DNA of 64,000 bases, taken from the NCBI GenBank assembly GCA_017450465.1, contig JAFSUW010000029.1, forward strand, positions 41,572 through 105,571. Reading direction: 5' to 3'. The notes beneath the pieces are model-generated. The model searched no databases and was not told the origin of the DNA. It was given only the letters and a program-made list of their open reading frames with translations. How positions within the stretch are numbered: position 1 is the stretch's first letter; each line of letters begins with the position of its first letter. Positions 1-64,000 of this stretch are shown here, one piece after another. Source of the DNA: Clostridia bacterium. Lineage in GTDB: Bacteria; Bacillota; Clostridia; TANB77; RGIG9151. The position numbers and the translations under genes were made by a program.

Positions 1-1610
1 ATTATTTGTTTTAATACTGAATTTGGTAAAGAAATATTACTCTTTTTTAGCCCATGCTTTTCTATTTGCTTTGGCAACAAATGCTTTGAAGCAATATTTA
101 CTTTTTCTTCATCTGTATATGTTGAAAGCGTTATAACTTCCATTCTATCAAGTAATGGCCTTGGTATCGTATCTAAATTATTTGCAGTCGTAATAAACAT
201 TACCTGTGACAAATCAAATGGTAGTTCAAGATAATGGTCACGGAATGCAAAATTTTGCTCAGCATCTAATACTTCAAGCATTGCTGAAGCTGGATCCCCT
301 TTAAAATCACTGCTCATTTTATCTATTTCATCTAATAAAATTAATGGATTTTTACTGCCTGCTTGCTTCATAGCATTTAAAATTCTACCAGGCATTGATC
401 CAATATATGTTTTTCTGTGTCCTCTTATTTCTGCTTCGTCCCTAACTCCGCCAAGAGATACTCTTACATAATTTCTATTCATAGCTCTTGCGATAGATTT
501 TGCAATAGAGGTTTTACCTACGCCTGGAGGTCCATAAAGACAAAGTATAGGTCCATTTAATGAGTTAGTCATCTTTCTTACTGCTAAAAACTCTATTATT
601 CTATCTTTAACTTTTTCAAGTCCATAGTGATCTTCATCCAAAATCTCTTTTGCATGCACTAAATCTATATAATCATCGGTTTTCTTGTCCCAAGGGAGCT
701 CTAGTATGCATTCAAGATATCCTCTTATAACAGAACCCTCTGCTGAACCTGCTTGCATTTTTATAAGTCTATCTAATTCTTTATTTACCTTAGTTCTTAC
801 TTCTTCAGGCAAGTCTATTTTATCGAATTTTTCCCTAAATTCTTTTACTTCTCCAGCAACTCCATCTTTATCGCCAAGTTCATCTTGAATTACCTTCATT
901 TGCTCTTTTAAGTAATATTCTCTTTGAACTTTGTCTATTTGTTGCTTAACTTTAGTGCTTATATTTTTCTCTAACTCTAATATTTCAATTTCTTTAATTA
1001 AACAAGCAATTAACTTTTCCATTCTGCATTTTGTATCAAATTCAGATAAAATCGCCTGTTTATCCTCTACTGAAAGCATTATATTGCCAGCTATTACATC
1101 ACATAGTTCTGATGGTTCTTTTATACCTTCAAGACCTGGTAATATTTCTGGATTCATTTTTGTATTTAAACTTAAATATTCTTCAAAAGTTGAAATCATA
1201 TTACGAAGAAGTGCTTCAGATTCACGCGGATTAGAATTTTCATTTATATATAATTTTTCACAAACTTCTACTACATAAAAAGGTTCTTCTTGTACAAATT
1301 CCGCAATTTCTGCACGGCTTACCCCTTCTACCAATACTCTTACGGCATCGCCTGGAAGTCTTAGTATCTGCCTAATTCTCGATACTGTTCCAACACGATA
1401 TAGTTCTTCAGGGCTTGGGGCTTCGTTCGCAGCATCCTTTTGTGTTACCAAAAAGATAAACTGATTGCGTCTCATAGCTTCTTCTATAGCTTTTATCGAT
1501 TTAACTCTTCCGACATCAAGGTTCATTGTCATATATGGGAATACCGTAAGTCCCCTTAATGTTAACATCGGAAACATCTGTCTTTTAATAATCTTTTTTG
1601 TGTCAGCCAT
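1..1610 (-). CDS. lon: ATP-dependent Lon protease (N-terminal ~536 aa; C-terminus runs off the window start)
   Basis: Minus-strand translation from the ATG at 1608-1610 gives MADTKKIIKRQMFPMLTLRGLTVFPYM... (Lon N-domain). An AAA+ Walker A GPPGVGKTS lies further in. The ORF is absent from the track because it is partial. Confidence 0.9.
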   Translation of the reverse strand, partial: MADTKKIIKRQMFPMLTLRGLTVFPYMTMNLDVGRVKSIKAIEEAMRRNQFIFLVTQKDAANEAPSPEELYRVGTVSRIRQILRLPGDAVRVLVEGVSRAEIAEFVQEEPFYVVEVCEKLYINENSNPRESEALLRNMISTFEEYLSLNTKMNPEILPGLEGIKEPSELCDVIAGNIMLSVEDKQAILSEFDTKCRMEKLIACLIKEIEILELEKNISTKVKQQIDKVQREYYLKEQMKVIQDELGDKDGVAGEVKEFREKFDKIDLPEEVRTKVNKELDRLIKMQAGSAEGSVIRGYLECILELPWDKKTDDYIDLVHAKEILDEDHYGLEKVKDRIIEFLAVRKMTNSLNGPILCLYGPPGVGKTSIAKSIARAMNRNYVRVSLGGVRDEAEIRGHRKTYIGSMPGRILNAMKQAGSKNPLILLDEIDKMSSDFKGDPASAMLEVLDAEQNFAFRDHYLELPFDLSQVMFITTANNLDTIPRPLLDRMEVITLSTYTDEEKVNIASKHLLPKQIEKHGLKKSNISLPNSVLKQI

Positions 1611-1807
1611 AGCCTTACGTCTCCTTTTTTCTTTGGTATACTTTTATTGTAGAGTAAGTAACCACACTATTCAAGTGGTTATTTATGGGCATTTACAGGT
1701 ATTTTTTTCTTATGCTCACAAAACTCTTTTCATACCACTAATTTTGTTATCGTATAATTTTTTTAAAAGCATTAGTAGTAATTATTGTTATTTTTAAAGT
1801 TTTTTTG

Positions 1808-1840
1808 TAAAAAAAAAGAACTACTCACATAGTTCTTTAC
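1808..1840 (-). terminator. rho-independent terminator downstream of rpmE
   Basis: Hairpin aagaactactcacatagttctt, followed on the minus strand by a T-run. Confidence 0.6.
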
Positions 1841-1851
1841 CAAACCTAATA

Positions 1852-2070
1852 TTAGTCTTCATCCTTAATATTAAATTTCTTCTTAAATCTTTCACTTCTT
1901 CCACCTACTGCTGTATTCTTTTGAGAACCTGTATAGAATGGATGACATTTTGAACAAATTTCAACACGAAGTTCTGGTTTAATTGAGTATGTTTCAAATG
2001 TTTCCCCGCAAGCACATTTTACAACTGCTTTTTGATAATTTGGATGTATTCCTTCTTTCATGCAATTCAC
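1852..2070 (-). CDS. rpmE: 50S ribosomal protein L31
   Basis: 72 aa with the L31 Cys motifs: [11 protein letters not shown]...CACGETFET...[10 protein letters not shown]. Confidence 0.95.
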
Positions 2071-2167
2071 CTTCTTTCAAATATATATACATAACTTATT
2101 TTCGTTAATTTACAGAGTGTATTTTAACATATATTTGTAATTTTTGCAAGTAGTTAACCAAATTTAA

Positions 2168-3073
2168 TTACAACGTTAAAATATTGTTCACGCCTTGCTT
2201 TTTAATTTTTTCAACCAAACTATAGTTTCCATCTACTATAGATATCTCACCAGATTTTTTATTTGCTATAAAAAAGTCATCATTTAAAGTTTTTATTTCC
2301 CACGGATATTCCCCATAAGCCGGTATCTGCCTATCAAACATAAGCTTACCATCATCTTGTATAACAAAACTCGTTATTAAATCCGCTCCTCTATTTAATG
2401 CATATAGTCTATTGTTTTTTATTAACAAAGTAGAAGCATAACTTTCCTTTGCACCATCATAGGTTTTATATCTTTCAACAAATTTTAATAACCCTTTTGG
2501 CTCTATATCAAATAAATATACCTCGTTTGAATTTTCACATATTACATATGCATTATTTTTATTAAATATTATATGTCTTGGTTTAGAGTTTTCAGGAAAA
2601 GCTATTTTATCACAAAATTCAAATTTATTATTATATATGTACAAAGTATCTTCACCACAATTTACTACATAAAAACGATTGTTTTCATATTTTATGCAAT
2701 GAATACTACTATTCTCGCCACTTTTACTATATACTTTTAACTGCCAATTTTTTAGTACAAAAATCTTTCCATCAGTATACCCGCCACCAAAAAGAATATT
2801 TTCTTTTTGATTATAATTTAAGTACACTATCCCTTTTACGCCTGTTTCTATGCATTCTTTTATATTAAAATTATCATCTAATAAGTATAATTTCCCTGTA
2901 TTTGTATCTTCTTCTGCTATAGCATATCCGCCTTTTATTTTTACGATGCTAGAGGCGTTTTTTATTCCATCTATTGTTTTTCTATATGTTACCTTGTATT
3001 TATCATTAAATTTTATGTACTCACACGAATTTTCAGTATCGTATGCAGTAGCAACAATCTCTAATTTATCCAT
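2168..3073 (-). CDS. lactonase-family 7-bladed beta-propeller protein (6-phosphogluconolactonase-like), hypothetical
   Basis: Repeated blade-like motifs YVVNCGEDTLYIY, YVICENSNEVYLFD, LYALNRGADLITSFVI and FFIANKKSGEISIVD. Confidence 0.5.
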   Translation of the reverse strand: MDKLEIVATAYDTENSCEYIKFNDKYKVTYRKTIDGIKNASSIVKIKGGYAIAEEDTNTGKLYLLDDNFNIKECIETGVKGIVYLNYNQKENILFGGGYTDGKIFVLKNWQLKVYSKSGENSSIHCIKYENNRFYVVNCGEDTLYIYNNKFEFCDKIAFPENSKPRHIIFNKNNAYVICENSNEVYLFDIEPKGLLKFVERYKTYDGAKESYASTLLIKNNRLYALNRGADLITSFVIQDDGKLMFDRQIPAYGEYPWEIKTLNDDFFIANKKSGEISIVDGNYSLVEKIKKQGVNNILTL

Positions 3074-3091
3074 ATTTTCTCCTTTGTTTAA

Positions 3092-3886
3092 TTACATACC
3101 CTCTTGATAAGCAAGTATACTTGCTCCCCCATCTAACATTATTGTTTGACCTGTTAAATACTTAGACATATCTGAAGCAAGGTAAAGAGCAGTGTTTGCA
3201 ACATCTTCGCATGTGCCTACTTTAAGTGGCTGTGATAAATCATGCTTTTTATATGCAAGCTCCTTTTCTTCTTCAGTTGTTAAATGCGAATAAAGTGATT
3301 TCATCATATCTGACAAAATTACCCCTAAAGCAATTGTATTTACGCGTATATCATGCTTTGCATATTCTAATGCTGCAACTCTTGCCATCGCATTCATTGC
3401 ACCTTTGCTTGCGGCATACGCACCATAGTTTGGCATTGACATTATTGAATGTATTGAAGAAATGTTTATTACACTTCCCGTTCCATTACTTGTCATATCC
3501 GGCAAAAACGCTTTCATTAAGCGATATCCACTTTTGAAATTAACGTTTAATATTTTATCTAACGTATCTTCCTTAATGTCATGTATCGGTGAACGTTCAT
3601 TTATGCCAACAGAATTTACTAATATATCTATTGTCCCAAAGTCTTCCCTTATCGATTTTTCAAGGTTAACTATCGCCTCTTTATCACCCATATCACAAAC
3701 ATAGGCCTTGGCTTTTGTTATTTTATTTAACATTTCTACTGTTTTATCTAATTCTTCTTTATTTATATCTGCTATTATTACATTTGCACCATGCTCCGCA
3801 AACTTTAACGCAATACCTTTTCCGACGCCAAGCGCTCCACTTGTAATTAACGCTGTCCTACCAGCTAGTAATTTATTATATTCCAT
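3092..3886 (-). CDS. SDR-family short-chain dehydrogenase/reductase
   Basis: TGALGVGKGIALKF Rossmann motif and the YAASK catalytic motif. The start was moved to the internal MEYNKLL ATG, which has a GGAGG RBS. Confidence 0.85.
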   Translation of the reverse strand: MEYNKLLAGRTALITSGALGVGKGIALKFAEHGANVIIADINKEELDKTVEMLNKITKAKAYVCDMGDKEAIVNLEKSIREDFGTIDILVNSVGINERSPIHDIKEDTLDKILNVNFKSGYRLMKAFLPDMTSNGTGSVINISSIHSIMSMPNYGAYAASKGAMNAMARVAALEYAKHDIRVNTIALGVILSDMMKSLYSHLTTEEEKELAYKKHDLSQPLKVGTCEDVANTALYLASDMSKYLTGQTIMLDGGASILAYQEGM

Positions 3887-3911
3887 TATTACCTCCTTTG
3901 TCGGGGAAACC

Positions 3912-4760
3912 CTACAGAATAAAGTTACAAATTTCATCTATTATTTCTGGTGTTTGATAAGGTACTAAGCTTTCCTCACTACCCTTACCCATTTCTATAT
4001 AATCTTTTATTTTTGGTCCGTGATAATCACTGCCAAGTGTTATTCCTAAATCCTCTTTTTTAGCTATATCAAGCAAAAGTTCAACATCCTTTGGCGTGTG
4101 AAGACTATAATATACTTCAAGGCCTCTTAAACCATAACTTTTATAAAACTTTGTACGTCCTAAAATGTCTTTATAATCAGTAAGCCCAGATCTATATGGA
4201 TGTGCCCAAACAGGAATTCCACCTGCATCTATAATAAACTTTATGGCATCTTTTACAGATATCCTGCCTCGTTTCCTATCCTTCAATTCACCATTTATAA
4301 AATACCTTCTATATGCTTCACTCTCTTGTGTTTCATATCCATTTACTACAAGCCAATGAAGTATATGATATATTACAAACTTCTCCCCCGGAAAAAGCCT
4401 TTCCGTGTCCTCTCTTGTAACATTCATACCCTTTTTTTGAAAAAATTCAAATACAGCATTATCTTCTTCAAGGCCTACTTTTCTTACATATTTTTTATAA
4501 TCTTCAATTACACTTTTCGTACTATCTAGCTTATAGCCCAAAATATGTAGTTCTGTTTCATCAAAGGCCGTTACTTCTATCCCTGGTATTACAGTAACGC
4601 CTAGCATATTGCCAATACCAATCGCTTCTTCTGCAATACCAAGTGAATCGTGGTCTGTTAATGAAAGTACTGTTATACCCATATCTTTTGCTATTTCTAT
4701 ATTTTTTGCTGGCGAAAACTCACCATCAGAAAATATTGTATGCGTGTGTAAATCTATCAT
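3912..4760 (-). CDS. PHP-domain metal-dependent phosphoesterase
   Basis: MIDLHTHTIFSDGEFSP...LTDHDS, the PHP N-terminal signature. Confidence 0.8.
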   Translation of the reverse strand: MIDLHTHTIFSDGEFSPAKNIEIAKDMGITVLSLTDHDSLGIAEEAIGIGNMLGVTVIPGIEVTAFDETELHILGYKLDSTKSVIEDYKKYVRKVGLEEDNAVFEFFQKKGMNVTREDTERLFPGEKFVIYHILHWLVVNGYETQESEAYRRYFINGELKDRKRGRISVKDAIKFIIDAGGIPVWAHPYRSGLTDYKDILGRTKFYKSYGLRGLEVYYSLHTPKDVELLLDIAKKEDLGITLGSDYHGPKIKDYIEMGKGSEESLVPYQTPEIIDEICNFIL

Positions 4761-4770
4761 AAAAAATCAC

Positions 4771-5868
4771 CTAATCCTCTATAGGCCATTTTGATTTCAT
4801 CATTTCGTTATACATTTCTGTATATGGCTTTGACATACGTTCTTTCATGTCTTTTGTCATATATGAACGTACTTCAGCTATAATTTTGCATATGTCTATA
4901 ACGTCTTTATATGAACCTGCAATTATCTTTCTAAGTAGTATTGATAAAGACTTTTGACAAGCAGGTACATTTAATGTTTGTCCAAGTTTATAGTACCAAC
5001 GCATTTCAGATAATATTTCTATTCTATCCTCATCTGTTAAAAGTGTTGAATCAATAAACTTATATAGCATATATGTAGAACTTCTTGCATACATAAACCT
5101 ATAGAAATCTATTTTATTAAATTCAACAAATTTTTCATATAGTGCCTTATATGCAGTATTTATTTGTGAAAAATATTCTCTTGAACAGTTCCATGAAACT
5201 GATAATGAATTATTATTTCTTTGTCTATAATTGTAGATTATATTGCTAATGTAAAATACCTTTTTAGCTACTAAAAATGACGACATTGTAAAGTATGCAT
5301 CTTCAGCCGGTACACCCTCTAGACATTTTATATTGTTCTTCATTATAAATTCTCTATTAAATATCTTATTGCACATTGATGAATTCATTACGAAGAACGA
5401 ATCGCGATAGTCTGTCATTGTCATTTCAAAATCTTTATACTTTTCTAAATCGAATACTGGTTTTTCCCAAGGTGTGCCGTCTTCATCAGCATTACGCCAG
5501 TTTGCGTTTATAAAATCTGCTTTCTTTTCTTCAATTGCGTTATACATGATTTCGCAAGCATCTAAAGTATAAAAATCGTCTGGATCAGTAAACATTAAAT
5601 ACTTACCAGTTGCAAGTTTTATACCCACATTACGCGGATGACCTGCCACTTTACTTCTTTCTTCTGTTCTAGTTACTGTGATGTTATTATATTTCTTTTC
5701 ATATTCTTTGGCCATTTCAAAACTTCCGTCATCTGAATGGTCGTCTACAATTATTACTTCAATATTGTTAAAACCAATTGTTTGATTTAGTAGTGAATCC
5801 ATACAATCCTTAAAATATGCTTTTACATTGTACATTGGTATTACTACACTAACTTTATAATCCATCAT
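4771..5868 (-). CDS. family 2 glycosyltransferase
   Basis: VSVVIPMYNVKAYFKDCMDSLLNQT...IIVDDHSDDGS. Start taken at MMDYKV with a GGAGG RBS. The upstream ORF extension covers a GC hairpin and is rejected. Confidence 0.8.
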   Translation of the reverse strand: MMDYKVSVVIPMYNVKAYFKDCMDSLLNQTIGFNNIEVIIVDDHSDDGSFEMAKEYEKKYNNITVTRTEERSKVAGHPRNVGIKLATGKYLMFTDPDDFYTLDACEIMYNAIEEKKADFINANWRNADEDGTPWEKPVFDLEKYKDFEMTMTDYRDSFFVMNSSMCNKIFNREFIMKNNIKCLEGVPAEDAYFTMSSFLVAKKVFYISNIIYNYRQRNNNSLSVSWNCSREYFSQINTAYKALYEKFVEFNKIDFYRFMYARSSTYMLYKFIDSTLLTDEDRIEILSEMRWYYKLGQTLNVPACQKSLSILLRKIIAGSYKDVIDICKIIAEVRSYMTKDMKERMSKPYTEMYNEMMKSKWPIED

Positions 5869-5878
5869 GTCCTCCATT

Positions 5879-5906
5879 TCACGGGCAAACTTGTTTGCCC
5901 CTACAG
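5879..5906. repeat. GC-rich hairpin repeat (CTGTAGGGG family) between glyQS and the GT2 gene
   Basis: cacgggcaaacttgtttgcccctacag. Same signature as the hairpins at 9.7, 18.9, 24.5, 44.5, 58.5, 60.8, 61.8 and 62.9 kb. Confidence 0.6.
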
Positions 5907-5923
5907 TGTTTGTGGTAATCACA

Positions 5924-7321
5924 TTAGAATTTTAATCTATCTGTTATATATTTTTCTACTTCATCTATCTTTATTCTTACTTGTTCCATTGTATCTCTAT
6001 CTCTTATTGTTACACAATTATCTGTCTCTGAGTCAAAGTCATAAGTAATGCAGAAAGGTGTACCAATTTCATCTTCTCTTCTATATCTTTTACCTATACT
6101 TCCTGCCTCATCGTATTCACACATAAACTTGCTTGAAAGCTCCTCAAACAACTTTGTAGCTGGCTCTGAAAGTTTCTTAGAAAGTGGTAAAATTGCAGCT
6201 TTAATTGGTGCTAACGCTGGATGGAAATGTAGTACTACTCTTACATCTCCCTCTGCAACTTCTTCTTCATCATAAGCGTTACACAAGAACATTAAGAATA
6301 ATCTATCTACACCAACCGCTGGTTCTACGCAGTATGGCACATATTTTTCATTTGTTTCTGAGTCTAAATATGTTAAATCTGATTTTGATGCTTCCATATG
6401 TCTTGATAAATCGTAATCAGTTCTATCTGCAATGCCCCATAACTCGCCCCATCCAAATGGGAATAAGTACTCTATGTCTGTTGTACCTTTACTGTAGAAT
6501 GATAATTCCTCTTTAGAATGTGCACGAAGACGTAAATTTTCTTCTTTTGCACCTAAACTTATTAACCAATTTTTGCAGTAGTCTTTCCAATATTCATACC
6601 ATTCTAAGTCTGTTCCTGGCTTACAGAAGAATTCTAATTCCATTTGCTCGAATTCTCTTGTCCTAAATATAAAGTTACCTGGTGTGATTTCATTCCTAAA
6701 AGATCTACCCATTTGTCCGATGCCCATAGGCATTTTTCTTCTTGTTGTTCTTAAAACATTTTTGAAATTTACAAACATGCCTTGTGCTGTTTCTGGTCTT
6801 AAATATACTTCGGATTTTGCATCTTCAGTAACTCCCATATATGTTTTAAACATTAAATTAAACTTTCTTATATCTGTAAAATCTGTTTTACCGCAATCAG
6901 GGCAAGGGACATTATTTTCTTTAATAAAGTTTACTAACTGTTCGTTTGTCCAACCATCTAGACCACTTATATTTTCACCTTTACTAAATGCCCATTCTTC
7001 TATTAATTTATCTGCTCTATGTCTTGTTTTACAAGCTTTACAGTCGATTAGTGGATCTGAGAAACCACCAACATGTCCAGTTGTTACCCAAACTTCAGGA
7101 TTCATTATTATTGCAGCATCTATACCTACATTGTATTTTGATTCACGAATAAATTTTTGCCACCAAGCATCCTTTATGTTTTTCTTTAATTCACTACCTA
7201 TTGGGCCGTAATCCCATGAATTTGCAAGACCTCCGTATATTTCAGACCCTGGATATACAAAACCTCTTGTCTTTGCTAATGCTACTATTTTATCCATTGT
7301 TAATTCTTCCATTTCGTTCAT
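5924..7321 (-). CDS. glyQS: glycine--tRNA ligase (dimeric class II)
   Basis: 465 aa. [34 protein letters not shown] is typical of GlyQS. Confidence 0.95.
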
Positions 7322-7339
7322 CCTTTCAGTTTTATAATA

Positions 7340-8272
7340 TTAATTACCGCGTCTATCTTTTACATAAGAACTACCAGCTATACTTTTGGCAAGTTTTTTT
7401 ACTTCTGCTGCTATTTCTGCAACTTGTGCTGGACATATTAGGCGCCTTACTTCGTTCGTAACGCCTGCAACCGATATTGACATTATTGGGAACTGCTTTA
7501 CCGTTCCATCACGCCCTTTTGCAGTTATATAGCCATTTTTTCTATCATCTGGATTATAGAAATTTAATATATCCTTTGAAAATTCTTCAGCAATTTTGCT
7601 TCCCATGGCATCCATTCGCTCTGGTGAAGTAATAACAACAAAATCATCGCCACCGATATGACCTATAAAATCAGTATCACCGCCATAGTGCCCTACAACA
7701 TTGTTTAACACATCAGCAACTTTTTTTATTACTCTATCGCCATTTTCAAAACCATAAACATCATTATACGCTTTAAAGTTATCTAAATCACAATAAAGTA
7801 TCCCAAAAAGTTCTCCAGAATCTATGTTGTCACTTATTTGGCTTTGAATCTCTACATTGCCTGATAACCCAGTAAGTGGATTTACATCACGATTCCTTGA
7901 AACCCTTTTTAGCAAATTTATTGTCCTAAAATATAGTTCCTGCTCATTAAACGGATAATATAAATAATCATCAACACCCATCGACAAAAACTCTATTTTT
8001 TCGCCAATATCTGCATTATCATTTATAACAATAATAGGGAGCAAATCTTTAGTATAATCATTTCTAATCATCTTAACTAATTCAAATTCATCAAATATGC
8101 TTCTTTCAAGATTAACAATTAACAAGTCAACATTTTCATTATTAAGTTCAGCTGTGATATCACTTGTTAAAACCTTATTAACGACTTCATAAAATTCTTC
8201 TTTAAAAACTTCTTTTAAGTTATTAATTCTAACTACTGAATCCCCCGTAACAAGAATCCTTTTCTTCTTCAT
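7340..8272 (-). CDS. response-regulator-like protein with a degenerate GGDEF domain (GGDDF)
   Basis: N-terminal REC-like fold in which the usual phospho-acceptor Asp context reads LLIVNLE. C-terminal GGDEF-like domain has HIGGDDFVV in place of GGEEF. Start set at MKKKRILV, which has an RBS. Confidence 0.7.
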   Translation of the reverse strand: MKKKRILVTGDSVVRINNLKEVFKEEFYEVVNKVLTSDITAELNNENVDLLIVNLERSIFDEFELVKMIRNDYTKDLLPIIVINDNADIGEKIEFLSMGVDDYLYYPFNEQELYFRTINLLKRVSRNRDVNPLTGLSGNVEIQSQISDNIDSGELFGILYCDLDNFKAYNDVYGFENGDRVIKKVADVLNNVVGHYGGDTDFIGHIGGDDFVVITSPERMDAMGSKIAEEFSKDILNFYNPDDRKNGYITAKGRDGTVKQFPIMSISVAGVTNEVRRLICPAQVAEIAAEVKKLAKSIAGSSYVKDRRGN

Positions 8273-8326
8273 AAAAAGTATCCTTTCTTTAAAATATTCC
8301 ATTAATTAGACATTATATATTATACG

Positions 8327-9664
8327 TCAAATAGGTAATTTTTTCAATATACAAATGAAAAAGCCGTCTGCACCTTCAATATATGGATAAAGTTCCAAAG
8401 TTCCTGTATTTTTGATACCACTTAAAAATTTTTCTGGCACATCTATATGTTCAATACAAAAATTCGCATGCTCTTTTATAAATTTTTCTATCATTCCCTC
8501 GTTTTCAACGTCTGTATTTGTGCAAGTACTATAAACGATAATTCCATTCTCCTTAACATATCTTGCAGCATTTTCAAGAATTTTATATTGTGTTTTCGCA
8601 ATTTCTTCTATATCACTATATTCTGTGTTCCACTTAATATCTGGCTTTTTTCTTATTACTCCAAGTCCTGAACATGGCACATCAGTAAGTACTTTATCAA
8701 ATTTGTTTTCAAAATCTGGCTCAAAAATAGTAGCATCCTTTGTGTATACTTTTATATTTGTAATGCCTAATCTTGCCGCCAAATCTTCTACTAATTTTGC
8801 ACGTTTTTCATATAGTTCTAGGGCAATAATTTCACCTTTATTATTCATAAGCTCTGCAATATGAGTGGTTTTTCCACCTGGGGATGCGCACATATCTAAA
8901 ACTTTATCGTTTTCTTTTGGATTTAATATATGTGCAACCAAACTTGGCGACTCATCTTGAACTGTAAATAGGCCCTCTAAAAAATACTTATGATTTAATA
9001 ACTTCCTAATATCTCTTGTATAAATAATATCTTGGACTGCTCCTTTTTCTACATCAAACCCTTCGGCTTTTAACTTACTTATTAACTCATCGCGTGTTAT
9101 TTTTAGTGTATTTACCCTTATTGAATCATATGCCTTTTTATTTCCTGCTATTAAAAGCTTTTCTGCATCCTCTTCTCCTAACTTTTCTACCCACATTTTT
9201 ACCATCCAATATGGATATGAATATTTTTTTGATAACCTATCTATTACATCATCTATGCCATCAAAAAGGCTATTAAATTCAGTCTTTGACACGTTTCTAA
9301 GTATTGCATTCACATATCCACTTGAAGCCGTGTGTCCATACTTTTTGGCTAGTTTTACACTTTCATTTACTGTGGCAGATACCGGTATTTTCGTTAAATA
9401 ATAAAGTTGATAAATGCCAAGGCGCAATATATTTAATATTGGTACAGATATTTTATTTAGTTTTATTTTTGAAAACTTAGATATTATAAAATCAAGAGTA
9501 AGTTTATACGATATTACACCGTATACAAGCTCCGTCAATAATTTTTTATCTAATTCATTTAATTCTAATTCGTTTAATTTTGCATTTAATAAAAGGTTAG
9601 AATAAGAATTGTTCTTTTCCGCCTCTATTAAAGTTTTTAATGCTACTTCACGAGCAGACAACAT
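8327..9664 (-). CDS. rsmB: 16S rRNA (cytosine967-C5)-methyltransferase
   Basis: NusB-like N-terminal domain, then the SAM-MTase motif VLDMCASPGGKTTHIAEL and a PCSG motif. Start set at MLSAREVALK. Confidence 0.9.
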   Translation of the reverse strand: MLSAREVALKTLIEAEKNNSYSNLLLNAKLNELELNELDKKLLTELVYGVISYKLTLDFIISKFSKIKLNKISVPILNILRLGIYQLYYLTKIPVSATVNESVKLAKKYGHTASSGYVNAILRNVSKTEFNSLFDGIDDVIDRLSKKYSYPYWMVKMWVEKLGEEDAEKLLIAGNKKAYDSIRVNTLKITRDELISKLKAEGFDVEKGAVQDIIYTRDIRKLLNHKYFLEGLFTVQDESPSLVAHILNPKENDKVLDMCASPGGKTTHIAELMNNKGEIIALELYEKRAKLVEDLAARLGITNIKVYTKDATIFEPDFENKFDKVLTDVPCSGLGVIRKKPDIKWNTEYSDIEEIAKTQYKILENAARYVKENGIIVYSTCTNTDVENEGMIEKFIKEHANFCIEHIDVPEKFLSGIKNTGTLELYPYIEGADGFFICILKKLPI

Positions 9665-9698
9665 ATGTATATCACTTCCAAAAAATAAATTGTTGTAT

Positions 9699-9767
9699 CT
9701 GTAGGGGCGATTATTAATCGCCCGCAATATACTATCATTTGTGATATGGGCGAATAATATTCGCCCA
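9699..9767. repeat. pair of GC-rich hairpins (CTGTAGGGG family)
   Basis: ctgtaggggcgattattaatcgcccg and tgggcgaataatattcgccca. Confidence 0.6.
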
Positions 9768-9844
9768 TACACTTTTGTGCATATTCCAACATACAACCAT
9801 TATTAAGCATTAATCTATCACATTTTGGCAAAAATTGCAAATTA

Positions 9845-11488
9845 CTATATGCTGCTATCTAATATCTCAAGCGTAAAAGGCCTAAATTCACTATTTATTT
9901 TATCTAGTATTTCCTCTTTGCTCTCTGAAATAATAATCTCCTTTGGCGTTTTACTATACAAATATCCACATAAATGATATAAGTAATCCACAGGTGATTT
10001 ATTTATATCACTTCCAAAACTACTTAATATTTTTTCTGCTTTTTCTGCTAATTCATACTCTCCAAACAATCTCGAAAGTTTCATGAAATTCATTATTGCT
10101 ACTGAATTTACCGATGGAATCGCCCCATCGTAAGTCTCTTTTATATTTACAATTAACTGTTCACCTGCTTTGCTATATAAATATAGTCCATTATCATCCC
10201 AAAAATTTTCCAAAAGCTCGTCGTTTAGTTCCTTTGCTTTTACCAAATACTTGTTATTGTATCCTGCTTCATATAGTTCAATTAATCCCCAAATCATATA
10301 AACATAGTCTATAGCATACGCATCGCCAACTATATTACCATTTATATAATACGCCTTTAAGTGTTTCTCATTTAGCGTTTCTAATATAAAATCTGCGCAT
10401 TTCGTCGCTATTTTTATATAATCTTCATTGTTGAAAGTCTTACCTGCATATGCAAAACAAAGAATCGCCATACCATTTAAGTTAGTCGCAATTTTTTTAT
10501 CAATAAATACTTCCTGACTATCTTTATCGTCCTTTTGAATTTCTGAATCTTCTGCCGAATAGAACCCACCTTCAATAGATAGTAATCTCTTTTTTATATA
10601 ATCTAGCGACTCTTCTATTACATCTTTATACTTAATCTTTTTCATAACCTTGTAACACTCTGTAAATGCTAATATCATCAATGCATTAGTATATAGCATT
10701 TTCTCATAGTGAGGGCTTTTCCAATCTTGCGTCGTCGCATACCTATAAAATCCGCCATTTTCTTTATCATATATTTCGCCTTCAGCAATATTGTCTAACG
10801 TCTTTTCTACCATATAAAGTACATATTCTTCTTTATATAGATACCAATACCTAAGCAAGAAAAAAATCTGATGTGCTATGGGGAATTTAGGTGCACCACC
10901 AAAACCGCCATATTTATCATCAAATATGGATTTCATAATCCATATAGCATTAGCTACTGTATCATCCGTTACCTTTTCTAAATCTTTTGGCACATATTCC
11001 ATCTTTTTTACAACTTCATCAGCAGATTCATATATCGCTTTCTTATTTTCTTTCCAATTCTTCAAAATGGCTTTAAGCAGGGTTAAAAAATCTATACTAC
11101 CTTCTTCTTTTTTATCTGGATAATACGTTCCCGCAAAAAACGGTTTCCCCTCTGGCGTTAAAAATATATTAAGGGGCCACCCTGCGTTTTCAGTCATTCT
11201 CACTGCCGCATCCATGTATATTGCATCAATATCTGGTCTTTCTTCTCTATCTACCTTTATTGAAACAAAATTCTCATTCAAGAATTTTGCAATTTCTTCA
11301 TCGCTAAACGCTTCCTTGGCCATCTTATGACAAAAATGGCACGTTGAATAACCTATACTTAAAAATATTGGCTTATCTTCTATAACTGCTTTATTTAGTG
11401 CTTCATTGCCCCATGGATACCAGTTTATTGGATTATCCGCATGCTGAAGCAAATATGGAGAATTTTCGTTAATTAATAAATTAGGCAT
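9845..11488 (-). CDS. thioredoxin-domain protein, YyaL/DUF255 family
   Basis: [40 protein letters not shown]. Start at MPNLLINE with a GAGGTG RBS. Confidence 0.85.
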
Positions 11489-11537
11489 ACTTTTCACCTC
11501 GTAAAAAGTATGCCCTATTAATAAAAAACTATGTATT

Positions 11538-12251
11538 TTACAAACCAATTTTACTTATTAATTCTTTTTTGGTAATGTATCTCCATTTTCCCACTTCTAA
11601 ATCGTCTGCCGATAATTTACCTATCGATTTTCTATGAAGCGTTACTACCTTGTGATTAATTTCTTCACACATTTTCTTTACTTGCCTATTTCGCCCTTCA
11701 TGTATCTTTATTTCAACTACAGAAAACTTACCTTTTTCTTCTATTATTTTTATTTTGGCAGGACTAGTTTTTTCACCATCTATTATAAGTCCCTTCATGA
11801 ACTGTGCCATCTCGCTAGAAGTTGGTTTACCCCATATTTTCGCAATATATGTTTTTTCTATCTCGTTTTTTGGGTGCGTTATTTTATTCACAAGGTCGCC
11901 ATCATTAGTTAGTATTAAAATGCCCGTTGTGTCCTTATCTAATCTTCCAACCGGAAATAAACGCTTTTTACAATCTTTTATTAAGTGTAGTACAGATAAA
12001 TTATCGAACTGGTCTTTTGCGGCACTTATATAACCTTGCGGTTTATTTAAGACTATATAAATTTTATCATCTTGTGGCTTTATTATCTTATCGTTAAATG
12101 TAACTTTGTCTTTTTTTAAGTCTACTTTCGTACCAAGTTCAGTAACGGTCACACCATTTACTTTTACTTTGCCACTTAATATATATTCTTCTGCTTTTCT
12201 TCTAGATGCCACACCTGCGTCTGCTAAATATTTTTGTAATCTAACTTCCAT
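11538..12251 (-). CDS. rluB: rRNA pseudouridine synthase (RsuA/RluB family)
   Basis: S4 domain [18 protein letters not shown] and the catalytic [18 protein letters not shown]. Confidence 0.9.
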
Positions 12252-12261
12252 ACAGTACCCC

Positions 12262-13629
12262 TTATTCTTCTTCTACTTCGTCTTCATCTAATTTATCTGG
12301 TTTTTCTCCTGTATCGCAAATCTTTACCTTGGTTATACGCTTTTCCTCTATTTCTTCAACTTTAAATACCAAGCCGTTATACTCAAATTCTGGTCTTTCA
12401 TCATCTTCAGGGACAATTCCAAGATGTCCCATTATGAAGCCACCTAATGTATCATACTCATCTACAGGAAGTTCTCTATCAAATTTCTTAGAAACATCAA
12501 GTAAACTTACTGTTCCATCAACCATCTGTGTTGTTTCATCTATTTTTTCAAATTCTGATTTCTCTTCGCCATCATATTCATCAAAAATATTGCCTACTAT
12601 TTCTTCCATCAAATCTTCCATTGTAACAATACCACTTGTTCCACCATATTCATCAATTACAACAGCCATGTACATTTTGTTTTTTTGGAGTTCACGGAAT
12701 GTATCATCTGTTTTCTTCGACTCTGGCACATAATATATTTGACGAAGAATATCTGATATCTTAAATGTCTTCTTAGTCTTACCACTAATGTATTTTATTA
12801 CGTCTTTTACATGAACCATACCAATAATGTTATCGATATCTTCCTCATAAACAGGAAAACGAGTAAACTTTTCTTGCTCTACAAGTTCTAAAACATACTC
12901 TAAATCCGCATCTTTAGGAATTGCTACTATATCTTTTCTATGTGTCATTGCCTCTGATACAGATGTATTGTTAAAGTCAAAAACATTTTCTATCATTTCT
13001 TTTTCAGCAACTTCTATTGTTCCTTTTTCTTCTCCTATATCTACCATCATTCTAATTTCTTCTTCTGTAACTTCCTCAACAACTGCATTTGGATCTAATC
13101 CAAACATTTTTATAATAACATTTGTCGACCATGTTAAGAACATTACGAATGGTCTTGTAAGTTTTTCAACTAAATTTAACACACCAATAATAGCCATAGA
13201 AATTGGCTCTGGTTTTTGCATAGCAAATCTTTTTGGCACAAGTTCGCCAAAAACTAATGTAAAATATGACAAAACAATTGTAATTAATACTACTGCAATG
13301 CCATGTATTAAATCGGAATAAACTGCTAAACTCTCATTAATGCTAATAACCCAAGAAGTTATTGGCCCAGCAAAACCTGAAGCTGCTATAGCACTGGCCA
13401 AGAAACCTGCAAGTGTTACTCCAACTTGTATAGTTGCTAAGAATTTACTTGGCTCTTTCGTAAGTTTAACTATTTGTTTCGCTTTCTTATGGCCTTCTTC
13501 CGCCATTTTCTTTATTTTATTATCATTTAATGAAATTATTGCAATTTCTGCCGCAGCAAATAAAGCATTAATTGCTATAAGTATTATTAATAAGAAAAAC
13601 TTCAGCAACAAATGACTGCTATTCCCCAT
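12262..13629 (-). CDS. hemolysin-family CNNM/CorC transporter (DUF21-CBS-CorC_HlyC)
   Basis: N-terminal transmembrane DUF21, tandem CBS domains, C-terminal transporter-associated domain and an acidic tail. Confidence 0.8.
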   Translation of the reverse strand: MGNSSHLLLKFFLLIILIAINALFAAAEIAIISLNDNKIKKMAEEGHKKAKQIVKLTKEPSKFLATIQVGVTLAGFLASAIAASGFAGPITSWVISINESLAVYSDLIHGIAVVLITIVLSYFTLVFGELVPKRFAMQKPEPISMAIIGVLNLVEKLTRPFVMFLTWSTNVIIKMFGLDPNAVVEEVTEEEIRMMVDIGEEKGTIEVAEKEMIENVFDFNNTSVSEAMTHRKDIVAIPKDADLEYVLELVEQEKFTRFPVYEEDIDNIIGMVHVKDVIKYISGKTKKTFKISDILRQIYYVPESKKTDDTFRELQKNKMYMAVVIDEYGGTSGIVTMEDLMEEIVGNIFDEYDGEEKSEFEKIDETTQMVDGTVSLLDVSKKFDRELPVDEYDTLGGFIMGHLGIVPEDDERPEFEYNGLVFKVEEIEEKRITKVKICDTGEKPDKLDEDEVEEE

Positions 13630-13744
13630 TTATCTTCTGTGTCTCCTTTCAGACTGGTCTTTAGTTTAATATACAATAATATAGATGTAAAGTCAAATTA
13701 CGTTGAGTTTGTGAGATTTTGTGTTTTGGCTTAAGTTAAACTAC

Positions 13745-14134
13745 GCAAATTATTGTTTGTCTTTCTCTTTAATAACCACGTGAACTAACCATTACGTTTG
13801 TTAACATTTCTTGCCAAAATAATTGGTGGCCGTTCGCACGATGCATCCTGCATCGATTCTCACTCAAAAAAACATCCAGTTTTTTTGACCACCAAAAACT
13901 ATTTTGGAGAAATGTTACAAACTTCATTTAATCGTTCGCTATGGTTATTAAAGGGATTAAACTAAAATCATAATTTTATATATTTAAACTTTATGTTTGT
14001 CAAAGATTTGATGTTTTGGCAAGGCAAACGAGCGAGAAAACCGGAAGCGTACGAGTTGTACGTTGAGGATTTTCGATGCGAAGTTTAACGTAGCCAAAAC
14101 GCAAATATTTGACAAACTCAGTGATAAACAATAA
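13745..14134. repeat. MITE-like element with nested inverted repeats, bounded by AAATTATTGTTT / AAACAATAATTT
   Basis: Perfect 12-bp terminal inverted repeats. Internal ~70-bp arms (ctttaataaccac... / ...ggttattaaag) pair with each other. A central core is shared with 44950-45085. Confidence 0.55.
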
Positions 14135-14140
14135 TTTACT

Positions 14141-15040
14141 CTAATAGTTCTCTATCGTAGTTCCCCTATAATAATGTGCTAGTATTTCTTTATATGTTTT
14201 CCCTTCTCTTGCCATGGCTTCTGCGCCCCATTGGCTTAACCCTACACCATGACCATAACCTTTTACATTAATCTCTATATTAATATCGTCATTTTTTATA
14301 TTAAAATTACTAGAACGTAAATTAAAAATATTTCTTATCTTTGTACCCTTAAATTCGGTGTTTCCAATCTTTATTCTCCCTACACTTCCGCCTTCAGTCC
14401 TACTCAAAATTTTTATGTTGCCATCGTATGAAAAATTTTTATCCACTTTTTTTAAAGCATTCACAAATTCTTTTTTACTTATTACCACTTTAGTCTCATA
14501 ATTTTGCATTATTTCTTCGCCGGGGCTATCAACAGACGATAGATAAACTACATCACCACCTGCAAAAACTTCCGAAACGTTTTCAGTTTTCCCTCCACTT
14601 GCCGAATGATATAGCGCATTTATTATATTCCCCTCAAAAGTAAGGACTTCTCCTTTGGTTGATTCTACCGCTTCACTTATTTTCTTATAACTTGTAGAAT
14701 CATCCTTTTCACAAAATCCTTGGCAATGCGCCGGGTTATCACATATATCTGCATTTTTATGTGCATTTTGTCCAATTTTTCGATACGTATATGTACGTGC
14801 AGCAACTGTCTGCGCCTTTAATGCTTCAATATTAAAACTCGCTGGCATTTCTTTATATATTACTCCTTTTATATACTCTTCTAAATCCATCTCCTCCACT
14901 TTATCTTGAGCTGTTCTATATAAACGAATTTTAGCTATTTCTTCCTCATCATTTTTTATATCAATTCTAATATTAAAAATATAGCAAAAAATATATGGAA
15001 TTAAATTTAGTAAAAATATGTAATAAAAAAATTTTTTCAT
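14141..15040 (-). CDS. spoIID: stage II sporulation protein D
   Basis: SpoIID/LytB domain: YHSASGGKTENVSEVF...VGLSQWGAEAMAREGKTYKEILAHYY. Confidence 0.9.
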   Translation of the reverse strand: MKKFFYYIFLLNLIPYIFCYIFNIRIDIKNDEEEIAKIRLYRTAQDKVEEMDLEEYIKGVIYKEMPASFNIEALKAQTVAARTYTYRKIGQNAHKNADICDNPAHCQGFCEKDDSTSYKKISEAVESTKGEVLTFEGNIINALYHSASGGKTENVSEVFAGGDVVYLSSVDSPGEEIMQNYETKVVISKKEFVNALKKVDKNFSYDGNIKILSRTEGGSVGRIKIGNTEFKGTKIRNIFNLRSSNFNIKNDDINIEINVKGYGHGVGLSQWGAEAMAREGKTYKEILAHYYRGTTIENY

Positions 15041-15186
15041 TCTATATCATTCCCTCTAGCACTATTTATTGCCAATTTTTATTCAATATTTAAACTTTTT
15101 TAAAAATATTCAAAAAAAGTGTTAAGTTTTTTTAAACCTAAATCGATATATGGAGTAGATAGTAAGATGTTTAAAGGAGGAAAAAA

Positions 15187-16288
15187 GATGTCTAAAACAA
15201 CAGCTACTCTGTTTACAGAGTTTGAAAAAGATTTATTAAAGAATATGCAAGAACTTGAAATTTCAAAACCACAAAAAGAATATGTATTGAAAAATATCAA
15301 TATTCCTTTTAGTAAGTGGTTATATTCTGACACAACAAATTCATCAAAGGAAACACCTTATGCAACACTAAATACAAATTATAATAAAGGAACAGTAGTA
15401 TTCCCAAAATTACACATTAACTTAAACAAAACACAAAATACTTTCGTTTCAAAATATAATTTGTATGAAATCACAGCAAAAAATCATCCAATGGTAGATG
15501 ACTCTATTAAATTACTTAAGAACTTATCTAAAAAAATACCTTGTTCAAAAAACAATACTTTACTTGGTCAAACTAAAGCAACACTTACAGAAGAGATGTT
15601 CTTTGAAGATGCTACTTATTTAGATTATCTTACTAATTTAATGCTTACATTAAACTTAATTGAAAGACACACAAAGAAAACAAGCAGATATGACTCAATA
15701 AAGATTTCTGAAGCTGGTAAAGAATATTTAACTCTTTCAAAAGAAGCAAAATTTGCTGCTCTTAAAAAAGCCGCTATTAGTTATGCTTCATATCAATTAA
15801 AAACAGCTTTAATTAGCAAAGCAGATATGCTTGCAACATTAATTGAAAGAACAAATGAGAAAGCTAATGAAAAAGTTTCATTAGACTTCTTCTCAGAAGA
15901 AAGATTAACATCACTTCTAACAGCTAAAACAGTTAATCTCGAAGCATATTATGATGAAATATTTAGTTCTATGGGAATTGATAGAAAGAAATACGTTAAC
16001 TACTTCAATTCTAAAGCAAGCAAAGTAAATTCAATGGAAGCTGCTTTCGAAGATGAAAAGTTATTCTTAGCTATCTATGTAATGGATATCCAGAATATGT
16101 TTGATACATATTTCGTAAATCCATTTAGCTATTACTTTATGACTTTAGTACCAACATATTCAGCACAATTTAATTGTCAATCAACAATTATGGAAATGTT
16201 ACTTGCTAAAGAAAATAAGAGAATGTGCGAACACTTAAGTTATTCAGTTCCTATTGCTTTAACTGCAACACCAATTGCAAATATGTAA
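15187..16288 (+). CDS. hypothetical protein
   Basis: 367-aa ORF with an AAAGGAGG RBS before MSKTT. No recognisable motifs. Confidence 0.55.
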
Positions 16289-16295
16289 ATTATTA

Positions 16296-16330
16296 AAATA
16301 CCCAGTACTAAGTACTGGGTATTTTTTTAT
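16296..16330. terminator. bidirectional rho-independent terminator between convergent genes
   Basis: aatacccagtactaagtactgggtattttttt. Confidence 0.7.
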
Positions 16331-16335
16331 TATTC

Positions 16336-16623
16336 TTATTTAAGTTCAATAACTAGCTTTTTCCCTAATGCCATGGCCATAGAGTTTAAGTCATAAATAG
16401 TTGGGCTTACATCTCCTGTCTCTATATCTAACACTGTTGTATCCTCTAAATTGGCCCTTTTAGTTAATTCTTCTTGTGTTATATTTTGTTTATTCCTTTC
16501 CTCTATAAAAAGGTTTATTATTTCTTTTTCATATTGTAGTTTATCCCACTCTTTTTTAAAACCTTCATCCTTTAATTTTTCATTTAAATGCTCATCAAAA
16601 TTCATAGTTTCCCTCCTTATCAT
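16336..16623 (-). CDS. XRE-family HTH antitoxin (HigA-like)
   Basis: 95 aa with an HTH (NITQEELTKRANL). A 4-nt ATGA overlap with the upstream toxin gene indicates translational coupling. Confidence 0.8.
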   Translation of the reverse strand: MIRRETMNFDEHLNEKLKDEGFKKEWDKLQYEKEIINLFIEERNKQNITQEELTKRANLEDTTVLDIETGDVSPTIYDLNSMAMALGKKLVIELK

Positions 16624-17183
16624 TTCTGAAATGATCCTCGTTTAGCCGAGCGCCGTTTTTTATCACTCTTATTTACTTGTGCTTTGGCAGCTTTTAATTC
16701 ACCTTCAACCTTTTTTAGTTCTTCTTTCAATTCACCAAACTCTTCTATTTCAGATTCGAGTTCGTCGTCCTCGTTATCATCAGCACCACTATCATCAATT
16801 TCAACATGTTTAAGAGGACCTAGTTTATTTTTTCTTTTTCTAGTCTCATAATCCGCTTTATATTTTTGTGCCTTACTAAATTCTCCTGGATCCATTTTTT
16901 CTTGCTTTTTTGTATAACCATTCGACAAAATTATAGTATTATCTCCTGCGAAAAAGTAAAATATCCTAAATATATCTGTCCCAAGTTTAACACGTAGCTC
17001 AAATATACCATCTCTAGCTGGGCTTGAATATGGATATCTCAAGTTGTTTCCTTGTTTATTTAACATTTTTAATCTATCCATTACTTTTGCTGCTTTTCTA
17101 TCAGATAATGTGGCTATATAATCTGCCACAGGCATTTTCCCACTGGATGTATGATAATAAACAAGTTCAAACAACTTTTTCAC
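16620..17183 (-). CDS. type II toxin, RelE/ParE superfamily, Gp49/HigB-like, with a ~70-aa C-terminal extension
   Basis: RYPYSSPARDGIFELRVKLGTDIFRIFYFFAGDNTIILSNGYTKKQEKMDPGEF matches the Gp49/DUF891 pattern. The acidic and Lys-rich tail is atypical. Confidence 0.75.
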   Translation of the reverse strand: MKKLFELVYYHTSSGKMPVADYIATLSDRKAAKVMDRLKMLNKQGNNLRYPYSSPARDGIFELRVKLGTDIFRIFYFFAGDNTIILSNGYTKKQEKMDPGEFSKAQKYKADYETRKRKNKLGPLKHVEIDDSGADDNEDDELESEIEEFGELKEELKKVEGELKAAKAQVNKSDKKRRSAKRGSFQK

Positions 17184-17201
17184 CTCTACTTTTACTCTAA
17201 C

Positions 17202-18797
17202 TTATTTTGCTGCTTCTTTATTTTCTACGCTTAATGATGCTGCTTTATTACCCCTTTTTAAGTCTTTATCAGTGCTAAACTCTTGCAAGATTTCATTTAC
17301 ATTTTTGCTAGCCATAGATGTTGTTGGATCTAAGTTATTTTCCCAAACTTTGCCGCCCCTTAAGCAATTTTTATTTATTTTACCATTCACATAAACAACA
17401 ACTTCATGCGTAGGATTATTGTTCGATGGGACCTTACTTAAATCCATACTCTCATAGCATAAACTTATACTGCTATTCGCATAAGATATCATATCATAGC
17501 CATATTGCTGATGAATTACCTCGTTTTGCTTCCCGCCCACATAAAACTTAGTGCTTGTGCTTGCTGGAATTCTTACCTCTTCCATAAGAGTATTTAAGAA
17601 AGCCGTAACATCTATTTCTACTATTTTCCCTATCAGTGGACGTCCATTTAATTTATCTATATGATTTGATATAAACGAAACTTTACGTAATGGGCAAAAT
17701 GAAAATACTTGCTGCCCTAAAGAAATATTATATAGTGTAGCTACTTGAAGACCACTTCCCAAAAATGCTCTATCACCAATCTTTAATGTTTTTTCAACTG
17801 AATCATAATTAAAGCTTTTTAAATTTTTTAATCCTAAACAAGCTTCAGTTCCAATCTCTTTTAATTCTACAGGAAAAATTATGTCTTCAACTTGTGCTGC
17901 CATTTTATATTGTTTTATAGAAAGTTCACCCGGTTTAATTTGTTCTACTTTTTTATTGTATATAACTGCCACTATAATTGCATTTTTATTGCCTATACCA
18001 TTAATAGCATTTACGAATTTTATTTTATATTTAGCATTATTCATAGTATATATTAAAGCCATCCTAGCAGAAGTTTTTAATATAGCTTTTTCATATCTCG
18101 TAGGCAATTTATACTTAACTAGTACGTCAATCACCCTTTTACGATATACGTCTAAATCACTTAATTCTGGTTCTTTTGGGCGTGCACTCTTTCCTCCCAC
18201 GCCACTTCTTATAAATCTACCTAAGAAATTCGTATCTTTTTTAACTTCTTTTTTTTCTTCTTTTTTATGTTCTTTTTCGTGCTTGGCTTCTTCTTTCTTT
18301 TCTAGTGCAGCATCTTCACCTAAATCTAAATTTTCGCCAAGTAAAATGTTCCACATTCTTCCTTGATGCAACACAGCATTTACATTCTTCATATCTACTT
18401 TGCCACTACCATATGCGCCTCTTTTTATTTCTGTTATTAGCATCTGCCTTTTCATATCTTGCTTTAAGTCAGATATTTTTAAGTTTTCTAGCATATCTAT
18501 TAATTCAGCAACTTGGTCGTCTGTTGTAAATTCTGGTATATCTACCTTCTTTAGTGTGCCCTTTTGCTTTATTTGTGAGGCAGTATATAACATTCTTATT
18601 CGCATAATTTGTCTAGAGACATCAATTAACTGCTCTTTATTAAACTGTTCTTCTAGCATATTATAATAATCCTGCACGATTTTTAAAAGTTCATCATCTA
18701 CAGAATCAATATCATATTCCATCGTATTAAGTCTAGTCTTAAATTCCTCAATTTCATTTGGCAATGCATCATTTATTGTATCTGCCATATATAACAC
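17202..18797 (-). CDS. hypothetical protein (531 aa; coiled-coil N-terminus, KE-rich linker)
   Basis: Long ORF separated from the toxin gene by only 18 nt, which suggests an operon. No recognisable motifs. Confidence 0.5.
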   Translation of the reverse strand: MLYMADTINDALPNEIEEFKTRLNTMEYDIDSVDDELLKIVQDYYNMLEEQFNKEQLIDVSRQIMRIRMLYTASQIKQKGTLKKVDIPEFTTDDQVAELIDMLENLKISDLKQDMKRQMLITEIKRGAYGSGKVDMKNVNAVLHQGRMWNILLGENLDLGEDAALEKKEEAKHEKEHKKEEKKEVKKDTNFLGRFIRSGVGGKSARPKEPELSDLDVYRKRVIDVLVKYKLPTRYEKAILKTSARMALIYTMNNAKYKIKFVNAINGIGNKNAIIVAVIYNKKVEQIKPGELSIKQYKMAAQVEDIIFPVELKEIGTEACLGLKNLKSFNYDSVEKTLKIGDRAFLGSGLQVATLYNISLGQQVFSFCPLRKVSFISNHIDKLNGRPLIGKIVEIDVTAFLNTLMEEVRIPASTSTKFYVGGKQNEVIHQQYGYDMISYANSSISLCYESMDLSKVPSNNNPTHEVVVYVNGKINKNCLRGGKVWENNLDPTTSMASKNVNEILQEFSTDKDLKRGNKAASLSVENKEAAK

Positions 18798-18837
18798 CTC
18801 ATTACGTTTATCGGCAGATTATTAATAGAAATTAATA

Positions 18838-19014
18838 AGATAAATTATTGTTTATAGGGATGATGTAAATGTGTGTTGGTAAATTATCAAACTGTAGGGG
18901 CGAGTCTCCTGGCTCGCCCGTGTACAATGTTTGCGGGCGGGGGTGGAACCCCGCCCCTACAGAAATTTTAATATTTCATATTAAAATTTCTCCCCTACAA
19001 ACAATAATTTATCT
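18838..19014. mobile_element. MITE-like element (~177 bp) with 22-bp terminal inverted repeats
   Basis: AGATAAATTATTGTTTATAGGG ... CCCCTACAAACAATAATTTATCT. Inside are a CTGTAGGGGCG...CGCCCCTACAG double hairpin and an AT palindrome. Confidence 0.6.
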
Positions 19015-19028
19015 CTTCACAAAAAAAT

Positions 19029-19051
19029 AACGCTAACTAATAGTTAGCGTT
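19029..19051 (-). terminator. terminator downstream of rplL
   Basis: aacgctaactaatagttagcgtt followed by T-rich sequence. Confidence 0.6.
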
Positions 19052-19064
19052 ATTTTTATTTTAA

Positions 19065-19451
19065 TTACTTAATTTCTACTGTTGCTCCAGCTTCTTCAAG
19101 TTTTGCTTTCATGCTGTCAGCTTCTTCTTTAGATACTCCAGCTTTTAATTCCTTTGGAGCTCCATCTACTAATTCTTTAGCTTCTTTTAAGCCAAGACCT
19201 GTGATTTCTCTTACTGCCTTGATAGCGTTAATCTTGTTTGCGCCACCATCTTTTAAGATTACTGTAAATTCAGTTTGTTCTGCGCCACCAGCTGGTGCTG
19301 CTCCACCTGCTACTGCTGCGCCTGTAGCTGCTACAGGAGCTGCTGCTGTTACTCCAAATTCTTCTTCTAATGCCTTAACTAAATCTGATAATTCTAATAC
19401 TGTTAAACCTTTAACATCTTCCATTAACTTTGTAACTTTTTCACTTGCCAT
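19065..19451 (-). CDS. rplL: 50S ribosomal protein L7/L12
   Basis: Ala/Gly-rich hinge and the conserved C-terminal domain. Confidence 0.95.
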
Positions 19452-19496
19452 TTTATATTACCTCCATTTATAAATTTTGATTTGTTTTTATTTTTA

Positions 19497-20006
19497 CTAA
19501 GCATTTGCCTCTGCTTCTTTTTTATCAGCAATTGCTTTTAATGTATAAGCCAAAGATGCGATTGGTGAATTGAAACCACCAAGTATTTGTGCAATAAGTA
19601 CTTCTTTTGAAGGAATCTTTGCAAGTTTCTTTACTCCTTCAGCATCATAAATACTTCCTTCGGCCCAAGCTGCTTTTAATTTTAATGCTTCAACTTCTTC
19701 AGCAACTTTTGAAACTATTCTTGCTGGTGCTGTACAATCATCGTGACTTATAACTATCGCTGTAGGTCCTTCTAAATATTCTGCTAAACCTTCATAGTCT
19801 GTTCCTTTGATTGCAAGTTTTGCTAGACTGTTTTTAGCTACTTTATAATAAACGTTTTCTTTTCTTAAATCGTTTCTTAAACCTGTAACTTCATCTACTG
19901 TTATTCCTCTATATTCAAGAATAACAACTCCCTTTGCACCATCAAATTTTTCAGAAAGATTTTTTACTTCTCCTTCTTTTCTCTCTAATGCTTTTTTACC
20001 AGGCAT
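19497..20006 (-). CDS. rplJ: 50S ribosomal protein L10
   Basis: Start at MPGKKALERKEGEV with a GGAGG RBS. Confidence 0.9.
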   Translation of the reverse strand: MPGKKALERKEGEVKNLSEKFDGAKGVVILEYRGITVDEVTGLRNDLRKENVYYKVAKNSLAKLAIKGTDYEGLAEYLEGPTAIVISHDDCTAPARIVSKVAEEVEALKLKAAWAEGSIYDAEGVKKLAKIPSKEVLIAQILGGFNSPIASLAYTLKAIADKKEAEANA

Positions 20007-20170
20007 TTTTTTATTTCCTCCTTTCGTAGTATAGGAAAATCTCACCGTAACAACAAAAAACTCTTATTACCTTGGGCAATAAGAGTCAAGCTCTATGTTA
20101 TTGCCTCGGTAGGATATAGTTTTAAGATTTCTCTCCTACTTTCTTAGGTAAAATTTTCAAATTTATTAGT
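20007..20170 (-). promoter_or_regulatory. rplJ (L10) leader region, likely autoregulatory
   Basis: 164-nt untranslated region between rplA and rplJ. This is the position of the L10 leader in Firmicutes. The structure itself was not verified. Confidence 0.4.
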
Positions 20171-20174
20171 GTAA

Positions 20175-20870
20175 CTATTCTCCAACTTTTGAAGTACTGA
20201 TTCTAATACCAGGTCCCATTGTTGAAGAAATACTTATACTCTTTAAGTATTGTCCTTTTGCAGCTGATGGTTTTGCTTTTATTACTGCATTAATTAATGT
20301 TTTGAAGTTATCATTTAACTTCTCTGCACCAAATGATGCTTTTCCGATAGGACAGTGAATAATATTTGTTTTATCAAGTCTATATTCAATCTTACCAGAT
20401 TTAATATCAGCAACTGCTTTAGCTACATCAATAGTAACTGTACCTGATTTTGGGTTTGGCATAAGTCCTTTAGGGCCTAAAACTTTACCAAGACGTCCTA
20501 CAACACCCATCATATCTGGAGTTGCTACTACTACGTCAAAATCGAACCAGTTTTCACCTTGAATTTTTGTAACTAATTCTTCGCCACCTACATAATCTGC
20601 ACCAGCAGATTCTGCTTCTTTTACTTTATCACCCTTTGCGAAAACAAGTACTCTTAATGTTTTACCTGTTCCGTGTGGTAATACTACAACGCCTCTTACC
20701 TGTTGGTCAGCGTGTCTTGAATCAACGCCAAGTCTAATATGTGCTTCGATGCTTTCATCAAACTTAGCTTTTGCTGTTTCTACAACAATTTTGAATGCTT
20801 CATCTGTATCGTACATTTTGTTTGCATCGATAAGTTTAGCACCCGCATCGTATCTCTTTCCTCTTTTCAT
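20175..20870 (-). CDS. rplA: 50S ribosomal protein L1
   Basis: 231 aa, typical L1 sequence. Confidence 0.95.
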
Positions 20871-20917
20871 AATAAATACCTCCTTTGGTTCAAACGGCTT
20901 TTAGCCTCCCAATAAAT

Positions 20918-21346
20918 TTACTCAACAACTATTCCCATGCTTCTTGCTGTGCCTTTAACCATGCTCATAGCTGCTTTAATTGATGCTGCATTTAAGTCTT
21001 GCATCTTCATTTCCGCAATCTTTCTAACTGTTTCTTCAGAAATCTTAGCTACTTTATCTCTATTTGGTTTTGCTGATGCTGTAGCAATTCCTGCTTCTTT
21101 CTTTAACAAAACAGCAGTTGGCGGTGTTTTTGTAATGAATGTAAATGATTTATCTGCATAAATTGTTATAACTGCTGGAATGATCATACCAGGTTGACTT
21201 GCAGTTTTTTCATTAAATTCTTTACAAAATTGCATAATATTGATACCGTAAGGTCCAAGTGCTGGTCCAATTGGTGGTGCTGGATTTGCTTTTCCTGCTT
21301 CACATTGTACTTTTACGCTACCAACAACCTTCTTAGGTGCTGCCAT
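20918..21346 (-). CDS. rplK: 50S ribosomal protein L11
   Basis: Start at MAAPKKVVG with an AAAGGAG RBS. Contains the PPIGPALG motif. Confidence 0.95.
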
Positions 21347-21367
21347 TATTCTCACTCCTTTCATTAA

Positions 21368-21910
21368 CTAGATTTTTTGTATTTGTGTAAATTCAAGCTC
21401 TGCAGGTGTTTCCCTGCCAAACATTGATACTAATACTCTTACTTTACGTTTTTCCATATTTATTTCTTCGATAATTCCTATAAAGTCTTGTAATGGGCCA
21501 TTTGTAACTTTTACATTATCACCTACTGCAAAATCAATTACTATGTCAAGTTCCTCAATACCCATATTTATTATTTCTTGGTCACTAAGTGGAATTGGTT
21601 TGTTACCGCTTCCTACAAAACCTGTAACACCACGGATATTTCTTACAATATACCATGTGTCATCAGTCATATACATTTTTACTAGAACGTATCCTGGAAA
21701 AACCTTTTTGAGAGATGTCTTTCTTTTACCATCTTTAATCTCAATTTGCTCTTCCATAGGAACTATAATTTCTAATATTTTGTCATGTAAATTTCTGTTA
21801 TCTACCATTTTGTCTAGATTTGCTTTTACTTTGTTTTCATAACCTGAATATGTGTGTACTACATACCATTTAGCATCTTGTTCATAATCTTCGTGAGCCA
21901 ACAATTTCAC
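21368..21910 (-). CDS. nusG: transcription termination/antitermination factor NusG
   Basis: NGN domain followed by a KOW domain (KVTNGPLQDFIGIIEE). Confidence 0.95.
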   Translation of the reverse strand: MKLLAHEDYEQDAKWYVVHTYSGYENKVKANLDKMVDNRNLHDKILEIIVPMEEQIEIKDGKRKTSLKKVFPGYVLVKMYMTDDTWYIVRNIRGVTGFVGSGNKPIPLSDQEIINMGIEELDIVIDFAVGDNVKVTNGPLQDFIGIIEEINMEKRKVRVLVSMFGRETPAELEFTQIQKI

Positions 21911-21939
21911 CTCCTAAATTAGTTTTATTATTGTACCCC

Positions 21940-22281
21940 TTAAGATTCTGATGTTTCTTGTGCTTGTGTAGTTTCTGTTGTTGTACCTTCGGTAGTATCA
22001 GTAGCTTCAGTACCTTCTGATTCTACATTTACTAAATCACTTAAATCAATGTCCTGCGTATATTCATCTGGAGTATCTGTATCTGTAACACCGATATCTG
22101 ATTTAATAATCTTACCAATTGCCCAACCACTTGCAAAATCAAAAGCAAATATTATAATACCTACAATAGCTACCATAACAATAACTGTAGCAGTACCATT
22201 AATAACTTCTTGACGTGTTGGCCAAATTACTTTTTTTAGCTCTGTTTTTGTTTCTTTTATAAAACTTTTATTATTATCCAT
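21940..22281 (-). CDS. secE: preprotein translocase subunit SecE with an acidic C-terminal extension
   Basis: SecE transmembrane core KKVIWPTRQEVINGTATVIVMVAIVGIIIFAFD, plus a ~55-aa D/E/T-rich tail. Confidence 0.85.
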   Translation of the reverse strand: MDNNKSFIKETKTELKKVIWPTRQEVINGTATVIVMVAIVGIIIFAFDFASGWAIGKIIKSDIGVTDTDTPDEYTQDIDLSDLVNVESEGTEATDTTEGTTTETTQAQETSES

Positions 22282-22315
22282 GCTTTCACATCCTTTGGTT
22301 TATTTTAAAATAAGC

Positions 22316-22465
22316 CTACTTTGTCTCTTTATGATCAGTATGTTTTTTGCAGAATTTGCAATACTTTTTCATTTCAATTCTATCAGGGTTATTTTTCTTA
22401 TTTTTCATAGAATCGTAATTTCTTTGTTTACATTCACTGCATTCTAATGTTATTTTTTCGCGCAT
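22316..22465 (-). CDS. rpmG: 50S ribosomal protein L33 (49 aa; absent from the ORF track)
   Basis: Manual translation gives [52 protein letters not shown] is AGGAGGTG. Confidence 0.85.
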
Positions 22466-22548
22466 TTTTATACACCTCCTGATTATTTCCGAAAGATATA
22501 AATATTTTTAGATACCAAAAAAAAATATCCTAGACGGAAATCAATAAT

Positions 22549-22579
22549 AAATTTAACATAATAAGGCAAATAAGTCAAT
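22549..22579 (-). promoter_or_regulatory. candidate sigma-A promoter for rpmG-secE-nusG-rplKA
   Basis: On the minus strand, TTGACT-17 nt-TAAATT. Found by eye, so tentative. Confidence 0.35.
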
Positions 22580-22635
22580 AGTTTTAACAAAAGTTTTTTT
22601 CTTTATTCATCGATTTTTTTCAATTTTCAAACTAA

Positions 22636-23136
22636 CTATTTTTGAATACCACTACTTCCAAAACCGCCACCGCGGTTTCCCTCAATTTTTGTAATGTCGT
22701 CTACCTCCACAAATTTAATCATAGGGACCCTTTGCAAAACCATTTGTGCTATTCTATCCCCTTTATTAATTTTATAAACACCTTTTTTATTACCTTTTTC
22801 ACCAATACTAAATGGGCCCTCATTTTTATAAGATTCTTCAGAGATATTGGTCATTATTATTCCTACTTCATCTCTATAACCAGCATCAATCGTACCTGGA
22901 GTATTTGGGACTCTTAAAGGATTTTTAGCAGATATTCCACTTCTTGGCCTTATTTGAATTTCAAACCCTGCTGGTATAGCAACTTTTAAGCCGGTTGGCA
23001 CTATTACTGTTTCGCCAGGATTTATTATCATATCCTCCGCTGCTCTTACATCCATTCCCGCATCATTTATATTTGCATATGCTGGTATTTCTACACCTTC
23101 TCGACATTTTTCAATATAAACCTCTATTTGTTCCAT
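22636..23136 (-). CDS. dut: dUTP diphosphatase
   Basis: dUTPase motifs AGMDVRA, RSGIS and GTIDAGYRDEVGI. Confidence 0.9.
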   Translation of the reverse strand: MEQIEVYIEKCREGVEIPAYANINDAGMDVRAAEDMIINPGETVIVPTGLKVAIPAGFEIQIRPRSGISAKNPLRVPNTPGTIDAGYRDEVGIIMTNISEESYKNEGPFSIGEKGNKKGVYKINKGDRIAQMVLQRVPMIKFVEVDDITKIEGNRGGGFGSSGIQK

Positions 23137-23149
23137 ATAAAAACCTCCT

Positions 23150-23836
23150 TTACGAAATTAATGCTATTATTTGAGCAATAATGGCCATTATGCCGCCTTG
23201 AACTAGAAAATTGATAAAGTACATTGGTATGGATTCATAAACCTTTATTTCGACTTTATCGGTGAATTTCGCTGCCGTGTCTTGCCCTATTTTCTGTGTT
23301 AAATAATCTTTTGCAAACTGTACCGACCGATAACACGCATCTGATTCTATTACCATTTTTACAAATGTCGTTATAAACCATATAAATATCTGTATTACAA
23401 GAAGCATAAGTTTTAGCTCTTTACTATCTATATAAAAGAAATATATACACACGAACAGAAAATATAATATCTGCAAGTTAGAAAATACCTTGTTCATTAC
23501 TAAATACTTCTTGTTTTGCGTTGTATGGACACATTCATGTGCAATATTTATTATGCGAGTGTATTCGCTTTTCTCAAAGCCGCCTACCACAATCTTATCT
23601 TTTGAATGGTCATAATAGCTAATTTTAGCATTCTTTTCTTTGTTATTTTCAACTTTAGTATGGTTATTACCATGCATTTTAAGTATATCAGTTGCTATTT
23701 CTACATTTTCTCCAAGCGTTTCAATATCTTTTGATAACTCACTATCGTATTTTAACTCTTTATAATTGATTTTCTTAAAATACACTATGCTAAGTAACAC
23801 TAATAAACTTAGTGTAGATACAAAAATATATATCAT
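23150..23836 (-). CDS. membrane protein with an HExxH motif (putative zinc metallopeptidase)
   Basis: AHECVH motif between transmembrane segments. Confidence 0.5.
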   Translation of the reverse strand: MIYIFVSTLSLLVLLSIVYFKKINYKELKYDSELSKDIETLGENVEIATDILKMHGNNHTKVENNKEKNAKISYYDHSKDKIVVGGFEKSEYTRIINIAHECVHTTQNKKYLVMNKVFSNLQILYFLFVCIYFFYIDSKELKLMLLVIQIFIWFITTFVKMVIESDACYRSVQFAKDYLTQKIGQDTAAKFTDKVEIKVYESIPMYFINFLVQGGIMAIIAQIIALIS

Positions 23837-23844
23837 ATTCCCTC

Positions 23845-24045
23845 CTATTTTTTCTTTAGTTTTGTTTTATTGCCAAATTCATCAACTATATAAGTGTTAT
23901 CAAGCTGAACTTTTAAACTATTTTTATACTCTTCGATATATTCTTTACGAAGACGTGCCTGTTCTTCTTTCTCTTCACTAGTTAATGTTCCTTCTTTCTG
24001 CTTTTTGGCAAGTAAGTTTATTCTTTCTATTTTTTCTTTTTCCAT
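23845..24045 (-). CDS. DUF896/UPF0291-family small protein
   Basis: MEKEKIERINLLAKKQKEGTLTSEEKEEQARLRKEYIE pattern. Confidence 0.75.
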   Translation of the reverse strand: MEKEKIERINLLAKKQKEGTLTSEEKEEQARLRKEYIEEYKNSLKVQLDNTYIVDEFGNKTKLKKK

Positions 24046-24150
24046 AACATACTCCTTTTAATATACCGGTCCCATACCTGCCTCATTATATTACATTATT
24101 CGTTTTTTAGCAATATAAAAGCACTTGTTTTAACAAGTGCTTTTTATCTA

Positions 24151-24384
24151 TTATTTTTCAACCAATATTGGTTTTATAGGTTTTGGTACTGGAATTGGAT
24201 TTTCTATTGGTTTTACTATTTTACTTCTAATAATTTTTTTAGCTTTCAAATCTTGATCCAACTTGATTGTTATTTTTGAATTTGTTTCTAGCTTCTTATT
24301 AAAGTTTAATGTTGTTGCCATTGCTGGCGCCATAGTAAACATTCCTATAATTACCACCATTAATAAAGATATTATTTTTTTCAT
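24151..24384 (-). CDS. small secreted protein with signal peptide, hypothetical
   Basis: 77 aa. Signal peptide plus a Pro/Lys-rich C-terminus. Confidence 0.45.
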   Translation of the reverse strand: MKKIISLLMVVIIGMFTMAPAMATTLNFNKKLETNSKITIKLDQDLKAKKIIRSKIVKPIENPIPVPKPIKPILVEK

Positions 24385-24542
24385 ATTACTTCCTCCTTTT
24401 TAGCGTCCTTAATAGTTATTTAACTAATTATATCTAACATTAATATTATACCACGTTTTCTTGAGTTATGTCAACTAAAGTGCATAAAAAATAAGGTACC
24501 CGTATAGTAAACGATAATTAATTGTTTTGCTTCGCAAAATTT

Positions 24543-24616
24543 GGTCGCTGTAGGCAGCGACCACTACAATAAAATAGCATTTTTCAAACTGTAGTGGCCG
24601 ATGCCCACATCGGCCA
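24543..24616. repeat. cluster of three GC-rich hairpins (CTGTAG family)
   Basis: ggtcgctgtaggcagcgacc, then ccactaca...tgtagtgg, then ggccgatgcccacatcggcc. Confidence 0.6.
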
Positions 24617-24658
24617 TATATTAATTAATCATCACTTACTAAAGAGTACCTTATTATA

Positions 24659-27600
24659 TTATTGCGCTTGTGTAAGATTTCTTAATACTGTTAAACTATC
24701 GCTTGGCGTTACTACTGTACTACCATTGTTATATGTTTGATAATAACTATCAATTAATGTAGTGTTATCTCCTGTACTCATTACCTCTAACGATGGTTTT
24801 GTTGGGTCTGTTGGAACCGGAATCGGTTCTTCAATAGTAGCACTTCCTAAATCAGTTAACTCTTTCTTTGCAGTATACTTTGCAACCAAAGTGGTTTCGT
24901 TACCGCATACATCAGTAGCTTTTATTGTTAATGTGTAACTACCTATTGTATTACCAATTTTAACTGTTACTGTCTTACCTGTTAGGTTAGCTCCAATGTT
25001 TACATTTACTAGATTACTTCCTGACATTTGATAAGAAAGTGCTTTTAAATGTCCTGTATCTTTAGCTATTATTTTAATACTTGCGCCAGTTTCTACTATA
25101 CTACCGCTTTCAGGAGATACGGTTATTGATGGTGGTGTTTTGTCATTAGTTTTGGCTTTAATTGTAAATGTCTTCGTAACGGATGTCTCCTCGCCATTTA
25201 CATTTTTAGCCGTTATCTTTAATGTTGCTTTTCCTTCATCTCTTGGTGCATACGTTGACTGTGTGAAACTTGCTGTGTTCTTTCCATCTATTGTTTTTAC
25301 AGTTCCATTATTCCACGAATAACTTAACGATGCTACGTTTACTTTATTATATGCACTTACATTTATTTTTACATTTGCTTCTGGATCGATTGTACCTCCA
25401 TCTGGTGTTACTGTTACTGTTGGAGGATTAACTGCTACAATTTCTTCCCATACTGCATATAATGTCATGTCTGAACTTATAGAAAGTTTTTCTCCATCCA
25501 CATATCTTACTGTTCCATTATTTGCATTTGTTTTAGTAGTTGCCCAACCTACAAAACTATATCCTGAACGTGTAAATTGGTTATTACTTAACACTTGTGC
25601 TACACCTGATCTAAAGGTTTGATTTGACATTGTGCCTGTTCCACCATTTGAATTAAATGTTATTGTGTAAGTTGCTATTTCTTGCTTACCATAACCGCAT
25701 TTTGTGCAAATTTCATTTTGTATAAAATGTCCCTCTTTTAAGGTAAATTTATCTAATTTACCACATTCACACTTGAAATCTAATTGATGCTCATTTGCAT
25801 CAACGGGCTTAACGTTGATTATAACGTATTTACATGTGTGTGGTAATTTTACGCTTGTGTTTGTTAAAGCTAATTTTAGTAAATAATAATCTGTAAGATC
25901 AATATAACCATTATTATCTACATCACCATATTTCATTTGAATATCTGTAAATCCAATTTCGTTATTTAAGAAACTTTCTAACCATGTTAAATCAGACGAA
26001 TTTACCACTCCATCCATATTAACATCGCCATAAATTTTCTTAACCTCACCACAGGCACATTTACCTGAAGAATATTTATGTGCTTCTGTTTCTTGATAGT
26101 TTATTTCACCACAATTACATGTATACACTATTATATGATTTTCATCACTATATCTTATTAATCCCTTATAATAACCAGATTTTGTACTACCTATACATAA
26201 GTGTGGTAAAATTGTGTTTTTACCACTTCTTAAAGAATATTTAAGAGTTACAAGATCCATTACATCTGTTTTACCATCACTAAATACATCAGCAGCTTTA
26301 GCATTCGCTAATGCAACTTTATTATTAATATAGTTACTAAATGCAATAATATCATCTTCATCTACTTTACCATTGCCATCTACATCACCATATAATACTG
26401 TTTGTTCTGTCGTATTTTTCTTAAATGATACGCTTATTTGATGATTCTTCATAACACCTTCAAAACGATATCCACCTTGGCTTTTATCACTATTAGGTGC
26501 TACAGGTGATACTTCCTTGCTATCTACTGTAAGTTTATCTAGTGTATAGCCATCATTTGCTTTATATGAAAATGTTTGTATTGCACCAGGAGCAACTTTT
26601 ATTTCTCCACTTGGAGTTATTGTACCATTTGCGCCTGCTTTTGCTGTAATTGTATACGTAGTTACTGTTCCTGATACTAAGTTATATGAACCTCCAATTT
26701 TTTGAGAAATTTGACCACAATTTACATATCCATAAAGTTCTATCTCACCAAGCCATGTATCTTTTGTTTCAATAGAAGTTTCTGCTGTATTTGTCCCTGG
26801 CTTAACTTCTTTTGTAACTAATACCCCATTATCAGATCTTAATTCTAAATAAATCTTTTCAATAGGTGCAGTTCCCATATTAGATGCACTAACCTTTATT
26901 GAACTTCCTGGGACTAAATTACCATTTGATGGATTTATATCTATTATTAAGTTATCAGACTTTTTAAATCCAACAATTATTTGGTGTTTTTCTAGAACAT
27001 TTTTAAATGTATATGTTCCTTGTCTTTCTCCACTATAGTTTGCTACTTCATTCCCATCTACTATAATTTTATCTATTACATATCCACTTTTTGCAGTAAC
27101 TGAAAAAGTTTGATCTGTACCTCTTTTAACTTTTACATCTCCGCTTGGTTCTATTGTACCATTTGAATCAGCCCTTGCTGTAATTACATATGAATCCGGT
27201 ACCTTTTGGAACACAGCACACGCTGATACTGTATTAGCAGGCATATTAAATACTAATTCACTACTATTTACACTATATATTTCTATGCCTTTTATATCTT
27301 TAAAACTTACAAATTCGTAACCTTTGCTAGGTACTGCATTAATTGTAACTGTGCTACCCGCTTCATAGTTACCATTACCTTTTACTTCACCACTACCTGA
27401 TTTTGTTACATTTACTTTATATGTAGGGATTTTAATAAACTTAGCTTTTAATGTTACCTTTACTTGTGGCATATTAAATGAAATTTGAGGATTATTTACT
27501 TCACTTACTGTAATACCTTTTACTGACGTCCATGAATCAAAAGTATATCCTGTATCAGGAGTTGCTTTAACTACTACTGCTGTACCTGGTGTAAATTTAC

Positions 27601-28186
27601 CACTGCCTTCAACAGTTCCTCCTTTTGTACCCGATGCTTTTACTTCAAACAATACATTTGACATATCTTTTTCGAAGTTGGCTTTCATTTTTACTTCATT
27701 TTTAGGCATCTTAAATGTAACTTGGCTACTTGTTACATCTATATTTACTCCAGTAACATCTGTCCAACCTGCAAATCTATAGCCACTATCTGCCATAGCC
27801 GTTACAAGTACTTGTGCATTTTCTTCATATTTACCAGCACCAGTTACTTTGCCTTTACCAGCTTTATTCACTTTTAAGCTATAAGTTGCTACTTTCACAA
27901 ATTTTGCCTTTAATGCTACTTTACTAGCAGGCATTGTGAATGTAACTTTATTACTCGTAGTATTAATGGTCACACCACTAACGTTAGTCCATTCACTAAA
28001 AGCATATCCACTTTTAGGAGTAGCTTCTACTGTTACTCTTGCTCCTTCCTCATATGTTCCTGCTCCTGTTACTGTCCCACTACCAGTTTTAGTTACCGCC
28101 ACTTTAAAGCCTGTAGCAGCAAAACTTAGCATCATTAATGACATAATAACAGTAATTGCCATTAATACAGCAATAATCTTTTTCAT
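24659..28186 (-). CDS. large secreted multidomain protein with InlB-B-like repeats, Ig-like domains, a Flg_new/Listeria-Bacteroides repeat and dockerin-type Ca-binding repeats
   Basis: Signal peptide. Repeats of GAGTYEEGARVTVEATPKSGYAFSEWT type, and dockerin-like YGDVDGNGKVDEDD / GDVNMDGVVNSSD. TFNSNGGTGT...GYSFVGWATT matches the Listeria-Bacteroides repeat. Confidence 0.8.
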   Translation of the reverse strand: MKKIIAVLMAITVIMSLMMLSFAATGFKVAVTKTGSGTVTGAGTYEEGARVTVEATPKSGYAFSEWTNVSGVTINTTSNKVTFTMPASKVALKAKFVKVATYSLKVNKAGKGKVTGAGKYEENAQVLVTAMADSGYRFAGWTDVTGVNIDVTSSQVTFKMPKNEVKMKANFEKDMSNVLFEVKASGTKGGTVEGSGKFTPGTAVVVKATPDTGYTFDSWTSVKGITVSEVNNPQISFNMPQVKVTLKAKFIKIPTYKVNVTKSGSGEVKGNGNYEAGSTVTINAVPSKGYEFVSFKDIKGIEIYSVNSSELVFNMPANTVSACAVFQKVPDSYVITARADSNGTIEPSGDVKVKRGTDQTFSVTAKSGYVIDKIIVDGNEVANYSGERQGTYTFKNVLEKHQIIVGFKKSDNLIIDINPSNGNLVPGSSIKVSASNMGTAPIEKIYLELRSDNGVLVTKEVKPGTNTAETSIETKDTWLGEIELYGYVNCGQISQKIGGSYNLVSGTVTTYTITAKAGANGTITPSGEIKVAPGAIQTFSYKANDGYTLDKLTVDSKEVSPVAPNSDKSQGGYRFEGVMKNHQISVSFKKNTTEQTVLYGDVDGNGKVDEDDIIAFSNYINNKVALANAKAADVFSDGKTDVMDLVTLKYSLRSGKNTILPHLCIGSTKSGYYKGLIRYSDENHIIVYTCNCGEINYQETEAHKYSSGKCACGEVKKIYGDVNMDGVVNSSDLTWLESFLNNEIGFTDIQMKYGDVDNNGYIDLTDYYLLKLALTNTSVKLPHTCKYVIINVKPVDANEHQLDFKCECGKLDKFTLKEGHFIQNEICTKCGYGKQEIATYTITFNSNGGTGTMSNQTFRSGVAQVLSNNQFTRSGYSFVGWATTKTNANNGTVRYVDGEKLSISSDMTLYAVWEEIVAVNPPTVTVTPDGGTIDPEANVKINVSAYNKVNVASLSYSWNNGTVKTIDGKNTASFTQSTYAPRDEGKATLKITAKNVNGEETSVTKTFTIKAKTNDKTPPSITVSPESGSIVETGASIKIIAKDTGHLKALSYQMSGSNLVNVNIGANLTGKTVTVKIGNTIGSYTLTIKATDVCGNETTLVAKYTAKKELTDLGSATIEEPIPVPTDPTKPSLEVMSTGDNTTLIDSYYQTYNNGSTVVTPSDSLTVLRNLTQAQ

Positions 28187-28337
28187 AAGTTTATCCTCCC
28201 TTTATTTCCCAAAAAAACATACTCCTATTCATTTATATTATCGCCTAAACAAATTATTTATGCAATGCGAATTAAAATGTTGTTTTATATAGAATATACC
28301 ATTATTTTTTCAATATTTTTACTGATTTATACACAAA

Positions 28338-28367
28338 AAAAGTAGACAAATTTGTCTACTTTTTTGT
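28338..28367 (-). terminator. terminator after the giant surface-protein gene
   Basis: aaaaaaagtagacaaatttgtctactttttt. Confidence 0.65.
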
Positions 28368-28398
28368 ATGAATAATTATAAGTGCTGAAGTATATTCT

Positions 28399-31300
28399 CT
28401 ATCTTGCTGTAACCTCATAGATAACTTTATCTGTAGTTACTCCACAAACACATGCACCATCTACAAAAGTATGAGTATGTGGCAATTCAGTTATTTTTCC
28501 TTCTGCATATGCTCTTATTATTATTGAATCTTCCTTTGTAACTTTTCCGTCACTATCTACGTCGCTATTTGCTGCAACATAATCCATGCTGAAACCTGAT
28601 AATACATTATAGAGTACAAGATTTGCATCATCTACTGTTACTATTCCATCACCATCAGCATCGCCTAGTATCTTAACGAATTTTAAGTATGGTAATGTTT
28701 CATAGTCACTCCATTTTGCTAAATGTCTAGATAATATTACATAATCTAAGTGATTTATCATACCATCTACATTTACATCAGCATTTACTGGATTAACTTG
28801 TTCTATATAACCTTCCCAGTCTTCTAAGGCTCTTATTAATATTACTCTATCTATTGCTGTTACTGTACCATCACTATTTACATCACCATATACAATTGGC
28901 TCTTCTATCATATATGTTATATTTTTTAATATCTTCTTGTTACCAGCTACATCTTTAGCTGTTACTGCTAATTTATGTACTCCTGGTTCTTTTGATATAT
29001 TAGTTGTCACTACAACCTTTGTTTTCCCTGTTACACTTGATACATTAACAATAGTACCTTCGTCCCATTGATATGTAATTTCATCAAGTTTACCAGCATC
29101 TGTTACTGTCATTGTTATTTTGCTTCCTGGTTCTACTATACTACCATGTTCTGGATTTAAGACTATTTCTGGTACTTCTCTATCAGAATTTATTGTATAT
29201 TTTACTGTTAATGTCCTTGAGTTTCCAGAAGTATCTTTTGCAATTATTTTTAGTGTATAGTTTCCATCAGCTGTTGGAGAGTCAAAACTTTTAGCAACTT
29301 CAGTTTTACCCTTTACATCACTAAATGATACTGTTTTTTCATTGTTCCACTGATATGTTAATGATGCTAAGCCAACATTATCAGTTGCTTTAATTGATAT
29401 TGCAACACCTGGTTTAATATTTGATAAAACTGGTGATATTACAGTTATTTCAGGTGACTCTGAATCAAGCTTACTCGTATCTAACACTTCAATATCTACT
29501 GTAAATATTCTACTATTTCCAGCCACATCTGTTGCTACTACTTTAAGTACATGATTTCCATCAGTAGTAGGGGCAGCAAATGTTGTAGTTATAGTTTCTT
29601 TATTAGCTACGCCAGGAACAGATTTAGCAGTACCGTTATCCCATTGATATGTTAATGTATTAAGCATTTTATTATCAGTTGCCTTTATAGTAACATTTGT
29701 GCTTGGCTCTACTGGACCTTTTTTAGGGCTTACTAATACAATTTCTGGTGCTTCTCCATCAATCTTATCTGCATCTAACACTTCATATTCAGTAGTTACT
29801 GTCTTAGCATTTCCTGCAATATCTTTTACTATTAATTTTAATGCATGTTTTCCATTAGCAGTAGGAGCATTAAATGTTGCAGTTACAGTTTCTTTGTTGC
29901 TTACATTTGCTATAGCTACTGCTTTTTCATTATCCCATTGATATGTTAGTGTACTAATTCCAATATTATCAGTTGCTTTTACAGTAATTACTGTATTTGG
30001 CACTATTGGATTTGTTGTTGGGCTTACTATTTCTATTTCTGGTGGAACTTGATCTTGTTTATCCTTACCTAGTACATTATATTCAGCTGTTACAGATCTA
30101 TCATTTCCGCCTAAGTCTGTTGCTAATAGTTTCAGTACATAATTTCCCTCAACTGATGGGGCAGGGAATTTTACAAGTGATGTTAATTTACCATTTACTG
30201 CCATAATAGTTTCAGTTTGACCATTACCCCATTGATATGTGAATGTATTAAGTCCCTTGTCATCAGACACATTTACTTCAAATATCGTACCTGGTTCTAT
30301 TGGATTTGATCTTGGGCTTATTATTTCAACATCTGGTGCTATTGAATCTGTATTTGAGAAAAATTTCTCTCTTAATGTCTTACTTTCACCAAATACTGTT
30401 TCACCTGTAATCAATTCAACAACATCCCAAGTAGGTATATCTAATGTTCTAAACATTAATATTACGAAATTATCCCATGTTAATTTATCTGTTCCATGGT
30501 CAAATAAACTAGCTGTTAATTGTAGCTTTGCAGCCTCTTGTGCATAATTTCCTGGCCATGTGCCTTGTTTTTCAACATATTGGCCTCTACCTGTTATCCT
30601 TATTAAATAAGTTATTGCTTCATTGAATGTAACTTTAGTGGTTGGCTTAAATGTACCATCTTCATAAGCACTCATTATGCCATTTTCCACTGCTAATTCT
30701 ATCCAACCAGCATTCTTGTTACTCTTAATATCTGACATTGTTATGTAATTTTTAGCAACATTCGCTTCTTCCTCAGTAATTCCATACATTTTGCAGATAT
30801 ATTTTGCAAATTCTGCTCTCGTTATAGTAGCTGTTACCTTCTTTGATTCAGATGTACTTACTATACCTAAATCTATCAAATCTTTTAATGAAAACTCATA
30901 GTACTCATTCAAGTCATCACTTAATACATCATAACCAAATTCCTTCATTGCCACATTACCATAAATATCTGTAGCAGTAATGGTTACACCCAAATGTCCT
31001 GTTTTATTCAATACAACATTTACTTGAGCTTTCTTTCTACTATCTGTATAAGTTGATTTTACTGGGTTCTCATTATTTACTTGATATGTTAATTCTTTTA
31101 ATCCACTATCATCTGTTACAGTAAATGCTATAACAGTATTCATTTCTACATCAGAATTATGTTGCATATTTGTAGTAATTACTGGAGCAACCTTCTCTGT
31201 TGGAGGTGGTGTTGTACCATTATCTACTATATACTCAGTTACTAATGTTCTACTATTTCCAGCTAAATCTTCTGCTACTACTTTTAATGCATGAATTCCA

Positions 31301-34300
31301 GTACTACTTGGAGCAGACACAGTGTCTACGATTTCAGTCATTCCTTTTGCATAAGCAAATGTTGAAGAAGGATATGCCTCATCATCCCAATAACATTTAA
31401 CTGTTTCAAGTCCTATGTTGTCAGTTACTTTTACTTCTATATCTGCTCTTGGTTTTATAGGATTTGTCTGACTTACAGTAATTTCTGGTGGTTCTTGTTC
31501 TAATTTGCTTTCATCTACTACTTCATAAGTTACTGTTAACGTTCGACTATTACCCGCCAAATCTGTTGCTACTATTTTTAATGTATGAGTTCCTTCAGTA
31601 CTTGGACCATCCAATGTATATGGTGCTAATCCCTTCAAGCCCTTTACATCAGGTATTGATTTAACCGTACCATTATTCCATTGATATGTAACCGTATCAA
31701 GACCTTGATCTTCATCTACATTCAAATGAATTTTTTCTTTTAGTTTTATTGGGCTTGTTGCTGGAATTACATTTATTTCTGGTGGTGTTATATCATCATT
31801 ATCTGGTTCTGCTGCACTTCCGCCATTACCTACTTCATATGTAATCGTACGTTCAGTTTTATTACCTTTTTTATCTGTAGCAGTTACGCTAACTTTATAT
31901 GTCCCTTCAAGCTTTAATACAAGTTGATTATCCGAAACTTCTTTTGAATATATTACACCACTTGTTCTGCCTTTATCCACTGTTCCTGTACCCATTGCAG
32001 GTTGTCTATTCCAATGCTCTTCTGATGCAACCGTTCCAAAGCCATAGCCTAACCCTTCTGGTGGTGTTACAGAAATCATTATTGAGCCCATTGCTGTCTC
32101 ATCTGTAGCTTTTACAGTTACTTTTGTGCCAACTGGAACTTTACCACCATCTGGAGACGCAGTAATTACTGGGCCTTTATTATCTAGCACATTAAATTTA
32201 CCAGTAAGTGTTGTCTGATTCATTGACATATCTACTACTGTTACAGTTAACTTATGCTCCCCATCTTCAAAAGGTGCCGCAATTAATGCTGTAGTTTTAG
32301 CTACATTAGAAAGGTTCTTTACAGTTTCTATATAGCCATCATCATCCCAGTTGTAAGTTACTTCTTTTATATTATTTGCATCACTTACATTTACTTCTAT
32401 ATTTGATAATGGGAATATTGTACTACCTGTTTTGGTTACTAATTTTGCAGTTGGCTTTGTGTTATCATTTTTATCTACAGCAACCAAATATTTATATGTT
32501 TTACTTGTATTCTTTCCATTAATATCTGTTACACTTATTACAAGGGTTCTTTCAGCTGAATAGTTAGAAGTCTCTGCAAAACCTGTTATTTTCTTAGGTG
32601 TGCCTTCTGCTTCTTGCTCTGCTGCAATGAAACTACCAGCTAACCATACTGCCTTATAACTCTTTATTCCAACATCTGAAGTTATTGTATAATTAATTTT
32701 TTCATTATAACCAACTTTTGAACCATCTTTTGGTTCAACCAAAATCACTGGTTCATTTGACTTAACTTTTTCATTAATTATATAAGTTTCTGTCTTTGTC
32801 CCAGTTGCTGCCTTTACAGTTACTTCTAAAGTATATTCAGCATCTTGTGAAGGTATATTTATTGTAGCTGTTTCTTTTTGAACACCTGGAAATCTACCAG
32901 GAATTTGTCCAGCCGCACCTGACATTCCACCAAATAAACTCCAACTTATACCACTTAAGTATTTACTATCAGTTACTGTCATTGTTAGTGTTTGACCTGG
33001 TTTTACTGTTTTTATATCTGGACTAAATGTTATTGTTATTCCAGCACCTGCCGCACTCACTTCACCACAAACACATACATTATCAATGAATTCGTGTTCT
33101 ACATGTGGTAATGTTGTTCTACCTTCTATATATGCATTAATAAGATTTGAATCAAGTCTTGATAAATTTCCATCAAGGTCTACATCTGCATTTGCAAATT
33201 TAACTATACTATAGTTATTAGAATCTATTGCACCTATTATTAAACTTGCATCATATGTTGTAATTTCACCATCACCATTTGAATCACCATATAAGATTTC
33301 TCCATCTGGCTGTGCAGCCCATGGTGTTTCGCCTTCTTCACTAATTAATTCTTGATATTTAGTTTCTGTTACAAAAATACCTTTTACTGTTACATTTTTA
33401 CCAGGTAATACAAGTGTTAATACACTATCTTTTTGATTCATTAAACCTAATTCTGGTACTTCCCAATGATAGAACACATATCCATTATTTGGTGTAGCAG
33501 TAAATATTAATGTATCGCCTTCCTGAAATTTCTTGTTCCCTTCTACAACTATACTACCTTTCCCTTCTCTTTGAAGAGTTAATTTATATGTAGGAACTTT
33601 TTCGAAAGTTGCCTTTACTTTAGCATTACTCATAGGCATTATAACTGTTGCTTCTGCTGAATTTGGATTATCAATTACCATTCCTTCTGTTGACCATCCA
33701 GTAAATTTGTATCCAGTTTTTGGTGTTGCTGTTATTTGAACAACACTATTTGGATAATATTTACCAGTACCTGTAACTGTTCCACTTCCAACTTTACCAA
33801 CTGTTAATTTATATAACACTTTTGTTGGATCTTTTATGAAGTTAGCTTTCATGCTTACTGCTGTGGCTGGCATTGAAAAAGATATTTCATCTAGTGTAGG
33901 AACTTCTATACCTTTTACATTTGTCCATCCGTTAAAAACATATCCGTCATTTGGGATTGCTTTTACAGTAACAAAATCTCCTTCTTGATACTTACCTGCT
34001 CCACTTACTGTTCCACCTGATGTTTTTGAAACTGAAACTTTGTAAGTAGCAATTTTAGTAAATTTTGCTTTCAGACTTACCTTCTCTCCTGGCATTCTGA
34101 ATGAAACTTGTGAACTAGTTGTATCTATGCTTACGCCAGATACATTAATCCATCCTGTAAAAATATATCCGTCCTTGGGAGTTGCTGTTACAACAACTTG
34201 AGCTCCTTCCTGGTATGTACCTGCACCTGTTACTGTTCCGCTTCCTGTTTTCCCTACGGAAACCTTAAAGCCAGTAGCCGCTGTTGCTGGTACCATAAGT

Positions 34301-34347
34301 TGCAAAATCATTGTCATTGCAACCACTAATGAAATTATTCTTTTCAT
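28399..34347 (-). CDS. giant secreted multidomain protein (1982 aa from MKRIISL): InlB-B-like repeats, dockerin modules, tandem Ig-like repeats, SLH-like domain, C-terminal double dockerin
   Basis: Signal peptide after the MKRIISLVVAM start, which has a GGAGG RBS. At least six ~95-aa tandem repeats with the pattern P.I....P....I.V.ATDN.GL..LTYQW.N......AGN. An SLH-like TRAEFAKYICKMYG segment. Dockerin repeats YGDVNSDGTVTAIDRVIL and LGDADGDGIVTVDD. A C-terminal LPHTHTFVDGACVCG motif. Confidence 0.8.
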   Translation of the reverse strand: MKRIISLVVAMTMILQLMVPATAATGFKVSVGKTGSGTVTGAGTYQEGAQVVVTATPKDGYIFTGWINVSGVSIDTTSSQVSFRMPGEKVSLKAKFTKIATYKVSVSKTSGGTVSGAGKYQEGDFVTVKAIPNDGYVFNGWTNVKGIEVPTLDEISFSMPATAVSMKANFIKDPTKVLYKLTVGKVGSGTVTGTGKYYPNSVVQITATPKTGYKFTGWSTEGMVIDNPNSAEATVIMPMSNAKVKATFEKVPTYKLTLQREGKGSIVVEGNKKFQEGDTLIFTATPNNGYVFYHWEVPELGLMNQKDSVLTLVLPGKNVTVKGIFVTETKYQELISEEGETPWAAQPDGEILYGDSNGDGEITTYDASLIIGAIDSNNYSIVKFANADVDLDGNLSRLDSNLINAYIEGRTTLPHVEHEFIDNVCVCGEVSAAGAGITITFSPDIKTVKPGQTLTMTVTDSKYLSGISWSLFGGMSGAAGQIPGRFPGVQKETATINIPSQDAEYTLEVTVKAATGTKTETYIINEKVKSNEPVILVEPKDGSKVGYNEKINYTITSDVGIKSYKAVWLAGSFIAAEQEAEGTPKKITGFAETSNYSAERTLVISVTDINGKNTSKTYKYLVAVDKNDNTKPTAKLVTKTGSTIFPLSNIEVNVSDANNIKEVTYNWDDDGYIETVKNLSNVAKTTALIAAPFEDGEHKLTVTVVDMSMNQTTLTGKFNVLDNKGPVITASPDGGKVPVGTKVTVKATDETAMGSIMISVTPPEGLGYGFGTVASEEHWNRQPAMGTGTVDKGRTSGVIYSKEVSDNQLVLKLEGTYKVSVTATDKKGNKTERTITYEVGNGGSAAEPDNDDITPPEINVIPATSPIKLKEKIHLNVDEDQGLDTVTYQWNNGTVKSIPDVKGLKGLAPYTLDGPSTEGTHTLKIVATDLAGNSRTLTVTYEVVDESKLEQEPPEITVSQTNPIKPRADIEVKVTDNIGLETVKCYWDDEAYPSSTFAYAKGMTEIVDTVSAPSSTGIHALKVVAEDLAGNSRTLVTEYIVDNGTTPPPTEKVAPVITTNMQHNSDVEMNTVIAFTVTDDSGLKELTYQVNNENPVKSTYTDSRKKAQVNVVLNKTGHLGVTITATDIYGNVAMKEFGYDVLSDDLNEYYEFSLKDLIDLGIVSTSESKKVTATITRAEFAKYICKMYGITEEEANVAKNYITMSDIKSNKNAGWIELAVENGIMSAYEDGTFKPTTKVTFNEAITYLIRITGRGQYVEKQGTWPGNYAQEAAKLQLTASLFDHGTDKLTWDNFVILMFRTLDIPTWDVVELITGETVFGESKTLREKFFSNTDSIAPDVEIISPRSNPIEPGTIFEVNVSDDKGLNTFTYQWGNGQTETIMAVNGKLTSLVKFPAPSVEGNYVLKLLATDLGGNDRSVTAEYNVLGKDKQDQVPPEIEIVSPTTNPIVPNTVITVKATDNIGISTLTYQWDNEKAVAIANVSNKETVTATFNAPTANGKHALKLIVKDIAGNAKTVTTEYEVLDADKIDGEAPEIVLVSPKKGPVEPSTNVTIKATDNKMLNTLTYQWDNGTAKSVPGVANKETITTTFAAPTTDGNHVLKVVATDVAGNSRIFTVDIEVLDTSKLDSESPEITVISPVLSNIKPGVAISIKATDNVGLASLTYQWNNEKTVSFSDVKGKTEVAKSFDSPTADGNYTLKIIAKDTSGNSRTLTVKYTINSDREVPEIVLNPEHGSIVEPGSKITMTVTDAGKLDEITYQWDEGTIVNVSSVTGKTKVVVTTNISKEPGVHKLAVTAKDVAGNKKILKNITYMIEEPIVYGDVNSDGTVTAIDRVILIRALEDWEGYIEQVNPVNADVNVDGMINHLDYVILSRHLAKWSDYETLPYLKFVKILGDADGDGIVTVDDANLVLYNVLSGFSMDYVAANSDVDSDGKVTKEDSIIIRAYAEGKITELPHTHTFVDGACVCGVTTDKVIYEVTAR

Positions 34348-34497
34348 TATACTGCCTCCTTTGTTTTTTCTACGTCTACTATATCGTAACAAATTATATT
34401 TTTTATGCAAATTAATAAAATGTTGAAAATACTATTAAAATGCTATTCTCGTTCAATATGTGAACTAAAAAGTTAAAATTTTTATTAAAAAATTTTT

Positions 34498-34533
34498 ATA
34501 AAAAAGCAGCAATTTCTAATGAAATTGCTGCTT
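34498..34533 (-). terminator. terminator downstream of tRNA-Arg
   Basis: aaagcagcaatttctaatgaaattgctgcttt followed on the minus strand by a T-run. Confidence 0.6.
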
Positions 34534-34610
34534 TGGCGTGCCTGAGACGATTCGAACGTCCGGCCAACGGCTTAGAAGGCCGTTGCTCTATCCTGCTGAG
34601 CTACAGGCAC
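34534..34610 (-). tRNA. tRNA-Arg (anticodon TCT), CCA encoded
   Basis: Reverse complement reads GTGCCTGTAGCTCAGCAGGATAGAGCAACGGCCTTCTAAGCCGTTGGCCGGACGTTCGAATCGTCTCAGGCACGCCA. Cloverleaf with the TPsiC motif GTTCGAATC. Anticodon loop is CTTCTAA. Confidence 0.9.
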
Positions 34611-34627
34611 ATAACTCTTGCCTAAAT

Positions 34628-34656
34628 ATAATACAACAGATTTAAGCAAAAATCAA
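34628..34656 (-). promoter_or_regulatory. candidate sigma-A promoter for tRNA-Arg
   Basis: On the minus strand, TTGATT-17 nt-TATTAT, about 17 nt upstream of the mature tRNA 5' end. Confidence 0.4.
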
Positions 34657-34945
34657 GTACTTTTTAGTTTATTTGAGAAATTGTTGCTTAGTTGAGTAAT
34701 TTCGGCGAAAGAAGGGACGGGGGTAAATGACACAAACAGGTTCAGTTAGCCCCGTCCCACCTCCCGCATTTCCGCCTTTGGCGGATAATGCGAGTGGCGA
34801 ACACACCTCGGAAATCACTCGCCATAAGTTCGAATAGCAAAATCAAAGATTTTGATTCTCACTTATGTTCGCCGCTACAAGTTTGCGAATAACTCTAACT
34901 TTAAATTCTCTCATGTAAACAATAATTTATCTTTCCTCCTATTAT

Positions 34946-35239
34946 TTAGCCACCTATCCCTTTATATAAATTATATACATTCTTATAACCAAGTTCTACA
35001 AGGCGTTCCCCTGCGGCTAAACTCCTTACACCCTTTGCACAATATACAACTATTTTGTTTTCCTTATTTGGTACAATTCTTAAAATTTCATCAACGTTTG
35101 ATATATTTAGGTTAATTGCACCTTTTAACCTATTTTCACGAAATTCTTCTTTGTCCCTAAAATCAAATACATATAAGTTTCCTTCCTTTATTAATTCTTT
35201 TAACTTTTTTATATCTATATTTGTTAACATTTTATACAC
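34946..35239 (-). CDS. rhodanese-domain protein (single-domain sulfurtransferase)
   Basis: 97 aa. The CAKGVRS active-site Cys loop is typical of rhodanese. Confidence 0.8.
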   Translation of the reverse strand: MYKMLTNIDIKKLKELIKEGNLYVFDFRDKEEFRENRLKGAINLNISNVDEILRIVPNKENKIVVYCAKGVRSLAAGERLVELGYKNVYNLYKGIGG

Positions 35240-35301
35240 CTTTTTTCTTCATATATTATTATATGAAAAAAACAAGCTACCGATACACTCGGTAGCTTTA
35301 T

Positions 35302-35469
35302 TTACATCATATCTACTACATCATTCATCACTTTTGTAGCTTTTTTTATCGCATGTTTACTTGGCTTTAACACACTGTCTTTCATCCATTTGCTATTTGT
35401 CTTACTTATCATGCCAACTGTTGTGCCAACTATGCTTCCAATAACCATGCCACGCGTAAAATTATTCAT
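35302..35469 (-). CDS. small hypothetical protein (55 aa), not in the ORF track
   Basis: Manual translation gives MNNFTRGMVIGSIVGTTVGMISKTNSKWMKDSVLKPSKHAIKKATKVMNDVVDMM. RBS is GAGGTGAGG. Confidence 0.4.
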   Translation of the reverse strand: MNNFTRGMVIGSIVGTTVGMISKTNSKWMKDSVLKPSKHAIKKATKVMNDVVDMM

Positions 35470-35525
35470 TTGCCTCACCTCATGTATTTATTTTTTCAAA
35501 ACACACAAAATAAATACATAGAAAA

Positions 35526-37412
35526 TTAATCTGTAAGACTTCCAAATAATTCATCAAATTTCGCTTCAAGTTGCTTTTGAATATCTAAGTCTTCTAAATC
35601 ATCCTTTTCAAGACCGTTTTCAACATTTACCGAACCAACTGTTCCTTTGCCTATTTCATAAGGATTAATTATCCTAAATTCTTTTCTATGATTTAAGCTT
35701 GGGTCATTATGGCTCATTTTATACATTTGACGCTCTTTGTCTTTTGGATGCATACTTACATCGTATTTTTTAGCTTTTATAGGACGCATACCTTTAACCA
35801 TTACGATACTCGTATCAAGTGGCAAACGTTTTAACTCATCAATTGTCATAAGTACTCTTCCCATTGACTGATCAGATATGCTCTGTGACATTTGTCCTGA
35901 ACTGGTTCCAAATATACCGCCTAACTGGCCACTTACTGAATTTTGTTTCTTGGTTATTGTTGCCTCTCCTAAGCTTTTTGATATATACTCACAAGTTTTT
36001 ACTGCTTGGCTACCCAAAAATAGATGCGTATCGCAGTTTGCCATGATGTTTTCGTAAATATCTTTATACATATCCATTAATTGGTCAATACTCTGTAAAA
36101 CTATGCTAATGTTTATATTTCTACTTCTACTTGTACTTAATTTTTGGTTAAAATCAGGAATTTGTCCTGTATTTGCGAACTCATCTAGGAGGAAGAATAC
36201 TGGTATATCAAGCCGTCCTCCATTTTGGTCTGCCATGAAATATAATCTTTGAAGCACCTGCCCAAAAAACATGGTAGGCAAGAAGTTAAATGCACTATGG
36301 CTATCTGGGGTTATAACGAATGTTGCCATTTTCTTTTGCCCCATAGCATCTATATCTATTGAACTACTACCTGTTATAGCAGATATTTCCGGTGTATCAA
36401 AAACGTTTAGCCTTGTAGCAAGTCCTACTAAAACTCCGGCCCTTGTCTTATCTACAGCTAATCTAAACGTTTCATAACTCTTTCTTGCCATACATTCGAA
36501 AGGAAGACGCATAAAGATGTCATCCATCCAGTCAAAATCCTGTCCTGCTCTTACCATAGCAAGGCAGCTTGCAAGCGATTGTTCTTCCTTTGGTGCTTCT
36601 TGTAATAAATAATATATACATGAGTTAAGTAAAGCACGCTCTGCTTGTGGCCAGAATGGGTCTTCGTTTGTTGAACCCTTACTTGTATTTTTTATTAATG
36701 CATCACTTACGATATCTACATCGAGAGTTCCACCAATATGATGTAGAGGGTTATATGAATCACTACAGCTTGGATTTACTAAGTTTATGCAACGAACTTC
36801 ATAGCCATTTTCTTTTAAGAAACCTGCTGCAGTATCAAAGTTTTCACCTTTTGGGTCGGTTACGATATATGAGCCAAGCATTTGAAGCATATTAGGCATA
36901 ATGTAACCTCTTGATTTCCTAGAACCAGCACCACCTATGATTAATACATTTTTATTTATAAATTTATTATCTACTGTTAAATAATTTTTTTGTGCAAGTA
37001 TTATACCTGTATTTGGATTTAATATTTCGTATTGGTCACCATTTGCCCATCCGCTTGAACCATGTTCAATATTTTCATACTCGCCGGTAAAGAACCTAAG
37101 TTTTATTTCATAAGCACCAAAAATAATTAAACAAAAAATTGTAATTGGTGTTACACTACTTAAAAAACCGTGTTGAGCATCTGAGTTATTAATATATTTA
37201 GTAAACGTAAGAGGATTTAAGTTTTTAAAAAAATTAGGCGCAAAAAGAACAGCATCTACAGACGAAATGCTGCTATCTTTTTCTTTTTTATACTGTTCCC
37301 ATTGTGCTTTGGTGGCACCATAAGCACCACCTAAGAACGTTAGGAGTAATAAAAAAACTATTCCATAAAATATATATCTTTGTTTTCTTTTTTTAAGAAT
37401 ATTTAATCCCAT
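35526..37412 (-). CDS. TraG/VirD4-family type IV secretion coupling protein homolog with a degenerate Walker A
   Basis: N-terminal transmembrane segments. GGAGSRKSRGYIMPNML lines up with the VirD4 Walker A/PNLL region but lacks the canonical GxxxxGK[ST]. The FFLLDEFANTGQIP Walker B region is typical of TraG/VirD4. Confidence 0.7.
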   Translation of the reverse strand: MGLNILKKRKQRYIFYGIVFLLLLTFLGGAYGATKAQWEQYKKEKDSSISSVDAVLFAPNFFKNLNPLTFTKYINNSDAQHGFLSSVTPITIFCLIIFGAYEIKLRFFTGEYENIEHGSSGWANGDQYEILNPNTGIILAQKNYLTVDNKFINKNVLIIGGAGSRKSRGYIMPNMLQMLGSYIVTDPKGENFDTAAGFLKENGYEVRCINLVNPSCSDSYNPLHHIGGTLDVDIVSDALIKNTSKGSTNEDPFWPQAERALLNSCIYYLLQEAPKEEQSLASCLAMVRAGQDFDWMDDIFMRLPFECMARKSYETFRLAVDKTRAGVLVGLATRLNVFDTPEISAITGSSSIDIDAMGQKKMATFVITPDSHSAFNFLPTMFFGQVLQRLYFMADQNGGRLDIPVFFLLDEFANTGQIPDFNQKLSTSRSRNINISIVLQSIDQLMDMYKDIYENIMANCDTHLFLGSQAVKTCEYISKSLGEATITKKQNSVSGQLGGIFGTSSGQMSQSISDQSMGRVLMTIDELKRLPLDTSIVMVKGMRPIKAKKYDVSMHPKDKERQMYKMSHNDPSLNHRKEFRIINPYEIGKGTVGSVNVENGLEKDDLEDLDIQKQLEAKFDELFGSLTD

Positions 37413-37446
37413 TAAATATCTCTCTCCTCTTTAGTAACCTAAAAAA

Positions 37447-37947
37447 CTATCTTCCCCTAGCAGCTATTTGTGCTCTTGTCAACTCGTTATTATCTGGATT
37501 GCCACGCTTTACATCTCTACTATCTTCGATTGAAGTAGACTCTATTCCTCTTTCTTCTCTTCCTTGTGCATTTTCAATCATATCTAGTGCTTCTTCCATT
37601 GAAGTTGCTTTTGCTTCTATTTCCAAAGCTACCTCAGCTGACACTGGCGATTTTGATACAAATGCCCAACCAGGACCTATAATCTTTGAACCTCCTTGAG
37701 TATCAACTGTTATAACTGCAACATCTCCAATTGGCATCGGATGTTTTTCTGCAAATTCTTTAGATCTACTTCTAAAATCTTCTAATAGTTCTTTATATGC
37801 CTTAATATCTTGAATTTCTGGTAACCTATCTATTAATTCTTGTGTTAAAGTAGGCATATCACAAACATACATTACCCCTTGATCTTTATCCTTTACTTTT
37901 CCTTCTTCAATTGCAAATGCTCTTGCCCCAATAACAACCTCGTTCAT
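37447..37947 (-). CDS. hypothetical protein (166 aa)
   Basis: ORF closely spaced with its neighbours. No recognisable motifs. Confidence 0.5.
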   Translation of the reverse strand: MNEVVIGARAFAIEEGKVKDKDQGVMYVCDMPTLTQELIDRLPEIQDIKAYKELLEDFRSRSKEFAEKHPMPIGDVAVITVDTQGGSKIIGPGWAFVSKSPVSAEVALEIEAKATSMEEALDMIENAQGREERGIESTSIEDSRDVKRGNPDNNELTRAQIAARGR

Positions 37948-37958
37948 TGTTTAACCTC

Positions 37959-38564
37959 CTAAATTTTCATATTTGCTATATCTTCCATCGACGGACTCAT
38001 CTTTTGACTTCCACTAAATGGTGGATTACTAAATTTTATTGCTAATTCCATTGCTACATAATTTTTATAAGGCACTAATTTATATTTGCCATTAAATCTT
38101 TGTGTTACCTCATCTTTTGAAATTCTAGGAATTACTTGTTCTCCAGTTTCGGCATCAATTATAACTATTTGCCTCTTTGGATTATATTTGAATGTAAATT
38201 CTTTTTCTTCAGTTTCAATTTCTCCCATATTTGTATATTGGAGATGCACAGTTTCACTATCTGCAATAAACTGATTGTCATGTAACTTTCCGTGTCCTAT
38301 AACACATCTGTTTTTAGCTAGTGATAAAACGATGATGTTTAATACATCTTCGTCTGTAGGAACACTAAATGTTTTTAGGACTTTCCCATTTTCCTCAAAC
38401 TGTGTACACTCTAATTTATCTAACATGTATAGAGGTAGTGTATCCCATTTTTCTGGTGAAGTCTCATTTACTAAGAAAGCTACTACATTTACTCCTGCTG
38501 GTTGTGGTACTGTGAATTCTTGTCCTTCTAAAAAACTCATACCGTACTCCTCCTTGGTATACAT
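37959..38564 (-). CDS. hypothetical protein (201 aa)
   Basis: ORF with an RBS. No recognisable motifs. Confidence 0.5.
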   Translation of the reverse strand: MYTKEEYGMSFLEGQEFTVPQPAGVNVVAFLVNETSPEKWDTLPLYMLDKLECTQFEENGKVLKTFSVPTDEDVLNIIVLSLAKNRCVIGHGKLHDNQFIADSETVHLQYTNMGEIETEEKEFTFKYNPKRQIVIIDAETGEQVIPRISKDEVTQRFNGKYKLVPYKNYVAMELAIKFSNPPFSGSQKMSPSMEDIANMKI

Positions 38565-38650
38565 AATTACAATTTTATTTTAACAGAAATTTCGATAAAA
38601 TGCAAGATATATAAACAAATTTCCAAAAAATATATTCGGCAAAAATTAAA

Positions 38651-40435
38651 TTAAACTTTAGTCTTATTTAATTTTCTCATTGTAGAATTTTTATCTTTTA
38701 ATAGTTTATCAATCTTTTCCTTTTCAATATTTCGCTTTATTTTAAGGGTTGTAGTCTTTACTAATTCTTCATTTGTTACTACAAAATATCTTAAAATTTT
38801 ATACTTTGGTAATGTATTATTTATTTCTTTTATTTTTTCATCAATAATTTTTATTGCCTCTTTTTCATCTACTTTTTCTTTCAAGACAATTTTTGCACAT
38901 ATATCTGTATTTCCATCAGGCGACTTTTGACCAAAAACAAATGAATCCTTTACTGTTTCTATTCGATTTAGCAACACCTCATATTCTTCTGGGAATGCCT
39001 TTTTACCGTTTTCAAAAACTATCATAGACTTTGCACGCCCAGTAATTTTAACAGCTCCTTCATCACTTATAATCGCAAGATCACCAGTCTTAAACCAACC
39101 ATCGTCAGTAAAAGCTTCTTTCGTTGCTTCATCGTTTTCATAATAACCAAGCATTACTAAATCGCCTTTTACCAATAGTTCGCCCATACCGTTATTGTCT
39201 ATGTTATCTAAGGCAACTTTAACACGTTCCATTGGGAAACCGACTGTATCGTATAAATTTTTAAATGGGTTATTTACACAAACAAGCGGTGCAGTTTCTG
39301 TTAGACCAAAGCCCTGTATAAATGTTATTCCTATATCTTCAAAAAATTTTGCGATATTTACATCTATTGGTGCAGCACCAGATATCATAAGGCGCAAATT
39401 TTTACCCACTTTATTTCTAATCACAGAAAATAGCGGTTTTCTTAAATCAATGTGTATTTTGCGTAAAGAATTTGAAAAATTAATTAAATTGTTAATTGTT
39501 TTTTCTTTACCAGATTTTTTTATACCATCTTGAATTTTGCTATACATTACTTCATATATTGCAGGAACCGCAATTAACGCAGTAACATCAAATTCTTGTA
39601 TATTATCTGCTACATGTTTTAAGCCCTCACAATAAGATATTGGTACACCCATATATATCATAAACATAAGGCCAATTGTATTCTCTAAAGTATGATGTAA
39701 TGGAAGTAAAGATAAATATATATCATTATCATAAACTTTTATTAAATTGGCTATAGTTCTAACATTACTTGTAATGTTTTTATGGCAAAGCATTACGCCT
39801 TTAGACAAGCTTGTTGTTCCAGATGTAAATAAAAGCATCGACATTTTATCTCTATCAATTGGTAGTGTCAAAAATTCGTTTTTGCCGCTTGTTAAACTTT
39901 TTTTACCTGCTTCTAATAAATTTTTTACACTAAAAAATTTACCTTTATTTTCTATATCATCCATACAAATATAGTATTTTACCGTTCCGTCATTCTTTTC
40001 TATCTCTTCCATAATTTCAAGATATGATTTACTAAAGAATATTGCCTTTGCGCCACTACGTTTTATCAAGTTTTCTATCTCTAGTTTTGGCAAATGCTTA
40101 TCAAGAGGTACACCAATACCAAGACCATTGATAACTGCTAAATAGCATACTCCCCATTCATATCTATTTTCACCAATTACGGCAACTTTTTCATCTTTTA
40201 ACCCTAAATCATATAAACTTTGCCCTAATGCTTCTACATCTGCCTTTAATTCTATATATGATTTTGTCTTTATTTCACCATTTTCTTTATATTTAAAAGC
40301 GGCTTTATTACCAAATTTAATAGCCGAATTATTCATCATTTCTCTTAAATCTTTGGGCTCTTCAAAATTGTATAATCCAATTCCCTCAAAAACTTTACGC
40401 CCATTTTCTTCGTATGCTTTGGTAAAATTTTTCAT
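38651..40435 (-). CDS. AMP-dependent synthetase/ligase (long-chain fatty-acid--CoA ligase-like)
   Basis: AMP-binding motif LLFTSGTTSLSKGVML and GFGLTET. 594 aa. Confidence 0.85.
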   Translation of the reverse strand: MKNFTKAYEENGRKVFEGIGLYNFEEPKDLREMMNNSAIKFGNKAAFKYKENGEIKTKSYIELKADVEALGQSLYDLGLKDEKVAVIGENRYEWGVCYLAVINGLGIGVPLDKHLPKLEIENLIKRSGAKAIFFSKSYLEIMEEIEKNDGTVKYYICMDDIENKGKFFSVKNLLEAGKKSLTSGKNEFLTLPIDRDKMSMLLFTSGTTSLSKGVMLCHKNITSNVRTIANLIKVYDNDIYLSLLPLHHTLENTIGLMFMIYMGVPISYCEGLKHVADNIQEFDVTALIAVPAIYEVMYSKIQDGIKKSGKEKTINNLINFSNSLRKIHIDLRKPLFSVIRNKVGKNLRLMISGAAPIDVNIAKFFEDIGITFIQGFGLTETAPLVCVNNPFKNLYDTVGFPMERVKVALDNIDNNGMGELLVKGDLVMLGYYENDEATKEAFTDDGWFKTGDLAIISDEGAVKITGRAKSMIVFENGKKAFPEEYEVLLNRIETVKDSFVFGQKSPDGNTDICAKIVLKEKVDEKEAIKIIDEKIKEINNTLPKYKILRYFVVTNEELVKTTTLKIKRNIEKEKIDKLLKDKNSTMRKLNKTKV

Positions 40436-40544
40436 AATTCTCCCCCATTCTTAAAATTTATAATATCATAAATTTTTATATTTATCAAAAAATGTATAAA
40501 TTTTATTTTAGTGGCAAAACTTAAACTATGTTGGAGGGAATCAC

Positions 40545-41144
40545 ATGAAGAAGAAAAGCGTTTTTATAATATTTTTTATATTCTTGTTAATTAGTATGGC
40601 TATTACTGTAAATGCCGTAAATACTCAAAAAAATCTAGCAAATAAAGTAATTCGGCTTCATATTATTGCAAATAGTGATAGTAAAGTAGATCAAGAAATA
40701 AAGCTAAAAGTACGTGATGAAATTATAAAAGAATTATCTCCTATGCTAGTAAAAGCCACAAATATAGCCGAAAGTAGAGAAATAATTTTTAGTAACATTA
40801 GGAATATTGAAAAAATAGCTAATGTTACACTAAAAAAATATTGTGATTATACAGCTTCTGCCATCCTTACTCAGTCTAATTTTCCAACAAAAAATTATAA
40901 CAATATTTCTTTCCCCGCCGGTGAATATGAAGCACTAAAAGTAACTATTGGCGAAGGCAAAGGCAAAAACTGGTGGTGCGTTATGTTCCCGCCATTATGT
41001 TTTACCAATTCCTCAATTTCATTTTCAGACGAGTCTATCGAAACATTAAAGCAAAACCTATCAAACGAAGAATTTGAACTAATTAGTAGCAAAACACCAA
41101 AAGTTAAAGTAAAATTCAAAATTTTAGAATTGTTTAATAAGTAA
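40545..41144 (+). CDS. spoIIR: stage II sporulation protein R
   Basis: Signal peptide followed by VIRLHIIANSDSKVDQEIKLKVRDEI, the SpoIIR signature. Confidence 0.85.
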   Translation: MKKKSVFIIFFIFLLISMAITVNAVNTQKNLANKVIRLHIIANSDSKVDQEIKLKVRDEIIKELSPMLVKATNIAESREIIFSNIRNIEKIANVTLKKYCDYTASAILTQSNFPTKNYNNISFPAGEYEALKVTIGEGKGKNWWCVMFPPLCFTNSSISFSDESIETLKQNLSNEEFELISSKTPKVKVKFKILELFNK

Positions 41145-41199
41145 TTTGTCTTGCAAAACTTCTCTCTTTGTGCCATAATTTAGCATGTGAGGTGAAATT

Positions 41200-42804
41200 A
41201 TGGCTTTTGATGGATTAGTTACTCGTAGCGTCGTAAATGAACTAAATAACACTATATTAAACTGCAAAATAGATAAGGTGCATCAACCAAATAAGGATGA
41301 TGTTATTTTTGTTATCCGCAGTTTTAATAAGAACTTAAAACTTATCTTATCAAGCAACGCTACACTTTCGAGGGCTCATTTAACTAACATGGTCTATGAA
41401 AATCCTGAAAAGCCATTTAACTTTTGCATGGTTTTAAGAAAACATTTAAGCGGTGCTAAAATCACTAAAATTGAGCAAATTTCTAATGACCGTATTATAA
41501 AATTCACATTTGAAAACAGTAACGAGTTAGGCGATAGAGAAACCAAAGTTTTAATTGTCGAAATAATGGGTAAATATAGCAACATAATACTACTTACCGA
41601 AAATCTTACCATCATAGATAGCATAAAACACGTCGATTTTGAAACAAGTAGTGTTCGTGAAGTTATGCCTGGTAGAAAGTATGAACTTCCTCTTACCGAC
41701 GGCAAGAAAAATCCTTTTATCGAGCAAGAAAACTCAAACTCCATAATTGCAAGTGATATTACAAAGAATTATTTAGGGATATCTACACTATTTGCAAAAG
41801 AAATTGAAAACAATAAGCTTAACCTGTTCGATGAAATAGTTAAACCTATATCACCTTGCATTTTAATGAAAAATGGTGAATTTATTGATTTTTATATATA
41901 CCATATTCATGAGTATGCAGTAAAAGATTTTGATTCTATCTCGGAAACTATAGATACATATTTCACTAACAAAATCTCGCAAGATGGCCTTAAATCAAAG
42001 AAAAATGAGTTACTTAGCATCGTTTCTTCTAGTTACACCAAAAATGAAAAGAAACTAAAAATAGTCATGGATAAATTAAAAACTACTGAAGATATGGAAA
42101 ACTTACGAGTATACGGCGAACTTCTTACTGCAAATCTATATAAAATAACTGAAAATGCTAGTGAAATAACTGTATTTAACTATTATACCAACGAAGATAT
42201 CACTATTCCACTTGATATAAACTTATCTCCAGCAGGAAATCAGAAGAAAATATTTAAGAAATATACCAAACTAAAAAACACTTATACGGCTTGTACTTCG
42301 CAAAAAGAAGAAATCGAATTAGAATTAAACTATCTTGAAAGCATATTTTTTGAAATAGATTCTGCAGAATCCGTTGATGAACTTTACGACATACGTTTAG
42401 AACTAATAAATAGTGGCTTCATAAAAACCACTAAAAAAGCTCAAAAAATCGAGCCATCGAAACCTATCAAGCTTATTTATAAAGATTTTACAATATATGT
42501 TGGCAAAAATAACATCCAAAACGACTACTTAACCTTCGATGTCGCACGTAAAACTGATATATGGTTACACGCCAAAAACATTCCTGGTTCACACACTATA
42601 ATAAAAACAGACAATCGTGACGTGCCTGATGATGTAATCTTGTATGCTGCAAGTTTTGCCGCAAAACATAGTAAAGCAAAAAATTCACCAAAGGTTGATA
42701 TTGACTATACAGAAGTCAAAAACGTAAAAAAAATACCAGGTGCAAAACCCGGTATGGTTATCTATAATAATTTCAAAACCGTTTATGTAGAGCCCGCACT
42801 ATAA
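41200..42804 (+). CDS. rqcH: NFACT-family ribosome quality control protein (fibronectin-binding protein A homolog)
   Basis: MAFDGLVTRSVVNELNN...KIDKVHQPNKDDVIF N-terminal NFACT-N domain. C-terminal NFACT-R region with PGSHTIIK. Confidence 0.85.
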   Translation: MAFDGLVTRSVVNELNNTILNCKIDKVHQPNKDDVIFVIRSFNKNLKLILSSNATLSRAHLTNMVYENPEKPFNFCMVLRKHLSGAKITKIEQISNDRIIKFTFENSNELGDRETKVLIVEIMGKYSNIILLTENLTIIDSIKHVDFETSSVREVMPGRKYELPLTDGKKNPFIEQENSNSIIASDITKNYLGISTLFAKEIENNKLNLFDEIVKPISPCILMKNGEFIDFYIYHIHEYAVKDFDSISETIDTYFTNKISQDGLKSKKNELLSIVSSSYTKNEKKLKIVMDKLKTTEDMENLRVYGELLTANLYKITENASEITVFNYYTNEDITIPLDINLSPAGNQKKIFKKYTKLKNTYTACTSQKEEIELELNYLESIFFEIDSAESVDELYDIRLELINSGFIKTTKKAQKIEPSKPIKLIYKDFTIYVGKNNIQNDYLTFDVARKTDIWLHAKNIPGSHTIIKTDNRDVPDDVILYAASFAAKHSKAKNSPKVDIDYTEVKNVKKIPGAKPGMVIYNNFKTVYVEPAL

Positions 42805-43635
42805 TGTGCTGGCTTTTATTGTATTACTCATAAGCATTACCATTGTCATGGGTCCAACACCACCAGGCACTGGTGTAATTTTACTTGCGACTTCTTTAAC
42901 ATTATCAAAATCGACATCGCCTATTAATTTACCATCTATTCTATTTATTCCAACATCTATAACAACCGCATCTTTCTTTACCATATCTTTTGTTATAAAC
43001 TTTGGCTTTCCAATCGCAACAATTAGAATATCTGCTTGTTTTGTAATTTCAGTAAGATTCGTGGTTTTAGAATGGCATATGGTTACCGTAGCGTTTTCCT
43101 TAAGCATAAGACTTGACATTGGCTTACCCACAATGTTGCTACGTCCTACAATAACGCAGTGTTTACCGCTAATATCAACATTTTCATGCTTTAGCATTGC
43201 TAAAATTCCATTTGGCGTACATGAAACAAATGTATCTTTGCCAATAACTAATTTGCCTATGTTTACGTCTGTAAAGCCGTCTACATCCTTTTTAGGTGAT
43301 ATCCGATTAAATGCAGCATACTCATCAATATGTGAAGGCACAGGATGTTGTAGTAAAATGCCATGAATGGCTTTATTTTCATTTAATTTATCAATTAAGT
43401 CTAATAATTCGCTCGTCGTTGTGGATTCTGGTAGTCTATAAACTTCGCTTTTTATGCCAAGTTCCCCGCACATTTTCTCTTTATTTCTTACATAAACCGT
43501 AGATGCAGGGTCTTCTCCAACCAATATAACTGCAAGACCTGGTGTTATGTTTTTTGCTTTTAGCTCCTCTATCTTTGCCTTTATATCTTCTTTTATTTTA
43601 GCTGAAATTAACTTACCATCAATTAATGTAGCCAT
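42799..43635 (-). CDS. folD: bifunctional methylenetetrahydrofolate dehydrogenase/cyclohydrolase
   Basis: GKHCVIVGRSNIVGKPM and PVPGGVGPMT motifs. Confidence 0.95.
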   Translation of the reverse strand: MATLIDGKLISAKIKEDIKAKIEELKAKNITPGLAVILVGEDPASTVYVRNKEKMCGELGIKSEVYRLPESTTTSELLDLIDKLNENKAIHGILLQHPVPSHIDEYAAFNRISPKKDVDGFTDVNIGKLVIGKDTFVSCTPNGILAMLKHENVDISGKHCVIVGRSNIVGKPMSSLMLKENATVTICHSKTTNLTEITKQADILIVAIGKPKFITKDMVKKDAVVIDVGINRIDGKLIGDVDFDNVKEVASKITPVPGGVGPMTMVMLMSNTIKASTL

Positions 43636-43645
43636 GCCATCCTCC

Positions 43646-44470
43646 TTATTTAACTAGCCAAAAATATAAAATTACAATTAAGCCCAAAACAATTCTATAC
43701 CAACCGAAAACTTTGAAATCATGCTTTTTAATGTAATCCATCAGGAATTTAATTACGAATATTGATACTATAAATGCAACAGCCATGCCTGTAATTAACA
43801 CTCCTAGTTCCATAGTTGTGAATGCAAAGCCAAATTTTAATAATTTTATAAAACTTGCACCAAACATTACTGGAACTGCAAGCAAGAAAGTAAATTCTGC
43901 AGCAACACTCCTACTTACACCAATCATTATCGCACCTAAAATCGTTGCTCCAGATCTTGATGTGCCAGGGAAAATAGCTGCAATTACTTGAAACATACCA
44001 ATTATAAAGGCTGTTAAAAATGTTATCTCACCTAGAGTATTTATCTTGCTTTCCTTATTTTTGTTATTATTTTCAACAATTATAAACAAAATACCGACTA
44101 ATATTAGCATAATTGCTACAACTACCGGATTATAAAACATTTCTTCTATTTTATCTCCAGCGGCAAGTTCAATTATAGCAGCAGGCACACAAGCAACTAC
44201 TATCTTAAACCACTGCATTATTATATCTTTTTTTATAAAATACTTTTCCTTCGTGCTAAAAGGCCATAATTTGCTCCAAAAAAGTATCACTACAGCCATT
44301 ATTGCTCCAAGTTGTATTACAACCAAGAACATATCCCAAAATTCCTTAGATAAGTCAAATTTCAAGAATTCTTCAAGTAAAATCATATGCCCTGTACTGC
44401 TTATTGGTAACCATTCTGTTATTCCTTCAACAATACCGAATATTACCGCCTTTAAGATGTTAATTAGCAT
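43646..44470 (-). CDS. uppP: undecaprenyl-diphosphatase
   Basis: BacA/UppP motifs PISSTGH and PGTSRSGATI. Confidence 0.9.
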   Translation of the reverse strand: MLINILKAVIFGIVEGITEWLPISSTGHMILLEEFLKFDLSKEFWDMFLVVIQLGAIMAVVILFWSKLWPFSTKEKYFIKKDIIMQWFKIVVACVPAAIIELAAGDKIEEMFYNPVVVAIMLILVGILFIIVENNNKNKESKINTLGEITFLTAFIIGMFQVIAAIFPGTSRSGATILGAIMIGVSRSVAAEFTFLLAVPVMFGASFIKLLKFGFAFTTMELGVLITGMAVAFIVSIFVIKFLMDYIKKHDFKVFGWYRIVLGLIVILYFWLVK

Positions 44471-44494
44471 TTTTAGTCATCCTTTCTTATCTAC

Positions 44495-44520
44495 GGACGG
44501 GCAAGGACACCCGCCCCTAC
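44495..44520. repeat. GC-rich hairpin (CCGCCCCTACA family, inverted orientation)
   Basis: ctacggacgggcaaggacacccgcccctacaaa. Confidence 0.5.
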
Positions 44521-44523
44521 AAA

Positions 44524-44808
44524 TTATAACTCTATTTTAGGGTTATTTTTAGATTTTTTGTATAAAACAATTTTATTACCTATAACTTGTACTGGCTCTG
44601 CACCTACTTTTTCTGCAAAGCACTTACAAAACTCTTTTGCAGTATCTCCGCTCGTCTCTAAAACAGTTATTTTAATTAATTCACGTGCTTCTAAAGCATC
44701 CGATATCTGTTTTATAAAGTTTTCTGATATTCCTTCCTTACCTATCTGAAATATAGGGCTTAAAGTATTTGCCATACCTCTTAATTTTGCTCTTTGCTTA
44801 CTTGTCAT
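44524..44808 (-). CDS. yhbY: YhbY-family CRS1 RNA-binding protein
   Basis: LSPIFQIGKEGISENFIKQISDALEARELIKI. Start at MTSKQ with a GGAGG RBS. Confidence 0.8.
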   Translation of the reverse strand: MTSKQRAKLRGMANTLSPIFQIGKEGISENFIKQISDALEARELIKITVLETSGDTAKEFCKCFAEKVGAEPVQVIGNKIVLYKKSKNNPKIEL

Positions 44809-44887
44809 AATTTTTTCCTCCATTTTCTGCTATAATATTACCATTATTTTGACCATTTTACAACACGTGTGATATAATTAAATAAAC

Positions 44888-45189
44888 AAATTATTGTTTT
44901 TAGAGTTACAAATAATAAAAAACAAATCGCTTCATTCTAACACTTCGTTTGTTGCATTTTATACCAAAACAAATGATGGTCGTTCGTATTCGGCATCCAT
45001 ACCTCATACTCACTCAAAAAAACATCCGGTTTTTTTGACCATCATAAGCCGTTTTGGAAAAATGCTAACAAACTACGTGATGAATTCGCTTTATTTGTTT
45101 TTTATTATTAAATTGTAACTACGCAAGATTACTAAATGTAGAGTTTGATTATGGCAAGCCATAATCAAACTCCCCAACAAACAATAATT
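44888..45189. mobile_element. MITE-like element bounded by AAATTATTGTTT / AAACAATAATTT, with a core shared with 13813-13930
   Basis: Perfect 12-bp terminal inverted repeats. Internal arms gtttgttgcatttt...tgatggtcgttcg and cgaattcatc...gtttgttagcatttt are inverted copies. Contains the core ctcactcaaaaaaacatccggtttttttgacca. Confidence 0.55.
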
Positions 45190-45210
45190 TATCTTAATAG
45201 GAGAAACAAA

Positions 45211-46041
45211 ATGATTAATTTTTCAGTACCAAAAAATTATAACAATACCCAATTGTTATCCACAGTTTCAAAACTATATCCACAAATTTCATATTCTACT
45301 CTTTGCAAACTACTCCGAAAAAAAGACATAAAAATAAATGGCAAAAGAATAAACGAAAACACAAAAATTTTTGCAAATGACTTAATTGAAATTTATTATG
45401 AAAATAAACTAGATATAGTCTTTGAGGATGACAATATTATAGTTATTAATAAAACAATTGGTTTAGAAGTAAATGAAGAAAATACAACCAAATCGCTACT
45501 TACTTTACTTAAGGAACAACTAAAAATAGATTTATATCCTTGCCATCGGCTTGACCGTAACACTACTGGGCTTGTTATTTTTGCTAAAAATACTGACGCC
45601 TTACACATACTCGAAGAAAAAATAAAAAATAAAGAAATCCAAAAATACTATCGTTGCCGCGTAATTGGGCACTTGAAAAAGGATTCTGATACACTAAGTG
45701 CATATCTTTTCAAAGATAGCAAGAAAAGCACAGTTTATATAAGTTCTGAAAAAAAAGAGGGCTATATGCCTATAACCACTAAATATAAAGTTCTATCAAC
45801 CGATGCTGAAACTTCAACCCTAGAAGTTTTATTGGTTACCGGTCGTACGCATCAAATACGTGCCCATATGGCTTTTATTGGGCATCCTATTGTTGGCGAT
45901 GGTAAATATGGCAATAATGAATTTAATAAAAAACACAAGAAAAAATTTCAGGATTTAACCGCATATAAGCTAGTATTTAATTTCACAACAGACGCCGGTA
46001 TTTTAAACTACCTAAATGGTAAAGAAATAAAACTATTTTAA
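45211..46041 (+). CDS. RluA-family pseudouridine synthase
   Basis: S4-like N-terminus and the catalytic HRLDRNTTGLVIFAKN. Start at MINFSV with an AGGAG RBS. Confidence 0.85.
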   Translation: MINFSVPKNYNNTQLLSTVSKLYPQISYSTLCKLLRKKDIKINGKRINENTKIFANDLIEIYYENKLDIVFEDDNIIVINKTIGLEVNEENTTKSLLTLLKEQLKIDLYPCHRLDRNTTGLVIFAKNTDALHILEEKIKNKEIQKYYRCRVIGHLKKDSDTLSAYLFKDSKKSTVYISSEKKEGYMPITTKYKVLSTDAETSTLEVLLVTGRTHQIRAHMAFIGHPIVGDGKYGNNEFNKKHKKKFQDLTAYKLVFNFTTDAGILNYLNGKEIKLF

Positions 46042-46755
46042 TTTATTCATATTTCCTGCTATCTTTTCTATTGCTTTTTTCTCAATGCGACTCACATAGG
46101 AACGCGAAATGTTAAGCATTTTTGCTATTTCATTTTGCGTTTTTTCACCTTTATCAGTAAGTCCATACCTAAGTGCAATAATTAGCTTTTCCCTATCAGT
46201 TAAAACATTCTCAATATCGTTATATAAGGCATTTGTATTAAGTTTTAAATTAACTTCTTCAAATGTTTCTTTTGCATCTGATTCTAAAATATCTATTAAG
46301 GATATCGAATTTCCTTCTTTATCGCTTCCTATTGGCTCATCTAGAGATATTTCGTTTTGCAGTTTCTTGCTACTCCTTAAATGCATCAAAATTTCGTTTT
46401 GAATGCATCTTGCAGCATATGTGGCAAATTTATGGCCCTTCATATAGTCAAAGGTTGTAACGGCTTTTATGAGCCCTATAGTGCCTATTGAAATTAAATC
46501 ATCATTATCTTTCCACGAAACAGAATATTTCTTCGCAATATGGACAACCAATCGCAAATTTCTTTCAATCAAAACATTTTTTGCGTCATTATCACCATTT
46601 TTGTATAATTCAAAATACATTTTCTCTTCGCTAGGCGTAAGTGGTTTTGGAAATGCATTCCCGCTACCACCTATAAAGCCAAACATAAATAATATGTTTT
46701 CAATTATGTATTTAATAATAGCAATAAATAACAAATATAGGCCCCCTTTTCGCAT
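46033..46755 (-). CDS. sigK: sporulation sigma factor SigK (pro-sigma-K); start codon uncertain
   Basis: Pro-sequence ...GGSGNAFPKPLTPSEEKMYFELYKNGD matches the SigK NAFPxPL processing region. Also has the sigma-70 regions 2 and 4 (ISRSYVSRIEKKA). The gene is not interrupted. Confidence 0.85.
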   Translation of the reverse strand: MRKGGLYLLFIAIIKYIIENILFMFGFIGGSGNAFPKPLTPSEEKMYFELYKNGDNDAKNVLIERNLRLVVHIAKKYSVSWKDNDDLISIGTIGLIKAVTTFDYMKGHKFATYAARCIQNEILMHLRSSKKLQNEISLDEPIGSDKEGNSISLIDILESDAKETFEEVNLKLNTNALYNDIENVLTDREKLIIALRYGLTDKGEKTQNEIAKMLNISRSYVSRIEKKAIEKIAGNMNKLK

Positions 46756-46812
46756 TAAAAAAGCAACTACACTATAATATGTAGTTGCCTTTATTTTTTT
46801 GCTTGTCAAAAA

Positions 46813-47574
46813 TTAAATTTCTGCTGCTACTTTTAATGCGATTTTTAAGCATTTTGTAAGCATATCTGTTCTATCATCGATAAGAGTTCTTGCATCATAT
46901 TCTTCACCATCTAATACGTCATCTGTATATAAGAATTGATATGTATCTACATTCCTTAAATGGCTTACTGCCATTATAGGAGCGCATTCCATTTCTACAA
47001 TACTGCACCCTTCTTGCGACATCTTCTTAAACCTATCTTCTGTTTCTCTATATAATGCATCGGTTGTCCAAGTGTTTACTTTTGTGTATTTTATATTGTT
47101 TTTGTCAAAAAGTTCTGATAATTTACTTGCTGTTTTTACATCTATATATTCACTTGCTGGAATATAGTGATAACTTGTTCCTTCATCTCTATATGCCTTT
47201 TCAGGTATAAAAATTTCACCAGCACCCAGCGCGCTTGAAAGTGCACCACATGAGCCAAAGAATATAAACTTCTTTACTCCACGAGATATCATTTCCTCCA
47301 TTATCATAGCAGTTATTGGGCCACCTACAAAAGTCCTATATATCGCTACTTCTTTACCATTTACCTTTGTACTAAATATAGGCAGATTGTCGCCCATCAT
47401 TCCATATGTACTATACTCGCAAAACTCTTTATTGTTCCTTAAAACATTTGTAAGTTCTGATTTAAAATAAACTATCGCCGTTTCAGGTAACTTTTTTAAG
47501 CTACTTGTGAAAACGCTTGGCATAAATAATTCTTTACTGTTATCATATGCATCTATTATACTCATTTCATTCAC
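46813..47574 (-). CDS. nucleoside phosphorylase (PNP/UDP family 1)
   Basis: FFGSCGAL and SIVEMECAP motifs typical of the PNP/UDP phosphorylase family. Confidence 0.75.
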   Translation of the reverse strand: MNEMSIIDAYDNSKELFMPSVFTSSLKKLPETAIVYFKSELTNVLRNNKEFCEYSTYGMMGDNLPIFSTKVNGKEVAIYRTFVGGPITAMIMEEMISRGVKKFIFFGSCGALSSALGAGEIFIPEKAYRDEGTSYHYIPASEYIDVKTASKLSELFDKNNIKYTKVNTWTTDALYRETEDRFKKMSQEGCSIVEMECAPIMAVSHLRNVDTYQFLYTDDVLDGEEYDARTLIDDRTDMLTKCLKIALKVAAEI

Positions 47575-47609
47575 CTCGGTTTTAGAGTAACATATTTATT
47601 TTTATTTAG

Positions 47610-47639
47610 CAACAAAAAATCCACCATAGGTGGATTTTT
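47610..47639 (-). terminator. terminator at the end of the flagellar late operon
   Basis: aaaaatccaccataggtggattttt. Confidence 0.6.
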
Positions 47640-48123
47640 ATCTGTTTTTATCAAAATATACTGGATTTTGTAAATTGTTGTATCCGTAATTGGATACTAC
47701 CTTTTTACCTTTTTTTAAATCTTTTATTTTGCTTTCTACTGCATTCTTTTTTTTGCTTAAACTTTCGCTATTTTTTAACTCAATGTCATGTATCTGTTTT
47801 ACTTTTTTCATTATCATGTCTACGATATACTGAATTCTTTTTACTTCTTCAGTACATACATTAAGTTCCTTTAATTCTTTTATTCCATATACTACTTTTA
47901 TATCATCAACTATTTTCTCAAATTTGATGTCGAGTGCTTTTATACTATTTATTTCGATCTGCTTTTTATCGATAAAATCATTGAGTAATTCAATGTTTTC
48001 ATCATCTATTGCTGTAGTTTGTTCCTTAGTAAATTCATATATTTTTTCTAAAGAGCCATACTTTTCTTCGCTAAGACCGATTAGTGTTTCCATTACATTT
48101 TCTATTTCAAGCACTACTCTCAC
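47638..48123 (-). CDS. hypothetical flagellar-operon protein (FliT-like position, 161 aa)
   Basis: Immediately downstream of fliS on the same strand. Helical and charged, as FliT chaperones are. Homology was not verified. Confidence 0.4.
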   Translation of the reverse strand: MRVVLEIENVMETLIGLSEEKYGSLEKIYEFTKEQTTAIDDENIELLNDFIDKKQIEINSIKALDIKFEKIVDDIKVVYGIKELKELNVCTEEVKRIQYIVDMIMKKVKQIHDIELKNSESLSKKKNAVESKIKDLKKGKKVVSNYGYNNLQNPVYFDKNR

Positions 48124-48135
48124 CTCATTAGTTCA

Positions 48136-48552
48136 TTATACTCCAGCAGCATATCCTTGGTTTTCTCTTTGTGAATTTTCTATTCTTGCTTCTTTAATAG
48201 CTTTGCTCCAAGTATCTCTAATGTCTTCTACAAAATGTAGAATCTCTTCTAAGATGTCTCTATTTTTCTTAACATTTGCTTCAATTAATCTATCTAAGAA
48301 ATATGTATATAAATCATATAAGTTTTTAGCTATATCATATTTCATATCAAGTGTATTTCTAAGCTCTCTTACTATTGCCTCCGCTTTGCAAATGTAGAAG
48401 TTAGCTTTTTCATAGTCGTTTTCATCTATTGCTATTTGAGCAAACTTTATTCCTTTTATACAGCCATTATACAACATTAAAGTTAGTTCTTCTGGCGTTG
48501 CAGTAAGGACTGAATTTTGTTGATATTGGTAAACCGCTTTATTTAATGACAT
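48136..48552 (-). CDS. fliS: flagellar export chaperone FliS
   Basis: AVYQYQQNSVLTATPEELTLMLYNG is the FliS signature. Confidence 0.9.
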   Translation of the reverse strand: MSLNKAVYQYQQNSVLTATPEELTLMLYNGCIKGIKFAQIAIDENDYEKANFYICKAEAIVRELRNTLDMKYDIAKNLYDLYTYFLDRLIEANVKKNRDILEEILHFVEDIRDTWSKAIKEARIENSQRENQGYAAGV

Positions 48553-48575
48553 GTAATTAACCTCCCTGTTAACAA

Positions 48576-50756
48576 TTAGCTATCTAAACCTAACATACTG
48601 TTTATGTAAGAGCTTTGTGAATTTAATTTAGAAAGCGCATCCTCCATGGCTGCAAATTGTTTATAATATCTTTCTTCCAAAGTTGCTAGTCTATCTTGTT
48701 GCTTTGAAATATAGCTATTTAATCTAGACATCTTTTGACCTAACACACTATCATCAGTACCTGTTTTCGATGTACCAGCTTTTTGTTGTACTGCTTGCAT
48801 TGCTGTAGACATTACTGCATACATTCTATTTGCAAAACCAACTTTTGTACCATCATATGTTGCGCCATCATCAAGTCTTAATACTGATAATGCATCGCCA
48901 CCACTTGTACCAGTATTTACAGTAACTGTATTTTGTTTTGCAGAATTGATTACAAATCTGCCACTTGAAATAGATACTGTTACGTTGTTAGCACCAAAGT
49001 GTGTTGCAAGTTGTTCATTGATATATGATGTTAAATCACTTTGCCCTTCTGAAGTTGAGATATCATAGTTTTGGTTAAATGCAAGTGTATATGTATTACT
49101 ACCTACTGTAATATTCATTGATTTACCATTTAACGCTAATGTTGACTCTCCGCTAAGTGAAGTACCTGTTATATTTGTTGGTGTACTTGTAAAGAAATTA
49201 GCTACTCCATCGATATCATTATTTATTGCTTCTTTTAACTTATCTGAATCAACAATTAATTTACCATTGTTATTTCCATATGCACTATATGTAGTTGTTG
49301 AAATACCCATTTGGAATAATGAATTTATTCCTGTTGTATTCATAACTTGTTGTACTGCACTTCTCATATCGGAAATAGCACTTTGTAATGTTGAATCTCT
49401 TCTTAAGATACCGCTACGAGCCATCTTCTCCCATTTTTCTTGTTGGGTATCTGATAATTTTTCTCTTTCTGCATCTGTTAATGGTTCATAGTTTTTATTC
49501 TTTTCTTCGTTATATAATTCATTTAGTTTTCCCAATAAGTTGTTATATTTATCAACAAATCCCATTATAGAATTGTAAATTGCTTCTGTATCTTTAGCAA
49601 CTGTAATTGCAACTTCTGATTCAGGATCTGCCTTTAATACTGAAAACGCAACGCCTTGATATTCGAAGTTATTTGATGTCATTTGAACATCTTCTATAAC
49701 TCTTCCTTCTGGGTCAGTAATTGTTACTACTGCGTTTTGTCCCATTGTATACGTTCCGCCAGCTTCTTCTGTTAAACCTAAAGCAGCAAAGAAACCATGT
49801 TCATCGGAAATATCAATTTCACGGCCACTACCAGTATTATCTCTTTGCATTATGATAGAGTTTGCAATCTTATCATATTTCATGCTTATATCTATGTCTT
49901 CGTCGTCTGATAATGTTTTGAACACTTCTGATAAAGTTCTTTCACCGCTAAATTCAAATGTTTTACCATTGATTTTAACAGATATGTTTCCAGAAGCATC
50001 TAATGCTTCTTCACCTATTAAGTCTTTAACAGTTTTTCCTGTATTGAATATATTGTTAGCATTGTTTTCTAATTTTAATTTTGATAATGCGTCAGCACCT
50101 TCTTCACCAGAACCAACAACTATTGAATAATTCATGGCTGATTTACTAGAGATACTTACTTTTACCATTCTACCACTTGACATTGAGCTTACGTCAACAG
50201 CGATTTGCTCACCACCAAATGCGTTGTTTATTTTGTTACTGAGTAACTCTTCAAGTTTACCAGGAATTTCACTTGATGTCATTCCTCTAAAGTCGCCTTC
50301 ACCTTCACCAAATGAAATTGTCTTTGTTTCACCATTTAGTGTTATCTTCATACTTGTACCACTTAAATTTAAGTTTGTAGTTGTGGCCCAACCTGTACTT
50401 GTTATTGCTGTATCTCTTTGTGAACCAACTCTTGTTGTTGCTGAAGCAAGTTGCGAAGCTTTTAATCTATAAGTACCCTCGATAGCACTAGTTCCCGCAA
50501 CTGCACTAGCTATTAAAGAGTTTGAAGAATCAGCATTATATTTTTTATATGTCCCTTCTAATCGCATATCAAAAGCGGCATTTTGGAAAGCCAACATTTC
50601 TGAATTTAAATCAAGAAGTGTTTCTCTTTGCCAAGTTACCGTAGTTTTTTGCTTCTCAAATTTATCAAGTGGTGCACGTGCTGCACTCATCATTTCTTGA
50701 ATTAACGAGTCAGTGTCCATACCTGACATTAAAGACGTAATTCTTGTAGTTGCCAT
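48576..50756 (-). CDS. fliD: flagellar filament capping protein FliD
   Basis: 726 aa with the FliD N-terminal ITSLMSGMDTDSLIQ and C-terminal coiled coil. Confidence 0.9.
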   Translation of the reverse strand: MATTRITSLMSGMDTDSLIQEMMSAARAPLDKFEKQKTTVTWQRETLLDLNSEMLAFQNAAFDMRLEGTYKKYNADSSNSLIASAVAGTSAIEGTYRLKASQLASATTRVGSQRDTAITSTGWATTTNLNLSGTSMKITLNGETKTISFGEGEGDFRGMTSSEIPGKLEELLSNKINNAFGGEQIAVDVSSMSSGRMVKVSISSKSAMNYSIVVGSGEEGADALSKLKLENNANNIFNTGKTVKDLIGEEALDASGNISVKINGKTFEFSGERTLSEVFKTLSDDEDIDISMKYDKIANSIIMQRDNTGSGREIDISDEHGFFAALGLTEEAGGTYTMGQNAVVTITDPEGRVIEDVQMTSNNFEYQGVAFSVLKADPESEVAITVAKDTEAIYNSIMGFVDKYNNLLGKLNELYNEEKNKNYEPLTDAEREKLSDTQQEKWEKMARSGILRRDSTLQSAISDMRSAVQQVMNTTGINSLFQMGISTTTYSAYGNNNGKLIVDSDKLKEAINNDIDGVANFFTSTPTNITGTSLSGESTLALNGKSMNITVGSNTYTLAFNQNYDISTSEGQSDLTSYINEQLATHFGANNVTVSISSGRFVINSAKQNTVTVNTGTSGGDALSVLRLDDGATYDGTKVGFANRMYAVMSTAMQAVQQKAGTSKTGTDDSVLGQKMSRLNSYISKQQDRLATLEERYYKQFAAMEDALSKLNSQSSYINSMLGLDS

Positions 50757-50793
50757 AGCTATCCTCCTCTTCTAGTTTCATATATATAGGTAG

Positions 50794-51174
50794 TTAATTT
50801 TTTGCATCAAAAAGTACACCTGCAATTTCTCGCAGTTTCTCTGAAAGCTCAATAGCTTCCTCAGATGGGATTTCAGCTATTACCTCTTTACTTTCTCTAT
50901 CAACTACTTTAATAGAAACCCTATTTAATTCTCCTTCTGTTTCATGAATCTTGAATTTAATTTGACTACCAGAGATCTTTTCAAACTGTTTATTTAGTTT
51001 TTCAACAGCTTCCTCGACTTTCTTTCTGTCAACCTCTTGGTTTGTCTTTTCAGGTTCATTTTTAACAACGGGTTCTCTTCCTGTTTGAACCCTTGTTTCG
51101 ACTTTTTGGGTTTCTGGGTTTGTAGTTTCAACCCTTTCATAATTTGAAACTACATTTGCAAATTCTACTTTCAT
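50794..51174 (-). CDS. flaG: flagellar protein FlaG
   Basis: FlaG family pattern ...KFKIHETEGELNRVSIKVVDRESKEVIAEIP. Confidence 0.8.
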   Translation of the reverse strand: MKVEFANVVSNYERVETTNPETQKVETRVQTGREPVVKNEPEKTNQEVDRKKVEEAVEKLNKQFEKISGSQIKFKIHETEGELNRVSIKVVDRESKEVIAEIPSEEAIELSEKLREIAGVLFDAKN

Positions 51175-51231
51175 TTTTACACACCTCCATGTGTGAGAAT
51201 CAGAGAGAATTATCCTACTCTCTTATATTAT

Positions 51232-51259
51232 ATATCGGTATAAGTTCACATAAACTTTA
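51232..51259 (-). promoter_or_regulatory. candidate sigma-D (sigma-28) promoter for flaG-fliD-fliS
   Basis: On the minus strand, TAAA-N15-TACCGATAT, compared with the consensus TAAA-N15-GCCGATAT. Confidence 0.5.
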
Positions 51260-51384
51260 GTGTTTTTACGAAATTTTTCCAAAAAAATAGCAAAAAATCA
51301 GTATTTTCTTAAAAAATCTGATTACCCATATAATTTATCGGTATTTTTTAAAATTTTCTTAACAAAATTGCTATTTAAAACGCA

Positions 51385-51417
51385 AAAGAGGCGGAAGTTT
51401 TTCTTCCGCCTCTTTTA
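51385..51417. terminator. terminator downstream of flagellin 51424..52584
   Basis: aaaagaggcggaagtttttcttccgcctctttt. Confidence 0.7.
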
Positions 51418-51423
51418 TTTTTA

Positions 51424-52584
51424 TTATAGTCCTTGTAATAATTGTAATACTTGATTTGGTTGTTGATTTGCTTGTGCAAGCATTGCTGTAGCTGTTTGGT
51501 TAAGTATACTATCTTTTGTATATGTAACCATTTCAGCTGCCATATCAACATCACGAATACGTGATTCAGCAGCTGTTAAGTTTTCTTCACTCGCAGCTAA
51601 GGCATCTAAGGTATATTCCAACCTGTTCTGATAAGCACCAAGATCGCCTCTTGCGCTTGTTAATATATTTAACGCATTATCTATTGCATCTAGAGTATCA
51701 CATGCTTGATCTACGTCATCTATACTTAAATATGTAAGTCCAAGTGCAGCTGAACGCAAGTCTGGCATTTCTATTGTAAGAGCTCTATCTATTGAATTTG
51801 CACCAATTTGAAGGTTTGTCTTTCCTCCAGGTGATGTTTGTATCTTAAGTCCACTAATACTTGCAAGTGTCATATCCTTAAAGTTAAACTTAATACCAAC
51901 ATTTGAGCCATCTGCACCTTCAAACCTCATAAATCCAGAATATTTTGCATCTGTAATTGGGCCTGTTGTACTTGTTGCTGTATGTGTAGCTCCTTGTATT
52001 GAATAAGTAACTGTTACAACACCATCGCTATCTACACTAAAAGTATATTCTGTTTCATTCTCTGCGCCTGCAACATCTAATGTTTTTATTCCTTCAATTA
52101 AATCATATCCACCATCGGCATTTGCTTGATAAACAGTTGAATTAGCCTTGTCAGCTGACATTCCAAGTGTACCTTTTAATAAGTACGTACCATTAAATGA
52201 AGCTGTTTCTGCTATTCTATCAACCTCATCCCTAAGTTGTACTATCTCGGCTGTTATTGCTTCTTTTTCACCTGTTGATAGTATACCATTCATAGATTGA
52301 ACTGAAAGTTCTCTCATTCTTTGGAAAATATCACTAACTTGTTGTAATGCACCTTCTGCTGTTTGAATCATTGATATACCATCTTGTGCATTAAGCTGGG
52401 CCTTTTCCAAACCTCTTATCTGTGCTCTCATCTTTTCACTAATAGCAAGACCTGCAGCATCATCGCCTGCACTGTTAATTCTTAAGCCTGATGATAATTT
52501 CTCAAGTGAGCTTACTGTTCCTCTCTGGTTTACTACCAATTGATTTTGGGCATTAATTGCCGAAATGTTGTGATTAATCCTCAT
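51424..52584 (-). CDS. flagellin (386 aa, divergent paralog)
   Basis: MRINHNISAINAQNQL N-terminus and ...QPNQVLQLLQGL C-terminus. Confidence 0.95.
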   Translation of the reverse strand: MRINHNISAINAQNQLVVNQRGTVSSLEKLSSGLRINSAGDDAAGLAISEKMRAQIRGLEKAQLNAQDGISMIQTAEGALQQVSDIFQRMRELSVQSMNGILSTGEKEAITAEIVQLRDEVDRIAETASFNGTYLLKGTLGMSADKANSTVYQANADGGYDLIEGIKTLDVAGAENETEYTFSVDSDGVVTVTYSIQGATHTATSTTGPITDAKYSGFMRFEGADGSNVGIKFNFKDMTLASISGLKIQTSPGGKTNLQIGANSIDRALTIEMPDLRSAALGLTYLSIDDVDQACDTLDAIDNALNILTSARGDLGAYQNRLEYTLDALAASEENLTAAESRIRDVDMAAEMVTYTKDSILNQTATAMLAQANQQPNQVLQLLQGL

Positions 52585-52678
52585 GATTAATTCCTCCTTA
52601 TTTTTCTACCGTCTTGTCATTCCATGATCTTAAAGCTTTAAACATCCATAATAATGTCTTAAATCCTTTTCAAAAACA

Positions 52679-52705
52679 TTATCGTATTTTAGCGAAAATA
52701 CTTTA
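52679..52705 (-). promoter_or_regulatory. candidate sigma-D promoter for flagellin 51424..52584
   Basis: On the minus strand, TAAA-N15-TACGATAA. Confidence 0.4.
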
Positions 52706-52838
52706 TAGTTTTTTTAAACTTTTTTTGGTTTTTTAAAAAAAATATAGTGCATTTCCGCATAAACAGGGGGTTTTAATATTATTAATTTTTTTATTAAAAT
52801 ATTAACCCGCCTGTTTATACTTAAAAAGCACCATATAA

Positions 52839-53948
52839 TTATTGCAATAATGATAAAATTGTTTGAGGCTGCTGATTTGCTTGAGCAAGCATTGCCATAG
52901 CTGATTGGTTAAGTATACTATTCTTTGTATACGATACCATCTCACTAGCCATGTCTACATCACGAATACGTGATTCTGCATTGGTCAAGTTTTCATGTGT
53001 AGCCGTCAAGTTCTCAACTGCATACTCCATTCGATTCTGCATTGCTCCTAATACGGAACGTTGGGCCGATACTTTATCTATTGCATAATCGATTGCAATT
53101 AGAGTATTGTTGGCTTCTTCATTAGTTGCAATTGAAATAGTCATCTTTTCTGAGTTTGCTGATAAACCTGTAGAGCTCATATCATCAATACCAATAAATA
53201 ATAAATCTTCTTCATAAGTATTGGCACCAATTTTGAATACTGCTCTTTTGCCATCATCAGATTCAGTTTGTGTTGTAATAGTTGCGCCATTTAATTCTGA
53301 TGCAGCAATTGGAGTTTTACCAAGATTTATTTCAATTCCTGCGGATGCAAATCTGACAACTCCGCTTATTGTCTGACCTATAGTAAGTTCTTCTTTACCA
53401 TCTGTTCCCCAGGTGATTTTTGCCTTACCATCTGTCACCTCTATCGAATACGTTGTACCTTCTTCGGCATTTGATACACTAACTGAATACTTCTCATCTA
53501 CTGTGGTTGAATCCAGTTGTGTTGCAAGAGAACCATCTAGTATTTTCTTTGAGTTAAACGTACTAGATGTTGCAATTCTGTCTATCTCATCTCGAAGTGT
53601 TGCAAGTTCTGTCGAAACAGAAACTCGATCATCTTCTGTTAATACACCTGTATTTTGTGATTTAACTACTAGTTCTCTCATTCTCTGCAATATATCAGTA
53701 GTTTGTTGAAGAGCACCTTCTGCCGTTTGTATCATTGAGATACCATCTTGGGCATTGTTTTTAGCTTGTGCTAAACCTCTAATTTGTGCTCTCATCTTTT
53801 CACTGATTGCAAGTCCCGATGCGTCATCTGCCGCACTGTTAATTCTTAAACCTGACGATAGTTTCTTTATAGAACCCTCAACTCTTGATTGGTTCCCTGA
53901 TAATTTGTTTTGGGCATTAATAGCCATTATATTTGTATTTATTCTCAT
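52839..53948 (-). CDS. flagellin (369 aa)
   Basis: MRINTNIMAINAQNKL...[16 protein letters not shown]. Confidence 0.95.
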   Translation of the reverse strand: MRINTNIMAINAQNKLSGNQSRVEGSIKKLSSGLRINSAADDASGLAISEKMRAQIRGLAQAKNNAQDGISMIQTAEGALQQTTDILQRMRELVVKSQNTGVLTEDDRVSVSTELATLRDEIDRIATSSTFNSKKILDGSLATQLDSTTVDEKYSVSVSNAEEGTTYSIEVTDGKAKITWGTDGKEELTIGQTISGVVRFASAGIEINLGKTPIAASELNGATITTQTESDDGKRAVFKIGANTYEEDLLFIGIDDMSSTGLSANSEKMTISIATNEEANNTLIAIDYAIDKVSAQRSVLGAMQNRMEYAVENLTATHENLTNAESRIRDVDMASEMVSYTKNSILNQSAMAMLAQANQQPQTILSLLQ

Positions 53949-54115
53949 TTTACATTCCTCCTTGAATTTTTAAGAAAACCCTTCCGTGGGCTTCCTAGAG
54001 AGCTTTTTACCTCGGCCCTGAGTTTAACTCTCTAAAACCTTCATCGTCATTTTTTTTCATTACTTAACATTTATTTAAAAAATTTTTTAGAGAACAAGTT
54101 TATATTTAAAAATAA

Positions 54116-54143
54116 AAAGGAGGCCTAAGCCTCCTTTTTATTT
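54116..54143. terminator. terminator downstream of flagellin 54148..55254
   Basis: aaaaaggaggcctaagcctccttttt. Confidence 0.65.
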
Positions 54144-54147
54144 TTTA

Positions 54148-55254
54148 TTAACCAAGTAATGATAAGATTTGTTGTGGTTGTTGATTTGCTTGTGCAAGCA
54201 TTGCCATAGCTGATTGATTTAAGATGCTATTCTTTGTGTAAGTTACCATTTCAGCAGCCATGTCTACATCACGGATACGTGATTCAGCAGCTGTTAAGTT
54301 TTCACTTGTTGTTGATAAGTTTTCTACTGCGTATTCCATTCTGTTTTGAACAGCACCTAAACTTGCTCTTTGGCTTGATACTTTGTTGATTGCATTATCA
54401 AGATTTTTTAATGCTGCATCTGCATTTGCTGTTGTACTTATATCAATAGTTACACCTAATGCTGCTGATCTCATATCACCAATACCAACAAATAATTGGT
54501 CTTCGTCATATGTGTTAGCACCAATTTTAAATGCAGCTTTTTCTTTTCCACCTGCAGCAGATGCTGCTTTTGTTACTATATTTTTGCCGTTTATTGATGT
54601 TGCTGCAACATCAGTTGTACCAACATCAATTTCTATTCCAGCATTTGCAAATTTAATTACACCATTTATTGTTTGTGGTACAGCAACTTCTTCTGTTTTT
54701 GCAGTACCATCAGTCCAACTAAGCGTAATCTTACTTGATGTAGCTGCTATAGAATATGTAATTCCTTCTTTTGCGTTTGCTACATTTACTTTGCAATTAC
54801 TGCCAAGTGTTGTAGTGTTTAATTGTGTACCCATATCACCATTTAATAATTTCTTTGTATTAAATGTTGTTGAGTTTGCAATTCTATCTACTTCATCTTT
54901 TAATGCTGTTAATTCTGTTGTGATTGATGTTTGGTCATTTGATGTTAAAACACCAGTGTTTTGTGCCTTTACAACTAGTTCTCTCATTCTTTGAAGTATA
55001 TCTGTTGTTTGTTGTAATGCACCTTCTGCTGTTTGTAACATAGAAATACCATCTTGAGCATTACTTTGTGCTTGATTTAAGCCACGAATCTGTGATCTCA
55101 TCTTTTCACTTATAGCAAGGCCAGATGCATCATCTGCAGCTCCGTTAATTCTTAAACCTGATGATAATTTTTTGATTGATCCTTCTACTTTACCTTGATT
55201 ACCTGTTAATTTGTTTTGGGCATTTAATGCCATAATATTGGTATTAATTCTCAT
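54148..55254 (-). CDS. flagellin (368 aa)
   Basis: Conserved flagellin N- and C-termini. Confidence 0.95.
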   Translation of the reverse strand: MRINTNIMALNAQNKLTGNQGKVEGSIKKLSSGLRINGAADDASGLAISEKMRSQIRGLNQAQSNAQDGISMLQTAEGALQQTTDILQRMRELVVKAQNTGVLTSNDQTSITTELTALKDEVDRIANSTTFNTKKLLNGDMGTQLNTTTLGSNCKVNVANAKEGITYSIAATSSKITLSWTDGTAKTEEVAVPQTINGVIKFANAGIEIDVGTTDVAATSINGKNIVTKAASAAGGKEKAAFKIGANTYDEDQLFVGIGDMRSAALGVTIDISTTANADAALKNLDNAINKVSSQRASLGAVQNRMEYAVENLSTTSENLTAAESRIRDVDMAAEMVTYTKNSILNQSAMAMLAQANQQPQQILSLLG

Positions 55255-55311
55255 AATAATTCCTCCTTGAATTTATTAATTTCTTAACCTCCATGTAACC
55301 TTATCTCTTAA

Positions 55312-56136
55312 TTAGCTTAAGAGTGATAAAATTTGTTGTGGTTGTTGATTAGCTTGTGCAAGCATTGCCATAGCTGATTGATTTAAGATACTATTCTTTG
55401 TGTAGTTAACCATTTCAGCAGCCATATCTACGTCACGAATACGTGATTCAGCAGCTGTTAGGTTTTCCTTAGTTGTTGATAAGTTCTCAATTGCATATTC
55501 CATTCTATTTTGTACAGCACCAAGACTTGCTCTTTGGCTTGAAACTGTATTTATGGCAGTATCAATATTGGTTAAAGCAGCATTTGTGTTTGTTGCATTA
55601 CTAATATTGATTGTTACGCCTAAATCAGATGATTTCATAGAAGCAATATTTACTGTAATTGAGTCAACTGTATCTGTATTTGCACCTATTTTAAATGTTG
55701 CACCATTTGTTGCTAAACTACCATCTAACAATTTTTTGGTATTAAAAGTTGTTGAATTAGCGATTCTATCAATTTCACTGTTTAGTGCTGTTAATTCTGT
55801 CGTTATTGATGTTTTATCGTTATCTGTTAAAACACCAGAGTTTTGTGCTTTTACAACTAGTTCTCTCATTCTTTGAAGAATGTCTGTTGTTTGTTGTAAT
55901 GCACCTTCTGCTGTTTGGATCATTGATATACCATCTTGGGCATTGCTTTGTGCTTGACCAAGACCACGAATCTGTGCTCTCATCTTTTCACTTATAGCAA
56001 GACCAGATGCATCGTCAGATGCACTGTTAATTCTTAAACCAGATGATAATTTCTTAATTGATCCTTCAACTTTACCTTGGTTACCGGTTAATTTGTTTTG
56101 AGCATTTAATGCCATAATATTGGTATTTATTCTCAT
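55312..56136 (-). CDS. flagellin (274 aa)
   Basis: Conserved flagellin N- and C-termini with a short central domain. Confidence 0.95.
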   Translation of the reverse strand: MRINTNIMALNAQNKLTGNQGKVEGSIKKLSSGLRINSASDDASGLAISEKMRAQIRGLGQAQSNAQDGISMIQTAEGALQQTTDILQRMRELVVKAQNSGVLTDNDKTSITTELTALNSEIDRIANSTTFNTKKLLDGSLATNGATFKIGANTDTVDSITVNIASMKSSDLGVTINISNATNTNAALTNIDTAINTVSSQRASLGAVQNRMEYAIENLSTTKENLTAAESRIRDVDMAAEMVNYTKNSILNQSAMAMLAQANQQPQQILSLLS

Positions 56137-56198
56137 TTTACATTCCTCCTTGAACTATAAACATCTTCCCTGACTTATTAAAGTCATGAGCCTATATT

Positions 56199-57023
56199 CT
56201 AACCTAATAGTGAAAGTATTTGTTCAGGTTGTTTATTTGATTGTGCAAGCATTGCCATAGCAGTTTGATTTAATATACTATTCTTTGTATAGTTAACCAT
56301 TTCAGCAGCCATATCTACGTCACGAATACGTGATTCAGCAGCTGTTAAGTTTTCTTGTGTTGTAGATATGTTTTCAATAGCATATTCCATCCTGTTTTGG
56401 ACAGCACCAAGATTTGCTCTTTGGCTTGAAACTGTATTAATAGCAGCATCAAGTTTTGTTAGAGCTTCATTAGTCTTAGCGGCAGTCGAAATATCAGTAG
56501 ATATATTAAGTGCTGATGAAGTCATCGCATTAATATTTACTGTTATTGAATCAACCGCATCTGTGTTTGCACCAATTTTAAATGTTGCACCAGTACTTGC
56601 TAAATCACCGTTTAGCAACTTTTTGGTGTTAAATGTTGTTGAATTAGCGATTCTATCAACTTCACTGTTTAGAGCTGTAAGCTCTGTAGTGATTGATGTT
56701 TTATCGCTATCCGTAAGAACACCTGAATTTTGTGCTTTAACTACTAGTTCTCTCATCCTTTGTAAAATATCAGTCGTTTGCTGAAGTGCACCCTCTGCTG
56801 TTTGAATCATTGATATACCATCTTGGGCATTACTTCCAGCTTGGGCAAGTCCTCTAATCTGAGCTCTCATCTTTTCACTTATAGCAAGACCAGATGCATC
56901 ATCAGATGCAGTATTGATCCTTAAGCCAGATGATAATTTCTTGATAGAAGACTCAACGTGACCATTATTTTTACTAAGCATATTCCTAGCATTTAAGGCC
57001 ATAACATTGGTATTAATCCTCAT
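56199..57023 (-). CDS. flagellin (274 aa from MRINTN)
   Basis: Start moved two codons in, to MRINTNVMALNARNML, which has an RBS. Confidence 0.9.
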   Translation of the reverse strand: MRINTNVMALNARNMLSKNNGHVESSIKKLSSGLRINTASDDASGLAISEKMRAQIRGLAQAGSNAQDGISMIQTAEGALQQTTDILQRMRELVVKAQNSGVLTDSDKTSITTELTALNSEVDRIANSTTFNTKKLLNGDLASTGATFKIGANTDAVDSITVNINAMTSSALNISTDISTAAKTNEALTKLDAAINTVSSQRANLGAVQNRMEYAIENISTTQENLTAAESRIRDVDMAAEMVNYTKNSILNQTAMAMLAQSNKQPEQILSLLG

Positions 57024-57064
57024 ATACATTCACCCTCTTCCTTGAAGGATTATGTATGAGGCTC

Positions 57065-57112
57065 AATATTCTTTTGGTTTAATTTTTAATGTGGCTCACA
57101 ATATTGAGCCCC
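57065..57112. terminator. hairpin terminator between flagellin genes
   Basis: gaggctcaatattc...gaatattgagcc inverted repeat. Confidence 0.5.
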
Positions 57113-57126
57113 ATACGACCTACTTA

Positions 57127-57960
57127 TTACCTAAGTAATGATAAAATTGCTTGTGGTTGTTGATTAGCTTGTGCAAGCATTGCCATAGCTGATTGATTTA
57201 AGATACTATTCTTTGTGTAACTTACCATTTCGCTAGCCATATCTACATCACGAATACGTGATTCAGCAGCTGTTAAGTTTTCACTTGTTGTTGATAAGTT
57301 TTCTACTGCATATTCCATTCTGTTTTGAACAGCACCAAGTTTTGCTCTTTGACTTGAAACTGTATTAATAGCAGCATCAAGTTTTGTTAAAGCTGTGCTT
57401 GCTCCACCAGCTGTTGTAATATCTAACGCATTAATTTGAAGACTTGTTGCATCCATAGCACCTATTGTAACTTTAATTGAGTCAACTGCGTCTGTGTTTG
57501 CACCAATTTTAAATACTGCTGCATCAGCAGCGTCTTCTAAGTCACCATTTAATAATTTCTTGGTGTTAAATGTTGTTGAAGAAGCAATTCTATCAACTTC
57601 ATTTTTTAATGCTGTTAACTCTGTTGTAATAGATGATTGGTCTTGGCTTGTTAACACACCAGTATTTTGTGCTTTTACAACTAGTTCTCTCATTCTTTGA
57701 AGAATGTCTGTTGTTTGTTGTAATGCACCTTCTGCTGTTTGAATCATTGATATACCATCTTGAGCATTACTTTGTGCTTGATTTAAGCCACGGATCTGTG
57801 ATCTCATCTTTTCACTTATAGCGAGGCCTGATGCATCATCAGCAGCTCCATTAATTCTTAAACCTGATGATAATTTCTTGATTGATCCTTCAACTTTACC
57901 TTGGTTACCTGTTAACTTATTTTGGGCATTTAATGCCATAATGTTTGTATTAATTCTCAT
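57127..57960 (-). CDS. flagellin (277 aa)
   Basis: Conserved flagellin termini. Confidence 0.95.
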   Translation of the reverse strand: MRINTNIMALNAQNKLTGNQGKVEGSIKKLSSGLRINGAADDASGLAISEKMRSQIRGLNQAQSNAQDGISMIQTAEGALQQTTDILQRMRELVVKAQNTGVLTSQDQSSITTELTALKNEVDRIASSTTFNTKKLLNGDLEDAADAAVFKIGANTDAVDSIKVTIGAMDATSLQINALDITTAGGASTALTKLDAAINTVSSQRAKLGAVQNRMEYAVENLSTTSENLTAAESRIRDVDMASEMVSYTKNSILNQSAMAMLAQANQQPQAILSLLR

Positions 57961-58016
57961 AATAATTCCTCCTTGAATTTTTTTTAATAATTTTTCTTCC
58001 TTGATCTAACAAATTA

Positions 58017-58457
58017 CTATTCTAGCAATTTTAGTATCTGTTCGGGTTTTTTATTTGCTTGGGCTAATATCGCACTCTTTGAATGGTTAATCATACGACT
58101 CTTGGTCTCATTTACCACTTCTTCAGCCATATTAACATCACGAATACGAGATTTAGATGCATTGATGTTTTCAGCAACAATATCATCTTCTCCTTTTATA
58201 GCTACTTCCTTAGATTCGAATAAACCTTCCATATCAGCTAATACTTCATTAGCTTTTGAGTATACTACTTCTGGTTCTTGGCGTTTATCGATTTCCCTCA
58301 TTTGTTCATGCATTTTCTCGTTAACACGAGGATCTACATTTTTCTTGTTTTCGCTTATTTTAAGTCCAGAATTTCTCTCTTCACGAGATTCATCTGGTTT
58401 TCTTGACGCTATGTTTTGAAGACTAAGCGCAGCTACATTATCTATTCTCATATTCAA
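58017..58457 (-). CDS. mini-flagellin-like protein (146 aa; flagellin D0 N- and C-terminal segments only, charged linker)
   Basis: MNMRIDNVAALSLQNIA... at the N-terminus and ...SRIRDVNMAEEVVNETKSRMINHSKSAILAQANKKPEQILKLLE at the C-terminus. Confidence 0.7.
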   Translation of the reverse strand: MNMRIDNVAALSLQNIASRKPDESREERNSGLKISENKKNVDPRVNEKMHEQMREIDKRQEPEVVYSKANEVLADMEGLFESKEVAIKGEDDIVAENINASKSRIRDVNMAEEVVNETKSRMINHSKSAILAQANKKPEQILKLLE

Positions 58458-58504
58458 TCCCCTCCTCCCTGAAACAATAAATTCCTTTTATTTTTTTTAC
58501 TCAT

Positions 58505-58530
58505 GTAGTAGGCGAGTAAATCGCCCCTAC
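58505..58530. repeat. GC-rich hairpin (GTAGTAGGCG...CGCCCCTACA family)
   Basis: gtagtaggcgagtaaatcgcccctacaa. Confidence 0.5.
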
Positions 58531-58532
58531 AA

Positions 58533-59357
58533 TTAGCTTAAGAGTGATAAAATTTGTTGTGGTTGTTGATTAGCTTGAGCAAGCATTGCCATAGCTGATT
58601 GATTTAAGATGCTATTCTTTGTGTATGTAACCATCTCAGCAGCCATATCTACGTCACGAATACGTGATTCAGCAGCTGTTAAGTTTTCACTTGTTGTTGA
58701 TAAGTTCTCGATAGCATATTCCATTCTGTTTTGTACTGCACCAAGTTTTGCTCTTTGACTTGATACTGTATTGATTGCTGTGTCAAGGTTTGTTAAAGCA
58801 TCATCTGCAGCTGTCTTTATATTGATTGTAATACCTAAAGCAGCAGATCTCATGTCACCAATTGTGATTGAGATTGAGTCAACTGCGTCTGTATTAGCAC
58901 CAATTTTAAATGTTGCTGCATTTGCTGCTAACTTCAAATCACCATTTAATAGTTTCTTTGTGTTGAATGTTGTAGAACTTGCGATTCTATCAACTTCATC
59001 TTTTAATGCTGTTAATTCTGTTACTATTGAGTCTTGGTCATTTGTTGTTAAAACACCAGTATTTTGTGCTTTTACAACTAGTTCTCTCATTCTTTGAAGA
59101 ATGTCTGTTGTTTGTTGTAATGCACCTTCTGCTGTTTGGATCATTGATATACCATCTTGAGCATTACTTTGTGCTTGGTTAAGTCCACGAATCTGTGATC
59201 TCATCTTTTCGCTTATAGCGAGGCCTGATGCATCGTCAGAAGCTCCGTTAATTCTTAAACCTGATGATAATTTCTTGATTGATCCTTCTACTTTACCTTG
59301 ATTACCTGTTAATTTGTTTTGGGCATTTAATGCCATAATGTTTGTGTTAATTCTCAT
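58533..59357 (-). CDS. flagellin (274 aa)
   Basis: Conserved flagellin termini. Confidence 0.95.
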   Translation of the reverse strand: MRINTNIMALNAQNKLTGNQGKVEGSIKKLSSGLRINGASDDASGLAISEKMRSQIRGLNQAQSNAQDGISMIQTAEGALQQTTDILQRMRELVVKAQNTGVLTTNDQDSIVTELTALKDEVDRIASSTTFNTKKLLNGDLKLAANAATFKIGANTDAVDSISITIGDMRSAALGITINIKTAADDALTNLDTAINTVSSQRAKLGAVQNRMEYAIENLSTTSENLTAAESRIRDVDMAAEMVTYTKNSILNQSAMAMLAQANQQPQQILSLLS

Positions 59358-59751
59358 AATTATTCCTCCTTGAATATTTTTTTCTTCTTATAATAAGAAG
59401 AGTTCCTTAAGAAGATAAATCCTTTTACCTTCTCTTTACTAATTTACTTAGTACCATCCTCCTTTAGGTGAATGATTTTCTTCCGTGAATTTAGGTGTCA
59501 TTAAAATATTTTTGACTTATTATGTCCCGACCAATTCTTTTGGAAGTGACTAATCTACTTCGCCGTATCATAAATTAATCATTTATGTAATTTTTACAAC
59601 GCTAAAGTTAAAGCCGTATAACCTTATTATTGTAAAAAAATTACCAAAACTTTTTAAACCTTAAATAGAACAGTAAATTTAGTTTGTAGTTCTAGATATT
59701 AGTTATAAGAGTAGCCCCCTCACTAATATCTAGAAATACATTTACTGCTTA

Positions 59752-60576
59752 CTATCTAAGTAATGACAAAATTTGTTGTGGTTGTTGATTAGCTTGTGCT
59801 AACATTGCCATAGCTGATTGATTTAATATGCTATTCTTTGTGTAACTTACCATCTCAGCAGCCATATCTACGTCACGAATACGTGATTCAGCAGCTGTTA
59901 AGTTTTCACTTGTTGTTGATAAGTTTTCAATTGCATATTCCATTCTATTTTGTACTGCACCAAGTTTAGCTCTTTGGCTTGATACTGTGTTTATTGCATT
60001 ATCTAAGTTTGTTAAAGCTGTACTTGCTGCACTTGCAGTTGTAATATCAGTTGTTACTCCTAAAGCTGTTGATGTCATTGTACCTATTGTTACTGTTATT
60101 GAGTCAACTGTATCTGTATTTGCACCAATCTTAAATGTTGCACCATTTGTTTTTAAATCACCATTTAATAATTTCTTTGTATTAAAGGTTGTTGAAGAAG
60201 CAATTCTATCAACTTCATCTTTTAATGCTGTTAACTCAGTTGTGATTGATGATTGGTCTTGTGCTGTTAAAACACCAGTATTTTGTGCTTTTACAACTAG
60301 TTCTCTCATTCTTTGAAGAATGTCAGTTGTTTGTTGTAATGCACCTTCTGCTGTTTGTATCATTGAGATACCATCTTGTGCGTTACTTTGTGCTTGGTTA
60401 AGTCCACGAATCTGTGATCTCATCTTTTCACTGATTGCAAGGCCTGATGCATCATCAGCAGCTCCATTAATTCTTAAACCTGATGATAATTTTTTGATTG
60501 ATCCTTCAACTTTTCCTTGGTTTCCTGTTAATTTGTTTTGTGCGTTTAATGCCATAATGTTTGTGTTAATTCTCAT
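59752..60576 (-). CDS. flagellin (274 aa)
   Basis: Conserved flagellin termini. Confidence 0.95.
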   Translation of the reverse strand: MRINTNIMALNAQNKLTGNQGKVEGSIKKLSSGLRINGAADDASGLAISEKMRSQIRGLNQAQSNAQDGISMIQTAEGALQQTTDILQRMRELVVKAQNTGVLTAQDQSSITTELTALKDEVDRIASSTTFNTKKLLNGDLKTNGATFKIGANTDTVDSITVTIGTMTSTALGVTTDITTASAASTALTNLDNAINTVSSQRAKLGAVQNRMEYAIENLSTTSENLTAAESRIRDVDMAAEMVSYTKNSILNQSAMAMLAQANQQPQQILSLLR

Positions 60577-60626
60577 AATACATTCCTCCTTGAATTTTTT
60601 TGTATAAAGTAAATCCCTTTACTTTT

Positions 60627-60762
60627 ACTTATTATGTAATTTTTATGACGCTATACTTTTAAATCCAGTACACCCATAAAATTATTACGTTTTTACTTAT
60701 TATGTAACCTTTGGGGTGTTATACTTTTAAATCTAGTACGCCCATAAAATTATTACCTTTTT
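60627..60762. repeat. 2 x 68-bp tandem direct repeat in a flagellin intergenic region
   Basis: acttattatgtaatttttatgacgctatacttttaaatccagtacacccataaaattattacgttttt, then a ~85%-identical second copy. Confidence 0.7.
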
Positions 60763-60794
60763 TTAAATTCAACAAATAAATCTCTTAAATTTTT

Positions 60795-60829
60795 TTGTAG
60801 TAGGCGGACTTATAGTCCGCCACTACATT
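60795..60829. repeat. GC-rich hairpin (TGTAGTAGGCGG family)
   Basis: tgtagtaggcggacttatagtccgccactacatta. Confidence 0.55.
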
Positions 60830-60876
60830 AACGGCTATTTCAATTACTTTTTGTGGGTAAAGAAATCCCTACATTA

Positions 60877-61701
60877 TTAGCTTAAGAGTGATAAAATTTG
60901 TTGTGGTTGTTGATTAGCTTGTGCAAGCATTGCCATAGCTGATTGATTTAATATGCTATTCTTTGTATAACTTACCATTTCGCTAGCCATATCTACATCA
61001 CGAATACGTGATTCAGCAGCTGTTAAGTTTTCACTTGTTGTTGATAAGTTTTCAATTGCATATTCCATTCTGTTTTGTACTGCACCAAGTTTAGCTCTTT
61101 GTGTTGATACTCTATTAATAGCAGTATCTAAGTTTGTTAAAGCTGTTTTTGCATTTTCTGCTGTTGTGATATCAATTGTTACACCTAAATCTGCTGATTT
61201 CATTGAACCAATTGTTACAGTTATTGAGTCAACAGCATCTGTGTTAGCACCAATTTTAAATGTAGCTCCGTTTGTTCCAAGATTTCCATTTAATAATTTC
61301 TTGGTGTTAAATGTTGTTGATTCTGCTATTCTGTCGATTTCATCTTTTAGTGATGTTAACTCTGTTGTGATTGAAGCTTGGTCTTGGCTTGTTAACACAC
61401 CTGTGTTTTCTGCTTTTACAACTAGTTCTCTCATTCTTTGAAGAATGTCTGTTGTTTGTTGTAATGCACCTTCAGCTGTTTGGATCATTGATATACCATC
61501 TTGTGCGTTACTTTGTGCTTGATTTAATCCTCTTATCTGTGCTCTCATTTTTTCACTGATAGCAAGACCAGATGCATCATCTGCTGCACCATTGATTCTT
61601 AAACCTGATGATAATTTCTTGATTGATCCTTCTACTTTACCTTGGTTACCTGTTAATTTGTTTTGAGCATTTAATGCCATAATGTTTGTGTTAATTCTCA
61701 T
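60877..61701 (-). CDS. flagellin (274 aa)
   Basis: Conserved flagellin termini. Confidence 0.95.
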   Translation of the reverse strand: MRINTNIMALNAQNKLTGNQGKVEGSIKKLSSGLRINGAADDASGLAISEKMRAQIRGLNQAQSNAQDGISMIQTAEGALQQTTDILQRMRELVVKAENTGVLTSQDQASITTELTSLKDEIDRIAESTTFNTKKLLNGNLGTNGATFKIGANTDAVDSITVTIGSMKSADLGVTIDITTAENAKTALTNLDTAINRVSTQRAKLGAVQNRMEYAIENLSTTSENLTAAESRIRDVDMASEMVSYTKNSILNQSAMAMLAQANQQPQQILSLLS

Positions 61702-61810
61702 AATAAATTCCTCCTTGAATTTTTTGTTTTTACATCCTTGTGTTTCTATGTAATTTTTATAGCATCATATACTTAGCCGTTAGTATAAATACTATAAAAT
61801 AATTACCAAC

Positions 61811-61838
61811 ACTTGTAGGCGAAGTTTCCTTCGCCTTA
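61811..61838. repeat. GC-rich hairpin (TGTAGGCG family)
   Basis: ttgtaggcgaagtttccttcgccttaag. Confidence 0.5.
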
Positions 61839-61848
61839 AGTCTTGTTA

Positions 61849-62682
61849 TTAGCTAAGTAATGATAAAATTGCTTGTGGTTGTTGATTTGCTTGTGCAAGC
61901 ATTGCCATAGCTGATTGATTAAGTATGCTATTCTTTGTGTAACTTACCATTTCTTGAGCCATATCTACATCACGGATACGTGATTCAGCAGCTGTTAAGT
62001 TTTCGCTTGTTGTTGATAAGTTTTCAATTGCATATTCCATTCTGTTTTGTACAGCACCAAGTTTTGCTCTTTGTGTTGATACTGCATTGATTGCAGCGTC
62101 AAGTTTTGTTAATGCTGTACTTGCTCCAGATGCTGTTGTAATGTCTAAGTTATTAACTTGAAGACTTGTAGCATCCATAGCACCTATTGTTACTGTTAAT
62201 GTATCTACTGTTTCTGTATTAGCACCAATTTTGAATTTTGCAGCATCTGCTGCATCTTCTAAGTCACCATTTAATAATTTCTTTGTATTAAATGTTGTTG
62301 AACTTGCGATTCTATCGATTTCACTTTTTAATGCTGTTAACTCAGTTGTAATAGATGTTTGGTCTTGGCTTGTTAACACACCTGTGTTTTCAGCTTTTAC
62401 AACTAGTTCTCTCATTCTTTGTAATATATCTGTTGTCTGTTGTAACGCGCCTTCTGCTGTTTGAATCATTGATATACCATCTTGTGCGTTACTTTGTGCT
62501 TGGTTTAAGCCCCTTATCTGTGCTCTCATTTTTTCACTTATTGCGAGTCCTGATGCGTCATCTGCTGCACCATTGATTCTTAAACCTGAAGACAATTTCT
62601 TAATTGATCCTTCTACCTTATTTTGGTTACCTGTTAATTTGTTTTGGGCATTTAATGCCATGATGTTTGTGTTAATTCTCAT
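61849..62682 (-). CDS. flagellin (277 aa)
   Basis: Conserved flagellin termini. Confidence 0.95.
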   Translation of the reverse strand: MRINTNIMALNAQNKLTGNQNKVEGSIKKLSSGLRINGAADDASGLAISEKMRAQIRGLNQAQSNAQDGISMIQTAEGALQQTTDILQRMRELVVKAENTGVLTSQDQTSITTELTALKSEIDRIASSTTFNTKKLLNGDLEDAADAAKFKIGANTETVDTLTVTIGAMDATSLQVNNLDITTASGASTALTKLDAAINAVSTQRAKLGAVQNRMEYAIENLSTTSENLTAAESRIRDVDMAQEMVSYTKNSILNQSAMAMLAQANQQPQAILSLLS

Positions 62683-62892
62683 TTTACATTCCTCCTTGAA
62701 TTTTTTGATAGGAAAAGCACATCCTTATACTTTTCTTTATCTTTTGTAGACTTTTTACTATATTTCTTTGCCGTGTCAAAATATAGTGCTTCTTTATAGT
62801 ATCTAAAGTCCTAAAATACTATAAAGCTAAGTAATATTTACTTAGTGAAAACAATTAAAACATTTTAATTGCTTTCATTAAGTAAATGTTAC

Positions 62893-62928
62893 TGTAGGGG
62901 GCGATATTAGTCGCCCTCTACAAAACAT
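62893..62928. repeat. GC-rich hairpin (CTGTAGGGGGCG...CGCCCTCTACA)
   Basis: actgtagggggcgatattagtcgccctctacaaaac. Confidence 0.6.
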
Positions 62929-62936
62929 TTAGGCAA

Positions 62937-63770
62937 TTATCTAAGTAATGATAAAATTTGTTGTGGTTGTTGGTTAGCTTGTGCAAGCATTGCCATAGCT
63001 GATTGATTAAGTATGCTATTCTTTGTGTAACTTACCATTTCTTGTGCCATATCTACATCACGGATACGTGATTCAGCAGCTGTTAAGTTTTCACTTGTTG
63101 TTGATAAGTTTTCTACTGCATATTCCATTCTATTTTGTACTGCACCAAGTTTTGCTCTTTGTGTTGATACACTATTAATAGCAGTATCTAATGCTGTTAA
63201 TGCAGCACTTGCTCCTTCTGCTGTTGTTATGTTTAAGTTATGAATTTGAAGTGTTGTTGCATCCATAGCACCTATTGTTACTGACAAAGTATCTACTGTT
63301 TCTGTATTTGCACCAATCTTAAATTTAGCAGCATTTTCATCAGTTCCTAAACTACCATTTAATAGTTTCTTTGTATTGAATGTTGTTGAAGAAGCAATTC
63401 TATCTACTTCATCTTTTAATGAACTTAACTCAGTTGTAATAGATGCTTGGTCTTGTGCTGTTAACACACCTGTGTTTTCTGCTTTTACAACTAGTTCTCT
63501 CATTCTTTGTAAAATATCTGTTGTTTGTTGTAATGCACCTTCTGCTGTTTGGATCATTGATATACCATCTTGTGCGTTACTTCTTGCTTGGTTTAATCCT
63601 CTTATCTGTGCTCTCATTTTTTCACTTATTGCTAAGCCAGATGCGTCATCAGATGCACCATTAATTCTTAAACCTGATGATAATTTCTTAATTGATCCTT
63701 CTACTTTACCTTGATTACCTGTTAATTTGTTTTGGGCATTTAATGCCATGATGTTTGTGTTAATTCTCAT
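62937..63770 (-). CDS. flagellin (277 aa)
   Basis: Conserved flagellin termini. Confidence 0.95.
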   Translation of the reverse strand: MRINTNIMALNAQNKLTGNQGKVEGSIKKLSSGLRINGASDDASGLAISEKMRAQIRGLNQARSNAQDGISMIQTAEGALQQTTDILQRMRELVVKAENTGVLTAQDQASITTELSSLKDEVDRIASSTTFNTKKLLNGSLGTDENAAKFKIGANTETVDTLSVTIGAMDATTLQIHNLNITTAEGASAALTALDTAINSVSTQRAKLGAVQNRMEYAVENLSTTSENLTAAESRIRDVDMAQEMVSYTKNSILNQSAMAMLAQANQQPQQILSLLR

Positions 63771-63888
63771 AATAAATTCCTCCTTGAATTTTTAATTTTT
63801 TAGTACTTCCATGTACTTTTTTTCTATTGTTTTATAATTTTTTATACGACTAATAAACAGTTAGAATTTTTAATCATTCTACTGTGAA

Positions 63889-64000
63889 TTAGCTAAGTAA
63901 TGATAGAATTGCTTGTGGTTGTTGATTTGCTTGTGCAAGCATTGCCATAGCTGATTGATTAAGTATGCTATTCTTTGTGTAACTTACCATTTCAGCAGCC
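63889..64000 (-). CDS. flagellin, C-terminal end only (gene continues past the window end)
   Basis: ttagctaagtaatgatagaattgcttgtggttgttgatttgcttgtgcaagcattgccatagc matches the conserved flagellin 3' coding end. Confidence 0.85.

Follow-up and report, generated by a model that had tools for sequence, protein, structure and literature searches.

The window, meaning the whole 64,000-nucleotide stretch that was analyzed, is AT-rich (32% G+C) and holds a repeat-filled intergenic block between two genes on the minus strand. Domain annotation assigned the upstream gene to SpoIID (14141–15040, stop codon at 14141–14143) and the downstream gene to a CNNM transporter (CNNM/CBS/CorC_HlyC, 12262–13629), in agreement with the names that both had received in a first-pass annotation of this DNA. 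Read along the strand of the two genes, the spoIID stop codon is followed by AAATTATTGTTT, a 126-nt palindrome, a 193-nt hairpin, AAACAATAATTT, an extra unit of ~50 nt and the CNNM promoter (TTGACT-17-TATATT, 13668–13696, minus strand; 10/12 in the promoter scan). This promoter (13696→13668) lies outside the repeats and downstream of the whole block, whose lower boundary it forms, and a terminator scan found no terminator between spoIID and it. The locus was also present in several gut-type metagenome assemblies from ENA and Logan. Elsewhere in the window, a Gp49/HTH_3 (HigB/HigA-like) toxin–antitoxin pair and a leucine-rich-repeat protein gene (16336–17183 and 17202–18797) are inserted between rplL and spoIID, an interval that in the relatives carries an EPSP-synthase-family (PF00275) gene in their place. 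At least nine tandem paralogous flagellin genes (51400–64000; 274–277 aa, Flagellin_N/C) form an unusually large array downstream of fliD.

The first-pass annotation had described the block as at least three nested layers of inverted repeats, namely units of about 40 bp in both orientations near both edges, inner arms of about 70 bp around a central A7/T7 hairpin and terminal inverted repeats around the whole. All three layers were recovered with a repeat finder and blastn and exceed chance. The edge repeats are three units of ~50 nt: unit 1 (13700–13750, plus strand; core GTTTGTGAGATTTTGTGTTTTGGC..GTTAAACTACGCA), unit 2 (13988–14038, plus strand) and unit 3 (14074–14124, minus strand). Unit 1, which nhmmer also recovered, is the inverted partner of 14077–14120; the arms 13704–13747 and 14077–14120 of units 1 and 3 are 73% complementary without gaps and 84% complementary over 45 nt with one gap (blastn, E = 1e-6). 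The resemblance between units 1 and 2 is weak (blastn, E = 0.05–0.4; 53% ungapped). Units 2 and 3 are the arms of the 126-nt palindrome (13995–14120, plus strand; self-complementarity E = 7e-9), in which 13995–14029 pairs with 14083–14117 around a small central hairpin. The palindrome folds better on the plus strand (−51.4 kcal/mol, z = −6.9) than on the minus strand (−40.5 kcal/mol, z = −6.0). No copy of the ~50-nt unit was found by nhmmer beyond the block in ~270 kb of sequence, and Rfam at permissive thresholds gave no match for the palindrome or the units.

The terminal repeats consist of a left copy, AAATTATTGTTTGTC (13747–13761), and a right copy, GATAAACAATAATTT (14123–14137), which lies 3 nt from the spoIID stop codon; the pair (I4) spans 15 nt with 93% complementarity and includes the exact 12-mer AAATTATTGTTT at 13747–13758 (plus strand) and 14126–14137 (minus strand). 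The inverted pair is real, but it does not enclose the whole block, as unit 1 falls outside it. The pairing of units 1 and 3 and that of the 12-mers are therefore interleaved, and the layers, real in themselves, are not nested at the outside.

The inner arms proved longer than first described and belong to a long imperfect hairpin of 193 nt (13764–13956, minus strand), which folds into an extended P1 stem and a head of two small hairpins. Its folding energy as RNA was −71.8 kcal/mol compared to −38 in shuffled sequences (z = −8.3), and as DNA it reached z = −9.1. Head hairpin 1, the A7/T7 hairpin (UCAAAAAAAC-UGGAU-GUUUUUUUGA; 13864–13888, minus strand; pair I16), has 10-nt arms with 100% complementarity. 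Beside it, and likewise enclosed by the 193-nt hairpin, the fold and the Rfam alignment placed head hairpin 2 (CGAUGCA-GGA-UGCAUCG; 13839–13855, minus strand), which was missing from the first-pass annotation and whose loop reads AGGAU if the stem is taken as 6 bp. Minimum-energy and centroid folds both gave a long P1 stem that closes two neighboring terminal hairpins. A 52-aa small-protein ORF at 13769–13927 (minus strand) was rejected because the second copy of the hairpin, described below, lacks its ATG and has an in-frame TAG.

The core at 13789–13929 (minus strand) matched the Rfam family TwoAYGGAY (RF01731) across the full model (positions 1–168) with 44.3 bits (E = 2e-5), a narrow margin over the gathering score of 43; a scan of the whole window with default filters listed neither copy, whereas scans of short regions listed both. 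With our own covariance model (R1), the core of copy 1 scored 142.7 bits. In an alignment of seven sequences, the consensus fold showed compensatory changes in 20 of its 40 pairs, and 89.9% of cells were paired, compared to 77% in column shuffles and 41–53% when partners were slid. The sense strand folded at least as well as the antisense strand in 6/6 TwoAYGGAY hairpins tested, and the GGAU loop motif lies on the same strand in all copies. The loops of copy 1 are CUGGAU and A-GGAU (one base missing), in which the GGAU core alone is kept and neither is a strict AYGGAY; those of copy 2 are CCGGAU and the canonical AUGGAU, and those of a metagenomic copy from another species (L022; 50 bits with Rfam) are CUGGAU and AUGGAC.

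TwoAYGGAY was described as two terminal loops with AYGGAY and a closing stem that is often very long, and was rated by its authors as probably an RNA and not cis-regulatory, with no function assigned since 2010 (Weinberg et al. 2010, PMC2864571). In Rfam, the family has the type 'Cis-reg', and the original family alignment contains many copies with shared flanks from one Psychromonas genome. Judged by its sequence and predicted fold, the core of the inner hairpin is a further member of this known, functionally orphan family. The likeness extends to the long P1 stem closing two adjacent GGAY-loop hairpins, the occurrence in Clostridia and gut-type metagenomes, the lack of a fixed neighbor gene and the presence of several copies per genome. 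In contrast to the family as described, the motif here lies inside a larger palindrome with genome-specific terminal repeats and with an extra neighboring hairpin; such embedding in end-bracketed mosaics was not found in the family description (PMC2864571), although mosaics of this general type are familiar.

A second element with the same architecture lies at 44886–45192 (minus strand), with 12-mers at 44888–44899 and 45179–45190, a 38-nt hairpin at 45138–45175 and a long hairpin at 44903–45122 that contains a TwoAYGGAY core (45080→44940, minus strand; 48.4 bits with Rfam). The whole element folds with −111.8 kcal/mol (z = −11.8), and its core is 78% identical to that of copy 1 over 141 nt (blastn). 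The stem of head hairpin 1 is identical in copy 1, copy 2, L022 and a Marinitoga sequence (L008), while that of head hairpin 2 is wholly different in copy 2 yet still paired. On the minus strand, both copies run from AAATTATTGTTT through a hairpin starting with GAGTTTG and the long TwoAYGGAY hairpin to AAACAATAATTTG; the GAGTTTG hairpin is the 126-nt palindrome in copy 1 and, at the equivalent position, the 38-nt hairpin in copy 2. This shared architecture indicates that the block is one element of ~390 bp (13747–14137) plus one solo ~50-nt unit outside it. The L022 sequence has no such extra hairpin, and its long hairpin terminates in the same CAAATTA/TAATTTG, which suggests that the 12-mers form the outer edge of the element and are not a separate feature. 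Full copies of the element number two in 64 kb, and blastn of both against plasmids and phages gave no match.

The exact 12-mer occurs seven times in the window compared to 0.17 expected, a count reached in 0 of 100 shuffles, and has the extended consensus AGATAAATTATTGTTTRT; it was absent from ~140 kb of related species. Convergent pairs of it occur at four sites, three in the window and one in L023, and enclose different hairpins in segments of 146–391 bp. The third window site (18838–19014, minus strand; repeat AGATAAATTATTGTTTRTAGGG, 12-mers at 18842 and 19010) is 177 nt long with a 23-bp closing stem (z = −11.3); inside it are an AT-rich hairpin and a pair of inverted, GC-rich hairpins with GTAG tags, resembling a REPIN. 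It is directly upstream of a BspA-type leucine-rich-repeat surface-protein gene that the relatives are without here, and the rplL terminator lies on its other side. Within the 8 kb to the left of the window, a fifth 12-mer site was found, where the convergent pair (L023 13877–14022) begins on the stop codon of lon and has a further GTAG-tagged hairpin inside it. A single copy of the motif, AGATAAATTATTGTTT (34915–34930, minus strand; 12-mer at 34928), stands 5′ of a ~300-nt GC-rich structured stretch upstream of a tRNA-Arg gene. A rhodanese gene and tRNA-Arg(tct) flank that stretch (34620–34930, minus strand; z = −6.8), and a type IV secretion coupling protein gene (35526–37412) is located just upstream of it. 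Rfam gave no match for the hairpin clusters at 18.8 kb or 34.7 kb. Behind the spoIID stop codon, the 5′ 12-mer starts after 3 nt; at two other sites, it starts 0 and 15 nt after a stop codon. On inspection, the 12-mer was rejected as a sigma-70 promoter, a Fur/PerR-type box and an integron attC core, with no consistent −35 or fit to a consensus.

Comparison of the same locus in related genomes, which the first-pass annotation had proposed, showed that the two closest relatives keep the gene order and are without the block. The order spoIID-CNNM-rluB-dsbH is retained in both L010 (CNNM 81% identical) and L025 (CNNM 80% identical), with spoIID-CNNM spacers of 88 bp and 100 bp, respectively. Both share 13630–13697 alone with the window, which therefore has ~440 bp more (13700–14140), located upstream of the CNNM promoter. 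Across L010, L011, L025 and L026, conservation in this spacer is confined to 13630–13697, that is, to the CNNM promoter and leader. In L011 (72%), the same spacer carries a TwoAYGGAY hairpin of a different subtype, in the opposite orientation to the genes and with different flanking inverted repeats; in L026 (74%), it carries a heptamer bracket and a small hairpin without the TwoAYGGAY core. At the site of copy 2, the yhbY-rluA spacer of L018 (RluA 78%) is ~120 bp long and element-free, compared to 387 bp in the window. The TwoAYGGAY copies of L011 scored 53.6 bits and 42.7 bits, the latter just below the cut-off of 43, and a partial duplicate was also present.

Arrays of the heptamer GAATA(A/G)T with up to 14 units were observed in L011 (2373–2393, 9860–9908, 13770–13783, 14103–14130 and 17268–17365) and L026 (2930–2950). 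In this lineage, GAATART arrays form inverted brackets around TwoAYGGAY hairpins and other modules and are the counterpart of the 12-mer in the window. The occurrence of these brackets with and without the core indicates that mosaics of lineage-specific modules are a general property of the intergenic DNA of the clade. The ~50-nt units were also considered as relics of TwoAYGGAY stem arms, as they have TTTGGCTAC and GTTAAAC in common with the L011 arms; blastn and nhmmer did not support this reading, which stands as a weak lead.

Within the species, the block is fixed and has a single orientation in all spanning assemblies (four independent ones, covering the whole or most of it). Compared to the window, L001 and L006 differ by eight substitutions clustered at 13813–13858, in or beside head hairpin 2, and are identical in the rest of the 570-bp region; this cluster looks like gene conversion or exchange from another copy. 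A pattern scan with hairpin 1 gave two matches among genome representatives, the Marinitoga relative and a Victivallales MAG whose hairpin is probably a chance one, a single match among JGI metagenomes (L022) and none among viral contigs. The Marinitoga lauensis (Thermotogota) sequence, L008 5590–5741, lies between convergent genes and has an identical CAAAAAAAC-NGGAU-GUUUUUUUG head and GAACGACC junction. The Rfam model did not call this hairpin at E ≤ 1, and its likeness rests on comparison by eye and on our own model, which was trained with it; at this level, the copy hints at transfer across phyla.

The copies have no fixed relation to transcription. Copy 1 is co-oriented with spoIID, whereas copy 2 lies in a 5′ leader, antisense to a strong plus-strand promoter on the rluA side (TTGACC-18-TATAAT, 11/12) that reads into it; one L011 copy (L011a) is antisense to its flanking genes, and the L008 copy is convergently flanked. 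The genes that TwoAYGGAY copies adjoin are unrelated, and a scan for sigma-70-like promoters and intrinsic terminators found no such pair framing either window copy. Elements were placed directly behind stop codons or between convergent genes.

BOX elements of Streptococcus pneumoniae and Correia elements of Neisseria are modular intergenic repeats with mutually complementary terminal modules and a variable interior. Once transcribed, both fold into long hairpins; those of Correia are RNase III substrates, and Correia ends are defined terminal repeats of 26 bp with a TA target duplication. The elements described here likewise have mutually complementary terminal modules that enclose a variable interior, but they have no sequence similarity to BOX or Correia, and the 26-bp terminal repeats and TA duplication of Correia were not found.

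REP, BIME and REPIN sequences are short extragenic palindromes that often follow a stop codon closely or lie between convergent genes; either orientation occurs, modules are joined in mosaics, co-transcription is the usual case and presence differs from one relative to another (Bertels & Rainey 2011, PMC3116915; Di Nocera 2013, PMC3733652; Quentin 2018, PMC6006769). By rule, a REP is a short hairpin, GC-rich at its base, with a GTAG or GTGG tag 0–2 nt to its 5′ side (PMC6006769). The TwoAYGGAY hairpin and the 126-nt palindrome depart from this rule in their AT-rich bases, and there is no consistent GTAG, as the 5′ foot is GAAG in copy 1 and GTAG in copy 2. The TwoAYGGAY hairpin is also 5–10 times longer than a REP, with a branched head. 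Separate small hairpins elsewhere in the genome do follow the REP rule, and two of them lie inside one 12-mer pair.

Such GTAG-tagged REP-like hairpins (GGGCG...CGCCC) were observed in the window at 5904(−), 9701(+), 18894(+), 18960(−), 44520(−), 58530(−) and 62894(+) and, outside the window and in relatives, at L010 2938, L017 9867/9882, L023 13946 and L026 1957/3196/5356. Their GC-based stem directly follows the tag, and they lie mostly just after genes and are conserved across several species of the clade. The main text of the survey of GTAG-tagged REPs makes no mention of Clostridia or Firmicutes. Canonical GTAG-tagged REP-like hairpins elsewhere are tied to Y1 (RAYT) transposases. By this analogy, mobilization by a Y1 enzyme may be conjectured; no transposase, Y1/RAYT gene or recombinase was found by Pfam annotation and gene tables in the window or the fetched relatives (~72 kb of this genome).

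The traits of the element match REP/BIME/REPIN, BOX and Correia sequences; they suit a stand-alone small-RNA gene less well and are not those of a cis-regulator. We therefore read the block as accessory repeat DNA, since the hairpins are multi-copy, have no fixed orientation, are framed by no promoter and terminator, adjoin unrelated genes and are embedded in mosaics. The closest relatives do without the block, which likewise speaks for repeat DNA that is accessory and probably mobile, and against a regulator of the neighboring genes. Our preferred explanation, held with slightly better than even confidence, is that non-autonomous palindromic repeat modules make up the block, a mosaic present in this lineage and absent at this site from its two closest relatives, and that the modules would have spread as selfish DNA. 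The first-pass annotation had suggested successive insertions of small palindromic elements or a structured RNA locus, and each half of this suggestion receives part of the support: the RF01731 score and the compensatory changes speak for the RNA, and the presence/absence difference and the recurrence of modules for the elements. Both the inner element and the 12-mer repeats recur elsewhere, and the block is an insertion or deletion difference from the two closest relatives, whose gene order is the same.

In the mechanism that we propose for the repeat mosaic, the modules would spread as selfish DNA, most likely through a single-stranded hairpin intermediate recognized by a trans-acting protein, much as has been proposed for the movement of REP/REPIN and BIME elements; recombination between copies would be an alternative route. 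Two identical loops suggest a dimeric binder. The element would be carried passively in the 3′ untranslated or intercistronic RNA of spoIID, where its long double-stranded stems could act as an exonuclease barrier or an RNase III target and would exert no control over CNNM. A MITE, a non-autonomous element of the DDE type, would have terminal inverted repeats at its exact ends and a direct target-site duplication. Inverted ends of 12–23 nt are present at the four bracketed sites, none of which has flanking direct repeats. Because the intergenic DNA of the relatives is too diverged, neither a target-site duplication nor a clean junction of an empty site could be defined; a possible ATAATT duplication at copy 2 rests on one diverged empty site. 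Counting against the repeat-mosaic explanation, the contents between 12-mer pairs vary by site, which is unusual for a recently amplified family. The count of just two full copies in 64 kb, the confinement of the ~50-nt unit to this block, the lack of a transposase, Y1/RAYT or recombinase gene in the sequence covered and the fixed, single orientation of the block within the species also count against it.

An alternative that we consider possible, if somewhat improbable, is that the inner hairpins are true small-RNA genes, in which a trans-acting or protein-sequestering TwoAYGGAY RNA would bind a dimeric protein through its GGAY loops and the small-RNA locus would have been duplicated. The gathering score reached in Rfam, the covariation supporting the fold and the family authors' rating all speak for an RNA. 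The conservation of the GGAU loop on one strand would fit an RNA or a single-stranded DNA intermediate equally, and together with the 6/6 preference or parity of sense-strand folding it would be equally expected of a functional RNA. Standing against small-RNA genes, however, are the missing promoter and terminator frame around both copies and the most plausible transcription of copy 2, which would be antisense from the rluA side. The nearest relatives are without the element, and the hairpins sit inside larger palindromes whose genome-specific ends also enclose unrelated hairpins.

It is clearly unlikely, in our estimate, that the block is a domesticated intercistronic RNA element comparable to E. 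coli REP sequences, with stems that would serve as RNase III cleavage sites or as obstacles to 3′ exonucleases and so uncouple the expression of spoIID from that of CNNM. The very stable stems, the lack of a terminator before the CNNM promoter and the start of the 5′ 12-mer just behind stop codons at spoIID and two other sites would suit this role, but the nearest relatives manage without the block and its sister copy has the opposite polarity in a 5′ leader.

We regard as very unlikely an inverton family, in which one master recombinase would flip the 12-mer-flanked segments and the shared inverted repeat would be its recognition sequence. The repeat does flank segments of 146–391 bp at at least four intergenic sites, always convergently, and one of these is directly upstream of the BspA-type gene. 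The enclosed DNA is nearly palindromic, however, and its inversion would change little; because, in addition, no promoter was found inside the segments, no recombinase gene was found in the window and the four independent assemblies of the species have a single orientation, an inverton is improbable. The same end sequence in L022 is no more than a continuation of the hairpin stem. A cis-regulatory leader or riboswitch of the CNNM/CorC-type Mg/Co transporter gene is hardly tenable despite the position of the block upstream of CNNM on the same strand and the Rfam type 'Cis-reg', since the conserved promoter lies downstream of the whole block, the closest relatives (orthologues 80–81% identical) keep promoter and leader without it, other copies adjoin unrelated genes and no riboswitch family matched in Rfam.

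Beyond the reading of the block as a selfish repeat mosaic, we tentatively put forward a bolder proposal, which we hold to be rather doubtful: rather than being primarily an RNA gene, TwoAYGGAY may be the cis-acting hairpin of a mobile DNA element with the ends CAAATTATTGTTT/AAACAATAATTTG, mobilized as a single strand by a protein that binds the two GGAY loops. If this is true, the same ends would also carry other hairpin cargo, including REP-like doublets, and would define a new class of mosaic carrier element ranging from Clostridia to Thermotogota.

In annotating this genome, neither a regulator of the Mg/Co transporter gene nor a small-protein gene should be assigned to the block. For the TwoAYGGAY family, the sequences described here add a presence/absence difference between close relatives with identical gene order, occurrence in either orientation to transcription, a position inside palindromes whose genome-specific ends also enclose unrelated hairpins, and gene-conversion-like variation between strains. 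Together, these four observations favor a selfish repeat over a regulator.

Follow-up and report, generated by a model that had tools for sequence, protein, structure and literature searches.

The 64,000-nt stretch of DNA analysed here (the window), from the MAG of an uncultured Clostridia bacterium of ruminant-gut metagenomes, contains structured intergenic elements bounded by inverted copies of a 12-mer, AAATTATTGTTT. The best explanation for them, to which we give about an even chance of being correct, is a family of mosaic palindromic repeats, non-coding and species-specific, that were inserted into intergenic spacers and moved by an enzyme encoded elsewhere. The unit would comprise an inverted 12-mer frame with exchangeable hairpin modules between its ends, these modules being TwoAYGGAY in elements A and C, GTAG-headed REP/REPIN-like GC hairpins in B, E and F, and other GC hairpins in D. 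The family has six members, of which A, B, C, D and F lie within the window and E lies beyond its start. The features are as follows.

13747–14137, minus strand: element A; in minus-strand reading the 5′ 12-mer is at 14126–14137 and the 3′ 12-mer at 13747–13758
13785–13933, minus strand: TwoAYGGAY motif (RF01731) predicted in A; Rfam 44.3 bits against a gathering score of 43
13704–13746, minus strand: third copy of arm X, outside the 3′ 12-mer of A; complementary to 14077–14120 (45 nt, 84%)
18838–19014, minus strand: element B; 22-nt inverted arms containing the 12-mers at 18842–18853 and 18999–19010
18894–18960, no strand assigned: REPIN-like doublet in B; two inverted GTAG hairpins with a 15-nt spacer
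44888–45190, minus strand: element C; 12-mers at 44888–44899 and 45179–45190
44936–45083, minus strand: TwoAYGGAY motif predicted in C; Rfam 48.4 bits against a gathering score of 43
45141–45172, minus strand: 5′-terminal hairpin of C (14 bp), GAGTTTGATTATGG/CCATAATCAAACTC, six nt past the 12-mer
34678–34928, minus strand: element D; perfect 5′ 12-mer at 34917–34928, 3′ variant AAGCAACAATTT at 34678–34689
L167:13877–14022, minus strand by window reading: element E, on the same-organism contig L167, which runs past the window start
9687–9819, minus strand: element F, degenerate; 5′ end GATAGATTAATGCTT, 3′ end ATACAACAATTT
44491–44520, minus strand: stand-alone GTAG-headed REP-like hairpin in the space between yhbY and uppP
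58505–58530, minus strand: stand-alone REP-like hairpin with a GTAG head, past a flagellin gene; a 1-mismatch 12-mer lies at 58472–58483
62894–62921, no strand assigned: stand-alone REP-like hairpin with GTAG and CTAC on its flanks, between flagellin genes

The initial annotation had proposed a repeat family with common inverted termini, and the termini prove to be real and far above chance frequency. Seven exact 12-mers occur in the window (13747+, 14126−, 18842+, 18999−, 34917−, 44888+ and 45179−) against 0.19 expected from dinucleotide shuffles (shuffle maximum 3), and convergent pairs 80–450 nt apart number 13 against 0.9 expected from dinucleotide shuffles of the window. Every exact copy in the window is intergenic, as had been stated, and is paired convergently around structured DNA, the inverted 12-mers enclosing intergenic segments of 133–391 bp. 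Exact copies number eight in 71.8 kb of the source species and two in 68.8 kb of relatives, and of the latter one is coding and the other solo. The sequence of the 12-mer is not itself palindromic, and it is invariant although the neighbouring bases differ between elements.

On the minus strand of the window, all six units are laid out as 5′-AAATTATTGTTT ... AAACAATAATTT-3′, and their ends can be described as (AGAT)AAATTATTGTTT plus an inverted copy that is either perfect or carries a shared two-nucleotide variant. The inverted 12-mer is perfect in A, B and C, which agrees with the perfect 12-bp core already noted at the ends of the two larger elements, A and C; likewise, the near-perfect 22-bp terminal inverted repeats (TIRs) of B match at 21 of 22 positions (18838–18859 versus 18993–19014). 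D and E each combine a perfect 12-mer with a 2-mismatch partner. The perfect 12-mer of E overlaps the lon stop codon, and its 3′ end, AAGCAACAATTT, is the same two-substitution variant as that of D; this end variant (TAAGCAACAATTT, a derived 3′ end) is thus common to two loci about 36 kb apart. What had been read as a lone fifth right end at 34915–34930 is instead the 5′ 12-mer of D, since the diverged partner AAATTGTTGCTT at 34678–34689 makes D a whole element. The earlier count of four or five copies in the window described a genuine family, to which F is to be added in the window and E outside it.

Significant similarity between interiors is confined to two pairs, A–C (the TwoAYGGAY core) and B–E (a 28-nt REP unit), and no full-length homology was found between any two of the six elements in hand (72 kb of genome). 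Because no two elements are near-identical over their full length, recent transposition lacks direct support. The A–C pair corresponds to the internal core previously reported for the larger elements: A 13785–13923 and C 44937–45074 align over 141 nt at 78% identity, including the 33-mer that had been quoted from it. While the sharing of this core by A and C is borne out, its attribution to a miniature transposable element is not, as covariance-model scores place it, read on the minus strand, in a known Rfam family, TwoAYGGAY (RF01731), and a relative (L171) possesses the same module without 12-mers. Both copies exceed the Rfam gathering score of 43, albeit with a dependence on search conditions, as a scan of the whole window under default filters missed them (13789–13929 and 44940–45080) and they were found when short stretches were submitted. 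With a custom covariance model built from the A and C copies and two copies of a relative, A scored 147 bits on the minus strand versus 23.6 on the plus strand and C scored 151.7 bits; these were the only matches of that model in the window. Paired changes are frequent, with 14 of 38 predicted base pairs staying paired through substitutions on both sides. All four loops of A and C contain GGAU, one of them as an exact AUGGAU, and the P1 stem is long. No credible Rfam match was obtained in B, D or the remainder of the window.

The original description of TwoAYGGAY presented it as a probable RNA without a known function, occurring in gut Clostridiales and gamma-proteobacteria and often possessing a very long P1 stem (Weinberg et al. 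2010, PMC2864571); later work put it forward as a small RNA that binds CsrA, i.e. a CsrA sponge (PMC4333381). The core of A and C resembles the known family in its score, its two hairpins with GGAU loops, its long P1 stem and its host, a gut Clostridia as for most known members. It is unlike an ordinary representative in being the cargo of just two of six elements, and the 12-mers sit 30–190 nt outside the motif. In the relative L171, three TwoAYGGAY copies share 84–98% identity, none of them has 12-mers, and one lies in the SpoIID–CNNM spacer, the site of A, in the opposite orientation. Runs of the heptamers ATTATTC/ACTATTC accompany the L171 copies (9855–9917, 14098–14134, 17230–17370 and 2221–2405). 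Psychromonas ingrahamii, a member of another phylum, possesses at least five copies with homologous flanks in the Weinberg alignment. The multi-copy occurrence of TwoAYGGAY in A and C, in L171 and in Psychromonas points to a repeat module of several lineages, framed by 12-mers specifically in the source lineage. We also observed that two human-gut loci (BABG01026739 and BABG01000690; TwoAYGGAY.sto of PMC2864571) contain UUAAACAAUAAU, which resembles the 3′ 12-mer, about 100 nt downstream of the motif; these loci are mutually related and hence do not constitute independent evidence.

The second type of module is a GTAG-headed, GC-rich hairpin with the pattern (C/T)TGTAG-GGGCG(A/G)...CGCCC, which is found in B (twice), E and F, at three stand-alone sites in the window and in relatives L170 and L177. 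In B the two hairpins form an inverted doublet with a 15-nt spacer, composed of a plus-strand half, GTAG+GGGCGAGTCTCCTGGCTCGCCC (18894–18919), and a minus-strand half, GTAG+GGGCGGGGTTCCACCCCCGCCC (18935–18960). F has a similar doublet, with two GGGCGA...TCGCCC hairpins headed by GTAT and GTAG; within each doublet, the two palindromes are unlike each other. By published definitions (PMC3686654), a REP consists of a palindrome preceded by a GT(A/G)G tetranucleotide, and a REPIN is an inverted REP doublet; judged by sequence, the GTAG hairpins match the former and the B doublet matches the latter. The interior of B, earlier described as highly structured, is indeed so, and is a REP/REPIN-like doublet. 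The presence of the GTAG hairpin in L170 and L177 indicates a clade-wide hairpin type, unlike the 12-mer. Group 1 RAYTs have been reported from Clostridia (PMC5581495), and no Y1 transposase or RAYT gene was found in the 72 kb of sequence examined. Separately, the Logan contig L005 ends exactly at the foot of the GGGCGAG hairpin of B (18898–18919), which suggests a loop variant or a further copy of that REP unit in the sample. D also contains GC-rich hairpins, of a type other than the GTAG-headed one.

Comparison with the nearest available relatives, L170 (CNNM protein 81% identical) and L171 (72% identical), provided an opportunity to examine orthologous sites lacking the elements; these comparisons are between species, with the A and F sites evaluated against L170 and the B site against L171. 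The SpoIID–CNNM spacer that holds A measures 88 nt in L170 versus 511 nt in the window, with the CNNM promoter region conserved and no A sequence. The Trx–RsmB spacer that holds F measures 82 nt versus 180 nt, and an ordinary intrinsic terminator takes the place of F. At both compact sites the flanking promoter and stop-codon sequences are conserved. In L171, the rplL terminator leads directly to the convergent 366-aa gene, without B and without the LRR/Gp49/HTH block found in the window. The 12-mer is absent as a conserved feature from the orthologous promoters of relatives. The presence/absence differences that would be anticipated for a mobile family are thus observed between species at all three sites, and support the interpretation of the elements as lineage-specific insertions. 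At the A site, the DNA absent from L170 runs about 47 nt past the 3′ 12-mer and includes the arm X stretch at 13704–13746, of which a shorter copy lies at 13995–14020. Here the two 12-mers alternate with the arms of a longer inverted repeat, 14077–14120 versus 13704–13747. The interleaving and the longer gap in L170 indicate that the 12-mers are not always the ends of the inserted DNA, and A looks like a nested or mosaic product as opposed to one clean insertion.

In contigs of the same strain from other samples, assembly breakpoints coincide with the outer edges of the 12-mers. L014 stops 2 nt past the distal 12-mer of A, L162 (a k=31 Logan contig) opens with a 30-mer ending at the same base as the end of L014, and L165 and L166 open with a 30-mer ending at the last base of a 12-mer of C; each of these four contigs starts or ends at the very base where a de Bruijn graph would be predicted to branch, just outside the 12-mer. 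Such branching implies that, in those samples, the interior plus the 12-mer is joined to more than one outer flank, the cause of which could be further near-identical copies or strain-level rearrangement at the 12-mer. In addition, L007, from the same strain in another sample, is identical through rplL and the interior of B and continues into unrelated DNA right after the distal 12-mer. This alternative flank is not the reverse complement of the other flank of B, so the junction is not a simple inversion. The junction could be a structural variant, or a chimera via a second B-like copy; a search for such a copy through the DeoB fragment of L007 retrieved only distant fragments. Beyond rplL and B, L007 has at 640–1043 a terminator and two genes, one for a 50-aa membrane protein and one DeoB-like.

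The polarity is identical for all six elements. Five start 0–54 nt past the stop codon of a minus-strand upstream gene, the exception being C, which occupies the divergent spacer between yhbY and rluA and has no minus-strand gene upstream. Each element ends short of the following gene, and a promoter-like site usually separates the two (partly judged by eye). Every element is predicted to fold as a single long hairpin with the 12-mers as its closing stem, with folding z-scores for the six of –4.8 to –13.6 over both strands. Plus- and minus-strand folding energies are similar in every element but C, which folds better on the minus strand by 19 kcal/mol and contains eight G-U pairs there versus none on the plus strand; in the 22-bp stem of B, a minus-strand G-U pair corresponds to a plus-strand A-C mismatch. 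A search by eye and by scan for promoters in A and C able to drive TwoAYGGAY gave only weak candidates without the –7 T. A near-consensus plus-strand promoter (44849–44878, TTGACC-18-TATAAT with extended TG) is directed into C towards rluA; in a plus-strand transcript, C would be a leader of rluA, antisense to the TwoAYGGAY motif. Between B and the convergent 366-aa gene (16336–18797) are genes for a BspA-like LRR protein and a Gp49/HTH toxin–antitoxin pair, with GCCGATAA, a SigD –10-like sequence, ahead of the LRR gene. The lack of this block in L171 suggests that it was inserted, abutting the distal 12-mer of B.

The preferred reading of a mosaic repeat family would bring these observations together as follows. 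An enzyme encoded elsewhere may recognise the invariant termini and/or the GTAG hairpins, and move or copy the units; once inserted, the units may ride read-through or leader transcripts as large stem-loops, with two of them delivering TwoAYGGAY RNA. Given the lack of target duplications, the strict strand polarity and the REP-like hairpins, a strand-specific enzyme of the HUH/Y1 type (RAYT, IS200-like) or a site-specific recombinase would be more likely than a DDE transposase. By analogy, the family appears closest to BIME/REPIN- and BOX-type repeats, and less close to DDE-type miniature elements. The BIME and REP–REPIN repeats of Enterobacteria and Pseudomonas, mobilised by the Y1 enzyme RAYT, are likewise intergenic, located past gene ends, non-coding, assembled as mosaics of hairpin modules and lineage-specific, and they share the GT(A/G)G head plus palindrome, the inverted doublet seen in B and the lack of target duplication. 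They differ from the present elements in that the AT-rich 12–16-mer outer ends lie outside the REP definition, the two REPs of B have different palindromes, no RAYT gene occurs in 72 kb and the repeats belong to a Clostridia MAG. In Streptococcus pneumoniae, BOX elements (boxA-boxB(n)-boxC) are intergenic and co-transcribed with neighbouring genes, with pairing terminal modules, a variable modular interior and no known transposase. The analogy to BOX would reside in conserved, pairable terminal modules around a variable modular interior; there is no sequence similarity, and the modules here are unrelated to one another and include a small-RNA motif, whereas BOX repeats the single boxB. Counting against a mobile family are the lack of an enzyme in 72 kb and of further paired copies in the GTDB and JGI scans. 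The perfectly conserved 12-mer would be compatible, too, with a function for the host, in protein binding or at the RNA level.

Searches for a mobilising enzyme and for further copies bear on several alternatives. The initial annotation had stated that no transposase is present, and indeed none occurs among the window ORFs; extension to 72 kb (the window plus L167) also gave no transposase, recombinase or invertase gene. An exact scan of GTDB genomes with AGATAAATTATTGTTTRTWGGG returned two matches and no paired copies: one match is a solo 22-mer identical to the end of B, between recA and recX of a rabbit-gut Clostridia MAG, and the other is probably due to chance. In JGI metagenomes, the pattern AGATAAATTATTGTTTN6GAG gave 22 matches, none with a partner (≤1 mismatch) at an element-like distance and chance-like overall; a viral sequence scan with the 16-mer gave single chance matches only, and plasmid BLAST searches with B and C gave nothing relevant.

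The interpretation originally offered was that of miniature inverted-repeat elements (MITEs) in the classical sense, i.e. deletion derivatives of a DDE-type insertion sequence (IS), mobilised by cut-and-paste through transposase binding to 12–22-bp TIRs. Much of the description on which it was founded stands, in that a small, non-coding, intergenic repeat family does exist, with common inverted termini, empty orthologous sites in relatives and contig breaks at its outer edges. Like Correia/NEMIS and RUP elements, its members have short TIRs, measure 130–400 bp, fold into long hairpins and differ in presence between lineages. Unlike those, they have neither TA nor any other consistent target-site duplication (none at offsets 0–6 in any of the six elements), so that the expectation of such duplications failed; their interiors are heterogeneous, being unrelated save for the pairs A–C and B–E; the single polarity of all six would be unexpected for DDE-type TIR elements; and no matching IS with AGATAAATTATTGTTT ends occurs in 72 kb or in the pattern scans. 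We therefore consider a classical MITE family unlikely.

A host RNA function is another explanation that we hold to be improbable. Here, the 12-mers would form the closing helix of transcribed modules, acting as 3′-UTR stabilisers, terminators or RNase III stems that free TwoAYGGAY or other RNAs. The co-orientation of the elements with flanking genes and the start of five of six just past an upstream stop codon are consistent with this function, as are the strand-dependent pairs of the B stem, the better minus-strand fold of C and the position of F in place of the L170 intrinsic terminator. However, a helix maintained for pairing alone should covary, and the 12-mer is invariant; four of the six elements have no folding strand preference, and relatives do without the elements at the same sites. 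Moreover, the arrival of one 12-mer at many loci would be left unexplained.

Rather less probable, in our estimation, is a dedicated strand-specific enzyme (HUH/Y1 or a site-specific recombinase) for which the 12-mers serve as recognition or crossover sites, and which moves small structured cassettes of non-coding DNA or RNA, namely TwoAYGGAY small-RNA genes and REP doublets, between intergenic slots by gene ends. If this were true, the elements would represent a cassette system for non-coding RNAs, and TwoAYGGAY RNA would above all be what a mobile element carries or has as its core.

Quite unlikely, too, are invertons, in which a master recombinase would flip the segments between inverted 12-mers and thereby switch neighbouring genes or an enclosed small RNA. 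Known recombinases of this kind include Mpi in Bacteroides fragilis and RecV in Clostridioides difficile. Such a system would account for identical short inverted repeats around 133–391-bp intergenic segments, for the location of B upstream of a BspA-like LRR surface protein and for the breaking of contigs at the repeats. Against it, a single orientation was seen in every contig spanning the interiors of A, B and C (up to eight loci per element, several samples), as judged from assembled consensus sequence, which low-frequency flipping would escape. A and C also agree in module order and polarity, as do B, E and F; the alternative flank in L007 is not that predicted for inversion of B; there is no invertase in 72 kb; and two of the partner ends have two mismatches.

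Finally, it is very unlikely that the 12-mers are binding sites of a host transcription factor or nucleoid protein that loops or insulates intergenic DNA. Perfect retention of the 12-mer next to variable bases, and the solo 22-mer identical to the end of B between recA and recX of another Clostridia MAG, are compatible with such sites. However, the site lacks palindromic symmetry, its inverted pairs flank inserted DNA at very different distances from each other, and relatives do not retain it at their orthologous promoters. Readings of the 12-mer as a Fur box or an IHF-like site were dropped on sequence inspection, and integron attC sites were rejected, as inspection revealed no GTTRRRY core at the ends and the elements are scattered among core genes.

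The mosaic repeat family carries consequences for TwoAYGGAY, an orphan RNA family without an established function, which forms a module of lineage-specific multi-copy insertions both in the source organism and in a relative. As TwoAYGGAY acts as a repeat, functional studies must separate an RNA role from repeat behaviour. REP/REPIN-like GTAG hairpins are also indicated for a clade of uncultured gut Clostridia, a group from which few descriptions of such repeats exist. In practical terms, the elements fragment metagenome assemblies and mark points of rearrangement, and the LRR/toxin–antitoxin block adjoins B.

Other features of the neighbourhood were observed. Downstream of flaG, fliD, fliS and flgN, the window contains at least 12 tandem flagellin paralogues (51424–64000), most of about 274–277 aa and three of about 370–390 aa, with 60–96% nucleotide identity. 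Near a tRNA-Arg gene (34534–34610) lie a gene for a TraG/VirD4-type coupling protein and two small ORFs (35526–37412); the same two small ORFs and an adjacent partial ORF occur in the same order in L177. Just outside the window, pgk and tpiA are separated by an inserted nucleotidyltransferase/HEPN pair (L167, 17987–18686).

Follow-up and report, generated by a model that had tools for sequence, protein, structure and literature searches.

Probable GTAG-type REP elements with GC-rich feet in the intergenic DNA of an AT-rich, uncultured Clostridia bacterium

What are the GC-rich palindromes, sharing a terminal motif, that lie scattered between the genes of an AT-rich clostridial genome? The question arises from a 64-kb stretch of DNA (hereafter the window, meaning the whole stretch analyzed) from an uncultured Clostridia bacterium whose contigs come from ruminant gut metagenomes. 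An original prediction placed such hairpins at nine loci, likened them to REP/BIME repeats, and proposed them as possible substrates of a RAYT-type transposase. Nearly all work on REPs and their RAYT partners concerns Proteobacteria. The survey of GTAG repeats by Di Nocera 2013 (PMC3733652) lists no Firmicutes, the word "Firmicutes" is absent from the core REPIN/RAYT papers, and Bertels 2017 records group 1 RAYTs in Clostridia.

The window is densely coding (at least 84.5%), and almost all of its genes are carried on the minus strand. They include genes for giant dockerin/SLH proteins, sporulation genes, a secE-nusG-rplKAJL cluster with an L10 leader, and a tandem array of 11 flagellin paralogues. 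A gene for a T4SS coupling protein and a tRNA-Arg gene point to the past presence of mobile DNA. GC content is about 32% overall and 30–35% throughout, so that the figure of about 30% originally given for the genome sits at the lower edge of the measured range.

Hairpins were found at all nine loci, at or within a few bases of their predicted positions, and they resolve into 12 GC-rich units of 24–34 nt (Table 1). The units follow one plan: A GTAG tag, usually preceded by CT or TT, abuts the foot of a 5–10-bp stem, which closes a loop of 2–6 nt by alignment, or of up to 8 nt when pairing must be perfect. The shared terminal motif that had been claimed holds for the tag and foot in general and fails in particulars. 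The tag is GTAG in 11 of the 12 units (GTAT in U3), and the foot is GGGCG/CGCCC in eight, with U6, U7, U10, and U11 showing GG(T/C)CG or GGCG. The Pseudomonas putida REP has a head, CTGTAGGAGCG, similar to that of these units. Inverted dimers of 71–74 bp occupy three of the nine loci, two with tags facing outward and one with tags facing inward; "often doublets" was thus right in kind and generous in number. Four units are asymmetric and single, and double-foot forms (GTAG...CTAC) are seen in U10, U12, and, in part, U9. The tag strand is sense in U1, U8, and U9 and antisense in U11, and both orientations occur in every dimer. A further four hairpins carry the tag but are weaker, their stems being AT-rich or degenerate; they are uncertain members, perhaps decayed copies.

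Table 1. Hairpin units of the window, read here as probable REP elements, with their dimers and four candidate decayed members
Feature	Position	Strand	Length	Structure	Context
U1	5883–5906	-		single REP unit; CTGTAG + GGGCAAAC/GTTTGCCC	17 nt past stop of class-II tRNA-synthetase-like gene; just before ribosome-binding site of GT2 glycosyltransferase
U2	9699–9723	+		dimer partner of U3	
U3	9748–9772	-		tag GTAT; dimer partner of U2	
U2/U3	9699–9772		74 bp	inverted dimer, tags outward	DUF255/rsmB intergenic region
U4	18892–18919	+		dimer partner of U5	
U5	18935–18962	-		dimer partner of U4	
U4/U5	18892–18962		71 bp	inverted dimer, tags outward	downstream of rplL terminator
U6	24543–24569	-		dimer partner of U7	
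U7	24589–24615	+		dimer partner of U6	
U6/U7	24543–24615		73 bp	inverted dimer, tags inward	42 nt past stop of 1175-aa dockerin protein
U8	44495–44522	-		single unit; one stem G-T pair	1–2 nt past yhbY stop, 24 nt ahead of bacA/uppP
U9	58504–58532	-		partial double foot	1 nt past flagellin stop codon
U10	60795–60828	palindromic		double-foot REP (GTAGT...ACTAC)	48 nt past flagellin stop
U11	61812–61836	+		tag overlaps stem (GTAGGCGAAG/CTTCGCCT)	about 12 nt past flagellin stop; tag antisense to genes
U12	62892–62923	palindromic		double-foot REP (TGTAGGGGGCGA...TCGCCCTCTACA); stem lengthened by flanking AAATGTT/AACATTT pairing	13 nt past flagellin stop
Candidate decayed member	18957–19000	-		TTGTAGGG + 14-bp AT-rich hairpin; fold z = -4.6	abuts U5
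Candidate AT-drifted double-foot member	59685–59740			TGTAG + 14-bp AT-rich stem + ATACA	12 nt past flagellin stop
Candidate degenerate member	57091–57116	-		GTAT + GGGGCTCA/TGAGCC	after flagellin stop
Candidate degenerate member	42787–42814	+		GTAG + AGCCCGCAC/GTGCTGGCT, one mismatch, then TTTATT	converging 3' ends of NFACT-family gene (41200–42804, +) and folD (42799–43635, -)

The association between tag and hairpin, the noncoding placement, and the stability of the folds all lie far beyond chance. With at most one mismatch allowed, TGTAGGGGCG matches the window 10 times against 0.61 expected, and none of 100 shuffles reaches 10. Counted where the tag lies 0–2 nt 5' of a GC-rich foot and the stem is perfect over at least 6 bp, GTAG plus hairpin occurs 12 times in the window, compared with 0.08 ± 0.31 in 100 dinucleotide shuffles. 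GTAG ranks second of the 256 tetranucleotides at the 5' position of hairpins; AAAA alone ranks higher, and it is the mirror image of terminator T-runs. Despite the high coding share of the window, none of the 12 units overlaps a coding base. Eight of the nine loci lie no more than 50 nt from the upstream stop codon or from the terminator behind that stop, and most units are found 1–50 nt past a stop codon. Predicted to fold as RNA, single units reach -11 to -22 kcal/mol and dimers -32 to -42 kcal/mol, and z-scores span -3 to -8 across both; the U4/U5 dimer (-42.3 kcal/mol, z = -6.0) and U10 (z = -8.2) are examples. Rfam returned no match over the body of any unit, either at gathering thresholds or at E ≤ 1. 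A chance-level mir-1677 match at 62826–62898 (E about 0.5, 26 bits against 84) touches the first 7 nt of U12.

Copies of the element agree in plan and differ in sequence. One more unit lies beyond the window on the same contig, within the next 7.8 kb, and the hairpin sequence differs in all 13 copies of the host species (12 in the window and this one). We aligned the stems of these 13 copies together with that of one unit from a relative, the genome segment L269. Positions 1–5 of the stem are conserved in this alignment, and positions 6–8 hold 35 Watson–Crick and two G-T pairs of three to four pair types, without a mismatch; sense-strand G-T pairs occur in U8 and the L269 unit. Since pairing is kept at positions that vary, the hairpin is maintained while the upper stem and loop vary freely. 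Selection on structure in place may also be at work in this pattern. The uniqueness of every hairpin also means that there is no sign of recent bursts. No two of the 13 copies share an upper stem, and this heterogeneity is high enough that repeat finders based on k-mer or word frequency would miss the elements. No longer direct-repeat family joins the loci, and the flanks of the units are unrelated.

The family is not confined to the window. The 64 kb of the window hold 12 units and the adjoining 7.8 kb one more, a density that would extrapolate to hundreds of copies per genome. Dimers of the form TGTAGGGGCG...CGCCCCTACA, searched as TGTAGGGGCG-N(42–62)-CGCCCCTACAR (a 20.5-base pattern), gave at least 120 matches in species-representative genomes from more than 10 phyla. 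Firmicutes account for 42 of the 120 matches listed, several of them rumen MAGs, and include Oscillospiraceae, Ruminococcus, Eubacteriales, Christensenella, Bulleidia, Anaerosolibacter, and Anaerotruncus. Also among the matches listed are Acidobacteriota, Chloroflexota, Planctomycetota, Armatimonadota, and Cyanobacteria, together with delta- and gamma-proteobacteria, Bdellovibrionales, Bacteroidota, Parcubacteria, and Kiritimatiellales; the host genome is absent from the dimer matches listed. Single units recur in viral contigs, with at least 120 matches to CTGTAGGGGCG-N(4–24)-CGCCCG. Among the matches listed, nearly all are extended hairpins whose inner stem differs between contigs. Recurrent neighbor genes at 120 of these viral-contig hairpins were limited to one related phage-contig family with one conserved locus.

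In other genomes, the same tag-plus-foot hairpins adjoin genes of the transposase family with which REPs are paired. Open reading frames with a Pfam Y1_Tnp domain neighbor hairpins at several such loci: A Chloroflexia RAYT (L187) has GTAG-GGGCGTGAT hairpins on both sides, a RAYT on a 30% GC metagenome contig (L319) is flanked by GTAG-GGGTCGGCG hairpins, and an Oscillospiraceae MAG (L172) has a dimer at a distance of 3.4 kb from a gene annotated by JGI as "REP element-mobilizing transposase RayT." Hairpin pairs also occur in frame inside RAYT genes (L172, L258, L260, L272, L274, L321, and L334), and those in L321 (34% GC) and L334 (28% GC) carry the GGGCG foot of the window. In five genes of this clade, the internal pair consists of inverted GTAG hairpins of 26–28 nt, 85–100% complementary and 128–164 nt apart; its members match within a gene and differ between genes. 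We considered these in-gene pairs as a new feature and set that idea aside, since Quentin 2018 (PMC6006769) already describes in-frame REPs in subclass 2.4 genes. By profile, the clade has at least 7956 homologues, many of which bear annotations as Oscillospiraceae or Clostridia transposases, and E. coli RayT matches the recovered RAYTs weakly (E = 5e-5 to 4e-3).

The host's own partner gene was sought by phmmer and jackhmmer searches with E. coli RayT and the recovered RAYTs against all open reading frames of the window, and by Pfam annotation of 31 of them; no RAYT gene was found in the roughly 72 kb of host sequence read. RAYTs were found in metagenome contigs of 28–34% GC, which are not tied to the host species. 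Four RAYT homologues of apparently low GC considered as candidates for the host's (P0121, P0131, P0093, and P0072) were rejected because they come from other organisms, with 39–46% GC. The proposed role as a RAYT substrate thus gains from identical tag-plus-foot hairpins flanking or inside Y1_Tnp/RAYT genes elsewhere, but has no partner gene in the host sequence read.

Within the species, the U4/U5 dimer is identical in eight metagenome contigs, and units are identical among same-species contigs, with no insertion polymorphism at the strain level. The nearest relatives (L269, L270, and L271) share 65–67% RsmB identity, 29–30% GC, and the gene order of the window, and their intergenic regions are too diverged for base-by-base alignment. 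All three lack U1 in the tRNA-synthetase/GT2 intergenic region and U2/U3 in the DUF255/rsmB region, where they have an AT-rich hairpin with a T-run. L269 in turn carries its own unit (ATGTAGGGGCGAGCTTAGCTCGTCC) in the CorC/RluB intergenic region, which in the window is a 10-bp spacer. These differences in the occupancy of orthologous sites indicate turnover of units between relatives. The complete sequence heterogeneity of the copies gives no sign of recent transposition.

Taken against published definitions, these features make it very likely that the hairpins are GTAG-superfamily REP elements, matching the type associated with TnpA_REP subclass 2.4 (Quentin 2018, PMC6006769), which is RAYT group 4 of Bertels 2017. 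In Quentin 2018 (PMC6006769), a REP is GT[AG]G 0–2 nt 5' of a GC-footed hairpin. The hairpin of GTAG-type REPs is short, with at least three G/C in the first four bases, a stem of at least 7 pairs, and a loop of 2–5 nt, or takes a bulged long form. The window units, U3 apart, have a GT[AG]G tag 0–2 nt 5' of the foot of a short, GC-footed hairpin; several loops (4–8 nt) slightly exceed the strict short-REP descriptor. They are extragenic and mostly 3' of open reading frames, they form inverted dimers, and their site occupancy differs between related genomes. Di Nocera 2013 (PMC3733652) describes GTAG-tagged stem–loops with HH/TT dimers, G-T pairs, and complementary stem variants, located downstream of open reading frames. 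Subclass 2.4 REPs are distinguished in Quentin 2018 (PMC6006769) by a foot of three G:C pairs, double-foot forms, and in-frame REPs inside tnpA_REP genes; the GGG foot occurs in eight of the 12 window units, double feet are present, and in-gene REPs are known from the RAYTs of other genomes. The RAYT clade recovered here probably corresponds to subclass 2.4, judged by shared features and not by phylogeny. The REP/BIME likeness originally proposed is therefore borne out by the GTAG at the 5' foot, the GC-rich basal stem, the extragenic location, the inverted dimers, and the double-foot forms. We take the elements to be REPs of a known class, newly met in an uncultured, AT-rich host, and the current understanding of REPs is unchanged by these findings.

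Termination offers a competing account of hairpins that sit downstream of genes. As the original prediction held, the ordinary terminators of this organism are AT-rich stems followed by T-runs, for example at 19023–19057 after rplL, and the units usually lack such a run. A GC hairpin with an immediate U-tract, the arrangement of an intrinsic terminator, was not found: No T-runs follow U1 or U8–U12, and a scan of the gene strand over the flagellin array (54000–64000) returned no terminator at all. Behind several flagellin paralogues, no strong structure other than the units is present. Among the units, only the U2/U3 composite has a U-rich run behind it, 12–16 nt from the hairpins; both hairpins fold inside an outer 7-bp stem, and the run follows. 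This outer stem and U-rich run, together with the terminator that the relatives have at the site, raise the possibility of replacement, and the U2/U3 dimer may have taken the place of that terminator. The position downstream of genes, the composite fold, and TTGATTTTTT behind the L269 unit suit a reading of the family as ordinary intrinsic terminators or chance GC-rich palindromes. We give that reading scarcely any credence in view of the empty scan, the missing T-runs in most copies, the different build of the organism's real terminators, and the 12 occurrences where chance supplies 0.08.

Two further accounts differ from a REP identity in the agent they invoke. The units could be host RNA elements that evolved in place, namely 3' stabilizer or attenuator hairpins without a U-tract, with CUGUAG read by an RNA-binding protein or RNase and no transposase involved. 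Such an origin would fit the position of most units 1–50 nt past stop codons, the perfectly compensated upper stems that differ in every copy, the sense-strand G-T pairs of U8 and the L269 unit, the want of a canonical terminator behind the flagellin genes, and the U2/U3 dimer at the position of the relatives' terminator hairpin. It is nonetheless distinctly unlikely: The tag occurs on either strand (U11 is antisense, as is one unit of each dimer), the same tag and foot recur in more than 10 phyla and, in some genomes, next to or within RAYT genes, and orthologous intergenic regions differ in occupancy between relatives. The proposal moreover bears chiefly on what the hairpins do, less on where they came from, and it can hold for REPs too. 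Very improbable, in our view, is an origin as remnants or ends of some other mobile element, for example as subterminal hairpins of IS200/IS605 or as a MITE mobilized by transposases of another family. None of the units is surrounded by tnpA, tnpB, or a longer conserved element, the 24–34-nt units have unrelated flanks with no longer direct-repeat family linking the loci, and GTAG plus foot is the REP signature, unlike known IS608 or ISDra2 ends. This stands even though IS200/IS605 ends likewise combine a guide with a hairpin read by Y1 transposases, and although the T4SS coupling-protein and tRNA-Arg genes mark past mobile DNA in the window.

If the hairpins are REPs, a mechanism for their spread can be proposed by analogy. 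E. coli TnpA_REP needs GTAG plus a hairpin, acts only on single-stranded DNA, and cleaves between C and T (Ton-Hoang 2012, PMC3333891). An HUH/Y1 enzyme encoded elsewhere in the host genome would, by this analogy, bind the folded hairpin and GTAG on single-stranded DNA and would cut between C and T, including between the second C and the T of CCTAC in the inverted partner. Cleavage could then lead to excision, insertion, and rearrangement, and thus to the spread and turnover of elements in intergenic DNA. At the RNA level, the GC-rich hairpins, once transcribed, would stand out from an AT-rich transcriptome as very stable 3' structures, which could protect upstream mRNA or attenuate read-through. 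Enterobacterial REPs, when transcribed, stabilize upstream mRNA or attenuate read-through, and REPs very near stop codons can interfere with translation termination.

A more far-reaching proposal is that the REPs of this host are no longer an active transposon population but host-maintained structural modules, and that their type is a widespread, overlooked one in gut and rumen Firmicutes. We put this forward tentatively and think it somewhat unlikely. Room is left for host maintenance by the unique, compensated stems, by the units being the sole stable 3' structures behind flagellin genes, and by the dimer at the relatives' terminator site; REPs so maintained would be under selection as U-tract-less control elements of mRNA 3' ends or of read-through. 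The system combining TGTAG, a GGGCG foot, and RAYT may rank among the commonest REP systems of Firmicutes from gut and rumen, and would then have been overlooked because k-mer-based repeat finders are blind to copies with variable stems.

Clostridia of the gut and rumen commonly carry the REP type with GTAG and a GGGCG foot, including those whose genomes are about 30% GC, in which the elements stand out as GC islands. The placement of the elements could shape operon polarity and mRNA stability. Recognizing them in MAG annotation avoids calling them terminators, sRNAs, or spurious open reading frames. For REP biology, this AT-rich host might allow constraints on RNA to be told apart from constraints on DNA.

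Known systems resemble the window units to different degrees. Rho-independent terminators are also GC-containing hairpins behind genes, but the window units differ from them in their conserved 5' tag, in lacking a U-tract next to the hairpin, in facing either way, and in pairing up as inverted dimers. The E. coli REP/BIME system with RayT (TnpA_REP, PDB 4ER8) is alike in its extragenic palindromes with a 5' GTAG and in their inverted pairs (BIMEs), and E. coli REPs likewise lie 3' of genes in operons. They differ in being longer, in having an obligatory stem mismatch, and in falling into a few near-identical classes (Y, Z1, and Z2); the stems of the window units are short and perfect, and each copy is different. 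Pseudomonas REPINs (Bertels & Rainey 2011) similarly join two inverted REPs into a composite hairpin of 70–110 bp dispersed between genes, but their populations are large and consist of near-identical 16-mers centered on a master sequence. Subclass 2.4 REPs, like the window units, have GT[AG]G at the foot, three consecutive G:C pairs, and double-foot GTAG...CTAC forms, and subclass 2.4 genes contain in-frame REPs, as does the RAYT clade adjoining hairpins like those of the window. That subclass has been described as abundant in Cyanobacteria and Bacteroidetes and scattered elsewhere, and here its type of REP would occur in an uncultured Clostridia MAG of 32% GC.

Tag-bearing hairpins, in which a GTAG-type tag lies 5′ of the stem, accompany the flagellin tandem array, where three genes encode proteins of 368–386 aa and eight encode shorter paralogues of 274–277 aa. 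Such a hairpin, counting weaker possible members, was found 3′ of six of the eight short paralogues. A scan of the gene strand across 54000–64000 returned zero terminator-like sites in that part of the array.

Several other features were recorded in the window (see table). The TwoAYGGAY RNA match occupies a 511-nt intergenic region 5′ of a CNNM/CorC gene, and the two very large secreted proteins carry InlB B-repeat, Ig-like, PKD, SLH, and dockerin domains. A gene for a TraG/VirD4-like T4SS coupling protein (35526–37412) begins less than 1 kb after a tRNA-Arg(TCT) gene, which is also followed by short GC-rich patches (34748–35017); the region resembles the boundary of a conjugative element that has integrated.

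Features recorded in the window and in loci fetched from other genomes and contigs
Feature	Location	Strand	Details
Flagellin tandem array	window 51424–63770	−	eleven genes
Flagellin C-terminal fragment	window 58017–58457		146 aa; additional to the eleven genes
TwoAYGGAY RNA (RF01731)	window 13789–13929	−	44.3 bits vs gathering score 43, E = 7e-4, full length; obtained only under more permissive filters
tRNA-Arg(TCT) and T4SS coupling protein region	window 34534–37412
Two very large secreted proteins	window 24659–34410	−	1175 and 2003 aa
L007 region noted	L007, from about 645 onward		corresponds to window 18842
In-gene hairpin pair, L172 RAYT	L172 5486–5509 / 5651–5674
In-gene hairpin pair, L260 RAYT	L260 4968–4994 / 5123–5149
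RAYT-like gene, delta-proteobacterial MAG	L140 7436–7998		two overlapping ORF pieces

L007, a 1-kb metagenome contig from the same species, is 99.5% identical to the window across rplL and the inverted U4/U5 dimer; identity ends ~50 nt past the dimer, and the unrelated sequence beyond carries a phosphopentomutase-like gene on the opposite strand in place of the window's LRR and Gp49/HTH genes. This switch reflects either a strain rearrangement adjoining the dimer or an assembly chimera. The L140 RAYT-like gene breaks exactly at a GTAG-GGGGCGGGG dimer (7709–7777), so that either a REP dimer was inserted into the gene or the split is a nanopore frameshift.

The unit CTGTAGGGGCGGACGGCTCTGTCCGCCCG occupies a single conserved intergenic position, immediately 5′ of a ribosome-binding site, in a family of related IMG/VR viral contigs of 57–60% GC (L092, L104, L035, and about 20 others, of which many come from sample 3300045988). 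REP-like hairpins are thus present in phage or prophage genomes as well. An AT-rich IMG/VR viral contig (L017; 32% GC) holds two tandem head-to-tail copies of GTAGGGGCGAACAGTGTTCGCCCGCAAT around 4679–4708, which share a GCAAT tail with window unit U2.

REP hairpins also lie inside transposase genes. Members of a Firmicutes-rich RAYT clade (L172, L260, L258, L272, L274, L321, and L281) hold two in-frame, inverted GTAG hairpins flanking the HUH motif. The arms code for peptide pairs such as VGDGFPVP/GTGNPSPT, and both co-vary within each gene. Quentin 2018 reported REPs within the RAYT genes of subclass 2.4; the layout seen here, with paired and co-varying arms, may merit a closer look.

Follow-up and report, generated by a model that had tools for sequence, protein, structure and literature searches.

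When genomes are annotated, type IV coupling proteins (T4CPs) are taken as a sign of mobile elements. The closest described counterparts of the protein studied here are the CD1115/PcfC (pCF10) conjugative T4CPs of Firmicutes. In the four plasmid CD1115-family T4CPs that we compared, PrgI and VirB4 are encoded downstream in all four cases, and PcfB/DUF3801 and/or a relaxase upstream in three of them. Mobilizable elements (IMEs and plasmids) may also encode a T4CP without a T4SS of their own (PMC7434980; PMC5357655). In the F plasmid, the C-terminal extension of the T4CP TraD recruits the soluble specificity/adaptor protein TraM (PMC7434980), and in the Legionella T4CC the tail of DotL recruits adaptor proteins (PMC7280309). 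The nucleotide-binding domain of T4CPs resembles FtsK (PMC7434980). FtsK and SpoIIIE are membrane-anchored motors of the same ATPase superfamily and have a housekeeping chromosomal role.

In the 64-kb stretch of Clostridia DNA analyzed in this study (the window), a 628-aa protein shares with the CD1115/PcfC proteins the two N-terminal TM segments, the all-alpha insertion, Walker B, and the PNxL and YNPL motifs. However, the family to which it belongs is only 31-35% identical to the plasmid CD1115-family conjugative T4CPs, is chromosomal and vertically inherited, and has no linked PcfB/DUF3801, relaxase, PrgI, or VirB4. It also has a private C-terminal motif and a predicted beta-sandwich partner, and in the clade of the window the P-loop reads GGAGS[R/K]KS. 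T4CP-carrying mobilizable elements are mobile and have a relaxase, oriT, and integrase, whereas the cassette described here lacks all three and keeps its synteny from one species to another. Unlike FtsK and SpoIIIE, the protein matches VirD4/TraG models and not FtsK, has no gamma domain, and has a dedicated tail and a putative adaptor of its own. We consider it fairly likely that the cassette is a domesticated, vertically inherited coupling-protein module that is no longer part of a conjugative element, and the operon probably has a function unrelated to conjugation in many uncultured gut Clostridia. An earlier note on this DNA had named a domesticated T4CP-like ATPase with a chromosomal role as one option; our results support it and extend it far beyond the window.

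Operon organization and identity of the coupling protein

The TraG/VirD4 identity suggested for the 628-aa protein was confirmed by profile scores above the curated cutoffs. It matched Pfam T4SS-DNA_transf (PF02534) at 3.9e-65 (220.9 bits, cutoff 20.1) and NCBIfam NF045973, "VirD4-like, CD1115 family" (417.3 bits, cutoff 250), as well as Pfam TraG-D_C and TrwB_AAD_bind; the last match (1.3e-19, residues 153-544) covers the all-alpha domain between Walker A and Walker B. The architecture read earlier from the sequence is also present, with two hydrophobic segments at residues ~14-36 and ~82-108 in the hydropathy analysis, PNML at 173-176, YNPL at 220-223, the Walker B motif FFLLDEFAN, and a sensor region comprising STSRSR at 426-431 and LQS at 439-441. 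D410 and E411 of Walker B are invariant in both chromosomal T4CP groups and in the plasmid T4CPs. Database annotation calls the 628-aa protein a "conjugative DNA transfer family protein."

All three ORFs described before are present (Table 1), and they belong to a four-gene operon of partner, hypervariable ORF, T4CP, and small protein, which is closed by an intrinsic terminator 3 nt past the stop of the small-protein gene. The operon had been proposed with three genes and a 201-aa first product; the operon itself stands, but it has a fourth gene, and the first product most likely starts at Met9 (193 aa), because the Shine-Dalgarno sequence AAGGAGGAG lies 6 nt 5' of Met9 in the "201-aa" ORF and the homologs are about 190 aa long. 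The neighboring rhodanese gene was confirmed by Pfam. Since the terminator closes the small-protein gene, the rhodanese gene is a separate transcription unit. The distance of about 1 kb given for tRNA-Arg agrees with the measured one. A GC-rich patch near the tRNA gene had no Rfam match.

Table 1. Features of the cassette and its surroundings, in window coordinates
Feature	Position	Strand	Remarks
Partner gene	37959..38540	(-)	193 aa from Met9; listed ORF reaches 38564
Middle ORF	37447..37947	(-)	166 aa, acidic (pI 4.7), hypervariable
T4CP-like ATPase	35526..37412	(-)	628 aa, VirD4/TraG type, CD1115-family relative
N-terminal membrane anchor of T4CP	37089..37373	(-)	two hydrophobic segments and the loop between them; hydropathy analysis
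Variant Walker A GGAGSRKS of T4CP, residues 160-167	36912..36935	(-)	
Walker B FFLLDEFAN of T4CP, residues 406-414	36171..36197	(-)	
C-terminal tail motif of T4CP, DIQKQLEAKFDELFG, residues 610-624	35541..35585	(-)	proposed partner docking site
Small-protein gene	35302..35478	(-)	58 aa from GTG; more likely 55 aa, ATG at 35469
Intrinsic terminator closing the operon	35274..35298	(-)	10-bp stem, 5 G-C pairs, then T-run
tRNA-Arg(TCT)	34534-34610	(-)	915 nt from T4CP stop

Synteny, selection, and the question of a mobile origin

The other option in the earlier note was a decayed integrative element. A tRNA gene 915 nt away and the fact that the sole annotated function of the protein is conjugative would fit a decaying remnant of an integrative conjugative/mobilizable element beside tRNA-Arg. 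Elements that target tRNA genes typically insert at the tRNA 3' end; the cassette, by contrast, is found 5' of the gene. When the 64 kb was searched with 27-nt and 18-nt probes of the tRNA 3' end, allowing as many as 3 mismatches, the sole match was the tRNA itself. The window has 45 direct-repeat families, and none of the largest 20 is derived from the tRNA. The direct repeat of the tRNA 3' end for which a search had been suggested is thus not found in the 64 kb. The GC content of the cassette (0.29-0.36) is flat and like that of its flanks.

A Pfam scan of 40 window ORFs, a set that takes in neither a few of the short ORFs nor most of the flagellin-size paralogs of ~275 aa, revealed no relaxase, integrase, or VirB4. 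In tblastn searches, 16 conjugation proteins gave zero matches in the window and 91 further loci (1.73 Mb), while the T4CP control in the same search matched all 92 sequences; a plasmid recombinase had no match either. The absence of the three conjugation and integration genes noted before is upheld by these searches. The sequence covered was ±10 kb around each related locus and 64 kb at the window, and these genomes may have a T4SS elsewhere.

The T4CP and its partner are under strong purifying selection, with dN/dS values of 0.031 and 0.050, respectively, in the L003-L004 pair. The same cassette occurs at non-tRNA sites in relatives, with housekeeping flanks in all loci inspected, and over 80 species-level genomes show it in synteny with housekeeping genes, which answers the synteny comparison proposed earlier. 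In detail, recN lies upstream of the cassette in L002, L003, L083, and L085, and in the latter two the rhodanese gene lies downstream as in the window. T4CP identity is correlated with the identity of the adjoining genes (rho 0.74-0.89). With dN/dS near 0.03, intact motifs, no att repeats, integrase, relaxase, or compositional anomaly, and housekeeping flanks in relatives, we regard a decaying element as extremely improbable. The existence of a large, vertically inherited family without a linked T4SS suggests instead that a T4CP motor has been exapted for a host function. At least 500 species-level genomes are carriers. Searches for ICEs and IMEs in gut Clostridia would systematically pick up such a chromosomal family as a false positive.

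We also considered a phage origin and rejected it, as PHROGs gave nothing beyond a 0.097 head-decoration match for the partner. In a scan of viral contigs the family was absent, and the best matches, 31-37% identical, were distant conjugative-type T4CPs.

The variant Walker A motif

The Walker A or P-loop motif is defined as G-x(4)-G-K-[ST] (PMC7434980). The sequence GGAGSRKS of the window T4CP departs from this pattern by having R165 in place of the second conserved Gly. It is not an isolated lesion: clade members P0001-P0034 strictly carry GGAGS[R/K]KS. Among the next-nearest T4CPs, all but P0066 (GGSGTGKT) have GGSG[S/A]GKS, which is also found in every complete canonical locus. The clade with the variant motif is monophyletic in 30/30 bootstraps, and the split between chromosomal and plasmid T4CPs likewise appears in 30/30. 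Its sister is a larger T4CP group with the canonical Walker A, known from 75 or more Clostridia genomes at species level. The T4CP genes of that group, too, have housekeeping surroundings and follow the partner gene and, in most cases, a DnaJ-like gene. The two groups differ by only 14 fixed differences, S162A and G165R among them, and share 136 invariant residues, including K166, S167, D410, E411, R429, and Q440. Judged from these alignments, G165R/K is a fixed, clade-defining substitution. The motif had been called degenerate; the second glycine is indeed replaced, but this word is misleading for an Arg/Lys fixed clade-wide beside otherwise invariant ATPase motifs.

It could be argued that G165R/K abolishes nucleotide binding and leaves the protein of the window's clade as a catalytically dead scaffold at the membrane, which would serve the partner and the small protein. 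P-loop NTPases hardly ever deviate from the second glycine, and T4CPs with a mutated Walker A are no longer functional (PMC7434980). The loss of the adjacent DnaJ-like gene and of the perfect promoter and the gain of a small membrane protein in this clade (see below) also fit a changed function. However, K166, S167, D410, E411, R429, and Q440 are still invariant, and the nucleotide-binding domain is as conserved in the variant clade (0.82-0.83) as in the canonical group (0.83-0.84), although a dead site should relax. In addition, position 165 is Arg or Lys in every case, suggesting that the positive charge has a selected role. A dead scaffold is therefore a possibility to be taken seriously, but we doubt it. 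We favor a P-loop that, with its fixed Gly-to-Arg/Lys change and the other catalytic residues kept, would form a retuned and still nucleotide-dependent motor; the near universality of the glycine at this position in P-loop NTPases counts against this reading, since ATP binding might be lost in the clade. As a clade-fixed change at a highly conserved position of P-loop NTPases, the motif is a rare natural experiment.

The partner protein and the C-terminal tail motif

The first gene of the operon encodes a protein that accompanies the T4CP throughout the family. By BLAST, 73 of 75 outgroup loci have a homolog immediately upstream of the T4CP; across the 86 non-redundant loci the partner was found upstream in 79 by clustering and in 81 by HMM. 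The partner HMM did not detect it in the distant variant subclade L001, L006, and L007. The partner has no Pfam, NCBIfam, or PADLOC match and no hydrophobic segment in the hydropathy analysis. From its AlphaFold2 model (pLDDT 81.8, pTM 0.75), it is predicted to be a cytoplasmic all-beta protein with an Ig-like sandwich. Invariant residues of the partner are F9, P14, F58, N120, R123, Y161, and E165. The possibility that it is a PcfB/DUF3801 protein was rejected on an hhalign probability of 0.2% against a DUF3801 protein and the lack of a Pfam or NCBIfam match.

The T4CP carries the tail motif core LEAKFDELFG inside the last 45 residues in 85 of 86 chromosomal members, and only 9 further matches occurred in 570,905 ORF residues. 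The motif is not present in the four plasmid T4CPs. The partner beta-domain and the tail motif were also found in unrelated TIR/Sel1/kinase fusion proteins, and in 12 of 23 fusion proteins the motif precedes the partner domain by 58-81 residues. We infer, by Rosetta-stone reasoning from this co-occurrence, that the partner docks on the T4CP tail, which would follow the same logic as TraD-TraM and DotL and its adaptors. As an alternative to direct docking, a third factor may bind the tail motif. The proposed peptide-domain interaction pair would be new, and it would be found in TIR-domain conflict proteins as well. In the literature searched, neither a chromosomal T4CP/DnaJ/partner cassette nor the FDELFG motif is described.

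One of the partner-domain fusion proteins sits in an NLR-like island with TIR-TPR, kinase, and TIR-LRR genes. Together with the other TIR-, Sel1-, and kinase-containing proteins that have the beta-domain and the motif, and with the hypervariable middle ORF, this raises the idea of a defense or conflict module, e.g., one sensing or expelling incoming plasmid or phage DNA. PADLOC gave no convincing match, and the identity as a known defense system was rejected, the single weak match (mads_8, 4.6e-4) falling on the Walker B region of the T4CP; the partner, middle, and small proteins had no PADLOC match. The fixed syntenic position among housekeeping genes and the co-divergence with neighbors are unlike typical defense islands, and the module is absent from plasmids and viral contigs. 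We therefore consider a defense function very unlikely.

Possible function of the cassette

The recurrent neighbors of the T4CP over 86 loci are the partner (79), a DnaJ-like gene (72), a Mur ligase (55), SbcD (48), and SbcC (45), and the DNA-repair genes sbcCD, recN, uvrC, and pcrA are frequent neighbors. Of 56 DnaJ-like neighbors, 55 retain an intact HPD motif in the J-domain. The DnaJ-like gene forms a separate transcription unit and is not adjacent in the window's clade, in which the perfect sigma-70 promoter, found in 67 of 79 loci, has been lost as well and a small membrane protein has been gained. Heat-shock control was rejected, as no CIRCE operator was present in 67 leaders. A hairpin in the leader adjoins the RBS and may regulate translation.

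All characterized T4CPs work with a T4SS channel. Conceivably, the protein is an orphan coupling protein still serving a T4SS whose genes lie elsewhere, on the chromosome or in co-resident ICEs. It would then be an alternative substrate receptor and might pass the middle protein or partner-domain proteins into the channel of that T4SS. Other bacteria have TIR and Sel1 proteins among their classic T4SS effectors, and the sequence covered was only about 20 kb per locus. There is also precedent in mobilizable plasmids, some of which bring their own T4CP and borrow a channel (PMC7434980), and ICEs are abundant in gut Firmicutes according to published abstracts. However, ICE content is sporadic, in contrast to the vertical inheritance of the cassette and its synteny in over 80 species-level genomes, and no T4SS gene is present in the 1.73 Mb of flanks. 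The private tail is missing from the four plasmid T4CPs and the partner from 72,556 plasmids, and the perfect sigma-70 promoter in most loci argues for constitutive, host-controlled expression. An orphan coupling protein is, in our opinion, unlikely.

For a domesticated module, the following scheme can be drawn. As with the other T4CPs, which form hexamers, the ATPase would assemble at the membrane. The conserved C-terminal tail helix LEAKFDELFG would recruit the partner, as the TraD tail does TraM or the DotL tail its adaptors, and the partner would present a client to the motor. A protein client is favored over DNA for two reasons: TIR/Sel1/kinase proteins employ the partner domain for protein interactions, and the most conserved neighbor in the canonical group is the gene of a functional J-domain co-chaperone. 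Against this, the DNA-repair gene neighbors could equally indicate a DNA substrate, and the link to DnaJ is weakened by its separate transcription and its loss from the side of the cassette in the window's clade.

The scheme can be taken further, to a T4SS-independent machine in which a chromosomal T4CP hexamer with a tail-docked adaptor receives, and perhaps exports, protein clients with Hsp70/J-protein assistance. The clients could include TIR/Sel1/kinase proteins that share the adaptor domain, and the window's clade would be a variant with an in-cis Arg/Lys P-loop. This extension is speculative, and we think it quite unlikely as a whole. If true, it would represent an unrecognized minimal translocation or targeting pathway in monoderm bacteria. 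Whether a T4CP acts without a channel is a long-standing question in the "shoot-and-pump" debate, for which the chromosomal family provides a natural test.

The middle ORF and the small protein

The earlier note listed the partner and the middle ORF as two unknown genes. Neither belongs to a known family, but they are not equivalent: the 193-aa protein is a family-wide partner, and the 166-aa protein occupies a hypervariable slot. This slot holds an ORF of 50-202 aa in 77 loci, with almost no sequence conservation, and the middle ORF has no family match in Pfam, NCBIfam, PHROGs, or PADLOC. It is still under purifying selection, as judged from its dN/dS of 0.080 in the close pair, and is a candidate regulator or cargo. 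An Arg-rich C-terminal "secretion signal" was considered for the middle ORFs and rejected: 33 of 77 end in R, but their sequences otherwise vary too much for a motif.

The small protein has a hydrophobic, Gly-rich segment and after it a basic helix (pI 10.5), and its only match is a weak one to DUF3042 (E=0.0095); the dN/dS of its 55-codon gene is 0.24. It is specific to the main variant-Walker-A subclade and absent from canonical loci, with homologs downstream of the T4CP in L002, L003, L004, L083, and L085.

Organization of the T4CP operon

The three minus-strand ORFs described in an earlier note were all recovered, and its identification of the largest as a VirD4/TraG-type coupling protein (T4CP) was borne out by profile matches in Pfam (T4SS-DNA_transf at 3.9e-65, together with TraG-D_C and TrwB_AAD_bind) and NCBIfam (NF045973, "VirD4-like conjugal transfer protein, CD1115 family," 417 bits, the cutoff being 250). 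The T4CP has two hydrophobic segments near its N-terminus and is identical to MBQ7668870.1, a protein from a "Clostridia bacterium" MAG that carries generic annotation only. The two upstream proteins (166 aa and, as first called, 201 aa) had zero matches in Pfam, NCBIfam, and PADLOC, and a PHROGs search of both returned nothing but a match of 0.097 for the 201-aa protein. The ORF of the latter is present, but its translation most likely starts at Met9, giving a protein of 193 aa (the partner), because a strong Shine-Dalgarno sequence lies 6 nt upstream and the homologs are about 190 aa long. The proposed three genes are co-operonic, but a fourth gene of 55-58 aa, downstream of the T4CP gene, belongs to the operon as well. 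The gaps within the cassette are 11, 34, and 47 nt, and a good intrinsic terminator stands 3 nt past the fourth gene; together these make the cassette an operon of four genes, so that the rhodanese gene is transcribed on its own.

Features of the window and motifs of its T4CP
Feature	Position	Strand	Remarks
Gp49/HigB-like toxin	16620-17183	-	187 aa; 1.9e-16
Ribosomal protein L10 leader	20046-20166	-	Rfam RF00557, 75 bits
Two giant surface proteins	24659-34410	-	1175 aa and 2003 aa
GC-rich non-coding patch	34690-34870		between rhodanese gene and tRNA-Arg
T4CP	35526-37412	-	628 aa
T4CP, Walker A position	residues 160-167		GGAGSRKS, replacing GxxxxGK[ST]
T4CP, PNML	residues 173-176
T4CP, YNPL	residues 220-223
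T4CP, Walker B	residues 406-414		FFLLDEFAN
Middle ORF		-	166 aa
Partner	37959-38540	-	193 aa
Flagellin array	51424-63770	-	about 12 paralogs in tandem
Flagellin C-terminal fragment	58017-58457		146 aa

Genomic setting in the window

It had been suggested that the locus might be a decayed integrative element beside a tRNA gene. A tRNA-Arg(TCT) gene does stand 915 nt away, close to the 1 kb noted before, but it is the 5′ side of this gene that faces the cassette. Probes from the tRNA 3′ end matched no second copy across the 64 kb, no tRNA-derived family is among the listed repeat families of the window, and the GC content is flat around the cassette. Pfam was run on 40 ORFs of the window, which proved to have housekeeping functions or to be otherwise usual for a chromosome (folD, uppP, rluD, spoIID, spoIIR, rsmB, a rqcH-like gene, and genes for a sigma factor, flagellar proteins, an aminoacyl-tRNA synthetase, and giant dockerin surface proteins). 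Sixteen proteins from four real conjugative plasmids, among them MobC, relaxase, DUF3801/PcfB, PrgI, VirB4, an SLT hydrolase, an FtsK-like protein, and a recombinase, gave no tblastn match in the window, and a control plasmid T4CP did. Both searches agree with the earlier remark that relaxase, integrase, and VirB4 are not seen. With no att-type tRNA repeat, GC shift, or match to the conjugation proteins in the 64 kb, a decayed ICE is effectively excluded. The L10 leader lies upstream of the rplJ-rplL region and therefore confirms core chromosome of the ordinary kind about 15 kb from the cassette.

The Walker A variant

The Walker A motif, called degenerate before, does depart from the consensus, but it is fixed in a clade in which the other motifs are invariant. 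Among the homologs found, a tight clade shares 56-89% identity, and the next ones, after a gap, have 48% or less. Every complete member of this clade has GGAGS[R/K]KSRG, whereas the canonical Gly before Lys is kept in all 86 more distant matches, nearly all of which read GGSG[S/A]GKS. In a neighbor-joining tree of 100 sequences with 30 bootstraps, the variant clade was monophyletic (30/30) and sister to a canonical chromosomal group (itself recovered in 23/30), and the two together were split from plasmid T4CPs (30/30). The two chromosomal groups are separated by only 14 fixed differences, those in the P-loop being S162A and G165R, and share 136 invariant positions, including K166, S167, D410, E411, R429, and Q440; mean conservation in each half of the nucleotide-binding domain is 0.82-0.84, equal in both groups. 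In an unsaturated pair of loci (L003/L004), the T4CP has a dN/dS of 0.031, the partner 0.050, the middle ORF 0.080, and the small gene 0.24. Because of the monophyly, the conserved catalytic residues, and the low dN/dS, we conclude that G165R/K arose once and was kept together with the remaining catalytic machinery. Since T4CPs of conjugative systems lose function on Walker A mutation (PMC7434980), a pseudo-ATPase scaffold is conceivable, if rather unlikely considering the invariant catalytic residues; the motor of the variant clade is probably still nucleotide dependent.

Chromosomal context across relatives

At least 548 stretches of species-representative genomes encode relatives; each of the best 80 has the chromosomal type of cassette, and nearly all of these 80 come from MAGs labeled uncultured Clostridia or related Firmicutes. 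The cassette lies among housekeeping genes in all relatives inspected. Three loci (L083, L085, and L086) have the order prs-nadK-recN-[partner-middle-T4CP-small], with the rhodanese gene immediately past the cassette in the latter two and an alpha/beta-hydrolase gene interposed in L083. Next to recN again, the cassette has ispG on its other side in L002 and tig-clpP-clpX in L003. In a distant variant subclade, located after mreBCD-PBP (L001) or uvrC (L007), the accessory genes differ from those of the main cassette (129/144, 148/149, and 148/208 aa upstream; 233-242 aa downstream), and none is detected by the partner HMM. The MAGs of L001/L005 and L007 (JBLMYQ010000068.1, JBLNBO010000005.1) are labeled "Deltaproteobacteria bacterium" and "Ignavibacteriales bacterium"; their variant T4CPs adjoin typical Firmicute loci (mecA, maf-radC-mreBCD), and the labels are probably wrong.

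Nor are the T4CPs with canonical Walker A ICE genes; their neighbors are chromosomal as well. When all ORFs from 86 non-redundant loci were clustered, the partner was found in 79 (81 by HMM), a CbpA-type DnaJ-like protein in 72, a Mur ligase in 55, an SbcD-like protein in 48, an SbcC-like protein in 45, and a peptide release factor in 34; identities were checked on examples with Pfam, the SbcC-like and release-factor clusters resting on precomputed Pfam labels. Pairwise identity of the T4CP tracks that of each neighbor (Spearman rho of 0.74-0.89) and is higher (59-62%, compared with 51% for SbcD, 49% for the Mur ligase, and 39% for SbcC). In this co-divergence and higher conservation, the T4CP behaves as a vertically inherited host gene. 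The earlier alternative of a domesticated T4CP with a chromosomal role is thereby supported, and extends to the canonical group.

In contrast, genuine plasmid CD1115-family T4CPs are 31-35% identical, with PrgI and VirB4 downstream in 4/4 examined and PcfB/DUF3801 and/or relaxase upstream in 3/4. No partner relative was found among 72,556 plasmids, and on viral contigs the best T4CPs reach 31-37% identity. That the T4CP is an orphan working with a T4SS encoded elsewhere is unlikely, as tblastn with the 16 queries found no conjugation gene in 1.73 Mb of cassette loci. The sequence evidence thus shows a functional, selected, chromosomal operon of T4CP and partner, without linkage to any visible conjugation machinery. 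Although the T4CP protein family is already known, no description of the chromosomal cassette family, the partner domain, the tail motif described below, or the fixed P-loop variant was found in the searchable literature.

Promoter and clade differences

A perfect TTGACA-N17(18)-TATAAT promoter precedes the partner gene by about 80-105 nt in 67/79 loci (among L008-L082, L087, and L090), including essentially all canonical ones, and occurs in 0/395 shuffled controls. Conservation of a perfect 12/12 sigma-70 consensus across species is unusual and suggests operator or leader control. The CIRCE element is absent from the leaders, and a CTATG...CATAG hairpin abuts the RBS in some. From this promoter and a terminator directly after the T4CP gene in L090, it follows that the core operon is partner-middle-T4CP, with the DnaJ-like gene and sbcD as separate, conserved neighbors. 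The DnaJ-like proteins have no zinc finger and keep HPD in 55/56 full-length copies. Compared with the canonical group, the variant clade has R/K at position 165 and lacks both the adjacent DnaJ-like gene and the perfect promoter; its main subclade has gained a small Gly-zipper/basic protein.

Partner domain and tail motif

The chromosomal T4CPs end in a common motif, D[IL]QK[EQ]LEAKFDELFG (ELEK[RK]F[DN]ELFNIV in the distant variant subclade), which is absent from four plasmid T4CPs. Its core, F[KRDEQN][DE][LI]F, lies within the last 45 residues of 85/86 chromosomal T4CPs; six-frame ORFs totaling 570,905 residues contain only 9 further copies, and the T4CP tail is its sole position in the window. 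The partner profile gave 318 matches among 1.84 billion representative proteins, of which 23 are long proteins embedding the whole domain (about 175 aa, beta, without a Pfam model) in 470-1050 aa (among P0343-P0441). All ten of these fusion proteins scanned with Pfam have TIR domains, Sel1 repeats, or a protein kinase domain. In 12/23, the tail motif, in the form ELExKF[DE]ELFG, precedes the partner domain by 58-81 residues (e.g., IDNELESKFEELFG, ADEELEAKFEELFG, and VHNELLECFDELFG), against a roughly estimated chance expectation of 10^-3 per protein; it occurs in 0/127 standalone partners.

Motif and domain together look like an undescribed module of bacterial conflict or signaling proteins. 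One fusion gene (L096, 8001-10313) is part of an island with TIR-TPR, kinase, and TIR-LRR genes, which would be in keeping with a defense module; for the cassette itself, set among housekeeping genes, we regard this role as improbable. Because nothing else is common to the cassettes and the fusion proteins, the simplest reading is that motif and domain bind each other: the T4CP tail would bind the partner in trans, and the contact in fusion proteins would be in cis or head-to-tail. Such docking would parallel the recognition of TraM by the TraD tail (PMC7434980). For the chromosomal operon, we propose that the T4CP would sit in the membrane and recruit through its tail the partner, which would give client specificity.

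Other features of the window

The sole mobile-type gene seen encodes the Gp49/HigB-like toxin. The GC-rich patch, a candidate structured RNA, is predicted to form a very stable multi-stem fold (minus strand, -78 kcal/mol and z = -7.8; plus strand, z = -6.2); Rfam has no matching family, and none of the fetched loci carries a copy. The 1175-aa surface protein contains six InlB B-repeat domains and dockerin type I modules, and the gene for the 2003-aa protein has 294-nt internal DNA repeats, a combination that suggests a cell surface that is adhesive or of the cellulosome type. The flagellin repertoire, downstream of flaG-fliD-fliS-flgN, is unusually large, with paralogs of 386, 369, and 368 aa followed by nine of 274-277 aa; five members were confirmed with Pfam, and the others are assigned from size and spacing.
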